Virus record (IMG/VR): IMGVR_UViG_3300042502_001233
Span: 1-64,000 of that record
Length of the DNA stretch: 64,000 nt
Direction: 5' to 3' (one strand)
Within the stretch, counting starts at the first letter, position 1. Each line of letters starts with the position of its first letter. The position numbers were made by a program, and so were the translations under genes. The notes below the pieces were generated by a model. It ran no database searches. It worked only from the letters and a program-made list of their open reading frames with translations, and had not been told where the DNA came from. Positions 1 through 64,000 of this stretch are shown piece after piece.

Positions 1-83
1 TTCGTGATTTGTTGTGCGGCTTGTCCTAAGACGATTTCAGTGCTCACACTTGCTTTCTTTGCGGTTGTTGTTTTTCCAGCCAT
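1..83 (-). CDS. hypothetical protein, 5' part (runs off window)
   Basis: ATG at 83, open frame MAGKTTTAKKASVSTEIVLGQ, promoter motif at 138-145. Confidence 0.6.
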   Translation of the reverse strand, partial: MAGKTTTAKKASVSTEIVLGQAAQQIT

Positions 84-323
84 TTGATTGTTTTTGTTTG
101 TTTGTTATGTTATGATAATTAATCCATTTTTATAATACAAAGATACTAACTTTTAAGTCAAAAGTCAAGTAAAAATTCGTATTTTTAACAACTTTTTTTG
201 CTGTATAAACAACTGATTGTCAATAAGTTAAAGAACTATTTTTAGAAGTCATGAGCCCAGTATTTTTGACCTGTAATATCGCTGGTTCTGGTTCCAACTT
301 GGCTAAGACTGCTCACTCTTCTG

Positions 324-701
324 TTATTCGATTATGTCCCCATCATGAAGGTTCAAAAACAGGTCTTCATCGATGTCTTTTACAATCGTTAAGTACCCGT
401 TTGGTCTTTTGATTGTAACATAATTGTCTTTTGCTTTTTGTTCTGATGTTCCTCTAGAGGCACAATCAGTGGTGTAAACAACACCTTTAGGTAATTTGGT
501 TTCGGTAGATGACCAGTATCTAACTTCTTTAGCTACTAGTGTTTCTTTAGCTACCTCTTCATCTGTTGGTTCATCCTCATCAATATACATTGAGTCTATG
601 GTGATTGTGTAACTCTCAGTTGAAGTTTCATCAACGCTACTTTGTTTTTTGCAACTAAATAAAGTCACCCCTAACAAAGCAACCAAAATGGTTTTCTTCA
701 T
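324..701 (-). CDS. putative lipoprotein
   Basis: signal peptide with lipobox-like LFSC. Confidence 0.7.
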   Translation of the reverse strand: MKKTILVALLGVTLFSCKKQSSVDETSTESYTITIDSMYIDEDEPTDEEVAKETLVAKEVRYWSSTETKLPKGVVYTTDCASRGTSEQKAKDNYVTIKRPNGYLTIVKDIDEDLFLNLHDGDIIE

Positions 702-715
702 ATTTCAATATTTTA

Positions 716-794
716 GTTGACGGGACGGGAGTCGAACCCATCGGCAACTAGTATTCGCCCTCTCAATGGGCTGCCGCACCGTTTCCACCGCCAA
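716..794 (-). ncRNA. tRNA-like RNA (atypical, possible Ser-TGA loop)
   Basis: acceptor TTGGCGG/CCGTCAA and T-arm GATGGG-TTCGACT-CCCGTC; non-canonical D/anticodon region. Confidence 0.4.
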
Positions 795-954
795 GGTTTG
801 TGATTTTGAACCGTATTCTACTTTCGGTTCGGGTCTCTTTCAAGTTATCACAATCACCCCCTTCCTTGACATTGGAACCCTCGCAATCCGAGTGGTCGGC
901 ATCCAACGTCTATCATAGTTTCCCTTGCGGGTGCCACCTGTGTAGAAGGTCGTG

Positions 955-1027
955 TGGTGCGGGCTGGAATCGAACCAGCGACACAAGGATTTTCAGTCCT
1001 TTGCTCTACCAACTGAGCTACCGCACC
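955..1027 (-). tRNA. tRNA-Phe(GAA)
   Basis: canonical cloverleaf, AAGGA-CTGAAAA-TCCTT. Confidence 0.95.
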
Positions 1028-1252
1028 TTGATTGAGTGAATATATTTCCAAGTATTCACTCATATTAGCTTTTTTTACTAGTATAGGAAAGCCACAAACT
1101 ATTCGTTCTTTTCTCTCTTGGAAGAAGGGTGTGACGACAAAAAACCTAGTTGTTCTGGTACAACCTTCAAACCTTGACCTTCAGTAGTCAACACTGAGTC
1201 GAAAGTTCCTTTATAAAGCGTCCTAGGTCTTTATAATCTCACAGTCTAGTCG

Positions 1253-1329
1253 TGGGGGAAGCTGGACTCGAACCAGCGACCTTTCGCCCTCCTAAGACAG
1301 CGACAATCTGCCAACTGAAATATTCCCCC
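1253..1329 (-). tRNA. atypical tRNA (possible TAG anticodon, bulged anticodon arm)
   Basis: GGGGGAA/TTCCCCC acceptor, canonical T arm, irregular anticodon arm. Confidence 0.55.
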
Positions 1330-1537
1330 ATTTGCCTCGGTTTGTAACCGAGGGCTTTTTCCGTGACATATCTGCCCCAGAGATTTACGTCCTTGTGTTT
1401 GATACCACCGTCAGTACTAAGTTTCATTTATCTTTCGATAAAGAGGAGGAACTTCCATCTGACTATACCTCTCAAACACCCTACGATGGTTTTACTTTGC
1501 AAATATACTAACTATTTTTTTATGTTGCAAGTTTTTT

Positions 1538-2026
1538 TTAAACTTTTTTTGCTAACAAATGATAGTAACTTGATTTTGAACTTGATGCAACATCACTTTT
1601 CTTATTGAATATCAAATCACAATGTTTACTTAACGCAAACTCTTTACCATCATTATCATAAAACTCTATAAGACCATAATCAATATAATCACGTTCATTT
1701 TCCACCCAATAAGAATCTATTTCACCAACGGTTAATCGTTCATCACAAACAACCATAACATTACCAATATCTGAATGTTGTTCAAAAGCTTCTAATTGTT
1801 CGTACAATCCTTTTCCAAGTATAATACCTTCTTCACGCCATATAGTATCTGTCGCTGGTACAATAACCATCATGTCACAGTCTAATAATTGTTTGTGGGA
1901 ATAGGTGCCACCTTTGAATTCGACAACCTCGACATCATACTTAGAAAGGGTTTGGCGAACAGAACTTACCACATCTGGGTTGGCTCTGTTTGATTTCGCC
2001 AAATACACTTTCGTTGTTTCTTCCAT
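1538..2026 (-). CDS. hypothetical protein
   Basis: 162-aa ORF in tandem with 2029..2361. Confidence 0.75.
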   Translation of the reverse strand: MEETTKVYLAKSNRANPDVVSSVRQTLSKYDVEVVEFKGGTYSHKQLLDCDMMVIVPATDTIWREEGIILGKGLYEQLEAFEQHSDIGNVMVVCDERLTVGEIDSYWVENERDYIDYGLIEFYDNDGKEFALSKHCDLIFNKKSDVASSSKSSYYHLLAKKV

Positions 2027-2028
2027 GA

Positions 2029-2361
2029 TTACTTGCTTGGTTCTTCTCCGAAGTACTCGTCGTGGATAGCTTGCGCTTCTGCTAATTCAACATCTTTCAA
2101 CGCTAAATCCATACGACATTGGTGTAACTCAGAAACCCATTTTGCGGCATCAAAATCTGGATGACCAGGTCTCAAGGATGTTGTGTTTTCTGGTGCCAAG
2201 TCAGTTAACTTGTTAACCTTGCTTTTTAATTGAGATTTTTCTCTTTTCAAGTTGTTGATGAAAGAGTTTAACTCCAAAGATACTTCTTCGGCTAAGTCGC
2301 TAGCTCTGCTAGCCAATGTAGTTGAATTACTAGCCGAAACCATTTTTTCAAATTTACTCAT
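2029..2361 (-). CDS. hypothetical coiled-coil protein
   Basis: 110-aa ORF behind TAnnTTTG motif at ~2398-2405. Confidence 0.75.
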   Translation of the reverse strand: MSKFEKMVSASNSTTLASRASDLAEEVSLELNSFINNLKREKSQLKSKVNKLTDLAPENTTSLRPGHPDFDAAKWVSELHQCRMDLALKDVELAEAQAIHDEYFGEEPSK

Positions 2362-2431
2362 TTTATTTAAATGTTTTAATTGTTATTAATTACAATGCAA
2401 ATATACGAACAAATTTCAAACGGTGCAACTT

Positions 2432-4774
2432 TTATTTGATTAATTTTTTAAAATTTTTTAAAACTTCAAATAATTTGTAGTTTTTGAAGTACGAAGGAAT
2501 GTCTTTAATGAACATATAACCGTTGTAGGTACTGTTATCTTCTTTGTGAATAACACTGGTATATATCGACCCGTTTGTTTTTATTTTGCTTCTATCAAAC
2601 ACGATACGCACCAATTCATTTTCAATTTCACTAACGTTTTCATCTTGACCTAACCCTTTAAGAGTTTTTTCAAATGCTGTTAGAATATCATATTTGGTTT
2701 TTTTCAAATTTTCAATTTCACCAGTATCGTAATCAGAATATTCTTCATCATCATCGTATATTTTATCATCAATGATTTCGTAAATACTATCTTTAATTCG
2801 CTGAACAATTTTATCTGTATCAACATTCATATTCCCACCTTCCCTAACACTTTCCGATAAGGAATCGTAGCTGCTAGGTAAATCAGCTTGTTCCATCATA
2901 TCTTCCAACAATGACTCAAACGCTGATTCAAAATCTGTTTTATCTTTCGTTAATATGTCAGAATCTGAAATCAACGCACCAATAAAATTTTTAATTTTTA
3001 TTGTTATTTCTTTAAAATTACTACTATTATAACCACCATAATAACTACGGTTACTATCTTCATATTTTATTATATCAGTAAATTTATCATGATACGCATC
3101 AAAAACTTCATCTTCACCTTCAGTCTTAGCTTCAGTAAACAATTCATCGATAAACTCTTTTATTGGTTCACTAAACTTAAATTTCTCTAATAAAGACGCT
3201 ACAATAGTTAGTGTTGGGTTCACTCCGTTTTTTCTTAAGTCTGAAACCAAAGTTTGGTCTGTAAGCGCAGATTCAATAAAACCATTATATTCCTCATCAA
3301 GACCATCTTTCCAACCTTCAAAATAACTATCATTCCATGATTCCCAACTATTACGAGACAAAGTACTCATCAAATCTTCTAAATCATGGTGAAAGTTAAA
3401 ATTATTAGGTAATTCAAATGTTATTTCATCTGAATATCTGCCATACGTAACAGACACACTATCTGGAAGCATTTCATTTAATTGCTCAATAGTTCCATCA
3501 TCTTCCTTATACCTATGTTCTGCGCTGTGTTTTAAACCATCAATAATCGGTTTAATTTCAGAATAGTTATTAACCAATTTACCTGAAGCATGCTTCTCAA
3601 GCATTTCTAATTTATCGGCACCGTTGATTGCGATGAAGTTTCCAATTTGTCTTTTACTTAAACTGCTCATGTATTCTGATATTCTATTGTCTGGCAAAAC
3701 AATCAACTCAGTATACATCATACGTAGTTGTTTTCTAGTGTATCCGTCAACGTTTAAATATGTATCTAGTTTCCTATCACTAATTTGAGCATAACGTTTA
3801 ACTAATTTAGGGTTATTTTTGATACTTTCAAATTGTTCATCATCCAAACCAATACCAAATGATACGTAAAGATTTTTTAAATCTTCTGGTAACATCAAAA
3901 ATTGTTTGGTTGATATTGGTTTTGCTATTGTTGGGTAAATATCCAAATAAGCTTTTTTATCCTCATAACTAAGGTTTTTAAATTCATTATCATTTAAACC
4001 TTTTTTGAATCTCTCATGTTGAGCTCTTTCTTCTTCTGTAAACGGTTTAGGTTTTAACACTTCTTTTATTCCAGCTAATTTAGGACTTATTTTAATGATT
4101 TGATTCCAACTCATTTGGTTATCACCATCATTGTTTGCTGATGTAACAATATATTGAGGTGTTTCATTGTCATCTGGGTTAAGGTTCTTAGGTACTTGAA
4201 TAACGAAAAAGTGATATCTATTTGTAAACCCACCACTAATACTACCTTTTTTAGCAATTGCAGCCAATTCTTGTTCAGTTGCTTTTACATCTTTGACAAA
4301 ATAAAAAGCTGGTTCATATGGTTTAAATCTATATGTGTAGAACATGTTAGAAGAATCGGACCTAGCAACACACCAACTATATGGCATACTACCCTTGTAT
4401 TTGATACATGCTCTTGGGTTATCAGCATAAAACACTTCTATACCATTTTTATTATATACAGCTTCACCAGTAACTTCAATGTCGTTTTGTTTCGACATAG
4501 TGGTTTTAACTGGTCTTTGACCTGACACATAATCAACTAGAGTTTCAAGAGAATTAAACGTTGGGTAAGCATCAATATCAAATCTTTTTTCAACTGGAAC
4601 GTTGATGTTTAAATCAGGGTTAAGCGCCTCACGGTACTTACCATCTCTAATGTATTTGAATTTTTCAATATACGTTCTAACAATTTCTAAATCATAACCT
4701 TGAGAAACAAATTTCTGAGTTTGAGTTTTGAAATCTTCGTTTAATAAATCCTTGAATATGTGTGATAACTTCAT
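2432..4774 (-). CDS. large hypothetical protein, possibly virion-associated
   Basis: long ORF; likely start MKLSHIFKDLLNE at 4774 behind ATATTTAT motif. Confidence 0.75.
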   Translation of the reverse strand: MKLSHIFKDLLNEDFKTQTQKFVSQGYDLEIVRTYIEKFKYIRDGKYREALNPDLNINVPVEKRFDIDAYPTFNSLETLVDYVSGQRPVKTTMSKQNDIEVTGEAVYNKNGIEVFYADNPRACIKYKGSMPYSWCVARSDSSNMFYTYRFKPYEPAFYFVKDVKATEQELAAIAKKGSISGGFTNRYHFFVIQVPKNLNPDDNETPQYIVTSANNDGDNQMSWNQIIKISPKLAGIKEVLKPKPFTEEERAQHERFKKGLNDNEFKNLSYEDKKAYLDIYPTIAKPISTKQFLMLPEDLKNLYVSFGIGLDDEQFESIKNNPKLVKRYAQISDRKLDTYLNVDGYTRKQLRMMYTELIVLPDNRISEYMSSLSKRQIGNFIAINGADKLEMLEKHASGKLVNNYSEIKPIIDGLKHSAEHRYKEDDGTIEQLNEMLPDSVSVTYGRYSDEITFELPNNFNFHHDLEDLMSTLSRNSWESWNDSYFEGWKDGLDEEYNGFIESALTDQTLVSDLRKNGVNPTLTIVASLLEKFKFSEPIKEFIDELFTEAKTEGEDEVFDAYHDKFTDIIKYEDSNRSYYGGYNSSNFKEITIKIKNFIGALISDSDILTKDKTDFESAFESLLEDMMEQADLPSSYDSLSESVREGGNMNVDTDKIVQRIKDSIYEIIDDKIYDDDEEYSDYDTGEIENLKKTKYDILTAFEKTLKGLGQDENVSEIENELVRIVFDRSKIKTNGSIYTSVIHKEDNSTYNGYMFIKDIPSYFKNYKLFEVLKNFKKLIK

Positions 4775-4805
4775 GTCTTTTTTTAATATAAATATCAACA
4801 AAACC

Positions 4806-5305
4806 TTAAACAGAACACCTTTTAATAATTTTTCTGTATATCCTATCTTCAAAATCTTTCATAAGAGAATCTGGTATCTTTATACCCTTGTTTTCAAATT
4901 CCTCAATGATTTCTCTTTTTAAGAAAGTACCTTCAGCAATCCCATCACCCCATTGGTCACACCACAAACCCCAACTCTTTTTCCCAACAATTACAGCCTT
5001 GACTATGTTGGGGTGTCTAGTTACTATGGGTTTACCACCTGAGTATTGCCCGTTATCAAATTTTCTAAATGTGTTTTTACCCTCAGATTCGTTTACATCA
5101 AACTCAACGTTGACAATTGAACCGCAGAAAGTTAATATTCCTTTCCTATAAGAATTAAGGAAAAAACTGAATATTTCATTGAAGTTATCAGAATATCTAG
5201 TTAGCTTTCTGTCTAAGCGGCCACCAGTTTCCTTTTTGCGTAATTCAATACGCTCTAATTTTGTTAGGCTCCCAAGCGGTCACCCCCATTATGTGTGTTT
5301 TTCAT
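4806..5305 (-). pseudogene. frameshifted hypothetical gene
   Basis: protein-like frames GSLTKLERIELRKK...IFSF and FLNSYRKG...KRCSV* joined by a shift in the T7 run (5161-5167); second shift near the start. Confidence 0.5.
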
Positions 5306-5320
5306 AACATTTATGTTTAG

Positions 5321-5393
5321 TTGAGTAAGAGGGTTTCGAACCCTACGCTACCACCCGTCTAGGTGGTCTTCTAACCAATTAAAGTATTACCCA
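5321..5393 (-). tRNA. degenerate tRNA, anticodon uncertain
   Basis: TGGGTAA/TTACTCA acceptor, D and T arms; anticodon loop not 7 nt. Confidence 0.45.
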
Positions 5394-5401
5394 AATTTTT
5401 G

Positions 5402-5474
5402 TGGAGCTGACGGGAGTTGAACCCGCATCCTCTACCGTGCAAGGGTAGCGCTCAGCCAGTTGAGCTACAGCCCC
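5402..5474 (-). tRNA. tRNA-Ala(TGC)
   Basis: cloverleaf, G3:U70, CTACC-CTTGCAC-GGTAG. Confidence 0.95.
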
Positions 5475-5660
5475 TTCCTATGGCGTTGATGCAACTTAAT
5501 AGATTCGTCAATCCATTAGCGGTTACACCAACTAACCATTTCTGTGCGGATATCAGTGGAATCGAACCACAACCTCTTCAGCGTCGAAGAATACTCTCAT
5601 TTAAAACCTATGGTTTACAACACATAAGTTTAACATAAATGATGGTGTGGCCACACCCCA

Positions 5661-6356
5661 TTATACTAATGATACCCATTTTCTTATAGCGTTATCGCTA
5701 ACACCGTATTTACGACCAGTTGCTGAATAACCTAATTCTTCTATTTCTTTTAACAAAACTTCTTTATCAGGTCTTTCAACTTTTCTTTGATTTATTGAAC
5801 TTAGAATTTGTTTATTTGTTTTACCACCATTTTTAGTTCTTTCTAGTATCAATAAATTTTTATTTTCTTTTATCTTATTATGTTTAATTTCATCTATTTT
5901 GTATTTTACAATATTTTTACCACCATGTGTATCTAATGTTGCGTTACAATTTGGACAAACAATTCTAAGATTTTCTAGTCTATTATCATTATGCGTCCCA
6001 TTTTTATGGTCTAATATCAATGACATTTTTTTACCCATCCATTCTTCACCTTGACCGCATAACTCACAACAACGTTGTTTTAACCCTTCATCATATAACT
6101 TGTTTTTTAGACTAGTTGTATGTATGTAGTTAGAATTTTCTATTAAAATTTCATCTAAAGTAAACTTACTTTTTATTTTAACTTTACTAGGTATATAAAA
6201 ATGGTCAATCTGTAAACCATATTCGTTAACATATTTTTTAATAGTGTCTCGGTTACCTTTACCAGTACCAATATTTAATTTTCTACATGCGTCAGTATAA
6301 TTAATACTATTTTTTATAATCTCACTAAAATACTGTTTTTCATATTTATTTTTCAT
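5661..6356 (-). CDS. HNH homing endonuclease
   Basis: CELC...LDHKNG...NLRIVCPNC. Confidence 0.85.
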   Translation of the reverse strand: MKNKYEKQYFSEIIKNSINYTDACRKLNIGTGKGNRDTIKKYVNEYGLQIDHFYIPSKVKIKSKFTLDEILIENSNYIHTTSLKNKLYDEGLKQRCCELCGQGEEWMGKKMSLILDHKNGTHNDNRLENLRIVCPNCNATLDTHGGKNIVKYKIDEIKHNKIKENKNLLILERTKNGGKTNKQILSSINQRKVERPDKEVLLKEIEELGYSATGRKYGVSDNAIRKWVSLV

Positions 6357-6423
6357 AATTTAACTTTTATATAAATATACATCTATATTTAAAAAAGTCA
6401 AGTGTTCGAACTAAATATTTTTG

Positions 6424-6495
6424 TAGCCCGTATGGGGTTCGAACCCATGCCTCCCGATAGAAAGTCGGACGTGTTAACCACTTCACTAACGGGCC
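6424..6495 (-). tRNA. tRNA-Glu(TTC)
   Basis: cloverleaf, TCCGA-CTTTCTA-TCGGG. Confidence 0.9.
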
Positions 6496-6502
6496 ATTTT
6501 TG

Positions 6503-6588
6503 CAGCTACAACGGGAGTCGAACCCGCTACGTGGATAAATCCACACTAGAGTGACAGTCTAGCACACCAACCGTTATGCGCTGTAGCT
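6503..6588 (-). tRNA. tRNA-Asp(GTC) with long variable arm
   Basis: CTAGA-CTGTCAC-TCTAG followed by hairpin GTGGA-TTTA-TCCAC. Confidence 0.85.
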
Positions 6589-6593
6589 ATTTT

Positions 6594-6668
6594 TGGCGGT
6601 CTATGAGGGAATCGAACCCTCATCACAAGCGTGACAAGCTTGCATCCTAGCCGTTGAACGAATAGACC
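6594..6668 (-). tRNA. tRNA-Asp(GTC)
   Basis: cloverleaf with encoded CCA. Confidence 0.93.
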
Positions 6669-6705
6669 ATTTAGATTTTTGATTACTGGAATCTTAACCA
6701 GATTG

Positions 6706-6780
6706 TAGCCCTGACGGGATTCGAACCCGCATTGCGCACCTTGAAAGGGTGGCTTCCTATTCCGTTTAGAAGACGGGGCC
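6706..6780 (-). tRNA. tRNA-Glu(TTC)
   Basis: cloverleaf, CCACC-CTTTCAA-GGTGC. Confidence 0.9.
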
Positions 6781-6786
6781 ATGTTG

Positions 6787-6859
6787 TGGGGACAGAGGGA
6801 GTCGAACCCTCGACACCTGACTCTTCAGGCCAGTGCTCTACCAACTGAGCTACATCCCC
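6787..6859 (-). tRNA. tRNA-Phe(GAA)
   Basis: canonical cloverleaf. Confidence 0.95.
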
Positions 6860-6869
6860 GATTATGTTG

Positions 6870-6940
6870 TGGAACCAACGGGAGTCGACCCCGTGTCTCT
6901 GCGCCTTCAACGCAGTGCTAAACCCCTCAGCTATGGAACC
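6870..6940 (-). tRNA. atypical tRNA-Phe(GAA)
   Basis: CTGCG-TTGAAGG-CGCAG; two U-U mismatches in acceptor; T-loop GTCGACT. Confidence 0.7.
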
Positions 6941-6960
6941 AATTTTTGCTTAATAAAAAA

Positions 6961-7359
6961 CTACATTTTTAAAACTTGATTATAAATTTCATCAATAGTT
7001 AACCCATTTTTATGTAAATTAACAATAAACTCAATATGTTCTTTAGATGTTAACTTAGGTCTCCTATTTTCTAAATTTTCTTTTCTTGTCACAACCCTTA
7101 GATTTATTAATCTATTATCGTCCTTATCTCGGTTAATATGGTCAACTTCTAAACCATCTAATTTATCAGTAATAAAAACTTCAGCTACTAATCTATAAAC
7201 ACTAAACTGATGTCTTTTTTCATCTATTTTTAATTTTATCCTATGATAACCTTTTTTATTTACAAATGGTTTTAAAATTCTATTCGTTAGAATATTTCTA
7301 ATTCTACCTAAATCTGAAATTTCATAAAATGTTTCTCTAAATTTTTTCCAATTTTCCAT
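6961..7359 (-). CDS. NUMOD4-HNH homing endonuclease
   Basis: ENWK..YEISDLGRIR; VDHINRDKDDNRLINL. Confidence 0.85.
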   Translation of the reverse strand: MENWKKFRETFYEISDLGRIRNILTNRILKPFVNKKGYHRIKLKIDEKRHQFSVYRLVAEVFITDKLDGLEVDHINRDKDDNRLINLRVVTRKENLENRRPKLTSKEHIEFIVNLHKNGLTIDEIYNQVLKM

Positions 7360-7373
7360 TTTAATTTTTTAAT

Positions 7374-7405
7374 AAAAAAAGCCTGACATTTTTACTGTCA
7401 GGCTT
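7374..7405 (-). terminator. attenuator terminator of Phe/Glu/Asp/Ala tRNA operon
   Basis: AAGCCTGACA-GTAAAAA-TGTCAGGCTT followed by U tract. Confidence 0.85.
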
Positions 7406-7430
7406 ATCATTTATATCGTTAATTTAAACG

Positions 7431-7520
7431 TTAACTTATGACAGTGTTTGACCTTCCGTAAGAGTAATCCTCCTCGGCTGCGAAAAATGCAAAATCAAAT
7501 ATGTTAGTTAAAGTTCTCAT
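7431..7520 (-). CDS. attenuator leader peptide MRTLTNIFDFAFFAAEEDYSYGRSNTVIS
   Basis: 29-aa ORF between promoter and terminator; 11 consecutive F/D/A/E codons; 3' ACTGTCA complementary to terminator 5' arm. Confidence 0.8.
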   Translation of the reverse strand: MRTLTNIFDFAFFAAEEDYSYGRSNTVIS

Positions 7521-7601
7521 TGTGTTTTCTTTTTGTATTTGTTTATAAATATGCGACTTTTTTTAAAAAGTCATTTTTTTTCTTTGTTTTTAATTATAGT
7601 G

Positions 7602-7633
7602 CAAAGATACGAACTGTTTTAATACATGTCAAG
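7602..7633 (-). promoter_or_regulatory. Bacteroidetes-type housekeeping promoter
   Basis: CTTGAC...TATCTTTG, matches the TAnnTTTG -7 element; same motif recurs upstream of many units. Confidence 0.7.
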
Positions 7634-7747
7634 TTTTTTTGCAACTTTTTTTTGAAATATTTTATATTTCGTTGTTTCTCAATTGATTAAGATAAGGTTT
7701 CATCTCATCTTTTTCTGTGTATTTGAATACTCAGCAAAACATATTTA

Positions 7748-8668
7748 TTATTTGTTGTTTGTTTTTTTAGACCAGTTTGTGTTAGTATCACCTTTTTTAA
7801 ATCCACCTAATGCACCACCTTTATTTATATTTAAAACTTCCCAACCTTCTAACTTTCTATCATCAATTCTTTTATTTTCAATCACACCTATTTGGTTTTC
7901 TGGATAAAATTTATCATCTTCAAACCACTCAAATTCTTCTTTTTTTTCCATTAAATCTCTAACAAACTTATTTGATGATTTGACCATGTGAGATTTTTTT
8001 CTTGTTGTTGGGTCAAAACTTAAACCGATATATATTTTTTTTACGTTATAAAACCTAATTTCATAAATTTTACGTTTACATTTATTACCAACAACCCTAA
8101 AATGTTTACCAACGTCATCTAATAAATTATATCTAACAGCATGACGATACGCTCTACGATATTTTTTTTGAAATTCCCATTTCGTTTCGCATTTTAACGC
8201 TAAATCTTTTACTTCATCATAAGACCAATAATGTTTTACATCCATATGACTAGTAATTTCATCATAAATTTTATGTCTAATAGCATAATCATAGGCGCCA
8301 GGTGCTTCTTTAATAAAATCATTTTTTTTATTATATTTTAAAGCTATTTTTTTCACACTATCGTGACACCATAAATTATTTCCTTTTAATAACGCATAAC
8401 ATTCATCTAAATAACCATGTTTTTTAGCAAATTGAAAAGCACCGCTTTTTCCATGGAAATCTTTTTTATAGTCACAACTTTTAACATATTCTATTAATAA
8501 TTCATATGTCCATTTAAATTTAGCTAAATCTCTGGTAATTTCATGATAAAAACCATGTCTTCTAGCATATTTAACCGCACCACTATATTTACGTTGAAAA
8601 TCATTTTTGGAATCACATTCTAATACCGCTAATCTGACGTTTGTTTCATTCCATCGTCTTTCTTTCAT
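7748..8668 (-). CDS. GIY-YIG-like homing endonuclease with N-terminal repeats
   Basis: 4 repeats W..E.V...A..C..K..F.K; C-terminal KIY..IYIGLS...R...H. Confidence 0.75.
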   Translation of the reverse strand: MKERRWNETNVRLAVLECDSKNDFQRKYSGAVKYARRHGFYHEITRDLAKFKWTYELLIEYVKSCDYKKDFHGKSGAFQFAKKHGYLDECYALLKGNNLWCHDSVKKIALKYNKKNDFIKEAPGAYDYAIRHKIYDEITSHMDVKHYWSYDEVKDLALKCETKWEFQKKYRRAYRHAVRYNLLDDVGKHFRVVGNKCKRKIYEIRFYNVKKIYIGLSFDPTTRKKSHMVKSSNKFVRDLMEKKEEFEWFEDDKFYPENQIGVIENKRIDDRKLEGWEVLNINKGGALGGFKKGDTNTNWSKKTNNK

Positions 8669-8686
8669 AAAAAACATTTTTTTTCG

Positions 8687-8769
8687 TACCGCTGGCGAGA
8701 CTCGAACTCGCACACCCTCACGGGCACCAGATTCTTAGTCTGGCGTGTCTACCATTCCACCACAGCGGC
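8687..8769 (-). tRNA. tRNA-Leu(AAG)
   Basis: CCAGA-CTAAGAA-TCTGG, class II variable arm. Confidence 0.9.
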
Positions 8770-8774
8770 AGGTA

Positions 8775-8863
8775 CAAGATAGTTAATTTTGTGGATTTGA
8801 ACCACTTCGTTCGCATTTTAAGTGTGAATTTTTAACCAGTTTTTGTTTGCTGAAACTATCTTT
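8775..8863 (-). ncRNA. Y-RNA-like/tRNA-mimic RNA (TTCAGCAA-stem family, copy 1)
   Basis: terminal stem AAGATAGTT/AACTATCTT enclosing TCAGCAAAC, an anticodon-like arm and T arm GTGG-TTCAAAT-CCAC. Confidence 0.5.
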
Positions 8864-8866
8864 TAG

Positions 8867-8949
8867 TACGGATAGTCGGACTCGAACCGACACTCATATT
8901 TCAGAACACGGGTCTAAGCCGTGTGTGTCTACCATTCCACCATATCCGC
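8867..8949 (-). tRNA. tRNA-Leu(TAG)
   Basis: CACGG-CTTAGAC-CCGTG. Confidence 0.9.
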
Positions 8950-8958
8950 AAATCTGAA

Positions 8959-9102
8959 TTAGATTTCTTCTAATTCAATATCTTCCAAGTTTTCTTGTTC
9001 TTTATTCTCTTTATTGGCACATGTAATATGCACAAATTTTTTGTCTACTAGTAAAGCAGCTCCGTGGATAATACCACCGCATTCGCAACAACTAAATTTC
9101 AT
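8959..9102 (-). CDS. small putative zinc-binding protein
   Basis: MKFSCCECGG...HITC, acidic tail, 47 aa. Confidence 0.5.
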   Translation of the reverse strand: MKFSCCECGGIIHGAALLVDKKFVHITCANKENKEQENLEDIELEEI

Positions 9103-9132
9103 ACTTCCATAATTTTAAATAACATGTTATTG

Positions 9133-9216
9133 TAGCCAGAGTGGGAATCGAACCCACACGTCCTTGCGGACACAAGATTTTGAGTCTTGCGCGTCTACCT
9201 GTTTCGCCATCTGGCC
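9133..9216 (-). tRNA. tRNA-Leu(CAA)
   Basis: CAAGA-CTCAAAA-TCTTG. Confidence 0.95.
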
Positions 9217-9285
9217 ATGATGTGATTGGCATTTTAACCATTGCATGAATTTAATCAAGTGTGAGTATACGCCTTTCACATTTTG

Positions 9286-9372
9286 TAGCTAGAGTGGGAC
9301 TCGAACCCACATGGACCTTTCGGTCCGCCAGATTTTAAGTCTGGTGCGTATACCTAATTCCGCCATCTAGCC
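9286..9372 (-). tRNA. tRNA-Leu(TAA)
   Basis: CCAGA-CTTAAAA-TCTGG. Confidence 0.95.
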
Positions 9373-9379
9373 ATTATTT

Positions 9380-9904
9380 TTAATTCATCTTCCTAATTGA
9401 ATGATGTCTTAATCTATGACAATTTGAACATAAAACGTCGCATTTATCAATCTCATTTTTTATTGTTTCCCATTTTTGAAATTTTATCTTATTAAAATTA
9501 GGGTCTTTCTCAGACGGGTTTAAGTGATGAAAATCAAAAATACAATAATTATTATCATTTAATTTTATTTTACAATCATTACATTCACCACCTTTATATT
9601 GAACCATTTTAATTTTAACGTTTTTAACTCTTTCCGAATGATAAATATTACTACATTTTTTGCAATAACCGTTATAATCATCTCTATTTGTACGTTTATA
9701 ATATTCGCTTAATGGTTTTAATTTTTGACATTTTGGACATAATTTATCAACAGATGATTTTTTGTTATGTTGATTAAGTTTAGTTTTTAATTCAAATTTT
9801 TTAAGCCAATATTTTACGTTACTTTGAGAACATTTTAATTCATCAGCAATTTCTCTTTGAGATTTACCTAGATTGATAAACTTTATTAATAAATCTTTTT
9901 CCAT
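9380..9904 (-). CDS. HNH endonuclease
   Basis: CPKC, FDFHH...LCSNCHRLRH. Confidence 0.8.
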   Translation of the reverse strand: MEKDLLIKFINLGKSQREIADELKCSQSNVKYWLKKFELKTKLNQHNKKSSVDKLCPKCQKLKPLSEYYKRTNRDDYNGYCKKCSNIYHSERVKNVKIKMVQYKGGECNDCKIKLNDNNYCIFDFHHLNPSEKDPNFNKIKFQKWETIKNEIDKCDVLCSNCHRLRHHSIRKMN

Positions 9905-9967
9905 TTGTGTTTTATATTAAAAATAACTCACTTTTGAAAAAAGTAAATATTAACCAGTGATTTATTG

Positions 9968-10053
9968 TAGGGCTAGCTGGACTCGAACCAGCGTTATACT
10001 TCTCGTCTCCATCTTGTAAGGATGGGATGTTTAACCAACTACACCATAGCCCC
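9968..10053 (-). tRNA. tRNA-Val(TAC) with long variable region
   Basis: CCATC-CTTACAA-GATGG plus 16-nt variable region. Confidence 0.85.
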
Positions 10054-10067
10054 GTTTTTGGTAGGTT

Positions 10068-10367
10068 TTAACCTACCTTGATGAAGTCTTCGTTTTCAAT
10101 GGCTCTTTCAATCCATCTAATCAATTCAGACCCTTTGATTTCAGCATCGAATGTGGTTGTACCCAAGTCCTCAGCCAAAACAAGTGTTGGAATTTTTTCA
10201 ATTTCTCTAGTGTCCATCACATATGATTTTTGAACCGTTTTGATTGGAAATTGATAAGTTCCGTCTAATACTTCAACTTTATAATATAGGTTCCCACCTA
10301 CATAGTGGCTAAATCTAGCCAGATTCTTTGACTTATATAAGTCTTTTTTGATTTCATTTTTTTCCAT
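10068..10367 (-). CDS. hypothetical protein
   Basis: ORF, start reassigned to MEKNEIKK outside tRNA-Cys. Confidence 0.7.
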   Translation of the reverse strand: MEKNEIKKDLYKSKNLARFSHYVGGNLYYKVEVLDGTYQFPIKTVQKSYVMDTREIEKIPTLVLAEDLGTTTFDAEIKGSELIRWIERAIENEDFIKVG

Positions 10368-10388
10368 CGCTTCCTTCTTTATCATTAG

Positions 10389-10459
10389 AGGCGCCGACTG
10401 GATTCGAACCAGTGTACGGGGATTTGCAGTCCCCTGCCTAGCCACTCGGCCACAGCGCC
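10389..10459 (-). tRNA. tRNA-Cys(GCA)
   Basis: canonical, U73. Confidence 0.95.
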
Positions 10460-10471
10460 ATTGTTATCAAT

Positions 10472-10500
10472 AAAAAAACCCATCTGGTTAGGATGGGCTT
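10472..10500 (-). terminator. attenuator terminator of Cys/Val/Leu tRNA operon
   Basis: AAGCCCATC-CTAACCA-GATGGGTTT-TTTT, 12 nt before tRNA-Cys. Confidence 0.85.
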
Positions 10501-10528
10501 TTTGAGAGAGATACTTATCTTATTCAGA

Positions 10529-10612
10529 TTAGTTAACACACAAGAAGCCCAGCTGTGTTTCCACAAGCAAGCATAAGCTTAAAAGGACTAATATGTTAAA
10601 AGTATTTCTCAT
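10529..10612 (-). CDS. attenuator leader peptide MRNTFNILVLLSLCLLVETQLGFLCVN
   Basis: 27-aa ORF rich in L/V/C; TGGGCTT complementary to terminator 5' arm AAGCCCA. Confidence 0.8.
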   Translation of the reverse strand: MRNTFNILVLLSLCLLVETQLGFLCVN

Positions 10613-10653
10613 TTTGTTTTTTTGTTTTCTGTAAGTTAAACTTTGATACAGTG

Positions 10654-10685
10654 CAAATATACTAACTATTTTAATACAAGTCAAG
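10654..10685 (-). promoter_or_regulatory. Bacteroidetes-type promoter
   Basis: CTTGAC...TATATTTG. Confidence 0.7.
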
Positions 10686-10731
10686 TGTTTTGCAATTTTT
10701 TTTATAATAAATATGTAATTTTTTAAAAAAG

Positions 10732-11313
10732 TTATTTTTTTGACCAATCTTTTTTAGATTGTCTAGCAGCTGCTTTTGATATACCACAACTAGTTGCTTT
10801 AAAACTAGGGCCTTGCATTCCATCTAATGCAACATCATCTTGCTTGTTTTGGTTTTTAATATACTTTTGATATTTTTTTAAATTTATTTTTAATTTGGTA
10901 CCATCTTCTAACTCTCTATAGATAATATCTGGCATTTCAAAAGATGTTCCATCTAAATAATCAGCTTCTTGAGCCATAGTTGTATTACAACTTGATTTAA
11001 ACTCTTCTTCGTCTACGACTTCAACAAAGTTTCTAATGTACGCCCCTTTTATAAAATTTTCATAATTCTTTTTACGTTGAGCTTCTCTTTTTTCTTTGGC
11101 AGCAGCTCTTTGTTCTGGTGTACCAAACATTGGTTTTTGAGTTGTTGTTTGAGTTGTTGGTTCAGTCGTTGTTGGTTGAGTTGTTTGACCTTGCGCACCC
11201 AACGTACCAAGCGTCATTGCGGCACCAGCCGCTAAGCCTTTCCAATTAACTTCGTTTAATTGTTCTTCTTCTAATAAAGATTCTCTAAGTTTTTGTTTTA
11301 TAAACGTTTTCAT
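10732..11313 (-). CDS. hypothetical protein, possibly virion-associated
   Basis: N-terminal MKTFIKQKLRE motif, T/Q/P-rich linker. Confidence 0.7.
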   Translation of the reverse strand: MKTFIKQKLRESLLEEEQLNEVNWKGLAAGAAMTLGTLGAQGQTTQPTTTEPTTQTTTQKPMFGTPEQRAAAKEKREAQRKKNYENFIKGAYIRNFVEVVDEEEFKSSCNTTMAQEADYLDGTSFEMPDIIYRELEDGTKLKINLKKYQKYIKNQNKQDDVALDGMQGPSFKATSCGISKAAARQSKKDWSKK

Positions 11314-11335
11314 CAATATTTTTATTATAAATATC

Positions 11336-11935
11336 TTAAAAATCCAATAATTTCAAAACACCTTTAGAATTATAACCAATATTTTCAGAATGAACATCTA
11401 AATCAGAAGCATTTGGTATTTGTTCTTTTATTTTAAGAAAAAAATCAATATAATTTATTGTTACTGTTTTTTCGGATGGTTCTAAATCTTTATCCGTGAT
11501 AACTAACTCACGTAACTTATGCAATAAATTAGGGTTTTTTGTACCTCTCCAAAACATTTCTTCAATAGCAGAACTTACTGTTGTAGAATCTTTAAATAAA
11601 CTTAAATCGTATTTTGAAACCACATCATATAGAATTTCATCATCGTTTTCGATTTCATCCGTATTTAATTTCTCTATGATAGCATATCTATCATTGTGTT
11701 TGTAAACTTTTGGGAATATGTCTGGATAATCTAACATTTTTTCGATATGACTAGCTTTTAAAACACCACTACCAACTGGTTTACCCCATTCACCAACATA
11801 CGCAATTTTGATTACTTTAGAAGGGTCTTTTTCAAAAGGGTATACGATATGGTCTCTACCCATACCTAAGTCACCCTTTTGTCTGATTTCTTCTTCAATA
11901 CTCTCTCTAACCAAAAATTTTATCAATGATTTCAT
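11336..11935 (-). CDS. protein kinase-like protein
   Basis: G-rich loop GMGRDHIVY, KVIK, DVHSENIG, LLDF. Confidence 0.65.
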   Translation of the reverse strand: MKSLIKFLVRESIEEEIRQKGDLGMGRDHIVYPFEKDPSKVIKIAYVGEWGKPVGSGVLKASHIEKMLDYPDIFPKVYKHNDRYAIIEKLNTDEIENDDEILYDVVSKYDLSLFKDSTTVSSAIEEMFWRGTKNPNLLHKLRELVITDKDLEPSEKTVTINYIDFFLKIKEQIPNASDLDVHSENIGYNSKGVLKLLDF

Positions 11936-11991
11936 AGTGTTTTTTACTATAAATATTGACAAAATCTAAAAACTTTCTTATATTTATGATT

Positions 11992-12099
11992 ATGGGATAT
12001 GTATACCTTTTATTACAAATAGATTTTGATGGGAATGAATCCTACAAAATTGGTATTACCAAAAATGACCCAAATAAACGTGTAAAACAACTGCAAACT
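11992..12099 (+). pseudogene. orphaned 5' end of GIY-YIG/T5orf172-like gene
   Basis: MGYVYLLLQIDFDGNESYKIGITKNDPNKRVKQLQT, homologous to the start of 12948..13271. Confidence 0.85.
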
Positions 12100-12136
12100 T
12101 TTTCACAAATCGATATATTTATAATAAATTAAACAC

Positions 12137-12946
12137 ATGAAAAATTATATTTATATTTTGACAGACCCTATTACTAACGATGTTAGATATGTTGGTAAAA
12201 GTATTAACCCAGAAGTTAGAGTTAGAAAACATATTAGCGAAGCTAAAACTGGAAAAAGTAATAATCACAGAATTAATTGGATTAAATCTTTATTAAATAA
12301 AAACCTTAGACCTAACATAGAAATCATAGATGAAACTAACGACGATTGGGTTTTATTAGAAGAATATTGGATTAGTCAATTTACTACATGGGGTTTTAAT
12401 TTAGTTAACGGTACTGACGGTGGTGAAAACCCACCATCATGGAAAGGTAAAACCCATAGTGATGACTATAAAGAAATTAGACGACAAAAATTTTTAACAG
12501 ATAACCCATCTAAAAATATGAACGATAACTGGCGTAAAAATATTAGTTTATCTCATAAGAAAAATAATTTTTTACCAACAAAAGCTATTGAATCTAACAA
12601 AATTAAAGTAAACCAATTTACTTTGGAGGGTGAGTTTGTAAAAACTTGGAATTCGATAACTGAAGCTTCAAAATCGTTAAACTTAAAAAATATTTCTGGT
12701 ATTATTGACGTTTGTTTAGGGAAAAGGTTTAAATCTGCTAATTTTAGATGGTCATACACCGATAAATTACCTAATTATAGGACTAAAACTTTATCTGTTA
12801 AACAATACGATTTGAATGGTAATTTTATCAAAGAATGGGAATCAATTTCTATTGCTTCTAAAACATTAATAATAGATAGTTCTACTATTAGAAAAATTTG
12901 TAATGGTAGAGGTAAAACCGCTGGTGGTTTCAAATGGTCATATTAA
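12137..12946 (+). CDS. GIY-YIG homing endonuclease with NUMOD repeats
   Basis: YIYIL...RYVGKS...R...H; NUMOD1-like repeats. Confidence 0.9.
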   Translation: MKNYIYILTDPITNDVRYVGKSINPEVRVRKHISEAKTGKSNNHRINWIKSLLNKNLRPNIEIIDETNDDWVLLEEYWISQFTTWGFNLVNGTDGGENPPSWKGKTHSDDYKEIRRQKFLTDNPSKNMNDNWRKNISLSHKKNNFLPTKAIESNKIKVNQFTLEGEFVKTWNSITEASKSLNLKNISGIIDVCLGKRFKSANFRWSYTDKLPNYRTKTLSVKQYDLNGNFIKEWESISIASKTLIIDSSTIRKICNGRGKTAGGFKWSY

Positions 12947-12947
12947 A

Positions 12948-13271
12948 ATGGGATACGTGTATTTATTACTTTCAATCGACCCTAATGGTGAAGAGACTTA
13001 TAAAATAGGTATAACTAAAAGGGATATAAAAATTAGAATATCCGAATTGCAAACTGGTAACCCAAATAAAATTAGTCTACATAGAAAATATGAATCTAAA
13101 AACTATTTGAAAGTTGAACGATGGTTGCATAGAAAATATCAAATCAAAACCGAAGCTAAAAATGAATGGAGAACACTTACTGATGAGCAAGTATTCTCCT
13201 TTCTAGATGACTGTAAAACAGCCGATGATAATATACAATTTTTGTTAGACAACAACAGTTTCTTCGAATAA
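12948..13271 (+). CDS. GIY-YIG/T5orf172-like protein
   Basis: YVYLL..YKIGIT..R...LQTGNP...E..LH...NEW. Confidence 0.8.
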   Translation: MGYVYLLLSIDPNGEETYKIGITKRDIKIRISELQTGNPNKISLHRKYESKNYLKVERWLHRKYQIKTEAKNEWRTLTDEQVFSFLDDCKTADDNIQFLLDNNSFFE

Positions 13272-13763
13272 AACTTTATACATATCCAAGAACTCTTTCT
13301 TGGCTCTTGCATGGTCCCAACATTCAAACTCATCATTTTCATTTACAACTAAATTTTCCCATTCATATAACAACATTTCACGGTCAATTGCATGAACATT
13401 ATCAGACAATGGAAACTCAAATTCAAATTTCTCAGCTATTTTAGTCATTAAATTACCTTCATACATTTTGTAATCTGGTAGTTTGGCTTTTATAGGGGTT
13501 GGAATATCTAACATATACGCTTCGCTACCGTCATGTAGCAATGCAGCTTTTTTGTCTTCTAAACTAGTTGCCCTCATAGCGCACATGACGCTATGTTGAG
13601 CTACTGAATAGTGTTGATTCAAATGTCCCCCGAATCTTGGTAATGAAGCTAGCGCATGGGCTATGTCTTCAATTTGTATCATCTCCAATGTTGGTTCAAA
13701 TACGTTCATATAGATACCAGAATTTGTTCTGATACTATCTTTTGGTGCGTCAAATATATTCAT
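13245..13763 (-). CDS. HD-domain 5'-deoxynucleotidase (YfbR/YfdR-like)
   Basis: IEDIAHALA..RFGGH...YSVAQHS, LLHDGSEAY. Confidence 0.85.
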   Translation of the reverse strand: MNIFDAPKDSIRTNSGIYMNVFEPTLEMIQIEDIAHALASLPRFGGHLNQHYSVAQHSVMCAMRATSLEDKKAALLHDGSEAYMLDIPTPIKAKLPDYKMYEGNLMTKIAEKFEFEFPLSDNVHAIDREMLLYEWENLVVNENDEFECWDHARAKKEFLDMYKVLFEETVVV

Positions 13764-13769
13764 ATTATA

Positions 13770-14393
13770 TTAATTAAAAAGGCCAAAAAAAAAGTTGGAG
13801 TTTTTTTCATTAGGGTTATAAAATTTTGTTCTAATACTAACCAATAAGTTATTTACCAAATTCTTATCTACGTTGTTCGGTAGATTAGATTTTTCAAACA
13901 CTTCATCCATATTTTCAATGGCTTTGTCAGCGATTTCAATGAGCGAATCCAAATCAACTTCACCACGTCTAATCGTAAGAAGTTCTTGAGCATCTGGTCG
14001 TCTTACGATGATACCTTTACCTTCACCAATCTCAGTAGCCATTTTAATAAGACGCATACAGTGCATCATATTTTTACCATCAATTTTTTGGTGTTTGGAA
14101 CCATAAACTATTCCTTTTTGTAAACTAGCAACTATCAATTCGTGTTGTTGGTTTCCCGAAACAATTTCTGGTTTATAACCATAAATATCTTCAAACAAGT
14201 TTTTAGCTAATTGATAAGATTCATAATCTTCGTCAAGAGTTTCTTGCTCAAGGTTTTCTTTTTCTACAATATCAATTACTTTAAAAACTATTTCTTTAGG
14301 TGTAAAAAATGTTTTGTGTTCATTATTTTCTGAAACAGATTCTACCCATTCTAGATATTTTTTAAGTATTAATTCTTTATTAGTGTTTTTCAT
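13770..14393 (-). CDS. chimeric ORF carrying C-terminal part of a nucleotidyltransferase
   Basis: DGKNMMHCMRL...ELLTIRRG...SNLP is typical of the C-terminus of YcgL-like NTases. Confidence 0.6.
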   Translation of the reverse strand: MKNTNKELILKKYLEWVESVSENNEHKTFFTPKEIVFKVIDIVEKENLEQETLDEDYESYQLAKNLFEDIYGYKPEIVSGNQQHELIVASLQKGIVYGSKHQKIDGKNMMHCMRLIKMATEIGEGKGIIVRRPDAQELLTIRRGEVDLDSLIEIADKAIENMDEVFEKSNLPNNVDKNLVNNLLVSIRTKFYNPNEKNSNFFFGLFN

Positions 14394-14574
14394 TTTTGTT
14401 TATGTTTTTTAATTTTTATAACTACCCCAACCTATAAAATAACATAGATTAAATAAGTTTTTTATCCCAAAAATGTATTTTTTAAATCCACCAGAATACA
14501 CCCCATCACTTAAAGAAAATAATCCAAAACAATTATGTTCAGCTTTTTTTCCAAATAATAATTTTATTTTCATA

Positions 14575-14778
14575 CTATTTTGAATTATTTCCAATTTGAA
14601 TAATCCCCACTTTCAACATTCGTATTTGTTGGTCTTTTTGTTCCAATACCAATCTTACTAATTTAGCAGGGGCTGTCCCTAACTGTCCGTGTTCTTCAAT
14701 CATCGCTTCTGATAATTCAAGTTCATTAACTACATCTTCAAGCATATTTTCTAATTCTTCTTTTGTCCAACAACTCAT
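14575..14778 (-). CDS. hypothetical protein
   Basis: 67-aa ORF. Confidence 0.55.
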   Translation of the reverse strand: MSCWTKEELENMLEDVVNELELSEAMIEEHGQLGTAPAKLVRLVLEQKDQQIRMLKVGIIQIGNNSK

Positions 14779-14939
14779 TTTATTTTATTTTTTTAGTTAA
14801 CATTTTGTTTGCTATTTACTACATCTGTCATTGATATTAGTTTCATAATTATTTATCGTTTAATTTTGAATTAGCTTTTGAAAATAAATCTTCCAGATGA
14901 TTATTTTCAGGGTGAATAGTCCCTTCTATGGGATTAATT

Positions 14940-15140
14940 TTACCCCATGTAATCCTTATTTACGTTGATTTGTTCTACATAACCAGTACCCAAGATATAA
15001 TCCTCAGGTAGAATGTAGACAAATTTCTTATCTACGTCACTTGTAGGTGTTTGGGTACCGTATGCTTGAGAACCGATAATGGTTTCAAACAAGATAAGTC
15101 CGTTCTCTACAAGAAACTCGTGTGTTAATTGTTTACTCAT
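14940..15140 (-). pseudogene. truncated N-terminus of pol-beta-family nucleotidyltransferase
   Basis: GSQAYGTQTPTSDVD motif, stop after 66 aa. Confidence 0.7.
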
Positions 15141-15206
15141 TTTAAATAATTTTTGCAAATATACTATTTTTATTTCTATTTACCAAATATTTATAAATAA
15201 AAGATT

Positions 15207-15542
15207 ATGTGGAAAGAAATTAAACAATTTTTTAGAGAGGTATTTAAAGATGAACGTGGTCATTATTCGTCTAAACGTCTTATAGGTATTATTGCTGGTT
15301 TAACCTTGTGTGTTACGCTAGTGTTAAATAGTTTTTATAACAAAGATATAAAGCCATCCGATACACTAGTATACGCTGTTGCCATGTTATCTTTTGGTTG
15401 TTTGGGTCTTGCATCAATTGATAAAATTTGGGGAAGAGTTCAAATGCCTTACACTCCTAAAGAATCTGATTTAATCCCAGATACCGATTATGGTACTAGC
15501 GCTGTTCCAGATAGTGACGAACCTCTAATCACACCAGAATAA
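15207..15542 (+). CDS. membrane protein, holin-like
   Basis: SSKR followed by two transmembrane segments. Confidence 0.6.
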   Translation: MWKEIKQFFREVFKDERGHYSSKRLIGIIAGLTLCVTLVLNSFYNKDIKPSDTLVYAVAMLSFGCLGLASIDKIWGRVQMPYTPKESDLIPDTDYGTSAVPDSDEPLITPE

Positions 15543-15550
15543 TTAAAAGG

Positions 15551-16105
15551 CTACTTTATGTAGCCTTTTTTTAATGAATCATGTAAATACTTTGAATGTT
15601 CAATATTCTTTTCGTTAGCGTATCCAAGGCTCATGTGCATCCCAAAGAATGGTCTACCTAACCCTATTTCATTTCTGATGGCTTGCAATCCATCTCGTTC
15701 TTCGTTTGGGATATTCAACCACCAGCTTCTACCGTCGCTTCTAGGGTCCAAATCCAACACTATCTCGATTTTCTTACCGTGCCATTTCTTTTTAGAGGTT
15801 TCCCACGCATTTAGAGCCTCTTCTACAGACTTTTCTCCGTTTTGTGTTAAATCATTCATACTATCATTAATAAACGAAATATGAGCCCCTCTAAGTGGTT
15901 TATTCAACACCAAGTTGTATCTCTTTTTGATGAACCATGCGTAATATTCGCAAATCTCTCCATCTATAAGAACCATAGCCATTTTTTTCCATGCGGCTTG
16001 ATTCATGTGTTTTTTTGTCTTGTCTTCTGGCTCAAACTCAATCTTGCCAGTAAGTATTATTCTATCCTTCACGTCGTAATCCAAATAAATTGTTAAGTAT
16101 TTCAT
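15551..16105 (-). CDS. hypothetical protein, possible 2H-phosphoesterase fold
   Basis: HIS and HMS motifs. Confidence 0.55.
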   Translation of the reverse strand: MKYLTIYLDYDVKDRIILTGKIEFEPEDKTKKHMNQAAWKKMAMVLIDGEICEYYAWFIKKRYNLVLNKPLRGAHISFINDSMNDLTQNGEKSVEEALNAWETSKKKWHGKKIEIVLDLDPRSDGRSWWLNIPNEERDGLQAIRNEIGLGRPFFGMHMSLGYANEKNIEHSKYLHDSLKKGYIK

Positions 16106-16463
16106 TATCTATCTCGTTGGCGATTTCTTGAGACAACAAAGCTGTTAATTCAGCTTCTGCGTCTATGTTATGGAAAGCTTGTAAATCTTGAATCATTTCT
16201 GGTGACCAAGTCACTCTTAAACCTTTCCAATAAGCATCACCCCATTCTTTTTCAGGTAACCCCTTGTTAAGTGCCCACTTTTTTAAACAGTAATCACAAT
16301 ACCATTTACTATACTGAAAAATTATAATTAAGGATTTCGAAACATAATCACCTTTTACTTCGTGTGGGTCATGTATGTCCCAAATCCTATGGTTTTTTAT
16401 CTCATAGTTTTTCGATATGTATTTTAATACTGATTCATATTTCTCTCTGGTTGTCATATACAA
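16062..16463 (-). CDS. hypothetical protein ending in a major-capsid-like segment
   Basis: WSPEMIQDLQAFHNIDAEAELTALLSQEIANEID resembles a conserved T4-like gp23 region. Confidence 0.6.
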   Translation of the reverse strand: MYMTTREKYESVLKYISKNYEIKNHRIWDIHDPHEVKGDYVSKSLIIIFQYSKWYCDYCLKKWALNKGLPEKEWGDAYWKGLRVTWSPEMIQDLQAFHNIDAEAELTALLSQEIANEIDNEILNNLFGLRREG

Positions 16464-16493
16464 TTATACGAAAACCAGAGGAATATGTAAATG

Positions 16494-17219
16494 TTATGCT
16501 AACCTAAGTGGTTTCAAAAACTCTCTTAAGAAAGCATTCTTTGGGCCACCAATCTTTTCAACCCATTTTTGATAGTTGGCTTCGTTTCTTTCTTCCAACT
16601 CAACCTCAACTTTTTTGGATGGTTTGCGAACACCGTATGGTAGTTTTTCTTCCTGAAAATCTGGATACAATTCTCTGTTGAATACTCTCTCGTCAACCAA
16701 GAAAACAAAAGCTGTTAATTGGTCACCCAAATCTGGTTCAAAAAAGATACCTACTTTAACACCCATTTCAGTAATTTGTTTAAGATGTTTATTTAAAGTA
16801 CCCAATCTTTCTCTATTTCTATTTGTTGTACCACCATTAAGGATGATAAACGTTTTGTCTTCTTTAGCCCACTTATTGTATATTTTTTGCATTGGTTCAA
16901 GACCCAACGTATTTTGTTGATATTCTACAACAGCATGACCAAATTGGATACCAGCGTGTATTGTACCGCATAATTGATATGCAACTAAACCATACATACG
17001 ATACTCTAAATATTTATCTGTTTTTCGTTGTAAAGAATTTGATTTAACTTTACATTTACTTAAATGTTTAATAAACTCATCTTTAGTTATTTTTTTCTCA
17101 AAAAAATATTCTTCGGGGGTTAATTGTAAATCTGAATACCATTCACCCACATCTAAAACTCTAATATTACTATTTATACACCAGTTATACGAAGTATTTA
17201 TATTGTTATCATTTTCCAT
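16494..17219 (-). CDS. peptidyl-tRNA hydrolase 2-like protein with N-terminal extension
   Basis: IQFGHAV..W..TFIIL..FFEPDLGDQLTA; similar to 43940..44290. Confidence 0.6.
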   Translation of the reverse strand: MENDNNINTSYNWCINSNIRVLDVGEWYSDLQLTPEEYFFEKKITKDEFIKHLSKCKVKSNSLQRKTDKYLEYRMYGLVAYQLCGTIHAGIQFGHAVVEYQQNTLGLEPMQKIYNKWAKEDKTFIILNGGTTNRNRERLGTLNKHLKQITEMGVKVGIFFEPDLGDQLTAFVFLVDERVFNRELYPDFQEEKLPYGVRKPSKKVEVELEERNEANYQKWVEKIGGPKNAFLREFLKPLRLA

Positions 17220-17965
17220 CCTATTGTATTTTTTGCGTTTATTCTATTACCAATTATTTCTTTATCACTTATAAAAATATTTTGATTGTTTTTTAATACA
17301 TGGTATTGTAATTTATTAATCTTACAAAATTCTTGTAATTTTTTAGCACCTAATATTTTATATTCATCTTTGTTAGGTGAGATTAATAAATAAGTTTTAA
17401 CGTCAGACCTAATCACTGAATTGTTTGAACCTTTTCTTTTTTTACCATTTTCAATTATCTTTTTACGACCTTCATCTGTTAATTTTATTAAACCATTTTT
17501 ATGTAAAATTTTAACAGATTCTTTTTGTTTTAAACTTGTTGTTTTTCCATACATTGGGTTCTTCTCACCTTTTTTAGCTTCGCTTAATTTTTTTCTTGAT
17601 TGTTCGGTTCTTTTATAACCAGCTTCACCACCTTCAGTCATATTACACAATGTACCAGTTTCAATATCAATTCTACCAATTAAATCGATTAATATTTTTT
17701 CATAAACTAAAGATTCATTTTCTGTTATTGATTCGATTAGTTTATATCTAATAGGTTCAAAACCATCGTTTAAAATTTTTCTTAATTTATTATAAAATAA
17801 ACTATTTTTATTTTTATTAATATTAATTAAATGATGATTTATCCTATTTCTAGTTCCTTTACCAATGTACATTGGTTCATAATTAAACTTATATTTACCA
17901 TACACGTATTCACCCTTTTTTCTTGGGTCTAAATAAACATAAACATAGTATTTCTTTTCTTCCAT
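17198..17965 (-). CDS. GIY-YIG homing endonuclease with NUMOD3
   Basis: YYVYVYLDP...YIGKG..R...H; NMTEGG; GEKNPMYG. Confidence 0.88.
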   Translation of the reverse strand: MEEKKYYVYVYLDPRKKGEYVYGKYKFNYEPMYIGKGTRNRINHHLININKNKNSLFYNKLRKILNDGFEPIRYKLIESITENESLVYEKILIDLIGRIDIETGTLCNMTEGGEAGYKRTEQSRKKLSEAKKGEKNPMYGKTTSLKQKESVKILHKNGLIKLTDEGRKKIIENGKKRKGSNNSVIRSDVKTYLLISPNKDEYKILGAKKLQEFCKINKLQYHVLKNNQNIFISDKEIIGNRINAKNTIGWKMITI

Positions 17966-18006
17966 AATATTCTTTTATTATAAATATCACGGTTTTGGTA
18001 AAAACT

Positions 18007-18288
18007 TTAAATAATACAAAAAAAATGTTGAATTGGACTTAAGTTGTAAGGTACAAGTCCATACATTCTGTATTCCAAATACATTTCAGTTTTTCTTGGC
18101 ATCGAGTTGGCTTTTACTTTACATTGTGACAATGCTTCAAGGAATTCATCCTTCGGCATTGTTGGAAATGTAAAATAATGTTTTTCTTTCGACCCATACC
18201 ACTCTAGTGGCCATTCGTTTAGGTCCAAGACCCTAATATTAAGTTCTACACACCATTGATACGGTGTTTTAAATTCCATTTCTTCCAT
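18007..18288 (-). pseudogene. orphaned 5' part of the Pth2-like gene
   Basis: homologous to residues 1-85 of 16494..17219 (YLEYRMYGLV), truncated at YNLSPIQ. Confidence 0.85.
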
Positions 18289-18299
18289 TTGTTTTTATT

Positions 18300-18509
18300 T
18301 TACCAACTATCGTAGTCGGTTATATCTTTTTTAACTTCAAACAATCCTTTTTCTTTGCTTTTTATAATAACTTCAATGTTATCACCAATACCAGTTGGTG
18401 TAAAGCAAAACGTTCTTGTGTAATATGTCTCATGACCGTATAATGTTTTAACAGCGTCTTCAACTTCTTTTAAGTTTTGTTTTTCTTTTTCGTTTAAACT
18501 AAAATCCAT
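18300..18509 (-). CDS. hypothetical protein
   Basis: MDFSLNEKE...DITDYDSW. Confidence 0.6.
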   Translation of the reverse strand: MDFSLNEKEKQNLKEVEDAVKTLYGHETYYTRTFCFTPTGIGDNIEVIIKSKEKGLFEVKKDITDYDSW

Positions 18510-19798
18510 TAGTGTTCCATTTGTATTAAATGAGAAATTGTACATTGTACTGGATTGTAAATGATAAACTCATCATTTCTCAAGTCAGCACCACCGTGAG
18601 CGTATACGCTATCAAAACCATCCTTTTGGATGTTAGAGTAACTCAAACTATAGCATGATGAATCATGTTTATGAATGTGTTTCTCGTTCCCTAAATGTAC
18701 ATCGAACAATGCCAAGAAACCTATTTGAGAATTCCCTCTAGTCCAATGAGAACCTGATAGAGAACTATACCCTAGCGATTTTTGGCTCTTGTTTGCAAAA
18801 TATACACCATCACCGAACATTGAACCAGTATACACCGCGCCAGAAGGTCTAATCATAAGACCAGTCTGAATAATGTTAAACCAGTTCTCGTTACGCGAAC
18901 CATGCCAGTAAAGTCTTTTCTTTTTAACTTTGGCAGTTTTAAAGTGAGCATCAAACTTAGCTTGTGTAGCCAAGTTAACCACTTTGAAAATCTTTTTAGC
19001 TTTGTTGGCGTTATCACCCAATAATTTGGTGATAAGGTTAAGAGTTTCACTGTCTTTTTCAACTTCAACTTTAAGACCCATTTGAGTAAGAATGTCAATG
19101 TCTGACATTTCTTCACCAGTGGTTTCAACAGTTTGTTTTTGTTGTTTGATAAGTTTAACCTGACCAGACATCGTATCTAACGCGCTTTGTTCTTCACCCA
19201 ACAACCTTTGTGCTTTTTCTAATTCAACATCGTCACCCAACCCTTGAACCAAATGGTTTTTAACGTTGTCCATCTTTCTTGGGATGATTGTGTAAAGCTT
19301 CAACAACTCGTTGTTAACGTCTTTAAGGTCACCACCAACTTTCAACATAGCAGTTACTCTTGATAACACTTCTTGAGCCGATTCCACTTGTTGTTCAGAA
19401 ACTGCATCTTGTGTTACTTTGTAGTTTTTCTGGATAGACTTATTCGCGTATGCCATAAGGTCTTGGACCAATTTCTTAACCATTGCGTCTTTGATTGCTT
19501 CAACGGTATTGTTTTTTGATGCACCGTTTGAATCATCAACAACTGGTTCAGCTAACAATTCAGTTACGTCAGTGTAACCTTTGGTTGATGACGTTTTTTC
19601 GCGTAAGATTTTATCCCACTCGTTTTTACTTTTAAACACAGTAGCCATGTTTTTACCCACTCTACCATACTCACATTTTATTCTACCATCTGAAAGTTCT
19701 TCCATGATGTAGACTTTGTTGCTATTGTCTGTTTTACCATTGTCTACCGACACGTGAATCAGTTTAGCATATCTTAACCCGTTTTCTTTTGTAACCAT
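18509..19798 (-). CDS. PARP-like ADP-ribosyltransferase (WGR + regulatory + catalytic)
   Basis: YGRVG; LYTIIP; YWHGSR, GSMFGDGVYFA, KSLGY, NDEFIIY (H-Y-E triad). Confidence 0.9.
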   Translation of the reverse strand: MVTKENGLRYAKLIHVSVDNGKTDNSNKVYIMEELSDGRIKCEYGRVGKNMATVFKSKNEWDKILREKTSSTKGYTDVTELLAEPVVDDSNGASKNNTVEAIKDAMVKKLVQDLMAYANKSIQKNYKVTQDAVSEQQVESAQEVLSRVTAMLKVGGDLKDVNNELLKLYTIIPRKMDNVKNHLVQGLGDDVELEKAQRLLGEEQSALDTMSGQVKLIKQQKQTVETTGEEMSDIDILTQMGLKVEVEKDSETLNLITKLLGDNANKAKKIFKVVNLATQAKFDAHFKTAKVKKKRLYWHGSRNENWFNIIQTGLMIRPSGAVYTGSMFGDGVYFANKSQKSLGYSSLSGSHWTRGNSQIGFLALFDVHLGNEKHIHKHDSSCYSLSYSNIQKDGFDSVYAHGGADLRNDEFIIYNPVQCTISHLIQMEH

Positions 19799-19852
19799 GT
19801 TAAATAATTTTTGACAAATATACCATTATAATTTTAAACCACCAAATATTTT

Positions 19853-20128
19853 TTAAAAACCTTTAAAATCATCTGGAAGTCTTTGACAAATGTTGTTTTT
19901 CCACCATTCGCTAAATATTATCTTGTTAAAATAATATCTCCATAAATGTGTAGCCCATAAAAACACGCATTCAGCTATTAACTCAAGACGAAATAAATCT
20001 TCCAAATCATCAAAAAATTCTGGGTCATTATCAACCATAAAACTCATTTGCAGACCATACATGATTCCTCCGATTAAAATATACGTTAATAGTAAAATCA
20101 TAATAATACTTACCATAGTTATTTCCAT
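19853..20128 (-). CDS. membrane protein
   Basis: hydrophobic N-terminus. Confidence 0.6.
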   Translation of the reverse strand: MEITMVSIIMILLLTYILIGGIMYGLQMSFMVDNDPEFFDDLEDLFRLELIAECVFLWATHLWRYYFNKIIFSEWWKNNICQRLPDDFKGF

Positions 20129-20325
20129 TTTTTAGTTACATCGTCAAATTTTGACTCATTATTTGTCACATAATCCAAAAACAATTTTTGCATTGCTGGT
20201 GGAACTGGATATCCGTTGACATAAACAACGTCCATCACTATTTCGACTTCTTGACCAGCTGGAAGTGGCATATCTTTTGCCACTTCAACACCCTCTTTAA
20301 GTCTGTAAACTTTATTCTGTATCAT
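20119..20325 (-). CDS. hypothetical protein
   Basis: 68-aa ORF. Confidence 0.65.
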   Translation of the reverse strand: MIQNKVYRLKEGVEVAKDMPLPAGQEVEIVMDVVYVNGYPVPPAMQKLFLDYVTNNESKFDDVTKKWK

Positions 20326-20444
20326 TTGAATTCATTCGTTTTTTATTATTAATATACGTTATTTTCTAAAAAAAATAAATAGTTTTCGCTAAAAAACTTT
20401 AATTATTTTTAACTACTAACTCTTTCTTTATCAAATATTTAAGG

Positions 20445-21521
20445 TTATGACAACCCAACTTTTTCGTTTAATCTTTGGGAGAAAAACTTTTTAGAAATTT
20501 CAGAAACATATTTACCAATATCCTTTATTTCTAACCCTTCATCGCTAATAGTTTGAAGCTCTTCTTTTACTATGTCATTCATAACTGATTTTATATATTT
20601 ACCAGTATCTTTAACATCGAAAGTACCACCATTTAACGTGTCAAATGTTTCATTAAGCATTTGTTCAAGTCTCCAAGCTGGGGTGATTTTTTCAGCTAAG
20701 TCTATGCATTTTTGTACCCTCGCATCATCAACTGGTTTGAGTGTTTTAACTTTTGAAACACCAGCGTGTTTCTCACCTTTAGATTTGAAAAAGATTCTAA
20801 CACCATTTTCATCTAAATTTGAAAAAACAATCCCTTCACCTACAGTATTTGGAAAACCAAAGTGTTTAGCCACTGGACATTCGTCTTCAACACTTAAAGT
20901 CATTTCAATCATTTTGTTTTGACTAAGTTCAGGTCTATTAAAATCAATTTCAATTTCATATGTTTGAAAATCTAACATATTGTAAATTCTTTTTTCGTTA
21001 TCCCTGAAACCTGAATAATCGACCCAATAAGCTGGGTTGTTTTTTAATTCTTCTTCATTTTCTACGATAGGTGAAATCTTTATACCATAGATAAACACCG
21101 ATTTTTCAATATTGGTAATACCAACACCTTTTTGAATATTAGAACCAGCCCACTCTGAATAAACACCAATTGTGTTATTATCCAAATCGATACCGTATTT
21201 ATCAGCTATTTCGTTGATGATTCTCAACCAAGATTCTTTTGTTGATTCTGCAAAAAAAGCAAAACCAGCATTGTCGGATTGAGGGGTGATGATATTACCT
21301 CTACTCTGACACCACATACCTGATTTGTTATTAAACAAAACACCAGCTGAAGTACCGTGTAGTTTAACAGTACCAATAAATTTAATAATTGGTTTTGGTT
21401 TAGATGGGTCGTAAATAGGCTCACCATTTTCATCTAAACCACAGAAGTTATGTTTTCTGTTTACATCACTAACAACCTCTCTAAATTGAGGGGTTGATGG
21501 GTATTTTACCATTTTTTTCAT
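20445..21521 (-). CDS. RNA ligase, Rnl2 family
   Basis: KLHGT motif I, GEGIV, FKSK. Confidence 0.8.
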   Translation of the reverse strand: MKKMVKYPSTPQFREVVSDVNRKHNFCGLDENGEPIYDPSKPKPIIKFIGTVKLHGTSAGVLFNNKSGMWCQSRGNIITPQSDNAGFAFFAESTKESWLRIINEIADKYGIDLDNNTIGVYSEWAGSNIQKGVGITNIEKSVFIYGIKISPIVENEEELKNNPAYWVDYSGFRDNEKRIYNMLDFQTYEIEIDFNRPELSQNKMIEMTLSVEDECPVAKHFGFPNTVGEGIVFSNLDENGVRIFFKSKGEKHAGVSKVKTLKPVDDARVQKCIDLAEKITPAWRLEQMLNETFDTLNGGTFDVKDTGKYIKSVMNDIVKEELQTISDEGLEIKDIGKYVSEISKKFFSQRLNEKVGLS

Positions 21522-21653
21522 AGTATAATTTTTTTAGTAGAAAAAATGGGTGTTATCACACACCCATTTTTGTTTTTAATTTTATTGTTATTGTTTTGAA
21601 GTACAAATATACTACTTTATTTTGTAACCTCCAAATTTTTTATTGTTTTTTGA

Positions 21654-23057
21654 TTAATCTACCAATAAGGTTTTAATCATGTTTTCAATTTCTTTTATAG
21701 ACTCCAAGGAATCACACGTGTCTTTGTCGTCTCTAAACCCAGCAAAAGAAGGGTATAACAATGAGTAATTACCATCAACATCGTTTGATAACCCGTTACA
21801 TTTACATTGGATTACAGTACCCAACAAATTCTCTTGGTTTTCTGTGATATAAGCCATCATATCTTCTTTAAGACCTTGTGGTCTTGTTTTAACCAACCCA
21901 TCAGAAGACTCGCAGTTAAAGCTAGAGATTACATTCTCATTCTTTGTTCCTTTGGTTCCGTAGTTGAACCCTACAATACGTAAATCAACATCCATTTCCA
22001 ATTTCATTTTGATTTGCCACGTTGGTTTTCCGTCTTTCCACTCACCATTCCATGCTTTAAGGATTGTACCTTCTTCACCAGCAGCCAATACTTCTTGGAA
22101 GTGGGTCATAGCTTGTGCATAATTGTGAACAATAAGACTTTCAACGATGTTTACATGTGTTGGACCAACTCTTTCGATAGCTCTTTCCAAATATGCTAAA
22201 CGTTCAGCGTATTTAAGTTTTGATGATTTGTTGAAGTATTCATCTACTGTAAGACGGTCCCATACGGTATAACGAATTTTGTCTAGAGCTTCTTCCATCG
22301 AACCATGTTTGTCAGTGAATGCTTTTAATTTTTTCTCATTTTCTTTGTCACTTCTAGAATCTTTTTTACCCAAGATGTCGATAAGTGACGCGATGATACC
22401 GTTAGACTCGTATCTAGGGGTATCAACCATAGTTAACTCTCCGTTAAGAACACAATCTTCAAATGAAGTTAATTCATCTAAGAATTTAGCGCCAGTTAAG
22501 ATTGTTGGTTCACCTTGACGTGATTCCATTTCAACTTCACCACTACGAATAACAGCGTTGCAGTAACGACCATCCATTTTTATTTGTGATATTCCTTTAC
22601 CACCTTTTTCGAAAATTTTACGAGCTTTCTTCTCGTCGAAAGATACAGCACCCATATAAGGTGTGTCTTCAATAAGGTCTTTGAATACTTTATTCATAAA
22701 AGTAGTTCCCATACCAATCTTACAGTCTTTCTCAATGATACGTTCAATGATGTAAGCATCTTCTGGTTGTAAATTAGACAAAACATTTACTAATAAAGTT
22801 AACGCTTCATTACCCGAAACTTCTCTATTTGATATACTTTCTAATATATTTAAACCCCAATTCAAATCTCTTGATGGTTCAAATATTTGTCTTGTGTATT
22901 CAGGAATTCTTTTAATATAGAATTTAACTCGTTTAGAGTTTGCCATGTATAGCACTTTCTTTAGTAACTCGTTATCCGAGTACTTTCTAAGGATATCAAC
23001 CTTAGCGTTGTTACCGCTCTCAGCAGCAATCTCATCAAAAATTTGTTTGATTGTCAT
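21654..23057 (-). CDS. ATP-dependent DNA ligase
   Basis: KMDGR, LNGEL, EGTILK, KMK, OB-fold end. Confidence 0.92.
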   Translation of the reverse strand: MTIKQIFDEIAAESGNNAKVDILRKYSDNELLKKVLYMANSKRVKFYIKRIPEYTRQIFEPSRDLNWGLNILESISNREVSGNEALTLLVNVLSNLQPEDAYIIERIIEKDCKIGMGTTFMNKVFKDLIEDTPYMGAVSFDEKKARKIFEKGGKGISQIKMDGRYCNAVIRSGEVEMESRQGEPTILTGAKFLDELTSFEDCVLNGELTMVDTPRYESNGIIASLIDILGKKDSRSDKENEKKLKAFTDKHGSMEEALDKIRYTVWDRLTVDEYFNKSSKLKYAERLAYLERAIERVGPTHVNIVESLIVHNYAQAMTHFQEVLAAGEEGTILKAWNGEWKDGKPTWQIKMKLEMDVDLRIVGFNYGTKGTKNENVISSFNCESSDGLVKTRPQGLKEDMMAYITENQENLLGTVIQCKCNGLSNDVDGNYSLLYPSFAGFRDDKDTCDSLESIKEIENMIKTLLVD

Positions 23058-23058
23058 A

Positions 23059-23376
23059 TTAATTATTTAATATTATTGAGTCACCTACTTTTTTGTTAAG
23101 GTATAACTCATGAGTTATTGTATAAACGTCTTCACCTTTTTTGGTTTTAATAACCATTTTGTCGTTGGGTAATTTTTTGGTCACTAGACCTTTAGTAGGT
23201 GGTGTTGGTTCTGCGATAGCGATAGCTATAAAGTATATACCAACACCTATCGCTATTAACGCAATTGTAATCATTAAACACCCAATACCAGATTTTTTGT
23301 TGTTAGAACTACCAGCAGCTTCAATACCAATTTCAGCTACCCCTGCTATTAACTCACCAATTATTTCGCCAGCCAT
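23059..23376 (-). CDS. membrane protein
   Basis: single transmembrane segment. Confidence 0.6.
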   Translation of the reverse strand: MAGEIIGELIAGVAEIGIEAAGSSNNKKSGIGCLMITIALIAIGVGIYFIAIAIAEPTPPTKGLVTKKLPNDKMVIKTKKGEDVYTITHELYLNKKVGDSIILNN

Positions 23377-23414
23377 AATGTTTTTGTTTTAGAGTACAAA
23401 TATACTACTTATTT

Positions 23415-23660
23415 TTAATCCTCCAAACTTTTTCCCAATAATTTTTCCAAATGTTCCCACATTGGTTTGGCAGCGATTGGTGTGTTAAGGTACAAAGCAC
23501 CTTTGAACTCCGCGTATTCCTTGGCATACATGTCAATTTTACCACCGTGTTCGATGTTCGCAATTCTATCACCCAACTTAAGAATAATTGCATCTGGGTT
23601 GCTATGCACTTTGATAGCTACCAACTTTGCTTCTTCGTAAGTTTTATCTGTGTAAGTCAT
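23415..23660 (-). pseudogene. internally deleted HD-domain (Mesh1/SpoT-hydrolase-like) gene
   Basis: A..VAIKVH joined directly to SNPDAIILKLGDRIAN; central HD core missing. Confidence 0.5.
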
Positions 23661-24037
23661 TATTCTTTCTCCTTTTCTTTTACGTGGTCATCACATAGTG
23701 TGTATAACCAACCTTTTATTTTTCTGTTTGTACCTTTTTCACCACATTTCTCACACGTTTCGTAAGATAGTTTTTCGTATTTTATGATAACATCAGCAGC
23801 ACCTTCTGGATACGTTTCGATATAGAATCTTAACCCACCAAATTTTTCTTTAACTTGAACAGGTCTTTTATCCCACCCCAATGCGATTAATTCAGTTATT
23901 AGGTCTTTGATAATAGGATACCAACCTTCACCAACACCAAAAGCATATGCATCAACGATTGGTCCTTTATCTTCTCGATATGTTCTTTCTAACCCACCTA
24001 TGGAAACTAGAAATTCATCCATTTCTTTTTTGGTCAT
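23660..24037 (-). CDS. conserved phage protein
   Basis: QVKEKFGGLRFY, CEKCG. Confidence 0.75.
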   Translation of the reverse strand: MTKKEMDEFLVSIGGLERTYREDKGPIVDAYAFGVGEGWYPIIKDLITELIALGWDKRPVQVKEKFGGLRFYIETYPEGAADVIIKYEKLSYETCEKCGEKGTNRKIKGWLYTLCDDHVKEKEKE

Positions 24038-24222
24038 TATCTTCGAATTAAAACGTATTTATAATCTTTTTTTTCTACTGGTTCTGGATAATCAATCTCA
24101 ACACATGGGTTGTATCTTACTGGTGAGTTAGGGTTATAAAAACAAACTGGTAAACCAGTATTCCATCTCATTTCTTGACCGTATTTGTTAATTACCCTGC
24201 CGTATCTATCTAGTTTGTGCAT
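24037..24222 (-). CDS. hypothetical protein
   Basis: ORF ending YKYVLIRR. Confidence 0.55.
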   Translation of the reverse strand: MHKLDRYGRVINKYGQEMRWNTGLPVCFYNPNSPVRYNPCVEIDYPEPVEKKDYKYVLIRR

Positions 24223-24223
24223 A

Positions 24224-24568
24224 TTATCTTCGTATTAAAAGGTATTTATATTCATTTTTTGTTTCTCTTTTTTGGTTCAATTTACCATTAGTTTCGTGTT
24301 CCCAACCGTAGCGTTCAAAATTATGTGGTGCATATTGTCCATTGCATTTTCTCCAAATTTCTTCTGTTGTCGATGTTAAACTAAATTTATTTAAAGAATT
24401 AATATCGCTAATTGTGGATAAACTACCATCATCTCTTTTATTGATATAAACTTTCCAACGACCACCATCACGATAATAATAATACTGTCTACCATCATGC
24501 ATTAACCTTAATGCAGTGCTATTATCCATCAGCACAAACTGTGGGTATAAGGGTGTTATTTTTGCCAT
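24224..24568 (-). CDS. hypothetical protein
   Basis: ORF ending YKYLLIRR. Confidence 0.65.
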   Translation of the reverse strand: MAKITPLYPQFVLMDNSTALRLMHDGRQYYYYRDGGRWKVYINKRDDGSLSTISDINSLNKFSLTSTTEEIWRKCNGQYAPHNFERYGWEHETNGKLNQKRETKNEYKYLLIRR

Positions 24569-24816
24569 TACCAACTAATTTTTAAATAACCACCATCTCT
24601 AAAATCCCCATCAACATACTTGGTTTTAAAACCACGTTTGTTTAACTCTTTGATTGTTAAATCATCTGGATAACATGAAACATCGCAAGAAAATTGATTT
24701 CTTTTTACTGACATTTCTATGGATTCCAAACAAAGTTTTATTTGTTTTTCAACTTTTTCACCTAAAATTGTTTCTGCTGTTTTTCTAGCCCAATCGGCTG
24801 TAATGTTTTCTTTCAT
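24568..24816 (-). CDS. hypothetical protein
   Basis: 82-aa ORF. Confidence 0.65.
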   Translation of the reverse strand: MKENITADWARKTAETILGEKVEKQIKLCLESIEMSVKRNQFSCDVSCYPDDLTIKELNKRGFKTKYVDGDFRDGGYLKISW

Positions 24817-24854
24817 ATATATTATTTTAAAGGTTATGCTCTAACCCATAAGGA

Positions 24855-25805
24855 TTAGAGCATTTTGTATAACAATTTGTCATCGTAGTTAACTATGAAG
24901 TCTTCTACTGAATCAACTTTACCATCAACCAACCCAAAATACAATCCAGTGAATTGTTTTAAGTCGTGTTTTCCACAAACTTCAAAGACAGCCGCAGCGT
25001 ATCTTTTCTTTTCTTCTTTGGTTATGTTTCTTGGTTTACGAGCGCTTAACTCACCCCACATTTCATTTAACTTTACAGTCAATTTGTCGTAGTTCTCTTT
25101 AAGTCTTAACAATTCGTCTTTTCTTTCTGGGAAAGTTGAGGCGAATTCTTCTATCTCGTTAGATTTAACGATAGTTATGATATTGTGTTCAGCAGTTTTA
25201 CCTTTAAGGTGATGTGCGTGTACGTAAGCTGGGTTTTTTATCTTGATACGATTGAAATTAGCGTCTACAACAACGTAACCTTCTTCTGACCATGGCATAC
25301 CCTCAAATGTACGTAACAACGCACCCACATCTTTAGCGTTCAAGTCAAATCTTTTAACCAATGGTAATCTTAAAGATACGGATACCATTTCTAAGTCTTT
25401 CCAAGACAATTCCACTAAAGTCACTCGGTTTCTAACAGTCAACAAAGTTGCTGATGATTCTCCGTGTGGTGCTACAACGATATTGTATGGAGTAGTTAAC
25501 TCAAAAACGTATACGTGGTCTTTATCCAACATACATGGGTTTAACGCGTATTGTTTTGTTACAGTATCCCAAAATAACGAGTTGAATGTTGTTCCCATTT
25601 TGTTGTTTACTTCACCTTCACCTTCGGCTGTACCAGTTGTACCAGCAAACCATTTATTAGCGTGCCAATCCCAATATACTTGGATTAATGAATTATGTAC
25701 TAGAATACCATTAGCGAAAAAATTATTAGTTATTTTGGTTTGAATGTCGTATCTTTTAGATTCACAAGTAATTGATTTGATACTTTTTATTTTAACTATT
25801 TTCAT
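24855..25805 (-). CDS. split intein C-fragment (38 aa) + RNA ligase 1 C-extein
   Basis: ...NNFFANGILVHN|SLI; FELTTPYN, EGYVV, RIKIK. Confidence 0.9.
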   Translation of the reverse strand: MKIVKIKSIKSITCESKRYDIQTKITNNFFANGILVHNSLIQVYWDWHANKWFAGTTGTAEGEGEVNNKMGTTFNSLFWDTVTKQYALNPCMLDKDHVYVFELTTPYNIVVAPHGESSATLLTVRNRVTLVELSWKDLEMVSVSLRLPLVKRFDLNAKDVGALLRTFEGMPWSEEGYVVVDANFNRIKIKNPAYVHAHHLKGKTAEHNIITIVKSNEIEEFASTFPERKDELLRLKENYDKLTVKLNEMWGELSARKPRNITKEEKKRYAAAVFEVCGKHDLKQFTGLYFGLVDGKVDSVEDFIVNYDDKLLYKML

Positions 25806-26719
25806 TTTAATAAATTTATTTGTTCAACAATAAATAACTCCAACTCAATATCATTAAGCGATGATATATCCATTTCCCATAATGTGATAACTTTGTATTG
25901 ATTTTTATATGCAATATCTATTTTTTTTTCATCTTTCTTCCATATAGTTTCAGCTAAGACATGTTTTTTTGGGAATGGTAATATATCACCAATCTTATAT
26001 TTTCTTGGGTTAGCGTGCCAAAAATCACCATTTACTTCAATAAGAATATTAGTATTGTTAATATAGTAATCAAATACTTTACCTTTTAACGTAAATTGTG
26101 GTTCAAATTTAAGTCCGATATCAATCAAAATCTTACCAACTCTTTTTTCCAAAATAGAAGAACCGCCACTACATAGTCTTTTTATTTGATTTAGTTTTTG
26201 TTCTTCGGTATATGAATACCAACCACTAATTCTTTTTACACCATATTTTTTTAACATTAATTCATTAACATTATCTTTAAATTCATCAAGTTTAAAGATA
26301 TTATCAACACCATAATTTTTGATAAAAGTTTTTTGTTTTTTTTCTTTTATTGATTCGTTGTTTGAGACATTATCAACACCAAAACGTTTAAAACAAGTTG
26401 TTTTATATTTATTTCTAACTGATTTTTGATTACTTATTTCTTTTGATGATTTCAACTTAATATTATTTAATTTTAATAGTGAAGTTAAACTTTTATTAGG
26501 TATTTTATATTCTTTAACCAAACTAAAAACAGAACCGTCATTAATATATTTTTTAATAATTTCACCTATTAACACATCAGTTAAACCAAACCTTGTTTTT
26601 AAAACAAACAATTCTAGTTCAGTTTCATTTTTAAATTCACTATTGTGACTATTTTTAACGTGTAATTTAAACATTTTACTATCAAATTCACACTCACATT
26701 TTATACATTTAATCTTCAT
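25802..26719 (-). CDS. free-standing Vsr/DUF559-like endonuclease
   Basis: FDYY..IEVNGDFWH...D..K...LWE; YGVDN repeats. Confidence 0.8.
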   Translation of the reverse strand: MKIKCIKCECEFDSKMFKLHVKNSHNSEFKNETELELFVLKTRFGLTDVLIGEIIKKYINDGSVFSLVKEYKIPNKSLTSLLKLNNIKLKSSKEISNQKSVRNKYKTTCFKRFGVDNVSNNESIKEKKQKTFIKNYGVDNIFKLDEFKDNVNELMLKKYGVKRISGWYSYTEEQKLNQIKRLCSGGSSILEKRVGKILIDIGLKFEPQFTLKGKVFDYYINNTNILIEVNGDFWHANPRKYKIGDILPFPKKHVLAETIWKKDEKKIDIAYKNQYKVITLWEMDISSLNDIELELFIVEQINLLK

Positions 26720-26776
26720 AACTTTTTTTTATTATAAATATCTAGAAATATTAGAAAAGTTAGATTAGTATCAAAT

Positions 26777-27379
26777 TTATTTAGTAATTAATAAAAATTC
26801 ATCTTCTTCTGTTAATTCGCTGACCATTCTATAACAATTTAGTTTAGGTAACCAAACTTTATGATTTCCAGTTAATTTAACGGTAGTCCCATCTTCTAAT
26901 TCAATTTCAAACCAATCGTTAATATTCTTCTTAACTGAATAATCAATAATCTCGTCATACATTGGTTCATTACTTTCTAAATCTAATGATAAAACTTTAC
27001 CAGAATACTTAGTTTCACATATCTCACGAATCGTCATTTCACCATCTTCAGTTATAAGAACAGTGTCCTCATGACAGCAACCATCAAGTTTCTCTAACAC
27101 ATTGGCTGTGTTCCAATCTATTTTAGCAGCGTTTCCTTCTTCAGCGTTGAAGAATTTACGGAACGCCAACGACATAACTTTCCACGTACCTTTTTCAAGA
27201 ATAAGACCACGACAATCTTGCATCTCTGGCAACCCCATAAGAGTTGGTGACGATAATTGGTCATATTTCAAAAGAATCTTGTTATCGTATTCTCTTGATT
27301 TAAGTTTAAAGTCATTTATAGCTTTATCTAGTCCATATTTTTTTATATATGTAACGATAGCTAATTCATTATTTTTCAT
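26777..27379 (-). CDS. RNA ligase 1 N-extein + split intein N-fragment (100 aa)
   Basis: CRGLIL, KFFN, EKLDG|CCHEDT...LTGNHKV. Confidence 0.9.
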   Translation of the reverse strand: MKNNELAIVTYIKKYGLDKAINDFKLKSREYDNKILLKYDQLSSPTLMGLPEMQDCRGLILEKGTWKVMSLAFRKFFNAEEGNAAKIDWNTANVLEKLDGCCHEDTVLITEDGEMTIREICETKYSGKVLSLDLESNEPMYDEIIDYSVKKNINDWFEIELEDGTTVKLTGNHKVWLPKLNCYRMVSELTEEDEFLLITK

Positions 27380-27397
27380 TTTTTTTTTATTTTTAAA

Positions 27398-28243
27398 TTA
27401 AAAAATATACCTGATAGTTTCTAAAGGAAAATACTTAGAATATAAATCTTTAAACTCTAATATTAAACCATGTTTGAAACGTCTTTCATATCTGATGTTA
27501 TCAGCAGCATACTGAGAATCTTTAGCTTCTTGTAACTCAGGAATACTAAGTAGATTATTTACTTCTAAAGTATTTCTTTTAAGTTGAATATTATTGTAAG
27601 TTAAAAAGATACATTCTGATTTAAACTCAATACCTTTCAACATTTCAAACAACTCTTTATAATCATCTAACCAATTTGGATAATATACAATAGGACTAAA
27701 GTTAATATGAACTTCCATTTTTTCTTGAAGAATAGGAATCATTGCAATTCTATCAGCGATACTATCCGTTTTAGGTTCTAAAACATCTGATATTTTTTGA
27801 GGTATTAAACTAATTCTTATTCTATGCTTATTTGCAGCTAAATTATAGTCTTGTATATTAAACTTTGTTGGGTATTTGGTTGCAAAAGTAGTTTTTACTT
27901 TGTCATGTGTGTTGAAAAAATCAAATACTTGTTGCCACTCATAGTGTTTACCATGTAAAGGCACATCAGTACTACACCCTATATCTATACAATAGTAAGT
28001 GTCATCAACTTGATTTGACACTTTAGGCCATGGCTTGGATTCAACCCATTTATTAACGGAAGCTAAGATTTGCTCTGTGTTTTCGTTGATATAAACCTTG
28101 TCAGCATTATATCTACCTACATAACAATATGACTTCATACACCCACCAAGACAACCATATATAAAATTAGGTGAAATAGCGTCACTACTTCTATCATTAT
28201 CTCTGGTTATTAAGGTTTTAGTTTTTTGTTTCTTAATTTCCAT
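27398..28243 (-). CDS. spore photoproduct lyase-like radical SAM protein
   Basis: GCLGGCMKSYCYV, FATKY, RIRISL, NFSP. Confidence 0.75.
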   Translation of the reverse strand: MEIKKQKTKTLITRDNDRSSDAISPNFIYGCLGGCMKSYCYVGRYNADKVYINENTEQILASVNKWVESKPWPKVSNQVDDTYYCIDIGCSTDVPLHGKHYEWQQVFDFFNTHDKVKTTFATKYPTKFNIQDYNLAANKHRIRISLIPQKISDVLEPKTDSIADRIAMIPILQEKMEVHINFSPIVYYPNWLDDYKELFEMLKGIEFKSECIFLTYNNIQLKRNTLEVNNLLSIPELQEAKDSQYAADNIRYERRFKHGLILEFKDLYSKYFPLETIRYIF

Positions 28244-28262
28244 TTTAAATATTAAAGTTTAA

Positions 28263-28622
28263 TTATTGTTCGTCGTCTTCTTCGTTATCATCGTTATCAT
28301 CGAAGCCATCTTCTCTCATGTCTTCAATTGCTCTGATGATATCATCATAAGTTCCGCTGTCTGCTCTCTGTTTCATATCCCTAAGGAAAGATGAATCCGA
28401 TTCATCCAAATTATCAAATAATTTTTTAGCAGAGAACATGGAAACTAGTTCGCTAAATTTGTTTACGTCATTTTCATCGAAAGCTAAACCCCCTAAGAAA
28501 ATTAACATTGTTCCTAATTGTGATATGGTTACATCACCAGTTTCAGAACCTTCGTGCATCAGAGCTTGACCCATTTTCATGAATTTAGTCGTCAGCTCTA
28601 ATCGTCTTTCTACGTTTGCCAT
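28263..28622 (-). CDS. hypothetical protein
   Basis: ORF with acidic tail. Confidence 0.7.
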   Translation of the reverse strand: MANVERRLELTTKFMKMGQALMHEGSETGDVTISQLGTMLIFLGGLAFDENDVNKFSELVSMFSAKKLFDNLDESDSSFLRDMKQRADSGTYDDIIRAIEDMREDGFDDNDDNEEDDEQ

Positions 28623-28669
28623 AATTTTGTGTTTTTTACAAAGATACTATTTTAAACAATACCAAGCAA

Positions 28670-29311
28670 TTATTTTGAATAATAATAACTTGGGATTCTT
28701 ATTTTAACACCGTGTCTAGCACCCAAAGCATCAACACCTTCTGTAAATCTAGTATCAAAACCACAAGTTTCTTCAACGACACCCGTAAGATAAAGAGTAT
28801 ACTGAGCTTTACCCAACCAATCTTTTTCTTTTCTAATATCACTAACACTTACTATTAAACCGTTGAATGTATGGTCTTTCATAAACTCATTCAATTCTTC
28901 TTTAAGGGTTTCTTCATCAATATCCATTTGAAATGGAACACCCATAGATGTTAGTGATTCGCTAACCATTTCGTTGTATCTTCCGAAACTTCCGTTTATT
29001 AAAACTTGGAATGGAACCCATTTAACCACATGTGGTTCATTATGGTTTATTTTACCAGAATACTTGGCTAAATAAGTATAACCCATGTTACCACTTTTAT
29101 GTATCGCAAATACCAATTGTAAATCAGAAATATCCAAACCAGTTTCTTCTTTACATTCTCTTATGGCTGTTACCATAGGGTTTCCGATGTCTTCTATTTC
29201 ACCTTTGCCGCCGATTAACCCAAAATCATTATGATTATCTTTTCTAGAAACACCAAGTATTAACCCGTCTTCATTTATTAATACAACTTGTGACGTATAT
29301 TTTATTTCCAT
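28670..29311 (-). CDS. Nudix hydrolase
   Basis: GGKGE...TAIRECKEETGL Nudix box. Confidence 0.9.
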   Translation of the reverse strand: MEIKYTSQVVLINEDGLILGVSRKDNHNDFGLIGGKGEIEDIGNPMVTAIRECKEETGLDISDLQLVFAIHKSGNMGYTYLAKYSGKINHNEPHVVKWVPFQVLINGSFGRYNEMVSESLTSMGVPFQMDIDEETLKEELNEFMKDHTFNGLIVSVSDIRKEKDWLGKAQYTLYLTGVVEETCGFDTRFTEGVDALGARHGVKIRIPSYYYSK

Positions 29312-29391
29312 TATTTTATTTTTTTACAAAAATACGAATTAATTTTAAACAAAACAAGAACTTTAAAAAATATCTTCATATTTATAGATAT

Positions 29392-29544
29392 ATGAAGAAT
29401 AAATATAAAACGAAAACAAAAGTAAATTATTCTATTAATTCCGAAATAGTTAATAGTTTTAATGATTTAGCTGATAAAAAATCAGTTAATAAATCAAAAT
29501 TAATAGGTCAATTAATACAAAAATGGATAAATGAAAACTTATAA
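29392..29544 (+). CDS. small ribbon-helix-helix-like protein
   Basis: KVNYSI...NKSKLI..LI; similar to ORFs at 49280, 49493, 54207, 54421. Confidence 0.65.
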   Translation: MKNKYKTKTKVNYSINSEIVNSFNDLADKKSVNKSKLIGQLIQKWINENL

Positions 29545-30169
29545 AATTTACACTTTAAACCATCCAATTACTAATGAAATACGTTATGTTGGACAAACTG
29601 TTTATGAACTTAAAATAAGGTTAAGAAAACATTTAGTTTCTAAAGATAAATCATATAGGACAAACTGGATACAATCATTGTTAAAACAAGATTTAAAACC
29701 GATAATAAATTTAGTTTTAGATAATTTATCAAAAGAAGAAAGTAATTACTATGAACAATATTATATACAAAAATATAAAGAAAACGGTGTTAACTTAGTC
29801 AATTTAACAAACGGTGGTGAAGGTAGTAATGGGTTTCGTCATAGTGAAGAGACTAAAAAATTATTATCCAATATTAGAAAAGAACAAAAAGAAAAAAATA
29901 TACTAAAATTTAACTCTATAAATAATAAAATTAGTAAAACTAAAACACCTAAAATTGATATTGAGGTTTATTCCGCTAACGTGATAAATCAAAAAGGTAG
30001 AAGAAATATTAAGCAATTTACATTAGATGGTGAATTTATCCGAGAATTTATCTCATTACGAGAAATAGAACGAGAATTAGGTTATTTTAGAGCAAATATA
30101 ACACCTTGTTTAAAAGGTGAGTTTAAACAGGCTTATAATTTTATATGGAAATACTCTGATGAAACTTAA
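29531..30169 (+). CDS. GIY-YIG homing endonuclease
   Basis: KIYTL..RYVGQT..R..H; NLTNGGEG, HSEETKK. Confidence 0.9.
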   Translation: MKTYKIYTLNHPITNEIRYVGQTVYELKIRLRKHLVSKDKSYRTNWIQSLLKQDLKPIINLVLDNLSKEESNYYEQYYIQKYKENGVNLVNLTNGGEGSNGFRHSEETKKLLSNIRKEQKEKNILKFNSINNKISKTKTPKIDIEVYSANVINQKGRRNIKQFTLDGEFIREFISLREIERELGYFRANITPCLKGEFKQAYNFIWKYSDET

Positions 30170-30420
30170 ATGATTCTATGTTTAATCATTGACGTATCTA
30201 TCCCAGCTTTATTTGCCTTTTCGATAAGTTCTTTAAGCACACATTTACCAACCTCAGTTATTTCTTTAGCTTTATCCATATCATATAACGTATAACCACG
30301 TTCTAATGCGGAAATTTTAACTTTTTCACTAATTGTTAGTTTATCATTGTGGTTATCCTTTCTAGACACCCCAAGTATTAAACCTTCTTCGTTAATCAAT
30401 ACTACTTGTGCTGTTATCAT
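30166..30420 (-). pseudogene. orphaned 5' end of Nudix gene fused to unrelated tail
   Basis: QVVLINEEGLILGVSRKDNHND nearly identical to start of 28670..29311. Confidence 0.8.
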
Positions 30421-30734
30421 TTTTTTCTATTTTTTTTAGGGGTTAAAGTTGTTTTCCTTTTTTGCCATATTTTAAACTTTGTAGCTAACACATTTTGAGT
30501 ATAAGTGTTAAGCGGTTCTTCAAAAGTTTCACATTTTTCATATGATTCTTTATATAATAAATGCATAAGATGAATAGCAGATGTTACATCAACGTGATTT
30601 ATATCGTTTACTATTTTATCAAACCTATTTAATAACCTAGCTGGTTTTCTGGAATCTAAACCCCTTTCATTTATTATATTAACCATGGTTATGGCTGCTG
30701 GTGAATCACCAAATGTTCTTTCATCTAATTTCAT
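30417..30734 (-). CDS. hypothetical protein
   Basis: 105-aa ORF. Confidence 0.65.
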   Translation of the reverse strand: MKLDERTFGDSPAAITMVNIINERGLDSRKPARLLNRFDKIVNDINHVDVTSAIHLMHLLYKESYEKCETFEEPLNTYTQNVLATKFKIWQKRKTTLTPKKNRKK

Positions 30735-30735
30735 G

Positions 30736-31257
30736 TTATATAATTTTAAAATTAATAGCTTGATGGATACTGAGCCTATCCTCTTTTATCGCATCTTCAA
30801 TTGTTTCGTGACCAATGTACCAAAAAGAATCAAATTTACAAAATTTTTCTTTACCCTTTATGTTTCGTTTATAAACCCCATTTGTTTCTGGGAAAATACT
30901 GGACTCAATTTTCATTGTAGGGTGTTTTTTAAGTGACCATTTAATTGGAGTTTTCCAAGTTATAAACAAAGTTTTCGTAACCCCATTTATTGATTTAATT
31001 CTGTGGAAGTCTGTTGGTTTCCTGAATATTACTGAACCAACACTATGTTTTTTAACCTTTATTTTATCACCATCTAAAAATTCTTCAACATAACCATTTT
31101 TAAGGATTACGGATATGAAATAAAAAGGATGGTTATGTAAAAAAGGCGTTTTGTCTTCACTTAAAATTGTGTGAAAACGAACATGTAGTTTTTTATAAGA
31201 CATCAAAGTCTTTCTAATCATATAATTAGGTAAACTATTATACTCCTTAAGTAACAT
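30736..31257 (-). CDS. cupin-fold protein
   Basis: LHNHPF..S.IL..GY.E...FHRI. Confidence 0.65.
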   Translation of the reverse strand: MLLKEYNSLPNYMIRKTLMSYKKLHVRFHTILSEDKTPFLHNHPFYFISVILKNGYVEEFLDGDKIKVKKHSVGSVIFRKPTDFHRIKSINGVTKTLFITWKTPIKWSLKKHPTMKIESSIFPETNGVYKRNIKGKEKFCKFDSFWYIGHETIEDAIKEDRLSIHQAINFKII

Positions 31258-31313
31258 AACTATTTTTTACAAAGATACGATATGTTTTTAATATATGCAA
31301 ATAAAAAGGGGTC

Positions 31314-32252
31314 TTAGGACCCCTTTTTTATTTCAGTTACTATACCTTTAATAGCAAAGTTTTTTATTTTTTGCCATTTGGTGATGTTGTTTGACATCAC
31401 TGGTTTACCACCATCTGGATTTATTGCAATCGTAATGTGTGGTATTGCATTGGCTGATGGATAACCTTCTACTTTGACCGCCATGGCCATATCGCTAAGA
31501 CCTATGGCTTCAACATACAACGTTACCTCTTTACCTAAGTCTTCTTTGTTTGGAACACCTTTACCGAATACAATTGTCATGTGGTGAGCAAATACTTTCC
31601 AACCTTCTGGGATATAATCATCAAGTCTAGATAACAACGCTGCTTTAGAACCATTATCCAATACAACAGCTGAATATAACACATCAGATTCTTTGTACAT
31701 GTCTTTAGACTCCAAAACACTTTTCAATGTTAGCAATCCTTGACCTTTGTGAGATTCAATCAATGATTGAATTTTTTCCAATGGTACACCGTGAGTATTT
31801 CTCTCAGCAAGTATTTCCGCTGGTAACCCGTTGGTACCTATATCAACAAATTTTATGTTGTTATCAGACAAACCTAATTCTAACGCTGCTTTCACATACG
31901 CTTTGGATTCGTTTTGTTTGATGTTCGTGTTATCCACAATAACTGGTGATAATCCTTCTTTCAAAGATTTTATCGCATTTTTCAAGTTTGTTGAGTGCGC
32001 TCTTGACAATGGTGTGAAATCTTTCGACTCAAACATTGCTGCAAAGAATTTGTTGTAATCACCTTGTGACTCAATAACATCGTCTGTGGAGTGTATGATA
32101 CCTTCACCTACTAGTTCTTTAGCTTTTGTGGATTTACCAGAACCTGGTATACCGCGCATAACTATCAGTTCTTGTGTTGGTCTTGTAACTACAACACCCA
32201 ACGCATTTTTTTTCATGTCTTCTCTTAATATTGTTCTTATTTCTTTTTTCAT
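31314..32252 (-). CDS. polynucleotide kinase-like P-loop + 2H cyclic phosphodiesterase (RNA end healing)
   Basis: GIPGSGKS, VDNTN, RNTHGVP; HHMT and HIT motifs. Confidence 0.8.
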   Translation of the reverse strand: MKKEIRTILREDMKKNALGVVVTRPTQELIVMRGIPGSGKSTKAKELVGEGIIHSTDDVIESQGDYNKFFAAMFESKDFTPLSRAHSTNLKNAIKSLKEGLSPVIVDNTNIKQNESKAYVKAALELGLSDNNIKFVDIGTNGLPAEILAERNTHGVPLEKIQSLIESHKGQGLLTLKSVLESKDMYKESDVLYSAVVLDNGSKAALLSRLDDYIPEGWKVFAHHMTIVFGKGVPNKEDLGKEVTLYVEAIGLSDMAMAVKVEGYPSANAIPHITIAINPDGGKPVMSNNITKWQKIKNFAIKGIVTEIKKGS

Positions 32253-32276
32253 TGTGCAAATGTATATATTAGTTTT

Positions 32277-33038
32277 TTAACTAGCAACTTTTTTATATAA
32301 TAATTTTTTAACGTTTGGTGTCAAAGAGAAATTTGGAATTTCTTTTAAACACCATTTAAGATAATGCGGTGCTGTTTTGGCAATCTCTCCAACTGTTTTA
32401 CCTTTGTTCTTACCAAAATTAATCACATCATCTTCATCCAACGCTTTTGATACTTTGGTTGTGGCTGGTTTCTTTTTATCTTCCATTAACATAAGTTTAG
32501 AATCTTTTAAATCAACCATGTGAAGCATAATCTTAGCCTCATCTTTAGCATCAGCGCCAGCTCTATGTTCTTCAACATATACCTCACCGTCCTTCATAAA
32601 GAATTGGTTATAAATCTCTTCCACCGATGGTCTTTTGGTTTTACCATTCTTATCTTTGTATTGTGAGTATTGTGTGGCTGTTTGCATAAGACACTTAACG
32701 TCTTTCATTTCAAACCCAGCAGCTTTCAAGAATCTAAGGTCAAATGATTTGTTATATGCGGTCATTTTGTATTTGTCAAACAATTCTTGGAGTTCTTCTC
32801 TGTAATCATCCAAAGATTTCGCATTTTCAACGTCTTCAACCGTAAGTGTTGTGTTTTGGAATATCCAAGAGTTCTTATGTCTTTTTGAGTTAAACTTATC
32901 GTGTTTAATTACGTTATCGAAAACTATTTCGATTTTTTTGGTTACGGTATCCACTAAGGCAATACCTATTTCTACGATAGCATCAGACTGCGCGTAAAAA
33001 CCTGTTGTTTCAATATCTACTACTAATAATTTCATGTA
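32277..33038 (-). CDS. DEDDh 3'-5' exonuclease
   Basis: DIETTG, YNKSFD, HRAGADA; C-terminal FGKNKG domain. Confidence 0.85.
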   Translation of the reverse strand, partial: YMKLLVVDIETTGFYAQSDAIVEIGIALVDTVTKKIEIVFDNVIKHDKFNSKRHKNSWIFQNTTLTVEDVENAKSLDDYREELQELFDKYKMTAYNKSFDLRFLKAAGFEMKDVKCLMQTATQYSQYKDKNGKTKRPSVEEIYNQFFMKDGEVYVEEHRAGADAKDEAKIMLHMVDLKDSKLMLMEDKKKPATTKVSKALDEDDVINFGKNKGKTVGEIAKTAPHYLKWCLKEIPNFSLTPNVKKLLYKKVAS

Positions 33039-33066
33039 TTTTGTTGTTATAAACAAATATACTAAA

Positions 33067-33999
33067 TTAAGTTTGATTTATCAAGTGAATAATTGAAGGG
33101 TTGTAAACTATTATGTGTTTTATATTTTCATAGTCTTTATTTACTATGATTCCGTCAATACCTAAAGAAACACAATTTCTAACAAATTCAACTGGGTTAT
33201 ATCTGTAAAAATCAATCCATACTTGAAGAATGCAGTCTTTTTCGTTATCATTGAAGTTCATACAACCTTCAACAAATTCTTGCATACCTCTTATTGGATT
33301 TTCGTCCCAATTTTGTGCACTACCTTCCCAATCTTCAGCCATCATAGCTAATTTTTTGATATAAGGTCTTAATTTATTTTTGTTTATTGGAACTTGGTCA
33401 AATAAAACTCTTGGTGTTAGTTTTACACTATAGATATTTTCACCATAACGACCAGCTTCTTCTTTTGATGTGGTGAAGTAAATACCTGGACCTTCTAGGT
33501 CATTGGCTTCTTTACCACCAACAAAATCATCCATAAATTTAGTTATTTTGGTTGGGCTACCGTGAAATACGTAGTATTCACCACCATCGATTGATTCTGG
33601 TAATAAATTTTCCCTAAGCAAAGTCTTAATCAAAAACTTATTCTCGTTTAACGAATTTAACATAAAATTACAGTTTGGAAATAAAATAATTTCATTGGTT
33701 TCACCATCTTTCATTGTGATAATCGCATCATAACCCAAACCCATTAATTTTTTTGTTAATTGTTTACCCTTGGCTTTATATTCTTTAGCCAATTCGTATT
33801 TGTAAGAAATTTGGGTGTCATCGTCAACCTCTATTGTAAGTGGATTTTTTATTACAGCCAAACCAGAAACCCATGGTTCTTTAACTGGTCTATCAGTATC
33901 TTTTTCAATCACATATGTACCAGATGGTTCAACATCTTGACCGAACATAGAACCGTAGTATTGTGCTGGTTCCATGTTTTTCATTATCCTTAATATCAT
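33067..33999 (-). CDS. ADP-ribosyltransferase-like (ART-PolyVal-type) protein
   Basis: FHGS, GPGIYFT..A..Y, GIDGII; second degenerate N-terminal copy (GYDAII). Confidence 0.6.
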   Translation of the reverse strand: MILRIMKNMEPAQYYGSMFGQDVEPSGTYVIEKDTDRPVKEPWVSGLAVIKNPLTIEVDDDTQISYKYELAKEYKAKGKQLTKKLMGLGYDAIITMKDGETNEIILFPNCNFMLNSLNENKFLIKTLLRENLLPESIDGGEYYVFHGSPTKITKFMDDFVGGKEANDLEGPGIYFTTSKEEAGRYGENIYSVKLTPRVLFDQVPINKNKLRPYIKKLAMMAEDWEGSAQNWDENPIRGMQEFVEGCMNFNDNEKDCILQVWIDFYRYNPVEFVRNCVSLGIDGIIVNKDYENIKHIIVYNPSIIHLINQT

Positions 34000-34039
34000 A
34001 TTTTCTTTTTATATAAATATCATGATTCAAGGGAAAATC

Positions 34040-34127
34040 TGGAGGAGAATATGGGATTCGAACCCATGGGCCGAACTAACGGCCACGGTTTAGCAAACCG
34101 CTCCAATAACCACTCTGGCAATTCTCC
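34040..34127 (-). tRNA. tRNA-Ser(GCT)
   Basis: class II cloverleaf with CCA. Confidence 0.93.
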
Positions 34128-34134
34128 AAATTTG

Positions 34135-34170
34135 TACCCCTACAGGGACTCGAACCCCGATTCTAGCCTT
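34135..34170 (-). pseudogene. orphan 3' half of a tRNA
   Basis: GGCTAG-AAT-CGGGG-TTCGAGT-CCCTG-TAGGGGT-A directly after the HNH stop codon; no 5' half. Confidence 0.7.
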
Positions 34171-34771
34171 AATTTTTGTAATTTTTTAAATATCGGTCTT
34201 TTCTAGCTGAGTTTTTATTTTTAGATTTATATGTATCTAATTGTGAATCACAATTATGACATATTAACCTTAAATTATTTCTCATATTATTAGACGCATT
34301 TCCGTTAATATGGTCTAAAATAAAATTCATAGGTTTACCATTCCAAACATTTTTAATATTACATATATCACATTCACAATTTTGTTCTATTAATATATGT
34401 TTTTTCAATGGTGCTAAATCTTTATTAGCGTTACAAAAATCTTCTTGATTACTCAAATAATTTTTATAGTATTCTTCAGTTTTATGTTTTACCCAACATT
34501 CTTTATTACAATATAATTGTTTATCATAAGAAGTGTTAACTTCTTTACCACAACACAAACAATTTATTTTCTTACCCTTACCAGTGTTAACTGGTTTGAA
34601 ATTTTCACCAAATTTTGCTCTGATTGGTAATTCAATTCCTAATCGTTTACATACTTTTTTTATATATGTATCAGAAACACCGTATTTTTCACCAATTTTT
34701 CTATAAGAAATTTTTTGAACAAAAATTAAATCTTCTAGGTCTACTTTTTTATATTTTTCATTATAATCCAT
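34169..34771 (-). CDS. HNH homing endonuclease
   Basis: LDHINGN...NLRLICHNC. Confidence 0.85.
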   Translation of the reverse strand: MDYNEKYKKVDLEDLIFVQKISYRKIGEKYGVSDTYIKKVCKRLGIELPIRAKFGENFKPVNTGKGKKINCLCCGKEVNTSYDKQLYCNKECWVKHKTEEYYKNYLSNQEDFCNANKDLAPLKKHILIEQNCECDICNIKNVWNGKPMNFILDHINGNASNNMRNNLRLICHNCDSQLDTYKSKNKNSARKDRYLKNYKN

Positions 34772-34849
34772 AATATTTTTTTATTATAAATATAATGAAT
34801 TCGAACCAAAAGTCAACTATTTTTAAATTTAATTTTATGTTCAGATTTG

Positions 34850-34922
34850 TGACCTTATCGGGATTCGAACCCAAACGACAAATTTAGAAGATTTGTATGC
34901 TAATCCGTTACATCATAAGGCC
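34850..34922 (-). tRNA. tRNA-Arg(TCT)
   Basis: CAAAT-CTTCTAA-ATTTG. Confidence 0.88.
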
Positions 34923-34940
34923 AGTTATTATTTAATGTTG

Positions 34941-35014
34941 TGGCTCCGACAGGGCTCGAACCTGTGACCCACAGATTAGAAATCTGTTGCTCTGTCCATC
35001 TGAGCTACGGAGCC
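34941..35014 (-). tRNA. tRNA-Arg(TCT)
   Basis: ACAGA-TTTCTAA-TCTGT. Confidence 0.93.
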
Positions 35015-35021
35015 AATTTTT

Positions 35022-35098
35022 TGGTGACCACGGTAGGATTCGAACCTACAACCTCCGCAGTCGTAATGCGGTGCGCTATCCAGTTGCGCCACGTGGCC
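35022..35098 (-). tRNA. tRNA-Arg(ACG)
   Basis: CCGCA-TTACGAC-TGCGG, CCA. Confidence 0.93.
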
Positions 35099-35104
35099 AG
35101 TATT

Positions 35105-35177
35105 TGGTACCGAGTATGGGAGTCGAACCCATGTATTCATCTTTATGAGGGATGAACGTTTTCCTATAACCCTCGGC
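35105..35177 (-). tRNA. atypical tRNA with CAT anticodon (Met/Ile2)
   Basis: short D arm, extended anticodon stem TTCATC/GATGAA, CCA. Confidence 0.65.
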
Positions 35178-35183
35178 ATTTTG

Positions 35184-35257
35184 CGGCCTCGACAGGATTC
35201 GAACCTGTAACCCTTGAGTTAACAACTCACCGCTCTAACCATTATAGCTACGAGGCC
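35184..35257 (-). tRNA. tRNA-Asn(GTT)
   Basis: cloverleaf, G73. Confidence 0.9.
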
Positions 35258-35264
35258 TTTTTTT

Positions 35265-35340
35265 TGGCGGCCTAGGTAGGATTCGAACCTACACGCCTCA
35301 CCTTAACAGGGTGCCGCTCTACCGTTGGAGCTACTAGGCC
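35265..35340 (-). tRNA. tRNA-Asn(GTT)
   Basis: cloverleaf, CCA. Confidence 0.92.
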
Positions 35341-35446
35341 AATTTTATATTTTTATCAATACACCGAGTACCACAATTACGGTGCGCCTCTGGCCTACTC
35401 GCCAGCAATGCTGTTTTTACCCGTGGTTACACCATTTGATAGGGTG

Positions 35447-35520
35447 TGGTCCCCTCGGGACTCGAACCCGAAACCGTCGCGTTATGAGCGCGCTGCGCTA
35501 ACCAATTGCGCCAGAGGACC
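35447..35520 (-). tRNA. tRNA-CAT (Ile2 or elongator Met)
   Basis: GCGCG-CTCATAA-CGCGA. Confidence 0.88.
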
Positions 35521-35763
35521 TTATTTACGTTTTTCAACAAGATAGTTAATGTAATCTTCGTAGCCATCATCATCATCATCATCATCATCATAATCATCAT
35601 CTTCTGGTTCAAAGTCTTCATCTAACATTTTATCCAGAACTTCAAAAGCTATTTTCATTACTTCGTTTTCTTTACCCTTTAATTGTGGGTTAGGAAGCAA
35701 AATGAACAATCCAACTATGGCTTCTACCAATCCTTTTTCATTTTCACTATATTGTCTTTTCAT
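35521..35763 (-). CDS. acidic hypothetical protein
   Basis: poly-Asp encoded by GAT repeat. Confidence 0.6.
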   Translation of the reverse strand: MKRQYSENEKGLVEAIVGLFILLPNPQLKGKENEVMKIAFEVLDKMLDEDFEPEDDDYDDDDDDDDGYEDYINYLVEKRK

Positions 35764-35765
35764 AG

Positions 35766-35849
35766 TTGTGACGGTGGGGCTCGAACCCACATTGTGTTAT
35801 AAACACCCAGCGTATCAGGCTGGTGACTAAACCATTCATCCACATCACA
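35766..35849 (-). tRNA. tRNA-Ile(GAT) with long variable arm
   Basis: CCAGC-CTGATAC-GCTGG + GTGTT-TAT-AACAC hairpin. Confidence 0.8.
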
Positions 35850-35856
35850 GTTTTCG

Positions 35857-35930
35857 TGGGTAACACGGGAGTCGAACCCATAACCTCTCGCGTATCAGGC
35901 GAGTGCTCTAACCAGTTGAGCTAGCTACCC
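35857..35930 (-). tRNA. tRNA-Ile(GAT)
   Basis: canonical. Confidence 0.93.
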
Positions 35931-35938
35931 ATTATTTG

Positions 35939-36011
35939 CACGGACCAAGAGAATCGAACTCTTTCCATTCGAGGTTTTGGAGACCTGATGCATGCCATTA
36001 TGCTGGCCCGT
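35939..36011 (-). tRNA. tRNA-Trp(CCA), slightly atypical
   Basis: AGGT-CTCCAAA-ACCT, G73. Confidence 0.8.
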
Positions 36012-36019
36012 ATTTAATT

Positions 36020-36113
36020 TATCACCAAAGGATTCGAACCTTTACACCCTTCTCGGGTTACCGTTTTCACTACAGCAGTCAGTACCCAGTTTACTCTTTT
36101 GACTCACGTGATA
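36020..36113 (-). tRNA. degenerate tRNA-Ser(TGA)-like
   Basis: acceptor, long variable arm, T arm; enlarged D loop, G33. Confidence 0.45.
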
Positions 36114-36120
36114 AATTTAG

Positions 36121-36207
36121 GGTGAAAAGACGGGACTCGAACCCGCAAGGACATTTCTGTCATCTGGCTCACAACCAGACTCGCTACCGTTACGTACTAC
36201 AATCACC
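36121..36207 (-). tRNA. tRNA-His(GTG) with long variable arm
   Basis: TCTGG-TTGTGAG-CCAGA + GACA-GAAA-TGTC; imperfect acceptor. Confidence 0.75.
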
Positions 36208-36216
36208 ATGTATTTC

Positions 36217-36849
36217 TTATACTCGACCTAATCTCCAATTATCTGGAATTAAATCATCTTTTTTAATCTTTTTATTTTCACTACCATTTGTTACCCATCG
36301 ACTACCAAATTGTGAATTTGTTTCACCAACACCAGTACCTTTTTTTACTTTAGACATTAATTGTTTAGATTCATGACTATGGGTTTCACCTTCCCAATTT
36401 TTAATCCAATTTTTATCTCTAGTACCAGTTAAATATTCTAGTGTTCTAGCTGTTGATATTTTATTACTTTTCTTTTCTACCCATTCTGGGTCTTGTCTTA
36501 AAAGCTTTTGTTTTTCGTTTGATTTAATCGCATTCAATTTTTGTTGTTCCGAGCTAAACCCACCAGTACCACCTTCTCTAAGATTCATACACATAGGGTT
36601 TTCCACCAACTCTTTAGTAACAATTTCAATCTCTCTAAGAACCATTTCTTCTCTTGTAGGTAAAAATTCAAGTATTTCTTTTGTATGGTTTTCCACACCA
36701 TGTTTTCTAATTGAATACCTAAGTCTTTTACCACTCCCCATATAACCATCTTCCAGGTTATATGCACTATGCATTCCTACATAATATCTTCCCGTTACAT
36801 TACATGTTGTTTTATATATGTAATGTATGTTTCTTTGTTTTCTTGCCAT
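36217..36849 (-). CDS. GIY-YIG (Seg-like) homing endonuclease
   Basis: YIYKTT..YYVGMH..DGYMGSG; paralog of 57153..57812. Confidence 0.88.
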   Translation of the reverse strand: MARKQRNIHYIYKTTCNVTGRYYVGMHSAYNLEDGYMGSGKRLRYSIRKHGVENHTKEILEFLPTREEMVLREIEIVTKELVENPMCMNLREGGTGGFSSEQQKLNAIKSNEKQKLLRQDPEWVEKKSNKISTARTLEYLTGTRDKNWIKNWEGETHSHESKQLMSKVKKGTGVGETNSQFGSRWVTNGSENKKIKKDDLIPDNWRLGRV

Positions 36850-36908
36850 TTCTCTTTCTTTCTAAATAAATATCTTAAGAAAGAGAAAAGTACAAAAAAG
36901 TTTAAGAG

Positions 36909-36983
36909 GGTGGTATATCGGGTTCGAACCGATGACCCTCGACACCACAAGCCGATGCTCTAACCAACTGAGCTAATACCACC
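36909..36983 (-). tRNA. tRNA-His(GTG)
   Basis: canonical, G-1:C73. Confidence 0.93.
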
Positions 36984-37076
36984 ATGTTTAATTTACATTC
37001 ACCGCATTTTTGCGGCGATTATCACCGTTAACTTTAAAAATTATAAACTATGCGGTGATAATATTGTCTATTCGCC

Positions 37077-37511
37077 TTATTTTTGCGGTGAATATTTTTC
37101 TATATAATTTATTAAATTATTCAAATAATTAATATCTTCTTTTACATTACCCAACAATTTATTACATTTGTCACATAAAATATCTCTAACAACACCAGTT
37201 AAATGACAATGGTCCACATGTGTGTTTTTATCATTTTTTAGAACATCACTACAGATAGAACATTTATTATCTTGTTTATCTAATTTTAAAAAATATTCTT
37301 CTTTTGTAAGACCATAATTTCTTAAAATTGAATTATATTTTATTTTTTCTTTCTGAATAGGGTTTTGATATCTAATCTTAGTCCTATTATTTTCACACTC
37401 TTTACAATAATGATTTAAACCATCTTTATTATAATTCTTAATACCAAATAAATCAATACTTTTTACTTCTTGACATTTGGAACATCTTTTTACGTTCGTA
37501 TTTATTTCCAT
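37077..37511 (-). CDS. endonuclease VII-like HNH protein
   Basis: YGLT...QDNKCSIC..VDHCH..G.VR.ILC..CN. Confidence 0.85.
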   Translation of the reverse strand: MEINTNVKRCSKCQEVKSIDLFGIKNYNKDGLNHYCKECENNRTKIRYQNPIQKEKIKYNSILRNYGLTKEEYFLKLDKQDNKCSICSDVLKNDKNTHVDHCHLTGVVRDILCDKCNKLLGNVKEDINYLNNLINYIEKYSPQK

Positions 37512-37580
37512 ACTAATAAATATCTAACATTTTGTAAAAGTGCGGATAATTTTTAATATTCACCGCATTTGTAAACTTTG

Positions 37581-37668
37581 CGGAGATAGTAGGATTCGAA
37601 CCCACAAGCCGTTTCCGACCACAGTTTTCAAGACCGCCAAGCTTAGTCCACACTGCTCTTATTCTTCC
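37581..37668 (-). tRNA. tRNA-Ser(TGA)
   Basis: GCGGT-CTTGAAA-ACTGT, long variable arm, G73. Confidence 0.8.
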
Positions 37669-37850
37669 AATTCATCGTCCTTTTTAATCTCTACAAAGAT
37701 TACGGTGAACCCACCTTCTTTATGAAATCTTAGCTCTCCGTGATATCCACTGGCATCAGCTATCTTTCTGTACTTATCGACTATCAGGTCGAAATCTTTT
37801 GTAAGGTTTACAGTTTTCTCTGTTCCTAATTTTCTCACCAACTCACCCAT
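37659..37850 (-). CDS. hypothetical protein
   Basis: 63-aa ORF, first cistron after attenuator. Confidence 0.6.
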   Translation of the reverse strand: MGELVRKLGTEKTVNLTKDFDLIVDKYRKIADASGYHGELRFHKEGGFTVIFVEIKKDDELEE

Positions 37851-37861
37851 AGTCTTAAAAT

Positions 37862-37896
37862 AAAAAAACCCGATTAAGTTTTCACTCATCGGGTTG
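37862..37896 (-). terminator. attenuator terminator of Ser/His/Trp/Ile/Met/Asn/Arg tRNA operon
   Basis: AACCCGAT-GAG...CTTA-ATCGGGTT + U tract. Confidence 0.85.
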
Positions 37897-37921
37897 TATA
37901 TTGTTATCTTTTGAATTCTTA

Positions 37922-38020
37922 CTAGAACTCTATGATGTCACAATTAGACATACCCGACACTTGGTGACTATTGCGTCTCCAATTCGAAATCGAAATCATA
38001 TGTATGTTAATTGTTCTCAT
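37922..38020 (-). CDS. attenuator leader peptide MRTINIHMISISNWRRNSHQVSGMSNCDIIEF
   Basis: 16 consecutive I/N/H/M/S/W/R codons; GTCGGGT complementary to terminator arm ACCCGAT. Confidence 0.8.
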   Translation of the reverse strand: MRTINIHMISISNWRRNSHQVSGMSNCDIIEF

Positions 38021-38056
38021 TTTGTTTTATTTTTAATGTTGTTTTTAAATTCTTTG

Positions 38057-38088
38057 CAAATATACGAACTTATTTAATACAAGTCAAG
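38057..38088 (-). promoter_or_regulatory. Bacteroidetes-type promoter
   Basis: CTTGAC...TATATTTG. Confidence 0.7.
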
Positions 38089-38108
38089 TTTTTTGCAACT
38101 TTTTTTTT

Positions 38109-38222
38109 CTATTTTTTTCTTTTTACTGTTGTTCTTGATACTTGGACTGTTTTTCTACTGTTTGTAGTACCTTTTCTTGTTTCAATAACTCTAGAATGTG
38201 CTTTCCTTTTATGTGATGGCAT
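38109..38222 (-). CDS. small basic peptide
   Basis: MPSHKRKAHSRVIETRKG...VKRKK, 37 aa. Confidence 0.5.
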   Translation of the reverse strand: MPSHKRKAHSRVIETRKGTTNSRKTVQVSRTTVKRKK

Positions 38223-38282
38223 ATCTTTTATTATTAAATATGTGCAAAGATACAAAAAGTTAAAATACTGTGCAAGTTTTTT

Positions 38283-38723
38283 TTAAAAAATTTCAGCTGT
38301 TATATAAACTTCTGATGTTGTAGCTACCAATTCTCTGCGTTTTAACCAATCGTCAAGATTTTTTAAACCTTTGAATTGTTGACCCCAAATATAGTCAACA
38401 CCTAGTGTTTTTGGATAATCTTTTAATTTGTTTCCGTAACCCATACCTCTTATACTAGAGTCTGTCGCCAACAGCACACCTTCAACACCTACTAGGTCAT
38501 CATATTTTGATGCTGTTACAAAATCTGTTATTTGATGGTTACCTAATAAATAAACACCTAATATTTTTCCATCTTCATTAAGCAGCAAAGCTGATATATC
38601 CCAATTAGTTACTGACTTCAAATATTCTTCGAAGCTGTATTTGCTCATAAGATGGTTAAAGTATGAGTATGGAAACTCCAATACGTTATCTCTTAATTCT
38701 TGTGGTATTCCTTTTTTAATCTG
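38283..38723 (-). CDS. GNAT-like acetyltransferase
   Basis: L...SSIRGMGYG motif A. Confidence 0.65.
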   Translation of the reverse strand, partial: QIKKGIPQELRDNVLEFPYSYFNHLMSKYSFEEYLKSVTNWDISALLLNEDGKILGVYLLGNHQITDFVTASKYDDLVGVEGVLLATDSSIRGMGYGNKLKDYPKTLGVDYIWGQQFKGLKNLDDWLKRRELVATTSEVYITAEIF

Positions 38724-39192
38724 CATCTGTAATAATTTCAAAAAATTGATAGTCTCTGACCATCCAAATATCGTTAAGTTGTTTTGGTGTATATTTGATT
38801 ATTCCTTGCCATGGGTCTAATATGTCGAAGTGTTGTTCACTGTATCCGTTTACTATTATCCAATGTGGGACACCGTGTGTTATTGTTCTAACAATTGGTA
38901 TGTTATCTGAGTCGATAACTTGTTTAAGTAAATCAAAAGGTCTTGGAGAGTGAATGTATTCAATGTATTTTAAGTTACACGCTTCGAATCCTTTAATCAT
39001 TTTATCTGGTGGTGTTCCTACCACCCAATCGGTGCCGCATGCTTCAGCAATTTTCTCTACTGTGTCTGAAATTTCAACATCAAACGGTAAATCGTTTGGT
39101 TTGTTCATAACATATCTTAAAGCCATGTATATACAAGTTGGACCGCATGTATTTCCAGTAGGTTGTTGTTTATAACTAATAGTTATCATCAT
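38716..39192 (-). CDS. C39-like cysteine peptidase
   Basis: QQ...TCGPTC, HWIIV.G, DPW. Confidence 0.8.
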   Translation of the reverse strand: MMITISYKQQPTGNTCGPTCIYMALRYVMNKPNDLPFDVEISDTVEKIAEACGTDWVVGTPPDKMIKGFEACNLKYIEYIHSPRPFDLLKQVIDSDNIPIVRTITHGVPHWIIVNGYSEQHFDILDPWQGIIKYTPKQLNDIWMVRDYQFFEIITDAD

Positions 39193-39562
39193 CGTCTTCG
39201 TCCCCGTAGTTGTCGTATAAGTTGTCTATATCTTCATCATCATCATCAAAATCTATTTCGTCTTCGTCCCCGATAACTTCTTCTAAGAAAGATTCTGTGA
39301 TAAAAATACCAAATTCGTTGTTAAATAATCTTTTAAATGTTTTTGCTTCTTCGTTTGTGATTTCTTTGAATTCGATTCTACCTAATAAATCTTCACCGCT
39401 TGAGTATTCTAATTCATCAGCACCCATCTTGTAAACAAATGGCCAATTGATGCTGGCGGCTAATTCTTCGAAGTTTTCAACTTCTTTGTCGCTCATTACT
39501 GTAAAACCGTTGATTTCAATTTCGTCCAACGTATCTGTGAACGTTACTAAAAATTTTGCCAT
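39176..39562 (-). CDS. acidic hypothetical protein
   Basis: 128-aa ORF. Confidence 0.7.
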   Translation of the reverse strand: MAKFLVTFTDTLDEIEINGFTVMSDKEVENFEELAASINWPFVYKMGADELEYSSGEDLLGRIEFKEITNEEAKTFKRLFNNEFGIFITESFLEEVIGDEDEIDFDDDDEDIDNLYDNYGDEDDDDNY

Positions 39563-39607
39563 AATATAAAGTATTTTTACATAAATATATTATGGCAAAG
39601 TAATAAA

Positions 39608-40801
39608 TCAAGATAATCCTAATAATTTTTTAAATTTATCAGTTTCCATTTTTTGAATGGCTTTTCCAAGTTCAGGTCCAGGACCTATATTGAATTTTTC
39701 CATCGCTTCTGGACCAGTAACTGTTAGTCTGAACTCTTCAAAAGCATCTAGCAATTGTGATGATATACCTTCGTTGCTACCAAAATTTCTAATTTGGTCG
39801 TTGGATACTCCAGAAGTTTGTTGTACTTTCTTTAATAAGTAAGCAGTGTCAACATCTAACTTCAATAATGAAATTAAAAACACAATGGCTTTAATCTCAT
39901 CCGATGAGTATTTTAAATCATTTAGTTTTTTTCTCAATACATCAACGTTGTTACCTTTTAACAACCTAGCTAACAATACTATGTAATCATCAGCTTTGTA
40001 ATCAGAGTTTCTTCTAAATACTCTTGTGTCTACATCCAAATTAGGAAATATCCAATCAAACAATTTGTATTTGTCTAACATCAACAAGTAAGCGTCGGTT
40101 GATTTAGCTGATATAAGCCCTTTGATAAATTCATCTCTAATACGTTCACCAGAAATACCTTCAAGACTAGCATCTTGTTGTAACGCAGCATCTACGTCAG
40201 GGTCCAACCCACTACCAAATCTACCAGCCAGTCTTATACCTCTAAGTTTACGTAATTTATCTTCACTAAACCTGTCTTCTGATTTACCAACAGTGCGTAT
40301 AACAGAATTTTTTAAATCAACGATACCACCTACTAAATCTACTACTTCTTGGGTGTCCATATCATAAAACAAAGCATTTACACTAAAATCTCTTCTTAAA
40401 ACATCAGATTTTATATCTGAAAATTCAACGTAATCTGGTCGTCTACCATCACTACTACCGATATCTTTACGCATAGTAGCTATCTCATATTCACCATCTG
40501 TAGTTATAACATTAACCACACCAAACGCTTTACCTGTTTCCAATATATTTGTAACAAATTCTTGATTTTTTAATAAATTTATTACGTTATCTGGTGTGGC
40601 ATTTGTTACTAAATCAAAATCTTTTGGTGTTACATTAAGTAACATATCACGAACTGACCCACCAATAGGGTATAATTCAAAACCATTTTTTTTAAAAATT
40701 GAATGAATTTTATTAACATTTGTCGGAAATTTAAAATAAATTTTTAATCTCTTCTCTGATGTTAAATTTTTTTTTAAAATTTCCTTTATAATTGTTTTCA
40801 T
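39608..40801 (-). CDS. cca: CCA-adding tRNA nucleotidyltransferase (class II)
   Basis: GGSVRD..DFD, EIAT.R, RRDFSVNA, EDKLR.LR; most tRNAs here lack an encoded CCA. Confidence 0.88.
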   Translation of the reverse strand: MKTIIKEILKKNLTSEKRLKIYFKFPTNVNKIHSIFKKNGFELYPIGGSVRDMLLNVTPKDFDLVTNATPDNVINLLKNQEFVTNILETGKAFGVVNVITTDGEYEIATMRKDIGSSDGRRPDYVEFSDIKSDVLRRDFSVNALFYDMDTQEVVDLVGGIVDLKNSVIRTVGKSEDRFSEDKLRKLRGIRLAGRFGSGLDPDVDAALQQDASLEGISGERIRDEFIKGLISAKSTDAYLLMLDKYKLFDWIFPNLDVDTRVFRRNSDYKADDYIVLLARLLKGNNVDVLRKKLNDLKYSSDEIKAIVFLISLLKLDVDTAYLLKKVQQTSGVSNDQIRNFGSNEGISSQLLDAFEEFRLTVTGPEAMEKFNIGPGPELGKAIQKMETDKFKKLLGLS

Positions 40802-41673
40802 ATTTTATTATCATTTAAAATGTTTAATAACATTTTTTTAACAACATCAAATTTATTTTTAATATCAAATTCCCAAAATCTAATTATTTTAATATTATTG
40901 TCTTTTAACATTATTTCTTTTCTTTTATCTCTATCTATATTTTTAAGTTGAATGGAATCTAGGGTTTTATCTTTATAGACCAATGGGTTTGCATGCCAAT
41001 AATCACCATCACATTCCACCACTAAGTTATACTTAGGTAAATAAAAATCAACTAAAAAATTATTTATTCTATGATTTTTAATAAAATCTATTGATTCATC
41101 AATTAATAAATCTTTAATTTTTAATTCAATAATAGTTGGTTTTCTATTTTGAATCATCGCTTTATTTAAACGATTAATTATTATTTGTTTTTCTTCATCT
41201 GTTTTTTTAGACCAATTTAACTTAGCCTTTTCCGATAATTTCTCAGAATATTTTAAAATTCTTTCATCATTAAATTTAGTTTTCCCATTATTCCAAGCTG
41301 TTGAACCATACATAGGGTTATTTTCGCCACTTAAGCTTGGTAAGGTACCAGATTTAAACATATCAATTCTAGTTTTAGCTAACTTCTCAGATTTTATTCT
41401 AACTATTTGTGAATTTTCTTTAGTTTTACCTTTTAACGGTGAAACTTTACCAAACATTGCATTGTTTTCACCACTATTTAATCTAGATTTTATTTGATAT
41501 GTTTGTTCTTTAGAGTGTTTCAATTTTAATTTACCTATTTTAACACTAATCGCTTCTAATGTTCTATTATATTTCGAATTAAACAATGGATATATCTCAC
41601 TTACAGAAAAACCGTTATTTTCATATAATTCTCTTAAATACCTAACTTCTTCTTCAGACCAATATTTTCTCAT
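40798..41673 (-). CDS. Vsr/DUF559-like homing endonuclease with NUMOD3
   Basis: GENNPMYG; VDFY..VECDGDYWH..RFWE. Confidence 0.8.
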   Translation of the reverse strand: MRKYWSEEEVRYLRELYENNGFSVSEIYPLFNSKYNRTLEAISVKIGKLKLKHSKEQTYQIKSRLNSGENNAMFGKVSPLKGKTKENSQIVRIKSEKLAKTRIDMFKSGTLPSLSGENNPMYGSTAWNNGKTKFNDERILKYSEKLSEKAKLNWSKKTDEEKQIIINRLNKAMIQNRKPTIIELKIKDLLIDESIDFIKNHRINNFLVDFYLPKYNLVVECDGDYWHANPLVYKDKTLDSIQLKNIDRDKRKEIMLKDNNIKIIRFWEFDIKNKFDVVKKMLLNILNDNKI

Positions 41674-41747
41674 AAATTTAATTTTATAATAAATATCTCT
41701 TAATATCCTAAAAGTGTCTTGTTATTTTGCAAAGATACTACTATTTT

Positions 41748-42974
41748 TTAATTAAACAAATTAGTTCTTAATATTTTTTTTATTTCGTTTAAATCCAAGG
41801 CTAATTGATTAGGGTCAACAAATTTTTGTTTCTTCTTTTTCTCTTTTGGTGGTTGAATACCAAAATTCATCACTTTCATTGCTGTTGGTAAATCTAAGTA
41901 AGTTTCAATCATTCTATTAATATAACTACCATAAATTTCATCTTCATCATCACCAGAATCGCCCATATCTCTGTTGGCCATATTGTATAATCTTTCAGAA
42001 TCGCCTCTATAATCTGAATAATCATATAATAATGGTTTTGTAAGTACGTGCATGAAATCTTCAGAATCTGAAGCTTGCGAAAAATCTATAATTATGTAAC
42101 AATACCCGTTAGTAGAATTGTTGTACCAATCATTCCAATTTGTATCACCACCTTTTCTATTATAAGTAAAACACCACAATGAATTACAACCAATTAGTTT
42201 AATACCTTCTGGACCAGAAACTTCAATAATCATTATGTTACCTTTATTATATTTAACCTTTAACTCATCATAATTTTCTTTATCGTATTTAAGTATTTGC
42301 CCTACTTGTTTTCTGGTCATATCGACACCACCCAAAAGACTTTCTTTGTCGTAAAGAAAATCCATAACGTTATCCAAGGTTGTATTTTTTGTAAAAATTT
42401 TAGCTAGAATACTACGTTTAGCTTCTTCGTTTCTATTGTTTAACATGGACATATAAGCGTCAGCATTTTCTAATGAATCTCTATAATGATTCATTTCACT
42501 ACTATCTCTTTCTCTTCTAATATCATCCTTCATATTTCGTTTTGCTATTGAAGGCCATTCGTTAAATATGTTAAGTATTTTTTCACGCTGAGTCAAAGCT
42601 CTGATTAAGTCATTTACGTTTTCAACACCGTTGATATTAAAACCTTTGATTGGGAATACGTTTTTGTTGTATTCTTTTAATTGATTGTATAATGGTCTTA
42701 GTTTTTTCAAATCATCCATACCCATAACGTCATTCTCAGGTTTTTCAGTTTCTTGATGTTCTGGGTCTATTTGTTTTAACACCCAATTACCTGTTCTATG
42801 ACCATCCATTAACATAATGTAGTATATGTCAGTCATAATTTTGGTATATGGGTCACCATTGGTGACATGTGTGATTATTTCTCTAACTCTAGGTGATAAT
42901 TTTCCAGAATTGAAATAAACTTTGTCAGCCAATTGTAGGTTTTCTCTAAGTAATTGTTTTATAAAATCCTTCAT
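41748..42974 (-). CDS. hypothetical protein, possibly virion-associated
   Basis: MKDFIKQLLRE start; SLWC region resembles 2432..4774. Confidence 0.7.
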   Translation of the reverse strand: MKDFIKQLLRENLQLADKVYFNSGKLSPRVREIITHVTNGDPYTKIMTDIYYIMLMDGHRTGNWVLKQIDPEHQETEKPENDVMGMDDLKKLRPLYNQLKEYNKNVFPIKGFNINGVENVNDLIRALTQREKILNIFNEWPSIAKRNMKDDIRRERDSSEMNHYRDSLENADAYMSMLNNRNEEAKRSILAKIFTKNTTLDNVMDFLYDKESLLGGVDMTRKQVGQILKYDKENYDELKVKYNKGNIMIIEVSGPEGIKLIGCNSLWCFTYNRKGGDTNWNDWYNNSTNGYCYIIIDFSQASDSEDFMHVLTKPLLYDYSDYRGDSERLYNMANRDMGDSGDDEDEIYGSYINRMIETYLDLPTAMKVMNFGIQPPKEKKKKQKFVDPNQLALDLNEIKKILRTNLFN

Positions 42975-43025
42975 ACCTATAAATATCCTATAAAATAAAA
43001 AAGGGCCTCAGTGGGCCCTAATTTA

Positions 43026-43439
43026 TTATACTACATGTAGCTTTTCAATCAAATCTTTTTTGTATTGTTCCATAACTTTGTAATTTACGTCTGGAGCATC
43101 CATTGAAGCTATGATTTCTTTCAAACCATCAATTATAGGTTGTGTTTTTCTTTTAAGTCTAACACTCATGTAACCTTGGTCCAAAAACATAAGATGTTTA
43201 AGACCATTCTTAGCGTTAGGGCTTGACCAACCGTCAATGTTGAATTGGATGTTGATTCTGTTGGGTGTTAAATCTTCATTTAACAATATTCCCATCCAAT
43301 ATGTTTTACCATCTTTGGTTTTAGCGTCAAAAAGTCTAAAAGCTACTTTTTTATCGTTGATTGTTTTTACAAATACATGTTCTGATGTTTTGTTTAAATA
43401 TGTGTTCAATTCTTGTTGAACTTGTTCTAATGTTTTCAT
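43026..43439 (-). CDS. hypothetical protein
   Basis: 137-aa ORF downstream of RAPP minigene. Confidence 0.7.
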   Translation of the reverse strand: MKTLEQVQQELNTYLNKTSEHVFVKTINDKKVAFRLFDAKTKDGKTYWMGILLNEDLTPNRINIQFNIDGWSSPNAKNGLKHLMFLDQGYMSVRLKRKTQPIIDGLKEIIASMDAPDVNYKVMEQYKKDLIEKLHVV

Positions 43440-43556
43440 TTTTTTTTCTTTTTAAGTTTATTATTTTTATGTTTTGTCCAAGAACATAGACACGATGTCT
43501 ATGTTGATGTCTATGTTGGACATGTTGTCCAAGATAGTGTCCAAGTTATAATAAAC

Positions 43557-43586
43557 TTAAGGCGGTGCTCTGATAATCTATTTCAT
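43557..43586 (-). promoter_or_regulatory. amber-containing leader minigene M-K-(TAG)-I-I-R-A-P-P-stop
   Basis: ATG AAA TAG ATT ATC AGA GCA CCG CCT TAA. Confidence 0.55.
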
Positions 43587-43608
43587 AGTTTCTATTATTT
43601 AAAGTTTG

Positions 43609-43683
43609 AGGTCGGAGAGAGATTTGAACTCCCACCGTAAAGGTTCTTGCGGAACCAGTGCCTTACCATTCGACCATCCGACC
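43609..43683 (-). tRNA. atypical tRNA-Cys(GCA)-like
   Basis: GGTCGGA/TCCGACC, U73, GGTT-CCGCAAG-AACC. Confidence 0.6.
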
Positions 43684-43689
43684 CTGTTA

Positions 43690-43947
43690 TTACGGATAAA
43701 TCCTTGCGGTTATACCTTCATCCGTAGTTGTTATTTGTATCTTGCCTTTGAATTTCAACGACCCTTTGGTACTTGGGTTATCTGGCGTTTCTTTGGTTGA
43801 AAATCCTATACCAGAATCCATAACCAAGTGGTCCACATAATAGGTTTGACCTTTGGCTTTTATTACCCACATCGGAATGCTAGGTTCTTGCAAATGCATT
43901 TTGTTGAAATGAAATATAATCTCGGTTCTTTTATCTATGTTAAGCAT
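43690..43947 (-). CDS. hypothetical protein
   Basis: 85-aa ORF coupled to Pth2-like gene. Confidence 0.7.
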   Translation of the reverse strand: MLNIDKRTEIIFHFNKMHLQEPSIPMWVIKAKGQTYYVDHLVMDSGIGFSTKETPDNPSTKGSLKFKGKIQITTTDEGITARIYP

Positions 43948-44290
43948 ATTGAACCTCCTTTCCCATTAACGGACATGAGCTCGTTAATTTTTTGGCAGCA
44001 TCGGTTGGCTCAAAAGCAACAGCCGTTATTTCGTTACCCAAGTCAGGTTCACGGAAAATTGTGTGTTTGATACCCATAAAGATAGCTTTGGTAATCAATT
44101 TGATTAGCGCTTCTTCATCAGCGACAGTTAATAATGCTAAATAGTTTGATTTTGTTTGCCATTCGGTAGCTTCAACAGGGTGTTGATATTGGAAATCTAC
44201 CAAGGCATGAGCTGATTGAACAGCTTGTTGTGAAGGTGTTAAGTCACGTCTTGTGACAACTCTTAATTTTTGATTGTTAATCTAAGTCAT
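43940..44290 (-). CDS. peptidyl-tRNA hydrolase 2-like protein with in-frame TAG at codon 3
   Basis: ATG ACT TAG ATT... continues in frame: KLRVVTRRDL..QQAVQSAHA...FREPDLGNEITA. Confidence 0.75.
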
Positions 44291-44350
44291 AATTTCTAAT
44301 TTTTTGTTTATTATAAATATACCACACTTTTAAAAAATGTAAAGTGTTTG

Positions 44351-44423
44351 TAGTTCTAATCGGACTCGAACCGATATCTCTCCGTTTTAGAGGCGGGTGT
44401 ATTCACGTTAATACTATAGAACC
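44351..44423 (-). tRNA. amber suppressor tRNA (anticodon CTA)
   Basis: GGTTCTA/TAGAACT acceptor, loop CT-CTA-AA, canonical T arm; weak anticodon stem. Confidence 0.8.
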
Positions 44424-44473
44424 TTATTGTGGTACAAAGATACCACAAGTTTTTTAATTGTACAACTTTTTTT

Positions 44474-44686
44474 CTAACTTTTTTTCAAAAATTTTCCAAG
44501 TCTTAAAACTTTCTCTTTAAATTCCTCAAAAGTTCCGTTGTTTTCAATGATGATATCAGCACATGTTTTGTCAATATCAAACGATGATGGGTCTTCCAAC
44601 GGAAGTCTTTCAGACGCATCAACCCAAATGATTATATCAAATAAACCTTGTCTCATACACTCGTTGATTTCAGCTCTATCTCGCAT
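44474..44686 (-). pseudogene. 3' half of interrupted dNMP kinase-like gene
   Basis: continues 50297..50590 at YVG|MRD; IIWVDA, ADIIIENNG. Confidence 0.75.
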
Positions 44687-45302
44687 CTAAAGATAATTCA
44701 ATAATTAAATCGTTAACAACTTTTTTTAACGCTTTAATGTCTTTTTTATCATTATAAATAACTTTACTAAAGTTAGTATAATCATCTAGATTAGTTTCTG
44801 AGATATGGTTTAAATCACGTAAGCTGTTCTCTCTAACACCCATTGGGTCGCCTTCCAGTCGAATTAAATAACCACCTTCTTTAAGGATATAGTCAGCTTC
44901 ATTAACAAATCTAACATCTGGTATCACAATAATTTTACCATTATTTAACTTAGTATCTAATTCTTCATTAAAGAATGATTTAACCCAAATATCAGTATCA
45001 TAATTATCTCTAAATAAATCAGTACCAACTAATTGTAATGTTTCACCAATAGTTTTATCAAATTGTTTAATAACTATATTTTTTTGGTCTTGAGTATAAT
45101 TACGAATCTCATTGCAGAATGGTTTATTAGCTTCATGAGTTGTCGTCATACGTATACCACTAATTATTTCCGTAATTAACCTTAATTTATCAGCCAATGC
45201 ATGTCTTTCTACTTTACCATGTAATTGCTCAGCTAATAATTCAGCAAAGGTATCTTTACCACTACCTATTTTTCCACTAATACCTATAATTTTTTTTTTC
45301 AT
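44676..45302 (-). CDS. deoxynucleoside monophosphate kinase (element-borne replacement)
   Basis: GISGKIGSGKDT, LQ.VGT..R, DVRF.NE, HISE. Confidence 0.85.
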   Translation of the reverse strand: MKKKIIGISGKIGSGKDTFAELLAEQLHGKVERHALADKLRLITEIISGIRMTTTHEANKPFCNEIRNYTQDQKNIVIKQFDKTIGETLQLVGTDLFRDNYDTDIWVKSFFNEELDTKLNNGKIIVIPDVRFVNEADYILKEGGYLIRLEGDPMGVRENSLRDLNHISETNLDDYTNFSKVIYNDKKDIKALKKVVNDLIIELSLDAR

Positions 45303-45305
45303 ATT

Positions 45306-48300
45306 TTACATTTTAAATGCTGTAACATAAATAAATTTATCACTTTCTCTTAAAACCAAGTTATCAAAACCTATTTCTAAAAGTATTCTTTTAAATTCAT
45401 CTTCATTATCTTTCCATTGATTGGCTGTTTCTGCAATCATGATTGGTTGCATAGTTCTCAATACTCTGTAAGCTTCTTTTAAATAATCTTCATAATTGCT
45501 ACCCATAAGTGATAAACTAAAAACAACAACATCTATAGATTCATCGTCTAAAGGTAATTTTGAAATATCACAAGCTATTACTGAATCATCAATGGCTACG
45601 TGGTCAAATGATAACACTTTGTTGGGTATTTCAGTTTTTAAAAGGTTTTCACCACATCCAAAATCACCAACAATATAATCTTTACGTTTAATTTGTTTAG
45701 CGATTTCTTTATATGGTATTTCTGACCAAGTTTTTCTAGCTTCACGATACAAAGTATGATACTGATACCACTCAGTTGGGTCCTCGGTTAATCGTTTGTT
45801 AGTTGTAATAGAATTTGATACACCCCAGCGTTTATTCATTTGACTGAACTCACCATATTTAGGTAGGTTATGATTAACATAATTTGGATTCAAAGGTATT
45901 TTAAATTCTTCTCTATCAAACGTGATAATCTCACCGTTGTTTAAACGATTAACCCATTCGGCCAACTCTTGTTGTGCTTCAAACACTAATCGTTCTCTTG
46001 AAGGTAGGAGATTTCTAGGAACACGCCCATCAATTGCTAAATCACCCAAAGTTGCTTTAAATCTAATTATATTATGTCTACGTCTGTCCCAACTCCAAAT
46101 ATGTTCGCCAGCTGGTATAATAACTTGTGGAATATAAATGTTAACTTTATCAAATTTAGAACCTTGTCTATTAACACGACCAACTAATTGGTCATATTCA
46201 GAACTGGTCCATGGAAGTACTATTGGTATCAATGTGTCACACACATATTGAATACCGTCTACACCAGTACCAACTGGTGCCGAACCAATTAAAACATCTA
46301 ATTTACCCTTTTTAAAAGCTTCTAAACCACTTTTATCGTCACCAGTATAAAATCCTATACTAAAACCTAAATCTTTTACGAATTTACCTATAATATCGGT
46401 TAATTCAGTAACATAATATGTGTATATTAAAGTCCCCCTTTTTATTTTATCTTTAACAGAATCAAGTTTAGTATTAATTAAAACTTTTTCGAACTCGCTA
46501 ACAGCACCTTTAGGTATTGCTATGATTTCATTAAACAAATGACTACCATCAGATTCTATGATTTCTTCGTTAACTGAAATACCATAATTAGGTTTATAAC
46601 GAAGACCATATCTTGTTAATGCTTTATACATTTCAATACCATTTACAATGTTTTCTTTGGTTTCTAATTCGTTATGAGATTCACCTGTTAACAATTCAAT
46701 TAATTTTTTAGGTTCTGTTAAATTGTTAATAATTGGTGTTGCCGACATAGCCATAACTAATAAATTTTCATTATCTTCTTTAGAGTTTATTATTAGTTTT
46801 TTAACAACATTCCTTCTAATAGATTCTTCGTTATCACGCTGCTTAACATTTTGAACTTCATCTAAAATTATGTAATCAATCTGATTATATTTTAACAATT
46901 CAGAAACAATATATTCACCATCTTCTAACTGAAACGTTTCATAATTTAATACTAAATAATTATAAACATTTTCTTTTAATTTTATGTTATGTTTATGAAC
47001 TAAATTATAATTAGAATTAACACCTTCTAATTCTTTCTTAACGTAAATCTGATTGTTAGTGAAATATTCATTTATGGACTCAACCCAGCCCTCAACAGTT
47101 GCATTATTACAAATTATTATAGTGTTTTTAGCACCAGCTAACCTACCAGCAAATATTGCAGATAAAGTTTTACCAGCACCAGTTCCAGACCAGTTACCGT
47201 ATTTTTTCTCTTTAATTAAACGATAACTAATTAGTTTTTGCATTAAGTTTGGCTGATGTTGAAAAATGTAATCACTTGGGGCGACTATTTTACAAACTTC
47301 TTCGTATTCACTAAAAAACCAGTCTTTAATTATTGTAAACCTTTCACCACCAGTTTCACCTCTTAAAGTATCAACATCTATTTGATTGTTAAGAACTTTA
47401 TTCCACAATTTTTTTAATTGATTCTTTAACAAGAAATCAATATTTTCATCATCCAAAGAAGCGGTAACCATTGTATTATCATACATATGTAATTCTTTAA
47501 TTGGGTCTAAAGGTGCTAATGACTCTGGTTCTTCTTCAGTAATTTCATCAACATTACCCTCAACTAAATCAACTTCTAAATTAGTTGGTTCGTTTAGAAT
47601 AGAATCATTGTTGGTGTCATCGTCAGACTCATCGTTTTCTAACGTATCTAATATATCGTGAATTAATCTTTCTCTTTCCTCCGAACCAGCTTCAGAAGAA
47701 GTTAAAGAATCTAATGACCCTATTTGTTGTATTTTTTTAGCGAGATTGTTTGAATTTATTATGGTTATTAGTTCAACTGAGTCCATATAAATTAAATCTT
47801 TTTCTAAAGATTTAATAAAGTCTAACATATAACGTTTATTCCAATAGTGACCATCACCTAAAGAACCTAACCAATCACCCATAGAAACCCACCCAGAATA
47901 TTTGTATGTTTTTTCTGGCATTGCTGGGATGTTGTCTGGTTTTTTTATGTTTTTCCATTCACTATAAGATTTAAGACCTAAAGTTCTAGCATATTCTCTA
48001 GCTTCTTCAAATGGTAAAAACTCCCTAAAATTTGATAACTTACCATGACCTAACCAATCACTCCAAGATACCCAACCAGATTCTTTATAAACTTGAGATG
48101 GTGATGCTGGAATTTCATCTGGTTTAGCTGAAGATTTAGAAAACAACCTCCATTCTTTTTCACCAGTTAATTTTAAACTTCTAGCATATTCTCTAGCTTC
48201 TTCAAATGGTAGATAATCTCTTTTGTTACATGATATGTAATTAGTTCCTAACCAATCACCCAGCGACACCCAACCAGAATCTTTATAAACCCTATCTGGG

Positions 48301-49202
48301 GCACTAGGTATATTATTTGGTCTTAATTCAGATTTAATAAATTCAACCCATTCCTTTTGTCGGGTTATATTTAATTTTCTAACATATTCTCTAGCCTCTT
48401 CAAACTGTAAAAATTTTTTATCAAAATTTGATAACTTACCGTGACCTAACCAATCAACCCAAGATACCCAACCAGAATCTTTATATGTTTTATTTGGTGA
48501 TTTAGGAATTTTAACATCATAATCGGTAGATTTTAAATATGTTCTAAACTCATTAGTGTTATTTAATTTTAAATTATGTATTATTTTCCTAGCTTCTTTA
48601 AAATCATAAAACTCATCAAAATCTTTTTTATAACCTAAAAAATCACCCCAAGATTTCCACCCATAATTTTTATACATTACGTGAGGTGAATAAGGTAAAC
48701 CATTCACATTTGTTTTGTTTAAATATTCATGATATTTAGTTTGTGATGTTAAACCTAAAATTTTAACTACGTTTTTGGCCTCTTCAAAGGATAAATAATT
48801 TCTATTTTTTAAAGCAACGTAATTAGTTCCTAACCAATCACCCAGCGACACCCAACCAGAATCTTTATATATTTTATCTGGCGATGTAGGTATGTTGTGA
48901 GGCCTTAATTCAGACTTATAAAAATTTTTCCAATCTTGTTGTGTTTTTAATCCTAAACTCTTAACAAAATTTTTAGCAATTTCAAAAGGTAGGTAACCGT
49001 CTTTTAGATTCACCGATGAACATTTAGTTTTATTTAACAAAGCATATGGTGTTATTAAATGTTCTGTATTAAACTTTTTATCAATAACCACCACTTTTTG
49101 GTTAGTATTGACATATTCGACTTTGGAATAATCATAATTATCGTTCCAATTACCACTATCTCTTAATTTTTGTAAAAACTCTTTTGTTTTATCAGTCATC
49201 AT
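45306..49202 (-). CDS. repeat-containing SF2 helicase fused to SAM methyltransferase
   Basis: 6 repeats PFEEAR...GWVSWGDWLG; GTGAGKT, DEVQ, SAT; DFGCGE, FSLSLMG. Confidence 0.8.
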   Translation of the reverse strand: MMTDKTKEFLQKLRDSGNWNDNYDYSKVEYVNTNQKVVVIDKKFNTEHLITPYALLNKTKCSSVNLKDGYLPFEIAKNFVKSLGLKTQQDWKNFYKSELRPHNIPTSPDKIYKDSGWVSLGDWLGTNYVALKNRNYLSFEEAKNVVKILGLTSQTKYHEYLNKTNVNGLPYSPHVMYKNYGWKSWGDFLGYKKDFDEFYDFKEARKIIHNLKLNNTNEFRTYLKSTDYDVKIPKSPNKTYKDSGWVSWVDWLGHGKLSNFDKKFLQFEEAREYVRKLNITRQKEWVEFIKSELRPNNIPSAPDRVYKDSGWVSLGDWLGTNYISCNKRDYLPFEEAREYARSLKLTGEKEWRLFSKSSAKPDEIPASPSQVYKESGWVSWSDWLGHGKLSNFREFLPFEEAREYARTLGLKSYSEWKNIKKPDNIPAMPEKTYKYSGWVSMGDWLGSLGDGHYWNKRYMLDFIKSLEKDLIYMDSVELITIINSNNLAKKIQQIGSLDSLTSSEAGSEERERLIHDILDTLENDESDDDTNNDSILNEPTNLEVDLVEGNVDEITEEEPESLAPLDPIKELHMYDNTMVTASLDDENIDFLLKNQLKKLWNKVLNNQIDVDTLRGETGGERFTIIKDWFFSEYEEVCKIVAPSDYIFQHQPNLMQKLISYRLIKEKKYGNWSGTGAGKTLSAIFAGRLAGAKNTIIICNNATVEGWVESINEYFTNNQIYVKKELEGVNSNYNLVHKHNIKLKENVYNYLVLNYETFQLEDGEYIVSELLKYNQIDYIILDEVQNVKQRDNEESIRRNVVKKLIINSKEDNENLLVMAMSATPIINNLTEPKKLIELLTGESHNELETKENIVNGIEMYKALTRYGLRYKPNYGISVNEEIIESDGSHLFNEIIAIPKGAVSEFEKVLINTKLDSVKDKIKRGTLIYTYYVTELTDIIGKFVKDLGFSIGFYTGDDKSGLEAFKKGKLDVLIGSAPVGTGVDGIQYVCDTLIPIVLPWTSSEYDQLVGRVNRQGSKFDKVNIYIPQVIIPAGEHIWSWDRRRHNIIRFKATLGDLAIDGRVPRNLLPSRERLVFEAQQELAEWVNRLNNGEIITFDREEFKIPLNPNYVNHNLPKYGEFSQMNKRWGVSNSITTNKRLTEDPTEWYQYHTLYREARKTWSEIPYKEIAKQIKRKDYIVGDFGCGENLLKTEIPNKVLSFDHVAIDDSVIACDISKLPLDDESIDVVVFSLSLMGSNYEDYLKEAYRVLRTMQPIMIAETANQWKDNEDEFKRILLEIGFDNLVLRESDKFIYVTAFKM

Positions 49203-49279
49203 TTATAAAATTTCTACAAAGATACGAATTAAAATTTACTTATTAAAGAAAAAGTCATATATTTATAATAAAAATTATT

Positions 49280-49420
49280 ATGAAGAAAGAAAATAAAATT
49301 ATTGGAATTGCTGTTGATAAAGAATTACTTAAAAAAGTTGACGCTGGAAACTATAACCGTTCTAAACTTATCGATGATTTGTTGACCAAACACTACGAAG
49401 AAAAAAAAGTTAAAAAATAA
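49280..49420 (+). CDS. small RHH-like protein
   Basis: MKKENKIIGIAV...NRSKLIDDLL; paralog of 54207..54347. Confidence 0.7.
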   Translation: MKKENKIIGIAVDKELLKKVDAGNYNRSKLIDDLLTKHYEEKKVKK

Positions 49421-49492
49421 TTCATAAATTTATGACTTTTTTAAATTTCCACGATATTTATAAGTATATAACATTTATTAATACTCATTATC

Positions 49493-49654
49493 ATGGGAAG
49501 AAAAGCAAAAATACAAGAAGAAAAGAAAGATAAAATTAGTATCTCTATCTCAAAAGAAAACTACGAAGCAATGGCTTCAGAAGGTATCAATAAGTCACAA
49601 CTAATCAATTGGTTGTTAGAACAACACTTTAATTTATTAAATTATGGAAAGTAA
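49493..49654 (+). CDS. small RHH-like protein
   Basis: MGRKAKIQEEKK...NKSQLINWLLEQHF; paralog of 54421..54588. Confidence 0.7.
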   Translation: MGRKAKIQEEKKDKISISISKENYEAMASEGINKSQLINWLLEQHFNLLNYGK

Positions 49655-50309
49655 AATTTGTAATACGTGTAATACTGAATTACCATTAGATAATTTTTCT
49701 AAAGACAATGCAACTAAAGATAAATTAAAAAATACATGTAAAAAATGTTCCTCAATTAAAAACGCTGAATGGAGAAAAAATAATAAAGAAAAAAGAAAAC
49801 AATACCATAAAGAATATCATAATAAAAATAAAGAAAAATTAAAAGAGTATAATAAAAAGATTAACAATGAATTTAAAAAAACACATGGTATATCTAGACA
49901 TACTTTATGGGATAGAGAGAATAAAGATAGACGTAAAGAATTATTGAAAATTAGACTAAAAAATCCAGTAGAGGCTTTAAAGTATAAATTAAGGAGTTCT
50001 TTAAATGCAATTTTTAGATATAACGGTTATACTAAAAAACATAAATCACACGATATTATAGGTTGTTCATATGAAGAATTTAAACAACACCTTGAATCTC
50101 AATTTGAACCTTGGATGAATTGGGATAATCGTGGGTTATATAATGGTGAGTTTAACTATGGTTGGGATATTGACCATATGGTACCATTATCAACGGCAAC
50201 AACTGAAGAAGAGTTAATTAATTTATGTCACTACACAAACACACAACCATTATGTAGTAAAGTTAATAGGGATATAAAGAAAAATAAAGTTGATTTTTAT
50301 CCAACATAA
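49644..50309 (+). CDS. HNH homing endonuclease
   Basis: WDIDHMVP...HYTNTQPLC..N. Confidence 0.85.
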   Translation: MESKICNTCNTELPLDNFSKDNATKDKLKNTCKKCSSIKNAEWRKNNKEKRKQYHKEYHNKNKEKLKEYNKKINNEFKKTHGISRHTLWDRENKDRRKELLKIRLKNPVEALKYKLRSSLNAIFRYNGYTKKHKSHDIIGCSYEEFKQHLESQFEPWMNWDNRGLYNGEFNYGWDIDHMVPLSTATTEEELINLCHYTNTQPLCSKVNRDIKKNKVDFYPT

Positions 50310-50590
50310 CAGTCAGAATGTTCCAAGATACCTTTGGCTAGTTTGGCTCTGTCATCTTTGTTGTAATCACAAATAAGTTCTTTCCATTCAGCTCTGTGGT
50401 TAACTCTATCCTCAAAACATTCTTCTGGTGTTGTATAACCATATTTGTCTTTAAGTGTGTTGTATAGAAATATATCAGCAGCGGCTTGTGATGATGATTT
50501 GAATGTTAACCCATAATTATCTCGCCATATTTCAGCTAACGTATCTTTCGCGTGGCGAGCGTGTCCGATTACCAGAATTTTTTTAAGCAT
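50297..50590 (-). pseudogene. 5' half of interrupted dNMP kinase-like gene
   Basis: P-loop GHARHAKDT; ends at the insertion junction. Confidence 0.75.
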
Positions 50591-50644
50591 AATTTTATTT
50601 TTTATTAGAAGAAACCCTACCTTTTACAGTAGAGTTCCTTGGTT

Positions 50645-51583
50645 TTATTTAAGTTGGTTTAGCACTGCTGTGCTACCCACAACTTGTGGAACCCTTGGTG
50701 TGTTAGGGTCAACATCAATCCATTTTAAATATTCAATATACAACGGAGTGATTTCTCTTTTTCTAATTTGCATCGCTTCAGCTTGCGCTTTAGCTTCGAT
50801 AATTGTTTGTTGTGCGTTACCGTTAGCAATTGCCACTTTCTTTCTAGCTTCGGCCTCAGCTGTAAGCGCTTTTTGGTCTTCCGCTTGTGCTTGTTGAATG
50901 GCTTTGGTTTTTGCAATAATGGTTTCTTGTAACGATTGTGGTGGAACGATGTTAGTCCTTAACTGTGACACAGTAAACCACTTGGATAAACGTTTGTTAC
51001 ATTCTGTTTTGATAGCAGCTTCAAATAATTCACGTTCGTTGAAGATTTTGTCAACTTCCCATTTGTTAGCTACGTCATTTATAGCACCTACTATGGCTGT
51101 TTGTAACCAACCTTGTTCTACCGATTTAATATCCAATCTTAAGTTTTGGAACATATCACCAACAGCACCAGCTTTTAATGAATAGTTAAAACTAGGGTGA
51201 ATCGTAGCTGGGAAACCACCTTTGGTTATGACTTGTTGTTTTTCGTAACCAATTGTTTGTTGGAAGGTTGGGAATTCATAAAGCTGTTCAGCCCATGTGT
51301 TGAATACAACCCAACCAGTTTTGTATTCATACTTTGACACACCACGTGCATCTCCAGTTAAGTTTACTTTGATACCTACGTTACCAGCGTCAACTCTACT
51401 TAATTTGTAAGGTTGTATAAACCCTACTACAAGGCCAATTACAAAAATGCTTATTGGTTTGATTAACCAACCGCTGTTGAACTCTGGTCCCCATTGTGTT
51501 TGTTTTGTGCTATTTTCCCTCGTGGAAAGAGCAATTACTATCGCTACTATTAGCGATAAGACAATAATAATTGTTGAAATCAT
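50645..51583 (-). CDS. SPFH/band 7 membrane protein
   Basis: TM segments, VDAGNVGIKV, A/E-rich coiled coil. Confidence 0.85.
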   Translation of the reverse strand: MISTIIIVLSLIVAIVIALSTRENSTKQTQWGPEFNSGWLIKPISIFVIGLVVGFIQPYKLSRVDAGNVGIKVNLTGDARGVSKYEYKTGWVVFNTWAEQLYEFPTFQQTIGYEKQQVITKGGFPATIHPSFNYSLKAGAVGDMFQNLRLDIKSVEQGWLQTAIVGAINDVANKWEVDKIFNERELFEAAIKTECNKRLSKWFTVSQLRTNIVPPQSLQETIIAKTKAIQQAQAEDQKALTAEAEARKKVAIANGNAQQTIIEAKAQAEAMQIRKREITPLYIEYLKWIDVDPNTPRVPQVVGSTAVLNQLK

Positions 51584-51588
51584 AAAAT

Positions 51589-51783
51589 TTATTTGTTTAA
51601 GTTATTAATTACGTATTTGTGTGTTTTGCTAATCATGTAAACCGTTGCTATTAGCGCTCCAATTGTGGTTATAAATTGGGTAGTTTCATTCATTGGTCTG
51701 GAGATTATGTATTCGGCAAGAATATTCATACCTATTACCCATAATACCCAACCTAGAATCAATGTTAAAGGTGTTGTTTTCAT
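51589..51783 (-). CDS. small membrane protein
   Basis: two transmembrane segments. Confidence 0.6.
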   Translation of the reverse strand: MKTTPLTLILGWVLWVIGMNILAEYIISRPMNETTQFITTIGALIATVYMISKTHKYVINNLNK

Positions 51784-51859
51784 ATTTTTAAGTTTTTTTT
51801 ACAAATATACTAAATCTTTTTCATATATGCAAATAAAAAAGGGGCAAATGCCCCTCTTA

Positions 51860-52183
51860 TTATGATAGAAGTTCGATTCTTCCTCTGGATATATCTTTAA
51901 GACTTGCAGTCTTGTTGGTTATGTGGTCAACTACCACCCCATCCTTGACTCTGTACGTTCTTCGTTTGTCGCTTCTGTCACCTTTACCGATTTGTTCACG
52001 TCTCTCGTCAACGCTTTCTTGTATGTGACCAGTTCTGTAATATTCGTTCACACGCTTTTTAAGCTCTTTTAAGGCATCTTCTTTGTTCTGGTGTTGATTC
52101 CTTCCATCTCGAACTACTTTGAGCCCTGTGGCCGCGTGTGTGACTACTACACATGAATCTGTGGTATTTTTGTGCTGACCACC
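51860..52183 (-). pseudogene. orphaned 3' part of release factor gene starting at GGQ
   Basis: GGQHKNTTDSCVVVTH...KRRTYRVKD...IELLS homologous to the end of 55208..55891. Confidence 0.88.
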
Positions 52184-52186
52184 AAA

Positions 52187-52510
52187 TTAAACGGCACGAT
52201 ATTCATTAAGCATTTTTTTAATATATTCCCAACAAATATTTGCGTTTTTAAATTCAACATCACCAAATTGACATAATCTCGTGTATTCTTCATCAATTTC
52301 ATTGGAAAATTTAGTGCTATATTTTTTCACATCATCTTTTGATAATTCGTAAAAACTAGGTAAACCATTTTTAACTAAAATATTAGAAAACGCTTCAATT
52401 CTAGTATCTTTATCACCACTATAAAAATGGTCAATCATCTGACAACGACTAGAAATAAGTTCTTCAACTACTTCTAAAGCTTTTATTTTATTTTTAATAT
52501 CTTTTTTCAC
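52187..52510 (-). CDS. hypothetical cargo protein
   Basis: 107-aa ORF following the GHKL gene. Confidence 0.6.
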   Translation of the reverse strand: MKKDIKNKIKALEVVEELISSRCQMIDHFYSGDKDTRIEAFSNILVKNGLPSFYELSKDDVKKYSTKFSNEIDEEYTRLCQFGDVEFKNANICWEYIKKMLNEYRAV

Positions 52511-52512
52511 GA

Positions 52513-54051
52513 TTAATAAATTATAAATTTTCGTAACCTTTCACTAACTTTAATGAAATATTCGGTTAACATTATTTCTTTTTCAGTATCATTATAATAC
52601 TCAATATCAGCTAAAGCCAACCCTAATGAAGCTAATAACTTAAAAGCTACATCTTTAGTTTCAAAGTTAGTTTTACTCATAAATTTAGACCAAAAAGGAT
52701 GTTCTTGATTTATTTCTAAAATATATAGACCTTGTTCTTTAACCGTTTTAAACATCAAACCATTTTCACCTAATTTAATAAATCTATAATCAAAAAATTT
52801 ATCATCTCTGACTCTAGTTTGATTTGGTTTACTTCCTGGTTTAACCGTTTCTTTCTTTTCAACTGGTGTCTCACGTTTTGTGTTCATACCCCTTTCTTTT
52901 TTAATATCAATAAAACGGTTATTATTGATACTTTTAGTTGACTCATCTAACTCTTTTTTAACATCCTCAGTCAACTCTATATTCAATGTTTGGTCTTCTC
53001 TACTTCTGATTGTTTTAATATAAGGTTGGATAGCATTTCTACAAATATCTTTAAACCCTTGGTCAATATCATTTTTATCCTTTTCATGTATCATTTTATT
53101 GAAAGTTGACCCGAATAAGTCATCACCACTACCATTAACAAATAATTCAATTCTAACACCATTAGAATACCCATCACCTATTTTACCCACAATACCTAAA
53201 TCCAAACCAGCCCCAACTAAACGTTTATTTCTATAAATATAAAGGCCAGCATTACTACTATTTCTACCAATTTTTGTTGATAATGAAGTACTAACACCTT
53301 CTAAATTATAAACACTAAATTTAATTTCATTCTCACCATAAACTATTTTTTCATTTGATGTGAGACATTTGGAGTAAAATTCTTTACGAAACATTGGGTC
53401 GAAAGATTCAACTAACTCATCGTTAACAAATAATTTAACATTTAATTCATCAATAAAATATTTGAAATATAAACTAAGTTTACTTTTTAAAATATCTTTA
53501 AAAATAGAAGGGTTTGAATTTGATACTTTATCAAGTTTATATAATTTAATAATAGTACCTGTATCAGAACCAACGTCTTCTTTAAACGATTCTAATTCTT
53601 CTGGAGTACCAGTTCTAATAGGAATAATAAAAGTATTTTGGTCTAACAAAACCTCTAAATCATAAGTGGCAATATATAATGAACCATTTTCACTTTTTGT
53701 TATCACATCAAAAGCTTTACCGATAGATAAGGCAGCAGCTTTAAGACCAGTACCATATGAACCTAAATCGAACTCTCTGTTTTTACCAGTTAAAGCACCA
53801 AGTTTAAATGCTTCTTTTAACGTTTCTAAATCCATACCACAACCATCATCACAAATTTTAATGTGGTCATACTCATCTTTGATTTTCTTAATTGTAATTT
53901 TAACGTTTTTTGAGTTAACGTTTGTGTCTAGTGAATTATCAATAATATCAGCAATTGCCGCATAATTATTGTAACCAGAATTTCTTAAAGTCGCTAAGAA
54001 ATTGACATTTGGAGTTACATCCAAACCATTTGTTTCGTTTAATTTTTCCAT
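52513..54051 (-). CDS. MORC-like GHKL ATPase
   Basis: AIADIIDNSLD, DDGCGM, GSYGTGLK, GT. Confidence 0.85.
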   Translation of the reverse strand: MEKLNETNGLDVTPNVNFLATLRNSGYNNYAAIADIIDNSLDTNVNSKNVKITIKKIKDEYDHIKICDDGCGMDLETLKEAFKLGALTGKNREFDLGSYGTGLKAAALSIGKAFDVITKSENGSLYIATYDLEVLLDQNTFIIPIRTGTPEELESFKEDVGSDTGTIIKLYKLDKVSNSNPSIFKDILKSKLSLYFKYFIDELNVKLFVNDELVESFDPMFRKEFYSKCLTSNEKIVYGENEIKFSVYNLEGVSTSLSTKIGRNSSNAGLYIYRNKRLVGAGLDLGIVGKIGDGYSNGVRIELFVNGSGDDLFGSTFNKMIHEKDKNDIDQGFKDICRNAIQPYIKTIRSREDQTLNIELTEDVKKELDESTKSINNNRFIDIKKERGMNTKRETPVEKKETVKPGSKPNQTRVRDDKFFDYRFIKLGENGLMFKTVKEQGLYILEINQEHPFWSKFMSKTNFETKDVAFKLLASLGLALADIEYYNDTEKEIMLTEYFIKVSERLRKFIIY

Positions 54052-54206
54052 AAATAAAAATTATTTTATATTTAATCGTATTATTTTACGCATTCTAAAT
54101 TTTTCAATTTAAAATACATGCAAAGATACTAACAATATCATCGCTTGTCAAGTTTTTTTCTATTTATTTTTAATTAATTTTCAATATATTTATTAAAAAC
54201 AAAACT

Positions 54207-54347
54207 ATGGACCAGAAAAAAATAAGCGTAGCATTATCACCAGAAGTTCTAAAACAATTAGAAGATAGTAACTATAATAAATCAAAATTAATCGATTCTT
54301 TATTAACTGAACACTTTAAAAAAGAAAATGAAAAAAAGTTAAAATAA
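54207..54347 (+). CDS. small RHH-like protein
   Basis: MDQKKISVAL...NKSKLIDSLL. Confidence 0.7.
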   Translation: MDQKKISVALSPEVLKQLEDSNYNKSKLIDSLLTEHFKKENEKKLK

Positions 54348-54420
54348 AAATCGCACTGGTACGACTTTTTTCTAATTTCTAGATATTTATAGATATAACA
54401 ATTATCTAACACAAAATATC

Positions 54421-54588
54421 ATGGGAAGAAAAGCAAAACTACAAGAAGAGAAAAAAGGTAAACTATCAATCACCATCTCATCCGATAACTATGAAATACT
54501 AGTTAATGAAAACATCAATAAATCTAAATTAATCGATTGGTTATTAGAACAACATTTTAACTCTTTAAACAATGGGAAGGGTGCTTAA
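54421..54588 (+). CDS. small RHH-like protein
   Basis: MGRKAKLQEEKK...NKSKLIDWLLEQHF. Confidence 0.7.
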   Translation: MGRKAKLQEEKKGKLSITISSDNYEILVNENINKSKLIDWLLEQHFNSLNNGKGA

Positions 54589-55195
54589 TGATGAACAGAA
54601 AAAAGCTAGAGCTGAATACCAAAAAGCTTGGCGAGAAGCTAATAAAGAACGTTTAGCTGAATGGCATAGAGAATATAGAAAGAATAACCCAGAAAAGAAC
54701 AAAACCAACACTAAAGCGTATAGAGAGCGTCACCCAGAAAAAGCAAAAGAATCAACTAAAAAATATAAAGCGAATAATCAAGACAAAATTAAAGCTGCAT
54801 CAATAGTGTATAGAGGTAGAAAACTTGAATTACATAATATCAAAAAAGCTAATGACCCAGTGTATAATTTAAAATGTACTGTTAGAAGCGGTATATTAAA
54901 ATCTTTCTCCAGAATCAACGCTAAGAAAAACAATAAAACAGTTGAAATTCTAGGATGTTCTTATGAGTTTTTAAAAGAACATATTGAATCAAAATTTGAA
55001 CCATGGATGACTTGGGGCAACAAAGGTCTTTATAATGGTGAATTAAACTACGGTTGGGATGTAGACCACATCATACCACTGGATACAGCGGTGACCGAAG
55101 AAGATGTGATTAGACTTAACCATTATACCAACCTACAACCACTTTGTAGTAAAATCAATCGAGATATTAAAAAAAATAACCCTAGTTACTACTAG
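54572..55195 (+). CDS. HNH homing endonuclease
   Basis: WDVDHIIP...HYTNLQPLC; close paralog of 49644..50309. Confidence 0.85.
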   Translation: MGRVLNDEQKKARAEYQKAWREANKERLAEWHREYRKNNPEKNKTNTKAYRERHPEKAKESTKKYKANNQDKIKAASIVYRGRKLELHNIKKANDPVYNLKCTVRSGILKSFSRINAKKNNKTVEILGCSYEFLKEHIESKFEPWMTWGNKGLYNGELNYGWDVDHIIPLDTAVTEEDVIRLNHYTNLQPLCSKINRDIKKNNPSYY

Positions 55196-55207
55196 GGTTA
55201 TTTATTA

Positions 55208-55891
55208 TTATGAAAGAAGCTCTATTTTACCTCTTAATATGTCTTTTAGACTAGCAGTCTTATTAGTGATATGGTCTACAACCATATCATCCTTTACACG
55301 ATAAGTCCTTCTTTTATCGGCACGACCACCTTCACCAATTTGTTCATTACGGTTTTCAATGGTTAATGAATCATGACCTGTTTTATAAAAGTTATTAACC
55401 CTTTGAGTTAATTCAGCAATCGCTGCTTCTTTATTTTGGTGTTGACTTCGACTATCACGTCTAACTTTAATCCCAGTTGCTATATGAGTTACAACAACAC
55501 ATGATTCAGTTTTATTCCTTTTTTGCCCACCGTTCCCAGTTCCTCTGGTTGTTTCCAAACGATATTCACTAGGATGTAATTCTACTTCCTTATAATCGTT
55601 TTCTTCCATAAGTGCTACGGTGATTGAACTTGTATGAACCCTACCTTTTCTTTCGGTTGGTGGTACTCTTTGCCACCTATGTGAACCTACATGGTTTAAG
55701 AACACATTTTTAACATTATATCCAGATATTCAGATAGTTATCATACCATCTTTCTCATCAATAACTTTAGCTTCAAATGAATAATTTTTGCAAGCTTTTA
55801 AAAAAATATCTCGCATATCTTTAATTAATAATTTTGAATCATCACCGCCTTCTGACGCTCTTAATTCTAATAAAATTTTATTTGTTTTCAT
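55208..55891 (-). CDS. class I peptide chain release factor-like protein (no domain 1) with in-frame TGA at codon 54
   Basis: LELRASEGG..., HRWQRVPPTERKGRVHTS, GGQ; frame continuous across TGA 55730-55732. Confidence 0.85.
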
Positions 55892-56669
55892 TGTATTTTG
55901 GTCTATTTAAATTGCCTTCATATATAACACCGTTTATTTCCCTTGTTGTTCCCCACATTGGTCTAAGATTCGATAAAGCGTTTACCACACTGGCTGGAGT
56001 TTCTGGTGGAAAACTAATAATTTGTTTTATATGGTCTATGTGCCATTCTCCATAATTATCCCATGTCATTCCGTCAGTAAATAAGTTTGTGATATGTTCT
56101 TTAAATTCTAAAGCTGAATAGCCTAACATATCTATGGTCTTACCAGTTTTTTTGTTATGTAAATCACGTAGCGAATTTTTTAATATTCGCCTCCAAGCTA
56201 TTACGTGTGGGTTTTTTTGATTATATAATTTAGCGTTTTCTTTTATTTTTTCTTTATTATTTTTTCTATATTCTTTACCGTAAGCTGATTTTTTTTCACG
56301 ATTATCTATTAAATATTGTTTGTCATACGCTTTTTTCTTTTCTTTATTTAACGCAACGTATTCTTTATTTTTTTGTTTAACATATTCAATATTTTCTTTA
56401 CGATATTCTTTTTGATAATTATTTCGTTTATCTTTATTTTCCAAACGGTGGTTAATAAAATACTCATTTAACTTTTCTTTATTCTTTTCCCTATACTTTG
56501 CATCGAGTAACTTCTTTTTTTGTAAAGAAACATCACTATGGATTTTCACATCAGGATATAACTCCCTTAACTGTTTAACCGTTAAATTGTGTGATTTTAA
56601 ATGTTTGGTCGATAATGAAGATAAATCTTTTCCACATACTGGACAAGTTACAAATGAAGATGGTTCCAT
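55878..56669 (-). CDS. HNH homing endonuclease
   Basis: CPVC..HL..H, K/E repeats, WHIDHI...NLRPMW..N. Confidence 0.85.
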   Translation of the reverse strand: MEPSSFVTCPVCGKDLSSLSTKHLKSHNLTVKQLRELYPDVKIHSDVSLQKKKLLDAKYREKNKEKLNEYFINHRLENKDKRNNYQKEYRKENIEYVKQKNKEYVALNKEKKKAYDKQYLIDNREKKSAYGKEYRKNNKEKIKENAKLYNQKNPHVIAWRRILKNSLRDLHNKKTGKTIDMLGYSALEFKEHITNLFTDGMTWDNYGEWHIDHIKQIISFPPETPASVVNALSNLRPMWGTTREINGVIYEGNLNRPKYNENK

Positions 56670-56731
56670 AATATTCTTTTATAATAAATATCACAAATAA
56701 TTAAAAAAACCACAAATGGCAAAGAATTCCA

Positions 56732-56926
56732 TTCGTTCTTAAAGATTTCTTTTGCGTTTTTACCCGTTAGTCAGATGCTAACAAATCCTAACCTATCTTC
56801 GGTTATTATTCAGTCGATGTTATTGTTCTTCGCTGTTTTAATGTAAATGTCGCGCATTTCACAAACCAACAGCTTCGCATCGGTTCCACCTTCTGCGTCT
56901 CGGATTTCTAAATTAATTTTTCCCAT
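56732..56926 (-). pseudogene. orphaned original 5' part of release factor gene (two in-frame TGA)
   Basis: MGKINLEIRDAEGGTDAK...ID*II...FVSI*LTGKNAKEIFKNE. Confidence 0.85.
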
Positions 56927-56962
56927 TGGTTTTGTTTTTTGTTGTTTGTTATTAGTTTTAAT

Positions 56963-56989
56963 AAAAAACCCCATATTGCTATGGGGTTT
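56963..56989 (-). terminator. intrinsic terminator
   Basis: CCCCAT-AGCAAT-ATGGGG-TTTTTT. Confidence 0.75.
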
Positions 56990-56998
56990 AGTATTTTA

Positions 56999-57053
56999 CA
57001 GAATAGTTTTTGTTTTTTTTTCCTTAAAAATTTCAATTGCTGAATCTATTCTT
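56999..57053 (-). ncRNA. TTCAGCAA-stem RNA, copy 2
   Basis: AGAATAG-ATTCAGCAA...CTATTCTG. Confidence 0.45.
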
Positions 57054-57057
57054 CTAG

Positions 57058-57145
57058 TTGCGGAAGTAGGACTCGAACCTACAACACAGTGTTACTGCTC
57101 CTCTAGGTTATGAGCCTAGCATGTTTCCATTTCCACCATTCCGCG
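57058..57145 (-). tRNA. tRNA-Met(CAT), initiator-like C1:A72, long variable arm
   Basis: CTAGG-CTCATAA-CCTAG + 20-nt variable arm. Confidence 0.8.
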
Positions 57146-57152
57146 ATGTATT

Positions 57153-57812
57153 TTATTTTCTACCCTTAACCCAACCTTCGTTCAGATAAGTTTCAAGGTT
57201 TTCTTTTTTTATCTTTTTGTTAGCACCGTCTCTGGTTATCCAACACGTACCGTATTGACTATTTGTTTCACCAATACCAGTACCTTTTCTTTTTTCAGAG
57301 ATTAAACGTTTAGATTCTTCAGCATGATTTTTACCAGTCCAATCTAGATTTTTTAATTTATTCTGTCTGTATTCTTCATTTTCCCAAGCTATTTTATTAA
57401 CATGAGAATTGAATCTACTTAACCAGTTTTCATCACCACCGAACTTTTCTTTTAAAACTTCGTCAGTTTTTTTTCTACCAGCTTTAACACATTTAAACAT
57501 ATGTTCTTCATTGATAAAACCACCACCTTCACCACCAAGAGCCAAATTCATACATTTGGAATCTGAAATTAATTCTTTATTAACAATTTCTTTTTCTCTT
57601 TTAGCTAATTCTTCTCTATTTTCTAAAAATTCTAGAATCTCTTTTGTGTGATTTTCTTTACCGTATTTTCTAATAGAACGTCTTAATGTTTTACCACTAC
57701 CTATATAACCATCTTCTAAGTTATACGTGCTATGCATTCCGATGTACCATCGTCCTGTTATATTACACGTTGTTTTATAAATGTAGTGTATGTTTTTTTC
57801 TTTTCTTGCCAT
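57153..57812 (-). CDS. GIY-YIG (Seg-like) homing endonuclease
   Basis: paralog of 36217..36849. Confidence 0.88.
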   Translation of the reverse strand: MARKEKNIHYIYKTTCNITGRWYIGMHSTYNLEDGYIGSGKTLRRSIRKYGKENHTKEILEFLENREELAKREKEIVNKELISDSKCMNLALGGEGGGFINEEHMFKCVKAGRKKTDEVLKEKFGGDENWLSRFNSHVNKIAWENEEYRQNKLKNLDWTGKNHAEESKRLISEKRKGTGIGETNSQYGTCWITRDGANKKIKKENLETYLNEGWVKGRK

Positions 57813-57870
57813 TTCAATTTCTTTAATAATAAATATCTCAGAAAACTGAAAAGTACAAAAAAGTCTCCAG

Positions 57871-57943
57871 TTGCGGGGGCACGACTCGAACGTGCGACCT
57901 CAAGGTTATGAGCCTTGCGAGCTACCTACTGCTCTACCCCGCG
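57871..57943 (-). tRNA. tRNA-fMet(CAT)
   Basis: CGCGGGG start, C1:A72. Confidence 0.92.
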
Positions 57944-57950
57944 ATGTTAG

Positions 57951-58030
57951 TGCGGTAGGCTGGAGTGACCCAGCTATCTTAGTGAATGCTGTGAAGCAAT
58001 CGTTCAGATAAAAACTTAATTTCTACCGCG
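57951..58030 (-). ncRNA. tRNA-like RNA, possible TCA loop
   Basis: GCGGTAG/CTACCGC stem, GCTGG-GTCACT-CCAGC arm, central CTTCACA. Confidence 0.35.
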
Positions 58031-58036
58031 TGTGGC

Positions 58037-58105
58037 CAGAATCTCTGTTTTGCTTGTTTTTTCTCAAATGTAAAATTGCTTTTTTATTTGCTGAAAAGAT
58101 TCTTT
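58037..58105 (-). ncRNA. TTCAGCAA-stem RNA, copy 3
   Basis: AGAATCT-TTTCAGCAAAT...AGAGATTCTG. Confidence 0.45.
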
Positions 58106-58122
58106 AACCATATAATGTATCT

Positions 58123-58323
58123 CAAGATGATAGTTCGCCTTGTTTTACGTTACTAACGTGCTCACGGCAGTGGATTTAAAGTGCCCTCACAACACTTCCA
58201 GTTTTATTCACTTTCGTGTGACTTTAAGAACTCATGATATTTCAATGTGGTTATTAAAATCTATGGGAGACCAGTTACTCCCTCTCTTAAATTTGTAGTT
58301 TTCTGTTTGCAGAAATCATCTTT
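58123..58323 (-). ncRNA. TTC(T)GCAA-stem RNA, copy 4 (multi-hairpin)
   Basis: AAGATGAT-TTCTGCAAAC...ATCATCTTG enclosing 4 hairpins. Confidence 0.5.
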
Positions 58324-58436
58324 CTAGATATAATGTCTATGAACGTATTGTAATAAATATATGCAAAGATACTAATATTTCACTCTCATGTCAAGTTTTT
58401 TTTTAACTTTTTTAAATTTTTTTTATAAACCCTTGA

Positions 58437-58646
58437 TTATGAGGGTAATTTGTCACCAAATTGTTCTACAATTAGATACGTACCTTGTTTATTATCTGTA
58501 GAATGTACCACGTTAAGAACTCTATAATAAACATTTATATGCCAAACGTATTCATCGCGTCTTGGTATTGATGATAATTTTATGTTGGATTTTATAATAT
58601 TCCATTTACTATCTAACAGACTTACTGTATATTTTTTACTAAACAT
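58437..58646 (-). CDS. hypothetical protein
   Basis: 69-aa ORF. Confidence 0.6.
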   Translation of the reverse strand: MFSKKYTVSLLDSKWNIIKSNIKLSSIPRRDEYVWHINVYYRVLNVVHSTDNKQGTYLIVEQFGDKLPS

Positions 58647-58772
58647 ATTAATAATTTATTTTTATTGATATTTATATTTGTTATAACACTTTAAATAATT
58701 CTACAAAATCATGAAAAACAAAGGATGCGGTTGCAAACCACCTAAAAGATAATCAAATTATCTTAAAAAATT

Positions 58773-58807
58773 AAACCCCACGTAAAGCGATTTACAGTGG
58801 GGTTTTT
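58773..58807. terminator. bidirectional intrinsic terminator
   Basis: AAACCCCAC...GTGGGGTTT between a convergent small ORF and tmRNA. Confidence 0.7.
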
Positions 58808-58849
58808 ATTTCTCACTCATTGGTTTATTTTGAGCAGAATCATTACTGA

Positions 58850-59227
58850 TGGTGGAGTTATGGGGAATCGAACCCCAGTGTTGCATATTCTTCAAAAGCT
58901 TTCTACATGTTTATCTAGTTTCTAATTCTAGCAAAGTTGTGCTGCGTTATTTATCCCGATGGAAGTGCAGCGACCATCGTTCCTTTTTTTACAACTAGGA
59001 AGTTGGTTCTTGGTGATTTATCACCATCAAGTGGAATTACCACTATTAGCTATAATTAGGCTACAGCTACCTCTCCTGCGAAACTGAATGCAGCTTCGTT
59101 AAGGAAATTTTCAGAAACGATGAAATCGTTGTCAATTCAATTTTTTAATAGACAGATTAAAGTGCTTCCAATCTAGCACTACATGCTTACGATTTACGAC
59201 TATATCCAGTCAATACCGTTTAACCCC
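58850..59227 (-). ncRNA. ssrA: tmRNA
   Basis: GGGGTTA/TAACTCC-A-CCA acceptor with G3:U70, T arm, tag ORF DNDFIVSENFLNEAAFSFAGEVAVA*. Confidence 0.9.
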
Positions 59228-59325
59228 AATAATTTAAAGAACTTATGTATATAAATATACGTATTTTTTATTTTTTACAAATATACTACATATTTTATCA
59301 AAATGCAAGTTTATTTTAAAATATT

Positions 59326-59637
59326 TTATTTTTCTTTTTCTTGAAACGAAGATGGTAATATGTACTTGTTAAGTTTTAAATACTTGGTAAGTATAAAGAA
59401 TATCGTACCACCAGGCAACAATGCAATACCAACCAACCCCGTAGTCTTCAACACATCTTTCAGTTGCTCACCAACCTTGTTCTTTTCCTCTTGAGTCAAT
59501 TTTTTACCTTCTTTGACCGAGTCAACAATCAACATGAAAGCCTCTTTGGTTTCGAGGCTTTCTTGTTCAGTGTTTTTTATAAAGTCTTTGGCGTTAACCT
59601 TAAGTTCTTTATAATATTTTTGAATGGTTGAAAACAT
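59326..59637 (-). CDS. hypothetical protein
   Basis: 103-aa ORF, ALLPGG. Confidence 0.65.
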   Translation of the reverse strand: MFSTIQKYYKELKVNAKDFIKNTEQESLETKEAFMLIVDSVKEGKKLTQEEKNKVGEQLKDVLKTTGLVGIALLPGGTIFFILTKYLKLNKYILPSSFQEKEK

Positions 59638-60356
59638 TATTTCTTTCTGTTTATGATTATATCATCAACAATACCGTAAGCTTTAGCTTCTTCTGCATTT
59701 AACCATAAATCTCTGTCAGCATCTATTTTAACTTGTGCTGGGTCTTTGTCAGTATATTGACCTAACAAACCAAACAAAAGTTCGTTGTATTTCCTAGCTT
59801 CTGCCAATGAGATTTCAATGTCTTGAATAGTACCTTGTGCACCACTTGATACTTGGTGTAACATTACTCGACTGAAATTCAATGTAAATCTCTTGCCTTT
59901 GGTTCCAGCACCCAAAAGGATACTACCCATACTAGCAGCCATACCAGTGTTGATTGTGATGATATCGGACTTAACGTAGTTCATAATGTCTACGATTGAC
60001 AAACCTGATTTAACGGAACCACCTGGACTGTCTACGTGCAAGGTGATGTCTTTCAATTCTAAATTGTCCAAGAACAATAACTGTGCTTGTACTACAGTGC
60101 TCATTCTATCGTTAACTGGACCAGCCAACCAAATGATTCTATCCATCATCATTCTGGAAAAGATATCCATTTGAGTTACCCTCAATTCTCTTTCTTCAAG
60201 GATATATGGTGTCAAAGATGCTGACGGACCAGTTGTAATCAAAGGAGCTTGCGCACCATAGATTTTTTCTTGAAGTTGTTCCCAATTGTGGAAATCTATC
60301 CCAGATATCCCCATATGCTTAATAGCATAGTCTTTAAATTCTTGCGTGTAATTCAT
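59637..60356 (-). CDS. clpP: ATP-dependent Clp protease proteolytic subunit
   Basis: DIFSR..DRII, SPGGSV, GMAASMG, MLHQ, DRD. Confidence 0.95.
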   Translation of the reverse strand: MNYTQEFKDYAIKHMGISGIDFHNWEQLQEKIYGAQAPLITTGPSASLTPYILEERELRVTQMDIFSRMMMDRIIWLAGPVNDRMSTVVQAQLLFLDNLELKDITLHVDSPGGSVKSGLSIVDIMNYVKSDIITINTGMAASMGSILLGAGTKGKRFTLNFSRVMLHQVSSGAQGTIQDIEISLAEARKYNELLFGLLGQYTDKDPAQVKIDADRDLWLNAEEAKAYGIVDDIIINRKK

Positions 60357-60373
60357 ATTTTTGTTTTGTTATT

Positions 60374-60796
60374 TTATTCTGTTTCTTCTATAAACAAATG
60401 CAACGGTGTGTAATCTCCAACAAATGCTCCAGCCACATTATAACCGAAATACTCCAAAGCCATCATATAAGCAGCGTCATCTCGTGTCATACCATCTTCA
60501 ACATCGTCGTCAGATACTTCCATGTCGTTCATTAATATTTTAATCGCTTTTTCAACATCGTAAGCTACTAGACCTTCAAAACTTGGTCTATCCCAATTAT
60601 CTATTGAGTCAAATTCATCATATTCTTCAAAACCCTCATAAAAGTTTGGGTCTAATTTAATATTTACAATACCGTTAGAATTATAGATAACTAGGGGACC
60701 AAAATCTTCTTTTTTGGCCAAACCTATGATTGCCTCATCTAAACCATCCCACACAATAGCGTTTGGACTTAATAAAGCTATTTCATCCCTAGTCAT
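60374..60796 (-). CDS. conserved phage protein
   Basis: DGLDEAIIG, EYFGYNV.GA.VG..TP. Confidence 0.7.
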   Translation of the reverse strand: MTRDEIALLSPNAIVWDGLDEAIIGLAKKEDFGPLVIYNSNGIVNIKLDPNFYEGFEEYDEFDSIDNWDRPSFEGLVAYDVEKAIKILMNDMEVSDDDVEDGMTRDDAAYMMALEYFGYNVAGAFVGDYTPLHLFIEETE

Positions 60797-61230
60797 TATT
60801 TTATTATAGCTTCTGTTTCATCTTCTTGTTGCTTCTCAGCTTGTTGAAGAGTTATGATTGACTCTCTCATCACATTCCATTTATCGAAACCGTATTTAGC
60901 CAAGACACCACTGTATGTGATTACATCTGGGTTAGTCATTTCTAATTTGTCTTTTTCGGTGTTGTAATGGATACCAGCCAAGGATTCTTCCATTACGATT
61001 TGAATTTGGTCTGGTTGTAATTGGTCCAAAATAGTTTGGTTGATGATAATGTTTACATCATCACCCGTTTTGAACTTTTCAAGTTCTGTACATTTTTTAA
61101 CAACAAAGATTTTCTTTTGTTTGTTGTCAGATAAGATTGTGATGTTTAAGTAGTTTGATAACCCAGCTCTATCGATTAATTGGTTATACAAATCTAGTGT
61201 GTCGTCATACGGAGCTTCGTATTTTGCCAT
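60796..61230 (-). CDS. hypothetical protein
   Basis: 144-aa ORF. Confidence 0.7.
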   Translation of the reverse strand: MAKYEAPYDDTLDLYNQLIDRAGLSNYLNITILSDNKQKKIFVVKKCTELEKFKTGDDVNIIINQTILDQLQPDQIQIVMEESLAGIHYNTEKDKLEMTNPDVITYSGVLAKYGFDKWNVMRESIITLQQAEKQQEDETEAIIK

Positions 61231-61280
61231 TCGTTTAATGTTTTTATTTTTGTTATGTTATTTTTACAAATATACTAATA

Positions 61281-62300
61281 TTATCCTTTATTTGCAAGTT
61301 TTTCTTTAAGATTTATCACAGCTTCTTTAGCTTCATCATCCAAAACTTTAGGTATTTCAATACCTAACGTAACTATAAGGTCACCTCTACCATCTTTACC
61401 GTATACACTAACACCTTTAAACGGAACTCTAAGGTTAGTACCAACGTCGCTATACTCTGGAACACTCATTCTTATTTTGTTACCTTCAATTGTGTCTATT
61501 TCTACTTTGTCACCCAAAACCAATTGTGGATAAGATAGTTTAAGATTCATCTTTAAATCAGGACCTATTCTAGTAAAGACTTTATGTGGTAACTCAATAA
61601 TTTTTATGTGTAAATCACCATTGTTTCCTGATTTAACACCTTGACCTTTACCCTCCATTACAAATGTCATCCCATTTTGAATACCAGCTGGAACTGTAAC
61701 TTGTACAGTTTCTTTTATGTTTGTTAACCCACTACCACTACATGTGTTACAAGGAGTTCTATGTTTGGTCCCAGTAGCGTCACATGAAGGGCAAGGTTGT
61801 GTTGTTTGAAAAACACCCATTGGAGTTCTGGTAAGACTTGTTACCATACCGCTACCATTACAAGATGGACAATCATATGGGTCAGTACCACCGTGACCTT
61901 CGCAGTCTGTACAACTAACATTTCTGTTGTAGTTATAGGTTTTATTCACCCCAGAGAATATTTCTTCAAGGGTTAATTTAACAGTTAAGCTAAGAGTTTC
62001 ACCAACCCTAACTTGTTTATGACCTTGGTTGAAATGACGACCAAAGATATCATGAAAACCTCTAAACATATCATCTGGGTTGCCTCTGTTATCTGAATTG
62101 TGTCCAAATCTGTCATATTTTGCTTTTTTATCATCATCGGACAAAACTTCATAAGCTTCAGACACTTCTTTGAACTTATCTTCATCACCACCCTTATCTG
62201 GGTGTAACTCTTTGGCTAGCTTTCTATAAGCTTTCTTGATTTCATCTTGTGAAGCGCCTTTGGCTAACCCTAAAACCTCATAATAATCTCTTTTACTCAT
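61281..62300 (-). CDS. dnaJ: DnaJ chaperone
   Basis: J domain HPD, four CxxCxGxG repeats. Confidence 0.95.
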
Positions 62301-62358
62301 GTGTAATCTTTATTTTTATGCAAATATACTTAAATTTATAATATAAAACAAATAATTT

Positions 62359-63012
62359 ATGAAATACCGCGTAATTTTAACATCCAATGGTGAATACAAG
62401 AAAACTCTACATATAAGTAAGACCAGAGAAACAGCCTTTAAGAACTTTCACAAGATAAAAGATGAAAACAAAGTGTATTTTCCTAAAAAATTCATAAATA
62501 GCCATGGTATTAGACCAGTTAAATATGAAATATGTATCACTAAACCAACTGAAGAAGGTGATGTGTTTAGAACGCGTAGAGATGACTATGGAAAATTGTA
62601 TACTGAACCACCATTGGGTGATTGGACTATTCTACATTCTGATAATTTTGAAATAGAAGAAACATTTTACATATATGGTTACGAAGAAAAAGAAAGACCT
62701 ACTATTACTGAAATAGTTAAACGTCTTATGGTTAACGCTCACTCGAAAAAGATTGTGAAACAAGTTATCGTGGTTTATAATAAGTTAATCATATACAATG
62801 AAGAACAATTTGATTTGGTTTTGTGTAAAAACCTAGAAGAAGCTCAAAGATTGCACCATACACTAGCCAAAATAGTAAAAAAGCAAAAGATTAAAAGTTT
62901 ATTGTTTATGGGCACCGCTTCAAAAGCGAATATAGGGCGTTTATACGATTTAATTCACGATGAAACAGGTTGGTCGTACAGAAAGATAAGAAGAACCAGT
63001 ACAAAACCTTAA
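62359..63012 (+). CDS. hypothetical protein
   Basis: 217-aa ORF. Confidence 0.75.
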   Translation: MKYRVILTSNGEYKKTLHISKTRETAFKNFHKIKDENKVYFPKKFINSHGIRPVKYEICITKPTEEGDVFRTRRDDYGKLYTEPPLGDWTILHSDNFEIEETFYIYGYEEKERPTITEIVKRLMVNAHSKKIVKQVIVVYNKLIIYNEEQFDLVLCKNLEEAQRLHHTLAKIVKKQKIKSLLFMGTASKANIGRLYDLIHDETGWSYRKIRRTSTKP

Positions 63013-63638
63013 AAAAGTAAAATACAACTAGTTGGTCTAATGGTTAGTTTTATATCCATCAATTCATCTGATGAGTAATCTAACTCACCAAAATCTATTC
63101 GACTAACAAAACCTCTGATAACCCATTCTTCAACCAAGTCACCAACTGGACCCAATAATTGTATTCTATATTCAAATTCTCTATTGGTGTAAGAACTACC
63201 AACTCTCAAAAATAGTTCGTGCATTCTTTCAGCCATTGATGGTCCGATTGGGTCTCTAAAAATTATTTCGATATCTTCCCATTCCACTCTACCATTATTA
63301 AACGTAACACTAGGCCTAACAGTTGTTTTTACAACTTGATGAGGAATTTCAAATTCGTCTGGGAATAACAACATAAATCTATTAGGTCTTTTAGGTTCAT
63401 AAAAACTAGCTAGGTTAGGTTTGCTCCAAAATTTATCTAGGTTTTCTAAATCATCAATTTTGTTTGAAATCCATTGTTTAACTACTTGTTCAGAAATAGA
63501 TAATTCTACAGAAAAAATAAGTGTAATCTCTTCTGCAATATGTCTACCATAATCTTTACCACCAAAATGAGTGTGAACTATGTTTGAATCACCCAACACA
63601 TAGTTCATATCCATATAATCAAACAATCTTTTTTCCAT
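63009..63638 (-). CDS. N-terminal domain fused to tail-tube (gp19)-like domain
   Basis: YEPKRPNRF...WEDI.I.FRDPI...EEW.I.G...DFGELDYS. Confidence 0.65.
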   Translation of the reverse strand: MEKRLFDYMDMNYVLGDSNIVHTHFGGKDYGRHIAEEITLIFSVELSISEQVVKQWISNKIDDLENLDKFWSKPNLASFYEPKRPNRFMLLFPDEFEIPHQVVKTTVRPSVTFNNGRVEWEDIEIIFRDPIGPSMAERMHELFLRVGSSYTNREFEYRIQLLGPVGDLVEEWVIRGFVSRIDFGELDYSSDELMDIKLTIRPTSCILLF

Positions 63639-63826
63639 TATTTAAACAAACCTTCAAGTTTTCCAACTAGTACCGAAATCCTAGCATCATTTTTTCTTAT
63701 TTGTTCTTCTAAGTGTGGTGGTATGTTACCAGCAAATTCAGATTTTATTTTAGAGTTTTGTCTTTGAAGCGCATCGCTTTCTCTAAGACATTCTTCATAT
63801 ATCGCAGCTTTTTGGTCGTTATTCAT
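63638..63826 (-). CDS. hypothetical protein
   Basis: MNNDQKAAIYEE... ORF. Confidence 0.6.
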   Translation of the reverse strand: MNNDQKAAIYEECLRESDALQRQNSKIKSEFAGNIPPHLEEQIRKNDARISVLVGKLEGLFK

Positions 63827-64000
63827 TTTTATCACATTTACAGTTACCACCGCATTCGCATGGTTTATTTTCAGTTTCTTCGTCTTCAACATCGATATCA
63901 GTATCTATTGAAAATTGTTCTTTTATATCTTCAACCATTTGGTTAATTTTTGCCATATCAGCCTCAGCTATGATTGATGGGTTGATACATTCTACTCTTT

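What the first reader, a model, noticed from the sequence alone, without database searches (positions are those of the whole stretch)
43940..44423. Amber suppressor tRNA directly upstream of a Pth2-like gene with UAG at codon 3
tRNA(CTA) at 44423-44351 is followed about 60 nt later by ATG ACT TAG ATT..., which continues in frame into the conserved N-terminal motif (VVTRRDL...QAVQSAHA) that the ORF track truncates. The window otherwise uses TAG as stop. Without suppression the gene is a Met-Thr-stop minigene, the class known from lambda bar minigenes to cause peptidyl-tRNA drop-off, which is the substrate of Pth. Inference: a stop-codon switch links Pth output to the suppressor/RF1 balance.
Basis: partly seen in the sequence, partly recalled or inferred. 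Interest (0 to 1): 0.85.

Follow-up and report, generated by a model that had tools for sequence, protein, structure and literature searches.

The report
Amber-gated Pth2 operon with suppressor tRNA
A giant lake-water phage carries a stop-codon-reading tRNA beside two reading frames that each begin with that stop codon, so an enzyme-like protein and a neighbouring gene can apparently be made only when the tRNA works; this looks like a dedicated translational switch, not a change of genetic code.

Summary
A tRNA(CUA) lies at 44351-44423(-). Sixty nt downstream is ATG ACT TAG ATT, in frame with a Pth2-fold protein (43940-44290).

- **Conservation:** the early TAG (codon 2-5, always followed by a purine) is present in 59 of 64 distinct homologues from huge phages, down to about 40% identity.
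- **Read-through is needed:** some homologues have no canonical start anywhere after the TAG.
- **Linkage:** a same-strand tRNA(CUA) lies within 3 kb in 50 of those 59.
- **Not code 15:** the window, a complete 462-kb relative and 50 kb of a cultured relative (Tenacibaculum phage pT24) show no general TAG recoding.

It is a 9-codon leader, M-K-TAG-I-I-R-A-P-P-stop (43557-43586). Its stop codon sits in a 13-bp stem with the initiation region of the next gene (43026-43439). Both the peptide motif and the stem are conserved, with compensatory changes.

Best reading: a suppression-dependent translational switch. The amino acid inserted, any enzyme activity and the biological purpose are untested. 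I found no published description.

The parts
44351..44423 (-). Amber suppressor tRNA, anticodon CUA, class I, A73, anticodon loop CUCUAAA. ARAGORN labels it 'Pyl' from the anticodon alone.
   Evidence: ARAGORN; Rfam tRNA 50.6 bits, full length. Among 66 distinct relatives, 53 share the loop CUCUAAA while acceptor stems and N73 vary.
44316..44343 (-). Promoter-like site (TTTACA, 16 nt, TG-extended TATATT) between the tRNA and the gated gene. It resembles the TAnnTTTG-type box repeated across the window.
   Evidence: Consensus scan. The box TATATTTATA is conserved upstream of the gene in relatives. GTATATTTG is repeated in the window.
43940..44290 (-). Pth2-fold gene with an amber gate: ATG 44290-44288, ACT, TAG 44284-44282, then 113 codons, TAA 43942-43940.
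   Evidence: AlphaFold model pLDDT 96; Foldseek significant PDB hits are the Pth2-family structures plus one weaker protein of unknown function (2gax), TM 0.74-0.80.
43690..43947 (-). 85-aa ORF of unknown function. Its ATG overlaps the stop of the gated gene by 8 nt (ATGCTTAA), which suggests translational coupling.
   Evidence: No Pfam, PHROG or NCBIfam match above a family cutoff; the one Pfam hit (TTHB210-like, 14.1 bits against a cutoff of 26.6) is sub-threshold.
43608..43683 (-). tRNA-Cys(GCA) inside the operon, 21 nt upstream of the leader ORF. It is absent from some relatives, where the leader directly follows the gated gene.
43557..43586 (-). Amber-gated leader mini-ORF M-K-TAG-I-I-R-A-P-P-stop (TAG 43580-43578; TAA 43559-43557), carrying a RAPP arrest-type motif.
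   Evidence: 43 distinct DNA versions conserve [RK]-x-P-[PT] with synonymous codon variation. One copy per genome, and none with a TAA or TGA gate.
43548..43560 (-). 5' arm of the long-range stem. It starts at the last base of the final Pro codon and includes the leader's UAA stop.
   Evidence: MFE fold, z -5.07. Same placement in relatives.
43465..43547 (-). Enclosed hairpins built from repeated boxes (CTTGGACA twice plus one inverted copy; CATAGACA twice plus one inverted copy). These allow alternative pairings.
43452..43464 (-). 3' arm of the long-range stem. It ends 12 nt before the ATG of the next gene, inside its initiation region.
   Evidence: Cognate arms pair better than non-cognate arms: -8.66 against -5.10 kcal/mol, permutation p <= 5e-5.
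43026..43439 (-). 137-aa gene X, the gene controlled by the leader. Confident model but no known fold or family.
   Evidence: Other lineages have other small genes in this position.
43002..43019 (-). Terminator-like hairpin with a T-run that closes the operon.

Best explanation
This is a suppression-dependent translational switch carried by huge phages that otherwise use the standard code. One operon holds all the parts: promoter, Pth2-like gene, orf85, tRNA-Cys, leader, gene X and terminator, with a tRNA(CUA) gene just upstream.

**Gate 1 (direct).** The Pth2-fold protein can be made only if the UAG at codon 3 is decoded by the suppressor tRNA. Otherwise RF1 releases a dipeptide. The overlapping orf85 probably depends on the same read-through.

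**Gate 2 (indirect).**
- A 9-codon leader also has UAG at codon 3.
- Only ribosomes that read through reach its R-A-P-P-stop end. There they probably pause or arrest.
- A ribosome sitting there covers the 5' arm of a 13-bp stem that otherwise sequesters the initiation region of gene X. That opens gene X for translation.

**What the operon reports.** Its output depends on how well UAG is being read as sense, that is, on charged suppressor tRNA against RF1.

**Shown here:**
- the anatomy;
- conservation of both gates;
- the purine always found after the TAG;
- linkage to the tRNA;
- covariation of the stem;
- the absence of general recoding.

**Inferred:**
- that suppression actually occurs;
- that the ribosome pauses at the leader's end;
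- that the stem represses gene X.

**Speculative purpose.** The switch may scale peptidyl-tRNA recycling and ribosome rescue to the read-through load that the suppressor causes, or hold suppression at a set level.
For: **Gate 1 is conserved and obligatory.**
- All 21 first-found homologues begin ATG, 1-2 variable codons, TAG.
- Among 64 distinct homologues, 59 have TAG at codon 2-5. The next base is A in 45 and G in 13 of the 58 distinct start contexts, never C or U. 18 different codons directly precede the TAG.
- L018/L019 have no ATG, GTG or TTG in the 112 codons after the TAG; in L016 the first is at codon 108.
- The gate is always TAG, the rarest stop here, never TAA or TGA.

**Linkage to the tRNA.**
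- A tRNA(CUA) lies upstream of the gene in 18 of 18 close relatives, mostly within about 60 nt (at most about 190 nt).
- It lies within 3 kb and on the same strand in 50 of 59 gated homologues, against 1 of 5 ungated ones (Fisher p 0.005, not corrected for phylogeny).

**No general recoding.**
- Window: ORF coverage 0.73 to 0.75 with TAG as sense, equal to the TGA control. In most 6-kb loci the gain is about the size of the gated gene itself.
- Whole 462-kb LR756500: 0.818 to 0.828, against 0.826 for the control. Its only long ORF needing read-through is the Pth2-like gene.
- pT24, 50 kb including structural genes: 0.849 to 0.858.

**Gate 2.**
- The leader is conserved in about 40 loci, with Arg, Pro, Gly and Ala encoded by varying synonymous codons.
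- There is one copy per genome, and no TAA- or TGA-gated analogue.
- The window fold has z -5.07 and a 13-bp stem joining the stop region to the region before the next ATG.
- A stop-region/pre-ATG duplex is recovered in all 17 first loci (one, L017, no better than shuffled sequence) and in most of the 32 elements analysed later, with compensatory substitutions and wholly different arm sequences.
- Cognate arms beat non-cognate arms with p <= 5e-5.

**Literature.** RAPP and RGPP at the C-terminus of small upstream ORFs arrest ribosomes and regulate the downstream gene (PMC12992588, PMC10951233, PMC7897499).
Against: - No expression, proteomic or ribosome-profiling data exist for any of these phages.
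- The amino acid inserted is unknown. tRNA similarity gives no isoacceptor.
- The window's tRNA has two C.A mismatches in its anticodon stem.
- Published work says a RAPP motif alone is not enough for arrest and needs an adjacent N-terminal segment (PMC12992588). This leader is only 9 codons, and many relatives end in KPP, RPP or RGPT, so a pause or slow termination is more defensible than a true arrest.
- The AU-rich stem is modest (-9 to -14 kcal/mol), and RNAalifold on a MAFFT alignment did not recover it.
- Only 74 kb of this 362-kb genome was read, so recoded late genes elsewhere in it are not excluded.
- Nine gated homologues show no tRNA(CUA) within 3 kb, four of them in loci with truncated flanks.
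- Why a standard-code phage keeps a suppressor tRNA at all is unexplained.
Confidence: 0.7

Rival explanations
1. Ordinary genome-wide TAG reassignment (code 15, as in crAss-like and Lak phages). On this view the TAG in the Pth2-like gene is one of many recoded codons, and the tRNA serves late genes outside the window.
For: - Suppressor tRNAs are typical of TAG-recoded phages, whose early regions are standard-code compatible (bioRxiv 10.1101/2021.08.26.457843; PMC13037316).
- The 735-kb relative LR756501 has a second in-frame TAG inside the gene body.
- 288 kb of this genome was not examined.
Against: - The TAG sits at codon 2-5 in 59 of 64 homologues, not at scattered positions.
- A complete 462-kb genome that carries the module gains nothing when TAG is read as sense.
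- The same holds for the window plus its 9.6-kb extension, and for 50 kb of pT24 that includes structural genes.
Confidence: 0.12
2. No suppression takes place. ATG-NNN-TAG is a two-codon upstream ORF, and the protein starts at the adjacent AUU (a rare start codon, as in infC) by termination-reinitiation.
For: ATT follows the TAG in 38 of 58 distinct starts. AUU is a known rare bacterial start codon (own knowledge).
Against: - The codon after the TAG is GTA or GTT in 11 cases, and ACT, AAA, GGC, GGA or AGA in others. None of these is a start codon.
- The stop is always TAG and never the far commoner TAA.
- The model does not explain the tight linkage to tRNA(CUA) genes.
- The same gate opens a leader whose downstream peptide is itself conserved.
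Confidence: 0.07
3. The unsuppressed Met-Thr-stop works as a bar-like minigene that produces peptidyl-tRNA drop-off, creating the substrate or the demand for the hydrolase.
For: The formal anatomy fits: AUG, one codon, stop. Short peptidyl-tRNAs are prone to drop-off (own knowledge). Ribosome-rescue genes are nearby: a GGQ-only RF1 fragment in the window and tmRNA genes in relatives.
Against: - The number of codons before the TAG varies (none to 3 between ATG and TAG) and their identity varies, so no specific tRNA would be sequestered.
- The always-purine base after the TAG is the context I recall as favouring suppression over termination (own knowledge).
- Nothing here tests drop-off or toxicity.
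Confidence: 0.06
4. Artefact or decay: a sequencing error, or a pseudogene with a chance in-frame stop.
For: None beyond the bare presence of a stop codon.
Against: Three independent metagenome runs have identical sequence. The gate is conserved in 59 distinct homologues, with intact downstream frames and a confident Pth2 fold.
Confidence: 0.01

Closest known systems
Phage stop-codon recoding with suppressor tRNAs, including the Jade-phage 'code change module' (Borges et al., bioRxiv 10.1101/2021.08.26.457843; Peters et al., PMC9523058)
   Same: A phage-encoded tRNA(CUA) makes translation of particular phage genes conditional on suppression. Recoding was proposed there as a regulator of gene expression.
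   Different: Here the surrounding genome, and a complete relative, are not recoded. The in-frame TAGs are two, at a fixed position right after the start codon, inside the tRNA's own operon, and they gate a translation-factor-like gene rather than lysis or structural genes.
RAPP/RGPP arrest peptides and SecM-type leader control (ApdA, ApdP, ApcA, SecM; PMC7897499, PMC10951233, PMC12992588)
   Same: A small upstream ORF ends in R-A-P-P or a related motif, and the initiation region of the downstream gene is held in a stem that a ribosome parked at that end would open.
   Different: The leader is only 7-15 codons and has no secretory or membrane segment. Its input is read-through of an amber codon at codon 2-5, not protein export. 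Many versions end in KPP, RPP or RGPT. No arrest has been shown.
prfB (RF2) autoregulation through an early in-frame UGA
   Same: An in-frame stop codon early in a translation-factor gene makes the gene's output depend on how efficiently that stop is terminated.
   Different: prfB escapes by +1 frameshifting and senses its own product. Here escape is by a dedicated suppressor tRNA, and no feedback from the protein is established.
Pth2 in jumbo phages (Iyer et al., PMC7824862) and mycobacteriophage cluster C 'peptidyl tRNA hydrolase'
   Same: Same protein superfamily, found in tRNA-rich and RNA-repair-rich regions of large phage genomes.
   Different: That work does not mention the amber gate or the tRNA linkage. 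GC-rich homologues start with a normal ATG. The phage subfamily lacks the GK loop of cellular Pth2.
Lambda bar minigenes and Pth
   Same: If not suppressed, the start of the gene reads AUG, one codon, stop.
   Different: bar toxicity is an effect seen in Pth-defective hosts. Here the stop is specifically UAG in a suppression-friendly context, beside its suppressor.

Membership tests
Pth2 peptidyl-tRNA hydrolase (PF01981 / TIGR00283) | Sequence match at the family's curated threshold | tested here: inconclusive
   Pfam 24.9 bits against a cutoff of 23. NCBIfam equivalogs are far below their cutoffs: 23.7 against 126, and 22.6 against 82. Best PHROG hit is phrog_1866, function unknown.
Pth2 peptidyl-tRNA hydrolase (PF01981 / TIGR00283) | Pth2 alpha/beta fold | tested here: met
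   Model pLDDT 96. The significant PDB matches are Pth2-family structures (2zv3, 3erj, 1q7s, 1wn2, 1xty, 1rlk), TM 0.74-0.80, E about 1e-7, plus one weaker match to 2gax, a protein of unknown function.
Pth2 peptidyl-tRNA hydrolase (PF01981 / TIGR00283) | Catalytic residues of cellular Pth2 (Lys of the GK loop, Asp of the D-x-G-x-T segment; residue roles are from my own knowledge and were not verified here) | tested here: inconclusive
   In the alignment to 2zv3 the GK loop is deleted, a Gln lies where that Lys would be, and RDAGHT aligns with REPD. The family instead keeps R11, D13, Q22, H25, E78, P79, D80 and T86.
Pth2 peptidyl-tRNA hydrolase (PF01981 / TIGR00283) | Hydrolysis of peptidyl-tRNA | not testable with these tools
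   Needs an enzyme assay.
Amber suppressor tRNA | Canonical tRNA with anticodon CUA | tested here: met
Amber suppressor tRNA | Conserved in-frame UAG targets that require decoding | tested here: met
Amber suppressor tRNA | Aminoacylation, and identity of the amino acid inserted | not testable with these tools
   Similarity to other tRNAs is uninformative. Variable acceptor stems with a fixed anticodon loop suggest anticodon-driven charging. Gln or Lys is a guess from my own knowledge.
tRNA-Pyl / pyrrolysine system | Atypical tRNA-Pyl architecture: short D loop, 3-nt variable loop, long anticodon stem (own knowledge) | tested here: not met
   The standard tRNA model matches end to end, with an 8-nt D loop and a 5-nt variable loop. 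No PylRS was seen among the ORFs scanned, but the window was not searched exhaustively.
TAG-reassigned (code 15) phage genome | Many in-frame TAGs, and coding density that rises when TAG is read as sense | tested here: not met
   Window; complete relative LR756500; pT24, 50 kb. The other 288 kb of this contig was not examined.
RAPP-type arrest-peptide leader | [quoted passage not shown] | tested here: met
   The window leader ends I-I-R-A-P-P-stop. Relatives carry RAPP, RGPP, RGPT, RAPT, KPP or RPP.
RAPP-type arrest-peptide leader | Adjacent N-terminal segment that supports arrest (stated as required in PMC12992588) | tested here: not met
   Only 4-5 residues precede the motif.
RAPP-type arrest-peptide leader | Initiation region of the downstream gene sequestered in a structure that a ribosome at the arrest site would disrupt | tested here: met
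   (computational only).
RAPP-type arrest-peptide leader | Demonstrated ribosome stalling | not testable with these tools
   Needs toeprinting or ribosome profiling.

The most novel reading that the evidence does not exclude
In standard-code huge phages the suppressor tRNA is not a decoding tool for the genome. It is a dedicated trans-acting regulator whose only cis targets are two amber-gated frames in its own operon. Together they would form a sensor of the cell's UAG-decoding state: RF1 activity against the integrity or charging of phage tRNA. That state would then license a Pth2-like factor and a second unknown protein. This would be a tRNA-operated translational checkpoint of a kind not described before.
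Probability: 0.35. Interest if true: 0.9.

Novelty: new variant of a known kind. Interest (0 to 1): 0.82.

Why it matters
- **A reason for suppressor tRNAs in standard-code phages.** Until now they have been read only as signs of code change.
- **A natural design principle.** A stop codon placed just after the start acts as a cheap, clean translational gate. The same gate is used directly on a protein and indirectly through a leader peptide and an RNA stem.
- **Annotation.** Pipelines truncate or miss this gene family. pT24's GenBank entry starts the gene about 45 codons late, and many database calls are 87-93 aa fragments.
- **Testability.** A cultured phage of a flavobacterium (Tenacibaculum phage pT24, LC168164.1) carries both the gate and the tRNA. 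The short gate-plus-tRNA pair could also serve as an orthogonal expression switch.

Tried and rejected
- **DNA search.** Megablast of the locus against GenBank phages found nothing. Relatives were reached only through protein searches.
- **tRNA identity.** Similarity to 77 co-resident tRNAs gave no consistent nearest isoacceptor.
- **Over-diverse alignment.** The 90-sequence alignment was too diverse for the search for related loci. A 12-sequence subset worked.
- **Structure from alignment.** MAFFT did not put the 3' arms in register. RNAalifold on such an alignment returned only a weak local hairpin and missed the long-range stem. I therefore used per-sequence folds, duplex energies with shuffles, and a cognate against non-cognate permutation. 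I did not build a covariance model, because it would only re-find close relatives.
- **Early TAG as a general feature.** Rejected. In LR756500, early-TAG long ORFs (13) are no commoner than early-TAA (27) or early-TGA (6) relative to trinucleotide counts. All but the Pth2-like gene and three others (first ATG 25-39 codons in) have an ATG within about 14 codons downstream.
- **Gene X.** Pfam, PHROGs, NCBIfam, the ESM Atlas, PDB and BFVD fold searches all gave nothing.
- **Ribozymes and riboswitches.** Rfam finds only the two tRNAs here, plus a sub-threshold sRNA hit (SpF41, 23.1 bits against a gathering score of 52).
- **RNA evidence.** The only RNA-library match is a 211-nt contig from a relative at 93% identity. 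This does not show transcription.
- **Literature.** Searches for an amber-gated Pth or an amber-gated leader found nothing.
- **Catalytic residues.** One paper was checked for Pth2 catalytic residues and did not give them.

Full report
**What the window is.** It is AT-rich (about 31% GC), and almost all genes lie on the minus strand. It carries 32 tRNA genes. It equals positions 1-64000 of a 362-kb IMG/VR contig, IMGVR_UViG_3300042502_001233, from lake-water metagenomes. Its genes are those of a huge phage's translation and RNA-repair region:
- a CCA-adding enzyme, an RNA ligase and a Pnkp-like kinase/phosphoesterase;
- PARP and ART domains, DnaJ, an HSP90-like ATPase and a dNMP kinase.

Promoter-like boxes of the TAnnTTTG type and what look to me like A-rich leaders lacking a Shine-Dalgarno sequence (read by eye, not scanned) suggest a Bacteroidota-type host. 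That host assignment is inference.

**The observation.**
- The tRNA(CUA) lies at 44351-44423(-).
- Sixty nt downstream is ATG ACT TAG ATT.
- The frame then runs 113 codons to TAA at 43940. It matches Pfam PTH2 from its fifth residue.
- The first canonical start after the TAG is 26 residues in, inside the domain.
- Within the window TAG otherwise acts as a stop. Five long ORFs end in it, and one of these ends in TAA in a relative. No other long ORF needs read-through.
- Three independent metagenome runs have identical sequence across both TAGs discussed here.

**Conservation of the gate.**
- Nineteen IMG/VR relatives (61-100% identity) and three huge-phage genomes from GenBank (40-50% identity) all begin ATG, one or two variable codons, TAG.
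- A wider search gave 80 loci down to 39% identity.
- Of 64 distinct genes, 59 have TAG at codon 2-5: codon 3 in 33, codon 4 in 15, codon 5 in 9 and codon 2 in 1 (counts from the 58 distinct start contexts).
- Eighteen different codons directly precede the TAG.
- The base after it is always a purine, A in 45 and G in 13.
- Two relatives have no canonical start anywhere after the TAG.
- The five genes without the gate come from GC-richer contigs and start with a normal ATG.
- In the protein databases many gene callers have already written this position as Q, for example 'MTQINNQKL'.

**Linkage to the tRNA.**
- A tRNA(CUA) lies upstream of the gene in all 18 close relatives that have upstream sequence, mostly within about 60 nt.
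- It lies within 3 kb and on the same strand in 50 of the 59 gated genes, against 1 of 5 ungated genes.
- The 66 distinct suppressor tRNAs differ widely in acceptor stem and discriminator base. 53 share the anticodon loop CUCUAAA. That points to anticodon-based charging. The amino acid cannot be named from the sequence.

**This is not ordinary code 15.**
- Reading TAG as sense adds nothing to the window beyond the TGA control.
- In most 6-kb loci it adds about the length of the gated gene itself.
- I joined the complete 462-kb genome LR756500.1, which carries the gate, the tRNA and the leader. ORF coverage is 0.818 in the standard code, 0.828 with TAG as sense, and 0.826 with TGA as sense.
- The 180-330 kb stretch of that genome is already 94-97% covered in the standard code.
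- Its only long ORF that needs early read-through is the Pth2-like gene.
- In the cultured Tenacibaculum phage pT24, a 50-kb stretch with annotated structural genes behaves the same way. The gene there begins ATG AAA TAG ATA, 2.5 kb downstream of an annotated 'tRNA-Sup'. GenBank starts the CDS about 45 codons too late.

**A second gated element.**
- The motif ATGNNNTAGATT occurs once more in the window, at 43586. It opens a 9-codon ORF, M-K-TAG-I-I-R-A-P-P-stop, 21 nt after tRNA-Cys.
- Every close relative has a counterpart. So do many distant ones, including all three GenBank huge phages.
- The consensus is M, x, TAG, I, then [RK]-x-P-[PT] at or near the end. Examples are RAPP, RGPP, RGPT, RAPT, KPP and RPP.
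- Arg, Pro, Gly and Ala are encoded by varying synonymous codons, so the peptide itself is under selection.
- There is one such ORF in the window and one in LR756500, and none gated by TAA or TGA.
- RAPP and RGPP are published ribosome-arrest motifs at the ends of small regulatory ORFs (PMC12992588, PMC10951233, PMC7897499).

**The RNA structure behind the leader.**
- The window's leader region folds with z -5.07.
- A 13-bp stem pairs 43560-43548 with 43464-43452. The first arm is the last base of the final Pro codon, the UAA stop and the next nine bases. The second arm ends 12 nt before the ATG of the 137-aa gene X.
- The same arrangement is predicted in all 17 loci first examined; in one (L017) the duplex is no better than shuffled sequence. 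It shows compensatory substitutions, matched insertions, and in distant lineages wholly different arm sequences.
- In one genome the arm pairs with a Shine-Dalgarno-like AAGGAGG. In several, the 3' arm overlaps the start codon.
- Cognate arms pair better than non-cognate ones: -8.66 against -5.10 kcal/mol, n = 32, permutation p <= 5e-5.
- Stem positions show up to six canonical pair types across 35 distinct elements.
- A ribosome with the last Pro codon in its P site should cover about a dozen bases downstream, which is essentially the whole 5' arm. A ribosome released at codon 3 would not reach it. The footprint size is from my own knowledge.

**Operon and protein.**
- A promoter-like site lies at 44343-44316, and a terminator-like hairpin at 43019-43002. 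They bracket the Pth2-like gene, orf85, tRNA-Cys, the leader and gene X.
- The Pth2-like protein models with pLDDT 96. Its significant PDB matches are Pth2 structures at TM 0.74-0.80, plus one weaker protein of unknown function.
- It lacks the GK loop of cellular Pth2 and keeps a different set of polar residues. The fold is settled; the activity is not.
- Gene X has a confident model but no known fold or family.
- In other lineages the leader precedes at least three other small gene families, and in one genome the Pth2-like gene itself.

**Interpretation.** The comparative data support a two-point translational switch operated by the co-encoded suppressor tRNA.
- The purpose is inferred. A suppressor active in a standard-code cell should cause read-through and stalled ribosomes.
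- These phages also carry a GGQ-only RF1 fragment (window 55208-55609) and, in relatives, tmRNA genes.
- Tying a Pth2-like factor to actual suppression would therefore make sense.
- A homeostatic loop in which the protein acts on the suppressor is equally open.
- I found no description of either gate in the papers checked.

Noticed in passing
window 55208-55609 (-): A 133-aa protein with a GGQ motif. It matches only the C-terminal catalytic part of RF1 (NCBIfam prfA positions 203-333, E 1.5e-29) and has no codon-recognition domain. It could be a codon-independent release or rescue factor of the ArfB/PrfH type.
   Followed up: partly
window 44474-45302 (-): The dNMP kinase appears split. A 208-aa ORF ends in TAG at 44678-44676. 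An overlapping 70-aa ORF in another frame (44686-44474) matches the C-terminal part of longer dNMP kinase PHROGs (phrog_139, phrog_38514). This could be a frameshift, or a true two-gene arrangement.
   Followed up: no
window 5320-5393 (-): ARAGORN reports a tRNA with a four-base anticodon (agac), next to tRNA-Ala. It may be a frameshift-suppressor-like tRNA or a miscall.
   Followed up: no
window 6502-6588, 9967-10053, 35765-35849, 36120-36208, 57057-57145 (-): Several tRNAs that are normally about 75 nt long (Asp, Val, Ile, His, Met) are 85-89 nt here. This suggests introns or insertions, as has been reported for phage tRNAs.
   Followed up: no
L018/L019 249-620; L020 2654-3032; L022 3188-3533: Relatives encode tmRNA genes 2-5 kb upstream of the tRNA(CUA)/Pth2-like module. 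None was called in the window.
   Followed up: no
window 43465-43547 (-): Inside the long-range stem are two box families, each present as two direct copies plus one inverted copy (CTTGGACA and CATAGACA). A third CTTGGACA lies near the 3' arm. These could form alternative hairpins or a protein-binding array.
   Followed up: partly
window 44427-44448: An 8-bp hairpin lies directly 5' of the suppressor tRNA. On the opposite strand it scores as a terminator.
   Followed up: no
window 45306-49202 (-): A 1,298-aa protein with about seven repeats of a K-D-S-G-W-V-S-x-G-D-W-L-G motif at its N-terminus, followed by what look (by eye only, not scanned against any library) like helicase-type and methyltransferase-type regions.
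   Followed up: no
L120 44865 (Tenacibaculum phage pT24, record about 191865): A possible amber-gated mini-ORF, M-V-TAG-N-N-Q-P-P-I-K-I-M, lies 270 nt after the annotated tRNA-Sup. It may be the counterpart of the leader in this cultured phage.
   Followed up: no
L002 3001-3318 (LR756501.1): The 735-kb phage's homologue has a second in-frame TAG in the gene body, and two tRNA(CUA) genes lie 2 kb downstream. That genome may be truly TAG-recoded.
   Followed up: no
L118 2347-2419 (Prevotella phage Lak-B5): The Lak homologue has no early TAG. A tRNA with anticodon UUA (ochre-suppressor type) lies 0.6 kb upstream.
   Followed up: no
window 24855-25805 (-): A 316-aa ORF begins with a match to the C-terminal end of an intein splicing domain (below Pfam's threshold). 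It may be an intein remnant or a split gene.
   Followed up: no

Follow-up and report, generated by a model that had tools for sequence, protein, structure and literature searches.

In the window, i.e. the whole 64,000-nt stretch of phage DNA that was analysed, the two halves of a P-loop kinase gene lie on the minus strand on either side of a 5.6-kb block of five genes. The N-terminal half (50297..50590, -) encodes 97 aa and ends at a TAA that is supplied by the first three bases of the block, and the C-terminal half (44474..44686, -) encodes 70 aa and starts at the native ATG of M98. Between them, two small ORFs on the plus strand encode a 46-aa protein (RHHa, 49280..49420) and its 53-aa paralogue (RHHb, 49493..49654), both putative ribbon-helix-helix (RHH) regulators, and are followed by a 221-aa HNH endonuclease gene (49644..50309, +), whose start is overlapped by the end of RHHb by 11 nt. 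In the divergent orientation are a gene for a 1298-aa helicase-methyltransferase (45306..49202, -) and a gene for a complete, 208-aa T4 gp1-type dNMP kinase (44676..45302, -), whose ORF ends at a TAG 11 nt inside the C-half sequence. All ORFs were found where the original prediction had placed them.

To test whether the two flanking ORFs are halves of one gene in relatives, the condition on which the original prediction had been staked, we aligned them with homologous proteins. The halves aligned end to end, with no missing or extra residue, to intact proteins of 165-170 aa (524 hits), and the junction read DCYVG|MRDRAE. The N-half was 96% identical to the intact allele in the contig L104, and both halves together were 97% identical to the intact alleles P0253 and P0258 and carried no residue that is rare among 129 intact homologues. 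Furthermore, BLASTN against empty-site contigs, related sequences that carry the uninterrupted gene, placed window position 50300 next to 44686 in at least seven contigs (L001, L002, L003, L199, L200, L201 and L202). The insertion is therefore exactly 44687-50299 (5,613 bp), between codons G97 and M98 of a 167-codon gene. The filled allele also occurred at 99.99% identity in an independent ENA assembly (L100) and in a second NCBI assembly, and it was present in at least seven lake-water metagenomes sampled from 2020 to 2024, so it is not an assembly chimera. One lake metagenome (X11) held both the filled allele and an empty-site relative. These results confirm the observation that a 5.6-kb, cargo-carrying HNH element splits a kinase gene and brings a different kinase with it. 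However, the split gene is not demonstrably a dNMP kinase, as had been claimed. It belongs to phrog_38514 (function unknown) and scored 14 bits (E=0.037, P-loop only) against the Pfam DNMK model, below the cut-off. The best PDB hit of its profile was a dephospho-CoA kinase (E=0.007), and at the fold level it resembled dephospho-CoA kinases, phosphomevalonate kinase and the T4-type kinase 1dek (TM 0.55-0.64).

We next examined the ends of the insert and its target site. The insert showed no target-site duplication, no terminal repeats and no microhomology at its ends, and no transposase or integrase domain was found. No intron family was found in Rfam at E<=0.1 over 43000-59000, and an intein is excluded at the broken ends, since 97 + 70 = 167 residues align with intact proteins and leave no extra residue (for fractured genes with split inteins, see Dassa et al., 2009, PMC2677866). 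One end coincides with the 3' end of the HNH gene, which is convergent with the N-half and whose last three codons and stop lie in target-derived sequence. The insert end coincides with the HNH 3' end also in the relative L101, and the relative L103 keeps a 41-bp scar spanning that junction. Among 67 distinct intact alleles, the top-ranked 24-nt conservation window (nt 277-300 of the gene) contains the insertion site at nt 291|292, while the window centred on the site ranks 40 of 492, and DCYVGMR is one of the two most conserved peptides of the family. Comparison of the flanks with L001 or L104 showed no clear co-conversion tract, and in L101 the C-half lies within the high-identity block together with the dNMP kinase.

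The HNH (beta-beta-alpha-Me) endonuclease has an N-terminal CxxC...CxxC zinc ribbon and matched phrog_1035 (E=6.7e-15) and phrog_2255, although Pfam's own HNH models gave no hit at E<0.01. The motif W-D-x-D-H ... N ... N was invariant across 13 paralogues and orthologues, and at least 8 paralogues are present in the window's genome. For RHHb, the AF2 monomer model showed an extended N-terminus plus two helices (pLDDT 81), with the RHH antitoxin RelB as the best PDB match, but only at E=4; NCBIfam similarity of the small proteins to the CcdA and MazE antitoxins was weak, and Pfam gave no hit. RHHa is flanked by an 18-nt inverted repeat (49249-49266 / 49424-49441). In the divergent control region between RHHa and the helicase-methyltransferase gene (49203..49279), GTATCTTTG on the minus strand (49217-49225) lies 15 nt upstream of the cargo ATG; this motif was found 11 times against 0.87 expected, all in one orientation. 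The 1298-aa protein contains about six 66-aa INT_rpt repeats (198-nt tandem repeats in the DNA), an SNF2/ResIII helicase and a C-terminal Methyltransf_8 (Rrp8-like) domain (2zfu, E=5e-27). The 208-aa kinase scored 58.5 bits against the 27.1 cut-off of PF21448 and matched phrog_139 (E=1e-39) and PDB 1dek (E=1.9e-5); it is the only PF21448 gene in the 362-kb genome.

To explore how the block has spread, we compared it with that of related phages. The dNMP kinase was 85-94% identical, and the HNH 89% identical, in phages whose syntenic proteins were only 52-73% identical to those of the window, so the block has spread horizontally. The relatives formed a series: intact gene, full cassette, cassette without the helicase-methyltransferase, deletion form, dNMP kinase plus a decaying C-half, and dNMP kinase alone. 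The HNH, RHH and dNMP kinase core lacks the helicase-methyltransferase in L223 and L101, and the RHHb of L101 is truncated; the 5.6 kb is thus a composite rather than an indivisible unit. The junction between the dNMP kinase and the C-half is the same in the window, L101, L103, L105 and L106. However, the N-half is gone in L101, L223, L103 and L106, and only the window lineage retains it intact. The M98 start codon is mutated in L101 (ATG to AAG) and in L103 and L106 (ATG to ATA), the start region is deleted in L223, the remnant of L105 has stops, and L110 has no remnant. L101 and L223 have unrelated DNA beyond the HNH, so those copies could not home by two-sided homology. Furthermore, PF21448 was absent from nine records with the intact kinase, four of them 100% complete, and in the window's genome it occurs only inside the insert. 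This distribution fits non-orthologous replacement.

A sister cassette (52184..55204) lies 2 kb away. It contains HNH2 (54572..55195, +), RHHb2 (54421..54588, +) and RHHa2 (54207..54347, +), divergent from a 512-aa GHKL ATPase with weak MzaB similarity (54051..52513, -) and a 107-aa ORF, and it is inserted in an RF1-like gene. The 3' part of this gene upstream of the cassette is a foreign segment (53-80% identity) fused in frame, and the displaced resident 3' part (93-100%) remains at 51860-52183; the sister cassette thus repairs its target with a foreign 3' gene segment. In addition, the RHHa-RHHb-nuclease module recurred in 57 IMG/VR loci.

Taken together, these results suggest, with a probability of roughly 0.6, that 44687-50299 is a composite homing-endonuclease cassette inserted in a core P-loop kinase gene of a ~362-kb freshwater jumbo phage. 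In this view, the driver is an operon of two small RHH-like regulators and the HNH endonuclease, and the overlap of RHHb with the HNH start suggests coupled and probably autoregulated expression. The passengers, the SNF2 helicase/Rrp8-like methyltransferase with its HEG-type DNA-binding repeats and the dNMP kinase, would be transcribed divergently from their own promoter-like element. In a mixed infection the HNH would cut the uninterrupted allele at or near the conserved ...TGTTATGTTGGA|ATGCGAGAT... sequence, and double-strand-break repair on the filled allele would then copy everything between the two kinase halves, which act as homology arms. The imported dNMP kinase probably does the job of the destroyed kinase, so the insertion is tolerated inside a conserved gene; afterwards the endonuclease, the regulators and the kinase remnants would decay, leaving the T4-type kinase as a non-orthologous replacement. 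The comparative data themselves establish the insertion and its exact limits, its gene content, the horizontal spread of the HNH and dNMP kinase block, the decay series and the mutually exclusive distribution of the two kinases, whereas cleavage by this HNH, repair-mediated copying, functional equivalence of the two kinases and regulation by the RHH pair are inferred. The split kinase is only a fold-level relative of dNMP kinase, so functional equivalence is an inference. The interpretation of the original prediction is therefore partly supported: homing fits the comparative data, and functional rather than sequence repair of the target is supported indirectly by the distribution of PF21448 and the decay of the halves in other carriers, but a defence or anti-competitor role of the helicase-methyltransferase is not supported, as PADLOC gave only generic matches of about 60 residues of the helicase-C region to DrmD and DpdF (E 3e-6 to 9e-3) and NCBIfam DrmD scored 15 bits against a 610 cut-off.

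Two other explanations are unlikely, and about equally so. First, the two kinase halves may still be made as separate polypeptides that reassemble into a working enzyme ('genes in pieces'), as Aeh1 NrdA does around mobE, with the dNMP kinase as unrelated cargo rather than a replacement. Both halves are intact ORFs close to intact alleles, the N-half gets a clean TAA from the insert, and the native ATG of the C-half overlaps the dNMP kinase stop, which permits coupling. However, the pieces are lost or damaged in the other carriers described above, intactness in the window is equally explained by a recent arrival, and the split falls in a beta-strand/catalytic motif of a single small domain. Second, the cassette may be a restriction-modification-like selfish module, in which the helicase-methyltransferase protects the phage's own DNA, the HNH cuts unprotected DNA of competitors or the host, and the RHH pair acts like C-protein controllers, the position inside the kinase gene being a secondary consequence. 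The architecture, a methyltransferase divergent from controller-controller-nuclease with the controller overlapping the nuclease gene, mirrors C-controlled operons of the PvuII type. A helicase-Methyltransf_8 gene sits divergent from an RHH pair at five independent loci (the window, L097, L203, L226 and L245), the nuclease type varies among them, and these proteins carry the same DNA-binding repeats (INT_rpt, DUF723, DUF4379) as homing endonucleases. However, the same RHH-HNH module sits beside many non-methyltransferase genes (Acb3, NADAR, RtcB, Tpt1, a GHKL ATPase and the dNMP kinase), L223 and L101 keep the HNH without the methyltransferase, at least 8 HNH paralogues lack any partner, Methyltransf_8 is an rRNA m1A methyltransferase family and not a known DNA methyltransferase family, and the PADLOC hits are generic. 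A passive indel by illegitimate recombination, with the HNH merely carried along, is very unlikely: cleavage is only inferred, no clear co-conversion tract was seen and the region is a general hotspot with several unrelated nuclease insertions, but the boundary coincides with the HNH gene end in three lineages, the site lies in the most conserved 24 nt of the gene, the HNH and dNMP kinase block is much more conserved than its background, and the sister cassette has the same driver and geometry.

More speculatively, RHHa-RHHb-nuclease may drive a previously unrecognised class of modular homing cassettes in large freshwater phages, in which the nuclease (HNH, DUF723/DUF4379-repeat type or GIY-YIG) and the divergently transcribed passenger are both exchangeable; the passengers seen include the helicase-methyltransferase, Acb3, NADAR, RtcB, Tpt1, a DNA methylase, a GHKL ATPase and the dNMP kinase. 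Such cassettes would insert inside conserved genes and neutralise the damage either with a foreign copy of the broken gene segment or with a non-orthologous enzyme, and would thereby drive both the spread of counter-defence genes and non-orthologous gene displacement; this possibility is not excluded but remains doubtful.

Free-standing homing endonucleases are usually seen as minimal parasites that sit between genes, or that split a gene which must then still work in pieces. Here, one sits inside a conserved gene, carries 4.5 kb of passengers and appears to pay for the damage with a different enzyme of similar function, and metagenomic relatives preserve the whole trajectory from intact gene to clean replacement. 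That would be a concrete, testable route to non-orthologous gene displacement in viruses and a vehicle for moving accessory genes, possibly counter-defence genes, between phages that share little sequence, and the recurrent RHH-RHH-nuclease module gives a handle for finding more such cassettes.

Among the closest known systems is nrdA of Aeromonas phage Aeh1, split by the free-standing HNH gene mobE (Crona et al., 2010, PMC3045599; reviewed in Edgell et al., 2010, PMC2988022), where an HNH homing-endonuclease gene likewise sits inside the coding sequence of a conserved nucleotide-metabolism gene and leaves two separately translatable ORFs without an intron or intein. Here, however, the insert is 5.6 kb with five genes on both strands, including regulators, a 1298-aa accessory protein and a non-homologous enzyme of probably the same function, and relatives show the halves decaying rather than being kept as a working two-piece enzyme. 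In the HEG-islands of ICP1-like phages (Barth et al., 2023, PMC10448857), homing-endonuclease genes also travel with neighbouring cargo that is far more conserved than the rest of the genome, nuclease types are interchangeable, and the DNA-binding repeats (DUF723, DUF4379, CapR) are modular. HEG-islands are, however, defined as core or essential genes bracketed by two or more HEGs without discrete boundaries, whereas this cassette has one HEG, base-exact boundaries inside a gene, an accessory gene among its cargo and a dedicated pair of small putative regulators, and it appears to replace its target by a non-orthologue. Endonuclease-linked replacement of the 3' end of a gene, leaving the displaced original as a downstream pseudogene, is reported for Allomyces mitochondrial atp6 (Paquin et al., 1994); the sister cassette in the RF1-like gene does exactly this, while the cassette in the kinase gene carries no homologous replacement segment but a different kinase family instead. 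In C-protein-controlled type II restriction-modification operons (PvuII-type), a methyltransferase gene also lies divergent from small controller gene(s) that overlap the nuclease gene, but here the putative controllers are RHH-like rather than HTH, the methyltransferase domain is Rrp8-like and fused to an SNF2 helicase, and the nuclease family is multicopy, with most copies having no methyltransferase partner.

The window is the first 64 kb of a 362,018-bp virus record that CheckV rates 100% complete, and the sequencing runs that hold the region are lake-water metagenomes. The region is about 30% G+C, and a megablast search of it against the INPHARED phages returned no match. We considered an alternative genetic code because of a tRNA with anticodon CTA and in-frame TGA codons in an RF1-like gene. 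However, code 11 already gives 86% coverage by ORFs of 100 aa or more, with 85% TAA stops, so no other code was used. The tRNA in question (window 44350-44423, - strand; amber-reading, called 'Pyl' by ARAGORN) lies about 50 nt downstream of the kinase C-half, and the window holds 32 tRNA genes and the 3' part of a tmRNA (58850-59000).

To test whether the two flanking ORFs are halves of one gene, we first listed the ORFs, which reproduced every gene named in the original prediction. The 97-aa ORF (50590..50297, - strand) and the 70-aa ORF (44686..44474, - strand) both hit phrog_38514, at consecutive profile positions. A search with the N-half found 524 relatives, nearly all of 160-170 aa, and in an alignment with eight of them the two window ORFs tiled the full length with no gap or overlap, reading DCYVG|MRDRAE at the junction. 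Furthermore, BLASTN against contigs that encode intact relatives placed window 50300 directly next to window 44686 in seven contigs (L001, L002, L003 and L199-L202). The insert is therefore 44687-50299 (5,613 bp), and no base is duplicated or shared at its junctions. On the strand of the gene, the insert begins with TAA, which ends the N-half, and it ends immediately before the native ATG of M98. Both terminal ORFs of the insert, encoding the HNH endonuclease and the dNMP kinase (dNMK), run a few codons into target-derived sequence. The filled allele was 99.99% identical in an independent ENA contig (L100) and was present in a second NCBI assembly, and Logan contigs of at least seven lake runs sampled 2020-2024 held 61-99% of its words. 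In addition, one run (X11) contained exact pieces of the insert and also a 2.3-kb contig of a roughly 89%-identical relative that joins 44641 to 50300; filled and empty alleles therefore co-occur in that sample. Taken together, these results show that the predicted observation, an element splitting a kinase gene and supplying a different one, is real and well bounded.

We next examined what the insert contains. The HNH protein (221 aa) matched the phage endonuclease VII and HNH PHROGs and shared an invariant W-D-x-D-H ... N ... N motif with nine paralogues in the same genome and with orthologues in contigs L031, L097 and L101, although Pfam's own HNH models did not hit it. At least eight further paralogues of this HNH family lie elsewhere in the 362-kb genome, at about 84.0, 91.0, 211.4, 258.2, 264.3, 313.0 and 314.5 kb, none with an RHH pair. 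The two small ORFs (46 and 53 aa, termed RHHa and RHHb) are paralogues of each other, and RHHb overlaps the HNH start by 11 nt. A predicted structure of RHHb built from 29 sequences has an extended N-terminus and two helices; its best PDB match by Foldseek was the RHH antitoxin RelB, but this was not significant, and NCBIfam gave weak CcdA and MazE antitoxin hits, so that 'RHH' is plausible but not established. An 18-nt inverted repeat (49249-49266 / 49424-49441) flanks RHHa, and upstream of RHHb there is a conserved TTTCTAGATATTTATAGATATAACA-like stretch containing a direct AGATAT-N4-AGATAT repeat (49440-49480, 54375-54400 and upstream of RHHb in L097); these are candidate operators.

The 1298-aa protein has about six 66-aa INT_rpt repeats, visible as 198-nt tandem repeats, an SNF2/ResIII helicase and a C-terminal Methyltransf_8 domain that matches human RRP8 (2zfu, E=5e-27). 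More than 1,000 relatives exist in phage and Flavobacteriaceae contigs, with variable N-terminal repeats (INT_rpt, DUF723, DUF4379), and many of these have no endonuclease next door (L013/L014, L095 and L098). As a known defence protein it was rejected, since PADLOC and NCBIfam gave only generic helicase matches, and a literature search found no paper on an SNF2/Rrp8-type fusion in phages. The 208-aa protein is a bona fide T4 gp1-type dNMP kinase, matching PF21448 at 58.5 bits against a 27.1 cut-off, phrog_139 at E=1e-39 and PDB 1dek. A promoter-like element, GTATCTTTG, lies 15 nt upstream of the helicase-methyltransferase ATG and contains TAnnTTTG, the Bacteroidetes -7 consensus. Its complement, CAAAGATAC, occurs 11 times in the window (e.g. 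at 41730, 44435, 49217, 54121 and 58364), always on the + strand, against 0.87 expected; on the - strand it reads GTATCTTTG and lies upstream of - strand genes including both cargo genes. It is a likely host-type (Bacteroidota) promoter element.

The original prediction took the split gene to be a dNMP kinase as well. The intact protein, however, scored below the cut-off for Pfam DNMK (14 bits, P-loop only) and shares only the P-loop with the 208-aa kinase. A 34-sequence profile found dephospho-CoA kinase as its best PDB hit (E=0.007), and an AlphaFold model (pLDDT 90) matched dephospho-CoA kinases, animal phosphomevalonate kinase (TM 0.64) and T4 dNMP kinase (TM 0.57-0.64). It is a small nucleotide-kinase-fold enzyme of undetermined substrate, and the split falls just after strand 94-96, inside the conserved motif DCYVG|MRDR.

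To explore whether the insert behaves as a mobile homing cassette, we compared its site, borders and conservation among relatives. The insertion site (nt 291|292 of the gene) lies inside the most conserved 24-nt window (nt 277-300) of 67 distinct intact alleles, and DCYVGMR was one of the two most conserved peptides picked for the scan of the collection. The HNH-side boundary recurs: homology between the window and the related contigs L101/L102 stops exactly at window 50299, with unrelated DNA beyond it, and the relative L103 keeps a 41-bp scar (window 50271-50311, 97.6% identity) spanning the HNH-end/N-half junction. The dNMK/C-half junction is the same in the window, L101, L103, L105 and L106. 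In addition, the dNMK is 85-94% identical, and the HNH 89% identical, in phages whose syntenic proteins (PolyA polymerase, C39 peptidase and others) are only 52-73% identical to those of the window. In contrast, 50-nt identity profiles of the flanks showed no clear co-conversion tract. Cleavage by the HNH and repair-mediated copying are inferred from these comparisons, whereas the insertion and its limits are directly established.

Relatives fall into a series of states. An intact kinase without insert was found at 80 IMG/VR loci and in L001-L003 and L199-L202, while the full 5.6-kb cassette is present in the window lineage. In the IMG/VR locus L223, which has the core without the helicase-methyltransferase, C-half and dNMK lie divergent from RHHa-RHHb-HNH and there is no N-half. 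L101/L102 are a deletion form with HNH, only the last ~60 bp of RHHb, the dNMK and the C-half, and this form derives from one that had the RHH genes. L103 and L106 have the dNMK plus a C-half remnant but no HNH, and the M98 ATG is mutated to ATA. Finally, L105 keeps the dNMK with about 19 decayed codons of the C-half and L110 keeps the dNMK with none, both at the syntenic position. In the window itself the halves look fresh: they are 97% identical to the intact proteins P0253 and P0258, and no residue is rare among 129 intact homologues, where controls have a median of 2-3. One empty-site relative, L104, has a kinase gene (1763-2316) with a roughly 50-bp indel in the P-loop region; the gene is called as a 105-aa protein and may be an independent inactivation.

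We then asked whether the two kinases exclude each other. PF21448 was absent from nine records that carry the intact 167-aa kinase, four of which are 100% complete genomes of 288-369 kb, and in the window's own genome PF21448 occurs only inside the insert. Four fragments with the dNMK at this locus have no 167-aa kinase, but these are only 7-55% complete. Together with the erosion of the halves, this supports non-orthologous displacement, although it does not prove that the substrates are the same. We found no paper describing HEG-driven non-orthologous replacement.

A sister cassette sits next door. A second RHHa-RHHb-HNH operon (54207-55195) lies divergent from a 512-aa GHKL ATPase, which has weak MzaB similarity (89 bits against an 850 cut-off), and a 107-aa ORF. 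Relative to L001, this 3-kb block (element 2, 52184-55204, within window 51860-55705) is inserted in the RF1-like gene. The 5' part of that gene is resident-like (90-97%), its 3' part upstream of the cassette is foreign (53-80%) and fused in frame, and the resident 3' part (93-100%) is displaced downstream (ORF 51860..52051). That cassette therefore repairs its target by sequence, while the one under study carries a different enzyme. A third, more distant HNH gene (263 aa, 55878..56669, - strand; within window 55682-56974) is inserted at L001 position 8249/8259, accompanied by a second, divergent copy of the RF1-like 5' segment (55730..55891), and the resident 5' fragment remains at 56810..56974. 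The RF1-like gene is thus a three-part mosaic of foreign, resident and foreign sequence. This gene (PxT-type motif 'PPT', GGQ) has an in-frame TGA in the window (55208-55891, - strand) and two in-frame stops in L001 (8040-8735), which could be read-through, regulation or decay. Furthermore, GIY-YIG genes split or duplicate the 5' end of the PolyA-polymerase gene in relatives (L200:5947-8115 and L104:6880-9176), and the window has a 291-aa ORF with faint DUF559 similarity at the corresponding place (40798-41673). The 20 kb around the finding is a hotspot of nuclease insertions.

To determine how general the driver module is, we searched with a profile of RHHb and found 57 IMG/VR loci (L203-L259). 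Of these, 49 have RHHa just upstream and 29 have this HNH family immediately after RHHb, overlapping it by 8-17 nt, while others have DUF723/DUF4379-repeat proteins or GIY-YIG enzymes in that position. Divergent neighbours include the helicase-Methyltransf_8 (window, L097, L203, L226 and L245), Acb3 (a CBASS inhibitor), NADAR, RlaP, RtcB, Tpt1, an N6/N4 DNA methylase, a deoxyribosyltransferase-like protein and the dNMK; these may be cargo or resident genes, a distinction established only for the two cassettes in the window. L203 (6714-7165) shares 94% nucleotide identity with window 49209-49656 (the RHH pair), but its nuclease gene is unrelated and its helicase-methyltransferase is only 41% identical, indicating recent exchange of the regulatory module alone, so the control region itself is exchanged between cassettes. 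In L097 (6770-12712), an unrelated phage context, HNH-RHHb-RHHa lies divergent from a 1357-aa helicase-methyltransferase (59% identity), with a 48-aa ORF abutting the HNH end and a 204-aa ORF following the cargo, which may or may not be two halves of a split gene; neither flanking ORF had family hits, and the target gene could not be identified.

Collectively, the element is best read as a composite homing-endonuclease cassette that has carried a T4-type dNMP kinase, and in this lineage also a helicase-methyltransferase, into the most conserved part of a core kinase gene, and relatives document subsequent replacement of the old gene. The interpretation originally offered, homing of a defence or anti-competitor cargo with functional rather than sequence repair of the target, is supported only in part; the defence or anti-competitor label is not supported by present evidence. 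A restriction-modification-like module is kept as an alternative: the divergent methyltransferase / controller-nuclease layout resembles C-protein-controlled R-M operons, but we consider this reading unlikely because the module is usually found without any methyltransferase. A split intein, as in 'fractured genes' (PMC2677866), is excluded because the two halves leave no extra residues. An intron, a transposon and an assembly chimera are rejected, because no Rfam intron family was found in or around the insert, there are no terminal repeats, target duplication or transposase, and the same allele occurs in independent assemblies and runs.

Among known systems, in HEG-islands (PMC10448857) conserved cargo travels with interchangeable HEGs that have modular DNA-binding repeats, but those islands are core genes bracketed by two or more HEGs without discrete borders, and helicases, methyltransferases and RHH regulators are not mentioned in that work. 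In the Aeh1 nrdA/mobE 'genes in pieces' (PMC3045599, PMC2988022), an HNH gene also splits a nucleotide-metabolism gene; the difference here is the cargo and the decay of the halves in relatives.

What the first reader, a model, noticed from the sequence alone, without database searches (positions are those of the whole stretch)
51860..55530. Sister element inserted at the RF GGQ codons carrying a MORC-like ATPase
Same module as above: paralogous RHH pair and a closely related HNH on +, cargo divergent on -. The target and cargo differ (GHKL ATPase + 107-aa ORF). The orphan RF tail starts exactly at GGT GGT CAG. Prokaryotic MORC ATPases are typically linked to restriction or defence loci. Together the two elements define a family of cargo-bearing homing islands.
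Basis: partly seen in the sequence, partly recalled or inferred. Interest (0 to 1): 0.72.

Follow-up and report, generated by a model that had tools for sequence, protein, structure and literature searches.

The report
Cargo-bearing homing island in phage RF
A 3.3-kb selfish cassette (a nuclease gene led by two small DNA-binding genes) sits exactly at the catalytic GGQ codons of a giant lake phage's release-factor gene, bringing a spare gene end that keeps the gene whole and a MORC-like ATPase as passenger; related cassettes carry other passengers, including an anti-immunity gene, into other genes of related phages.

Summary
The window is part of a 362-kb, 31% GC lake-water phage. A relative (L002) has an uninterrupted RF1-like gene. 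Here 3,348 bp (52184-55531) lie between ...GTGN and GGQ. They hold a foreign RF 3' end (C') fused in frame, a terminator, HNH2, RHHb and RHHa on the + strand, a MORC-like GHKL ATPase and orf107. The resident tail, starting at GGT GGT CAG, is left as an orphan.

The orphan is 82% identical to L002 and C' only 64%. Against a second carrier (L054, same junction), the cargo is much less diverged (pS 0.40) than the orphan tails (pS 0.70). The island is therefore younger than its backbones.

The same ATPase cassette lies beside homing-endonuclease genes in four other places: a tmRNA gene, a vWA-like gene tail, and both ends of an RlaP-like gene. At the RF site other phages carry other cargo. At the RlaP site the slot is empty, or holds an Acb3-like CBASS inhibitor or the ATPase.

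The RHH pair precedes HNH, GIY-YIG, LAGLIDADG and zinc-finger nucleases in 41 viral loci.

Cleavage at GGQ and the ATPase's role are inferred, not shown. This is a new variant of the known HEG-islands and mitochondrial hybrid genes.

The parts
51837..51858 (-). Intrinsic terminator of the resident RF gene. It now ends the ATPase-orf107-orphan transcript.
   Evidence: Terminator scan. The hairpin follows the TAA TAA of the orphan tail.
51860..52183 (-). Orphan resident RF tail, from GGQ to the stop codon (107 codons, no start codon, no internal stop).
   Evidence: - Pfam RF-1, E 2.6e-18.
- 82.4% DNA identity to the uninterrupted RF of L002.
- pS 0.455 and dN/dS 0.15 against L002.
52184..52189 (-). 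Right junction of the island: the TAA stop of orf107 plus TTT, then resident GGT GGT CAG.
   Evidence: The same junction is seen in:
- L054 (TAA TTT TGT GGT CAA);
- L058 (TAA TT AGT GGT CAA), behind an unrelated cargo gene.
52187..52510 (-). orf107, second cargo gene. No family hit.
   Evidence: - No Pfam, NCBIfam or PHROG hit.
- Only 5 homologues in 5.8 billion proteins.
- In every contig looked up it lies directly after the ATPase.
52513..54051 (-). MORC-like GHKL ATPase (512 aa), first cargo gene.
   Evidence: - HATPase_c_3, E 3e-21.
- PDB profile hits to MORC4, MORC3 and MORC2, E 1e-17 to 1e-13.
- AF2 model, pLDDT 83. Foldseek top hits are the MORC3, MORC4 and MORC2 ATPase modules, about 400 aligned columns.
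- More than 100 homologue clusters, many on contigs of 100-460 kb.
54052..54206 (.). Divergent control region. It holds a promoter-like TTGACA-17-TATCTT for the ATPase and the border between the cargo cassette and the RHH cassette, at about 54153-54163.
   Evidence: - Promoter scan.
- Homology to L010 (ATPase cassette) ends at 54153.
- Homology to L014, L057 and L079 (RHH cassette) starts at 54160-54163.
54207..54347 (+). RHH2a, a small ribbon-helix-helix-like protein.
   Evidence: - Weak CcdA (RHH) hit, E 0.0014.
- Paralogue of RHHb.
- 89% identical to the RHHa of L014, whose cassette sits in a different gene.
54421..54588 (+). RHH2b, a small RHH-like protein. Its end overlaps the start of HNH2.
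   Evidence: RHHb-like ORFs also overlap the start of HNH genes at genome positions 83780, 264051 and 312760.
54572..55195 (+). HNH2, the putative homing endonuclease. It converges on the RF 3' end.
   Evidence: - Invariant D-H...N...N motif across 13 relatives.
- PHROG endonuclease VII, E 2e-7.
- Pfam HNH only E 0.01.
- VIA best match is the Gme HNH nicking endonuclease, Z 4.6.
- About 10 paralogues in the genome.
- An 81% relative lies next to the RF 3' end in L058.
55174..55203 (.). Two-way terminator hairpin between RF-B and HNH2. It is part of the imported segment.
   Evidence: The same hairpin follows the HNH2 relative in L057.
55208..55531 (-). Imported RF 3' end (C'), from GGQ to the stop codon, fused in frame to the resident middle part.
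   Evidence: - 64% DNA identity to L002 and 66% to the orphan.
- Synonymous sites saturated: pS 0.90 and 0.82.
- Its last 140 nt are 85-90% identical to the RF end next to HNH2 in L058.
55532..55700 (-). Resident middle part of the RF, with the PxT-type tripeptide PPT.
   Evidence: - 80% DNA identity to L002, 85% in its core.
- pS 0.66.
- Best matched by the RF1 (prfA) models.
55701..55891 (-). Imported RF 5' end (N'), with an in-frame TGA at 55732-55730.
   Evidence: 49% DNA identity to L002, against 65% for the N-terminal orphan. Sequence.
55878..56669 (-). HNH3, a second endonuclease gene from a distant branch of the same family. It lies directly upstream of N'.
   Evidence: HNH3-like nucleases follow RHH pairs in L014, L015, L023 and L026.
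56732..56926 (-). Orphan resident RF 5' end (about 65 codons, two in-frame TGA at 56812-56810 and 56773-56771).
   Evidence: -.
- 76% DNA identity to the RF 5' end of L058.
- 65% DNA identity to L002.
44687..50296 (.). Sister island 1. It holds HNH1, RHH1b and RHH1a (+), and a SNF2-methyltransferase of 1298 aa and a 208-aa kinase paralogue (-). It is inserted cleanly between codons G97 and M98 of a P-loop kinase-like gene.
   Evidence: - L002 has the intact 166-aa gene.
- The two halves lie at 50590..50297 and 44686..44474.
- The junction alignment shows no target duplication.
- Pfam and NCBIfam hits.

Best explanation
Coordinates 52184-55531 are a homing-endonuclease island inside the phage's RF1-like release-factor gene.

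Proposed mechanism (inferred):
1. During co-infection, HNH2 cuts the island-free RF allele at or beside the GGQ codons.
2. The break is repaired from an island-bearing genome.
3. The left end pairs in the conserved RF middle part. The right end pairs with the RF tail.
4. Everything between these two arms is copied: the imported RF 3' end, the terminator, HNH2, RHHb, RHHa, the ATPase and orf107.

Consequences:
- The imported 3' end restores a full-length RF. It differs from the resident sequence straight after the GGQ codons, so it is presumably not cut.
- The resident tail is pushed downstream as an orphan, which also serves as the right homology arm for later transfers.

The cassette is modular:
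- A swappable nuclease gene sets the target.
- A conserved RHHa/RHHb pair most likely controls expression of the cassette. It does not choose the target.
- A slot between RHHa and the duplicated target segment holds passenger genes.

Here the passengers are a MORC-like GHKL ATPase and orf107. I take them to be a phage conflict or accessory module that gains mobility from the nuclease. In return it may help keep the cassette in the population.

What is shown: the insertion, the chimeric gene, the orphan, recurrence at other sites, variable cargo, and the younger age of the island.

What is inferred: cleavage at GGQ, immunity of the imported end, the regulatory role of the RHH pair, and the ATPase's function.
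For: Insertion and origin of the two tails:
- L002 has an uninterrupted RF gene and an uninterrupted kinase-like gene.
- DNA identity to L002 is 82% for the orphan tail, 80% for the RF-B middle, 64% for RF-B C' and 49% for RF-B N'.
- Synonymous divergence to L002 is pS 0.455 for the orphan and pS 0.90 for C'.

The island is younger than its backbones:
- L054 has the same junction.
- Window versus L054: ATPase pS 0.40 and orf107 pS 0.39, but orphan tails pS 0.705 and the downstream flank 67.6% identical.
- L014 versus L015: the endonuclease cassette is 92% identical, the flanks 76-84%.

The same architecture recurs elsewhere:
- L012: a tmRNA gene is split, with a complete foreign tmRNA, an HNH-RHHb-RHHa cassette and the ATPase. 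The RHHb-RHHa-ATPase stretch is 79.7% identical in DNA to the window.
- L010: the tail of a vWA-like gene is duplicated around a GIY-YIG gene plus the ATPase.
- L056: ATPase and orf107 are followed by an orphan RlaP tail.
- The P0003 contig: an RlaP fragment, then HNH, RHHb and RHHa (judged by gene size and order), then the ATPase.

Variable cargo at one site:
- RF site: ATPase plus orf107 in the window and L054; a 133-aa nucleoside deoxyribosyltransferase-like gene in L058, which has no RHH pair.
- RlaP site: no cargo in L015, Acb3-like in L014, the ATPase in the P0003 contig.

The RHH pair is a general leader:
- In 41 viral loci it is followed by HNH, GIY-YIG, LAGLIDADG or DUF723/DUF4379 proteins.
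- RHHa is 89% identical between the window and L014, although their nucleases are about 36% identical and the targets differ.

No other mobility function:
- The island has no integrase or transposase gene and no terminal repeats.
- Both junctions are confirmed in independent runs.
Against: - No cleavage data exist. The cut site is inferred from where the orphan starts.
- HNH2 reaches no curated family cut-off. Pfam HNH gives E 0.01, a PDB profile search finds nothing, and fold matches have Z below 5.
- An 88% relative of HNH2 (L057) has the same hairpin, but a gene end beside it that does not look like RF. Adjacency is therefore not a perfect guide to the target.
- No island-free RF allele was seen in the four lake runs examined.
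- The RF-B middle part has pS 0.66 to L002, between the orphan and C'. The left crossover is therefore less sharply defined than the right one.
- The orphan has stayed open for 107 codons in the window and L054. I explain this by recent capture of functional tails, but selection on the orphan is not excluded.
- The ATPase has Asp where GHKL enzymes have the catalytic Glu, and its role is unknown.
Confidence: 0.75

Rival explanations
1. The cargo is a passive bystander. HNH2 is an ordinary free-standing homing endonuclease gene downstream of RF. The ATPase, orf107 and the orphan came from one accidental one-sided repair event, or from separate insertions. There is no cargo slot and no family of cargo islands.
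For: - L058 shows HNH2 next to RF without an RHH pair or the ATPase.
- Other HNH copies in this genome are solo or RHHb+HNH units between genes, with no cargo.
- The ATPase occurs without any endonuclease gene nearby in L009.
- The HEG-islands described earlier have no discrete boundaries (PMC10448857).
Against: - The ATPase cassette lies beside an endonuclease gene in five different gene contexts, each time flanked by a duplicated target segment.
- L058 itself has an orphan RF tail and another cargo gene at the same junction.
- At the RlaP site the slot is empty, holds Acb3 or holds the ATPase, with the same cassette each time.
Confidence: 0.12
2. The ATPase, orf107, the RHH pair and HNH2 form one functional conflict system: a MORC/Mza-like sensor ATPase, an HNH effector and RHH regulators. 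It merely happens to lie in the RF gene, and its mobility is secondary.
For: - The ATPase's best defence-family hit is MzaB: PADLOC E 1.8e-20, NCBIfam E 1.7e-25.
- GHKL domains also head the BbrUII/HgiDII restriction enzymes.
- The divergent gene order with a shared control region is conserved in the window, L012 and the P0003 contig.
Against: - The NCBIfam MzaB score is 89 bits against a cut-off of 850, and no MzaA, C, D or E gene is present.
- The ATPase occurs with a GIY-YIG gene instead (L010) and with no nuclease gene (L009).
- The same RHH-HNH cassettes occur with unrelated cargo or none.
- The module border at about 54153-54163 separates the two parts.
Confidence: 0.08
3. Two tandem RF paralogues decayed in place, by duplication and then loss of parts. 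No mobile element was involved.
For: Two N-terminal and two C-terminal RF pieces lie within 5 kb.
Against: - There is only one middle part, and the two orphans complement it exactly.
- A relative has a single intact gene at this place.
- The two tails are saturated at synonymous sites relative to each other, yet the orphan is close to L002.
- The cargo is younger than the flanks.
- The same pattern occurs at a tmRNA gene, a vWA-like gene and an RlaP-like gene.
Confidence: 0.02
4. The island was integrated by a site-specific recombinase or transposase acting in trans. This would resemble prophages that insert into a gene's 3' end and carry a replacement end.
For: The replacement 3' end plus a displaced native end resembles integrative elements in tRNA or icd genes (my own knowledge). 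A short motif, TTTAATT, recurs at the right end in the window, L054, L058 and L010.
Against: - The island has no recombinase gene, no inverted or direct terminal repeats, and no att-like duplication beyond the gene segment itself.
- The only shared mobility-related genes across all islands are homing-type nucleases.
Confidence: 0.03

Closest known systems
HEG-islands of ICP1-like phages (Barth, Dunham and Seed 2023, PMC10448857)
   Same: - Homing endonuclease genes sit at the borders of exchanged segments.
- They mobilise neighbouring 'cargo' genes between diverged phages.
- Nuclease genes are interchangeable at one locus.
- Islands are more conserved than the rest of the genome.
- Here RF-B itself is bracketed by HNH3 and HNH2, as in that model.
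   Different: Those islands have two or more flanking nuclease genes, essential core genes as cargo and no discrete boundaries. Here:
- one cassette carries accessory genes in a defined slot;
- it is inserted inside a gene at a base-precise junction;
- it brings a replacement gene segment and leaves an orphan;
- it has a conserved RHH-pair leader, which that work does not describe.
Mobile endonuclease ORFs that create hybrid genes in fungal mitochondria (Allomyces atp6, Paquin et al. 1994; Glomus atp6/atp9/cox2/nad3, PMC3630166)
   Same: - An endonuclease ORF plus a foreign C-terminal copy is fused in phase to the native gene.
- The native C-terminus is displaced downstream.
- The native copy is closer to the sister species than the inserted one: 91-98% against 64-81% there, 82% against 64% here.
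   Different: - The genome type differs: phage, not mitochondrion.
- Here the nuclease gene is on the opposite strand and is not fused to the host gene.
- Extra passenger genes are carried.
- 5'-end and whole-gene (tmRNA) replacements also occur.
Free-standing Seg and Mob endonucleases of T4-like phages (marker exclusion, mobE trans-homing, SegB tRNA region; my own knowledge, and PMC13096335 for SegB and anti-defence loci, abstract only)
   Same: - Intron-less nuclease genes lie between or beside conserved genes.
- They cut the allele of a co-infecting relative.
- They drive co-conversion of flanking markers.
- They are linked to accessory or anti-defence loci.
   Different: - T4 elements usually replace homologous sequence without leaving orphans.
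- They have no RHH leader.
- No cargo slot has been described for them.
Prokaryotic MORC/GHKL ATPases of conflict systems (MzaB; GHKL heads of BbrUII/HgiDII enzymes; Iyer, Abhiman and Aravind 2008, my own knowledge)
   Same: - GHKL ATP-binding motifs.
- A MORC-like GHKL plus S5 two-domain fold.
- Nearest defence-family profile is MzaB.
   Different: - The score is far below the MzaB cut-off.
- No partner Mza genes are present.
- The family is phage-borne.
- It has its own C-terminal domain (residues about 420-512) with no match.
- The catalytic Glu is replaced by Asp.

Membership tests
Free-standing homing endonuclease element | Encodes a nuclease of a recognised homing class (HNH / His-Me finger). 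| tested here: inconclusive
   For membership:
- The D-H...N...N motif is invariant in 13 relatives.
- PHROG endonuclease VII, E 2e-7.
- HNH nucleases rank first and third of 48,161 chains in the VIA search, but with Z of only 4.6 and 4.0.

Against:
- Pfam HNH gives E 0.01, below the cut-off.
- The PDB profile search finds nothing.
Free-standing homing endonuclease element | Presence/absence polymorphism at one defined site among related genomes. | tested here: met
   - L002 has the empty RF site.
- The window, L001, L054 and L058 have it occupied at the same junction.
Free-standing homing endonuclease element | The element is less diverged than its flanks, showing horizontal spread. | tested here: met
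   - Cargo pS 0.39-0.40, against orphan tails pS 0.705 and a flank 67.6% identical.
- Cassette 92% identical, against flanks 76-84%, in L014 versus L015.
Free-standing homing endonuclease element | The nuclease cuts the element-free allele and spares the occupied one. | not testable with these tools
   Only indirect evidence is available. The orphan starts at GGQ, and the imported copy differs from the resident sequence straight after the GGQ codons.
HEG-island (Barth et al. 2023) | Two or more endonuclease genes flank cargo of essential genes; no discrete boundaries. | tested here: not met
   - RF-B is indeed flanked by HNH3 and HNH2.
- The ATPase part, however, is carried by a single cassette, is accessory, and has base-precise junctions.
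- Definition taken.
Mitochondrial-type hybrid gene made by a mobile endonuclease ORF | A foreign C-terminal copy is in phase with the native gene, the native C-terminus is displaced, and the native copy is nearer to the sister genome. | tested here: met
   - C' is in frame from GGQ.
- The orphan lies downstream.
- 82% against 64% identity to L002.
- Criteria.
MORC-type GHKL ATPase | Bergerat-fold ATP-binding motifs (N box, DxGxG, GxxGxG, GT). | tested here: met
   N39, D68, G70, G72, G97, G100, G102 and G165 are invariant and T166 nearly invariant in 39 homologues. HATPase_c_3, E 3e-21.
MORC-type GHKL ATPase | GHKL domain followed by an S5-fold transducer domain, as in MORC2, MORC3 and MORC4. 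| tested here: met
   Foldseek top hits are 6o1e, 7k7t, 5ix1/5ix2 and 9cdh, with E about 1e-17, about 390-415 aligned columns and TM by target 0.55-0.59.
MORC-type GHKL ATPase | Catalytic Glu in motif I. | tested here: not met
   The position is Asp (D35, nearly invariant in the family). ATP hydrolysis is untested.
Mza anti-phage system (MzaB) | Reaches the MzaB model cut-off and is accompanied by the other Mza genes. | tested here: not met
   NCBIfam MzaB scores 89 bits against a cut-off of 850. No Mza partner was found among the six proteins scanned with PADLOC.
Ribbon-helix-helix (Arc/CopG/CcdA-like) DNA-binding proteins | A small strand-helix-helix unit that pairs into a dimer. | tested here: inconclusive
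   - RHH2a hits CcdA at E 0.0014, below the cut-off. RHH2b has no hit.
- Conserved N..S.L..LL..H pattern.
- Predicted RHHa-RHHb pairing gets only weak support. The score is 0.46 and the best control 0.04.
- In the tool's calibration, 51 of 78 solved complexes and 2 of 108 mismatched pairs reached the mark. Passes scoring 0.60 or under are more often wrong than right.
Class I release factor RF1 | PxT-type recognition tripeptide, GGQ motif, and full domain set 1-4. | tested here: not met
   - PPT and GGQ are present.
- prfA is the best model, E 8.7e-46. It covers only positions about 104-347 of 347 and scores 157 bits against a cut-off of 400.
- Domain 1 is absent and the ORF holds an in-frame TGA.

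The most novel reading that the evidence does not exclude
RHHa-RHHb-led cassettes are a distinct, widespread class of modular mobile element in large and huge phages. Each has three parts:
- a conserved two-gene leader;
- an exchangeable nuclease of any of at least four homing classes;
- a defined cargo slot.

They enter conserved genes at their most constrained codons, such as the RF GGQ, tmRNA and the RNA-repair gene RlaP. They repair those genes with an uncuttable imported segment. In this way they shuttle defence and counter-defence genes between phages that share little else. The cargo seen so far includes an Acb3-like CBASS inhibitor, a MORC-like ATPase, a SNF2-methyltransferase and a Cas3-like helicase.
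Probability: 0.45. Interest if true: 0.82.

Novelty: new variant of a known kind. Interest (0 to 1): 0.72.

Why it matters
How phages exchange accessory and anti-immunity genes without integrases or transposases is poorly understood. These islands give a concrete route with boundaries defined to the base. A homing nuclease opens a conserved gene, and whatever lies between the two copies of the target segment is copied in. The gene survives because a replacement piece comes along.

The islands offer several things:
- natural series with the same site and different cargo, and with the same cargo at different sites, which make the idea testable;
- a simple search handle (the RHH pair) for mining unknown conflict genes in huge phages;
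- nucleases that probably recognise extremely conserved sequences, such as the GGQ-coding region. These are of interest as tools.

The case also shows that 'pseudogene' fragments of translation genes in phage genomes can be scars that date and locate homing events.

Tried and rejected
- **Alternative genetic code (TGA as sense) to explain the in-frame TGA of the RF: rejected genome-wide.** Table 11 gives 95% coding. ORFs ending in TGA are followed by another stop after a median of 5.5 codons, and the RF is the outlier at 173. No tRNA(TCA) is present. I therefore named no other code, and the TGA stays unexplained.
- **Near relatives in the annotated phage collection.** Only one weak hit was found, to the HNH part: LR756502.1, a 642-kb uncultured phage.
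- **Terminal repeats or att-like sites at the island ends.** None were found.
- **HNH fold by Foldseek.** All hits have E above 1. The PDB profile search was empty.
- **Island-free RF allele.** I looked for it as a joint in four lake-water runs. None was seen, but the contigs are short and shallow, so this says little.
- **orf107 function.** No family hit in Pfam, PHROGs or NCBIfam. One PADLOC match (type II methyltransferase, E 0.00093) I judged to be noise.
- **The ATPase's small partner ORF is not conserved.** It is orf107 in the window, L054 and L056, an unrelated protein of 145-147 aa in L010 and L012, and a 138-aa ORF of unknown sequence in the P0003 contig.
- **The reading frame shared by orf107's TAA and the orphan is a coincidence.** L058 has one base fewer at the junction.
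- **HNH2 relative next to a non-RF gene end.** L057 has an 88% relative of HNH2 beside a gene end that is not RF-like. I could not identify that gene from its 26 residues.

Full report
**Setting.** The window is the first 64 kb of a single 362,018-bp contig with 31.4% G+C.
- The standard code gives 95% coding.
- Nearly all genes in the window lie on the - strand.
- The genome has 45 tRNA genes, 32 of them in the window.
- It encodes a tmRNA at 58850-59227, ClpP- and DnaJ-type genes, and many nuclease genes on the opposite strand.
- Near-identical sequence occurs in lake-water metagenomes from 2020-2024.
- The only hit in the annotated phage collection is a 642-kb uncultured phage.

This is a huge freshwater phage.

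**The observation.** On the - strand, the region from 56926 down to 51837 reads in this order:
1. an RF 5' fragment (56926..56732);
2. HNH3 (56669..55878);
3. a full-length RF1-like ORF, called RF-B here (55891..55208, GGQ at 55531-55523, in-frame TGA at 55732-55730);
4. a two-way terminator hairpin;
5. HNH2, RHH2b and RHH2a on the opposite strand (55195..54207);
6. a 155-bp divergent control region;
7. a 512-aa GHKL ATPase (54051..52513);
8. orf107 (52510..52187);
9. three bases later, an RF fragment that begins GGT GGT CAG and runs 107 codons to TAA TAA and a terminator (52183..51837).

The upstream module at 49280-50309 is a true paralogue: RHHb 72%, RHHa about 50% and HNH about 51% identical in protein.

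**What a relative shows.** L002 is a 107-kb viral contig with the same gene order (DnaJ, metallopeptidase-like, ClpP, tmRNA, tRNAs, RF, kinase-like gene). It has one uninterrupted RF gene and one uninterrupted 166-aa P-loop kinase-like gene. Aligning its RF with the window's four RF pieces gives this pattern:

| Piece | DNA identity to L002 |
|---|---|
| Orphan tail | 82.4% |
| RF-B middle | 80.4% (85% in its core) |
| N-terminal orphan | 65% |
| RF-B 3' part | 64.2% |
| RF-B 5' part | 49% |

Synonymous divergence agrees: pS 0.455 for the orphan tail and 0.896 (saturated) for the RF-B 3' part. The two orphans end and begin exactly where the foreign parts of RF-B begin and end.

The present RF gene is thus a chimera of three parts: an imported 5' end next to HNH3, a resident middle, and an imported 3' end next to HNH2. 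The island of the finding is 52184-55531 (3,348 bp). It includes the imported GGQ-to-stop segment.

**Sister island.** The kinase-like gene of L002 is split in the window between Gly97 and Met98. The two halves lie at 50590..50297 and 44686..44474. Between them lie 5.6 kb holding HNH1, RHH1b, RHH1a, a 1298-aa SNF2-helicase-methyltransferase and a 208-aa kinase paralogue. There is no target duplication.

**Is it mobile?** Three kinds of evidence say yes.

*First, the island is younger than its backbones.* L054, from another lake sample, carries the ATPase, orf107 and an RF orphan with the same junction (TAA TTT TGT GGT CAA). Between the window and L054 the values are:
- ATPase, pS 0.40;
- orf107, pS 0.39;
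- orphan tails, pS 0.705, with differences starting at the first codons;
- downstream flank, 67.6% identical.

Each genome thus kept its own resident tail and received a more recent island at the same site.

*Second, the same ATPase cassette lies in other genes of related phages, always beside a homing-type nuclease gene and always flanked by a duplicated piece of the target.*
- **L012.** The resident tmRNA gene is split after about 60 nt. The island holds a complete foreign tmRNA (Rfam, 63 bits), an HNH, RHHb, RHHa, the ATPase and two small ORFs. The resident tmRNA 3' part follows. The RHHb-RHHa-ATPase stretch is 79.7% identical in DNA to the window, and the HNH only about 73-75%.
- **L010.** A replacement C-terminus of a vWA-like gene, a terminator, a GIY-YIG gene, the ATPase (82.8% identical including about 100 bp of promoter) and a 145-aa ORF are followed by the resident tail.
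- **L056.** The ATPase and orf107 are followed by an orphan C-tail of an RlaP-like RNA-repair nucleotidyltransferase gene.
- **The P0003 contig.** An RlaP fragment is followed by genes with the sizes and order of HNH, RHHb and RHHa, then the ATPase (no DNA was available).

*Third, cargo varies at a fixed site.*
- At the RF GGQ junction, L058 has an 81% relative of HNH2. It has no RHH pair. A 133-aa nucleoside-deoxyribosyltransferase-like gene takes the place of the ATPase, and an orphan RF tail follows.
- At the RlaP 5' site, the same cassette (92% identical, flanks 76-84%) has no cargo in L015. It has a 252-aa Acb3-like CBASS inhibitor (Pfam, E 2e-35) in L014.

**The module.** An alignment of the RHH proteins retrieved 41 viral loci.
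- The pair is almost always followed, with overlapping stop and start, by a third gene on the same strand.
- That gene may be HNH of two subfamilies, GIY-YIG with NUMOD3, LAGLIDADG, or DUF723/DUF4379 zinc-finger proteins, one of them with DUF2726.
- The cassette usually lies antisense to its neighbours.
- RHHa of the window is 89% identical to that of L014, although the nucleases are about 36% identical and the targets differ.
- The RHH pair of island 1 is 98-100% identical to that of L024, where the nuclease is of another class.

The RHH proteins therefore cannot choose the target. I infer that they regulate the cassette.

A structure-based pairing test gave only weak support for an RHHa-RHHb dimer. 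The score was 0.46 and the best control 0.04. In the tool's calibration, 51 of 78 solved complexes and 2 of 108 mismatched pairs reached the mark, and passes scoring 0.60 or under are more often wrong than right.

Homology breakpoints place the border between the cargo cassette and the RHH cassette at 54153-54163.

In this genome, about 10 HNH paralogues exist. Three more have an overlapping RHHb-like ORF but no RHHa and no cargo.

**The cargo.**
- The ATPase has the GHKL motifs.
- Its closest solved relatives, by profile and by fold, are the MORC4, MORC3 and MORC2 ATPase modules.
- MzaB is the nearest defence-family model, but far below its cut-off and without partner genes.
- The family has more than 100 clusters, many on contigs of 100-460 kb.
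- Motif I has Asp in place of the usual Glu.
- The C-terminal 90 residues match nothing.
- orf107 is rare and of unknown function.

Other cargo next to RHHa includes the Acb3-like gene, a Cas3-like HD-helicase, an Eco57I-like methylase and SNF2-methyltransferases. That spectrum suggests a role in phage-host or phage-phage conflict. The suggestion is an inference.

**Mechanism proposed.**
1. HNH2 cuts island-free RF genes at or next to the GGQ codons.
2. The left end invades the donor's RF and the right end pairs with the donor's orphan tail.
3. The intervening DNA is copied.
4. The first such insertion must have joined the right end without homology, which created the orphan.

The imported tail diverges from the resident sequence immediately after the junction and is presumably immune.

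No integrase, transposase or terminal repeat is present. Independent runs confirm both junctions.

**Weak points.**
- There is no cleavage evidence.
- HNH2 fails curated thresholds.
- One HNH2 relative lies next to a gene end that is not RF-like.
- No empty allele was seen in the sampled runs.
- The left crossover is blurred.

**Comparison with what is known.**
- 'HEG-islands', in which flanking nuclease genes mobilise essential cargo without discrete boundaries, were described in ICP1-like phages (PMC10448857).
- Endonuclease ORFs that bring a foreign C-terminus and displace the native one are known from fungal mitochondria (PMC3630166 and Paquin et al. 1994).

The present islands combine both ideas and add an RHH leader, a cargo slot, accessory and anti-defence cargo, and 5'-end and whole-gene replacements. 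I found no paper describing this. I therefore rate it a new variant of a known kind.

Noticed in passing
window 55730-55732, 56810-56812, 56771-56773; L058:1277-1960; L002:7950-7990: The RF1-like gene has in-frame TGA codons.
- RF-B has one. The N-terminal orphan has two, and so does the intact RF of L058, at the same positions.
- In L002 both positions are Cys TGT.
- In L002 the frame must shift +1 at CTT TAG C. This resembles the prfB CUU UGA C site, but with the stop codon that RF1 reads.
- TGA is not recoded genome-wide and no tRNA(TCA) exists.

This may be autoregulation by read-through or frameshifting. It remains unexplained.
   Followed up: partly
window 55878-56926: A second homing event in the same RF gene. 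HNH3, with an imported RF 5' end directly downstream, has displaced the resident 5' end, which survives as an orphan at 56926..56732.
   Followed up: partly
window 44474-50590: Island 1 splits a kinase-like gene exactly between Gly97 and Met98.
- The island supplies the stop codon for the first half.
- The second half starts at the native Met, so the gene may still work in two pieces.
- The island also carries a 208-aa kinase paralogue.
   Followed up: partly
window 13770-15158: The window's own RlaP-like gene is scrambled. A 72-aa N-terminal fragment lies at 15158..14940, and the C-terminal part is fused to unrelated sequence in the 207-aa ORF at 14393..13770. Relatives carry homing islands in this gene.
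   Followed up: partly
window 58850-59227 (-); L012:3870-4309 and 7831-8140: The phage encodes a tmRNA (Rfam, 63 bits) that ARAGORN missed in the window. In L012 the resident tmRNA gene is split by an island that brings a complete foreign tmRNA.
   Followed up: yes
window 52184-52192; L054:2030-2045; L058:125-140; L010:2964-2980: The right end of four islands reads TTTAATT directly before the resident target sequence. The four islands have three unrelated last genes, two targets and two nuclease classes. In each, the join is 2-3 nt after a TAA stop. This could be chance in AT-rich DNA, microhomology (both targets have TGGT) or a conserved island end.
   Followed up: partly
window 44350-44423 and 5320-5393: A tRNA with anticodon CTA (an amber suppressor by anticodon) and a tRNA-like gene that ARAGORN reads with a four-base anticodon. 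A few gene pairs in the genome are bridged by a single in-frame TAG, for example near 263455-263976.
   Followed up: no
window 57153-57812 (-), between tRNA-Met genes at 57057-57145 and 57870-57943: A GIY-YIG-type endonuclease gene sits between two tRNA-Met genes. It has paralogues in the genome at about 304891 (66% identical), 36223 (51%) and 200314.
   Followed up: no
window 47866-48991 (N-terminal part of the 1298-aa ORF): Five tandem 'integrase repeat unit' (INT_rpt) copies head the SNF2-methyltransferase. The same repeats occur in the proteins of about 300 aa that follow RHH pairs in L024, L025 and L030, and in several opposite-strand singleton genes of this genome at about 143.7, 148.5, 163.7, 295 and 332 kb.
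   Followed up: no
window 52513-54051 (residue 35 of the ATPase): The GHKL motif I reads DIIDN. It has Asp where MutL, Hsp90 and MORC have the catalytic Glu, and this Asp is nearly invariant across 39 homologues.
   Followed up: no
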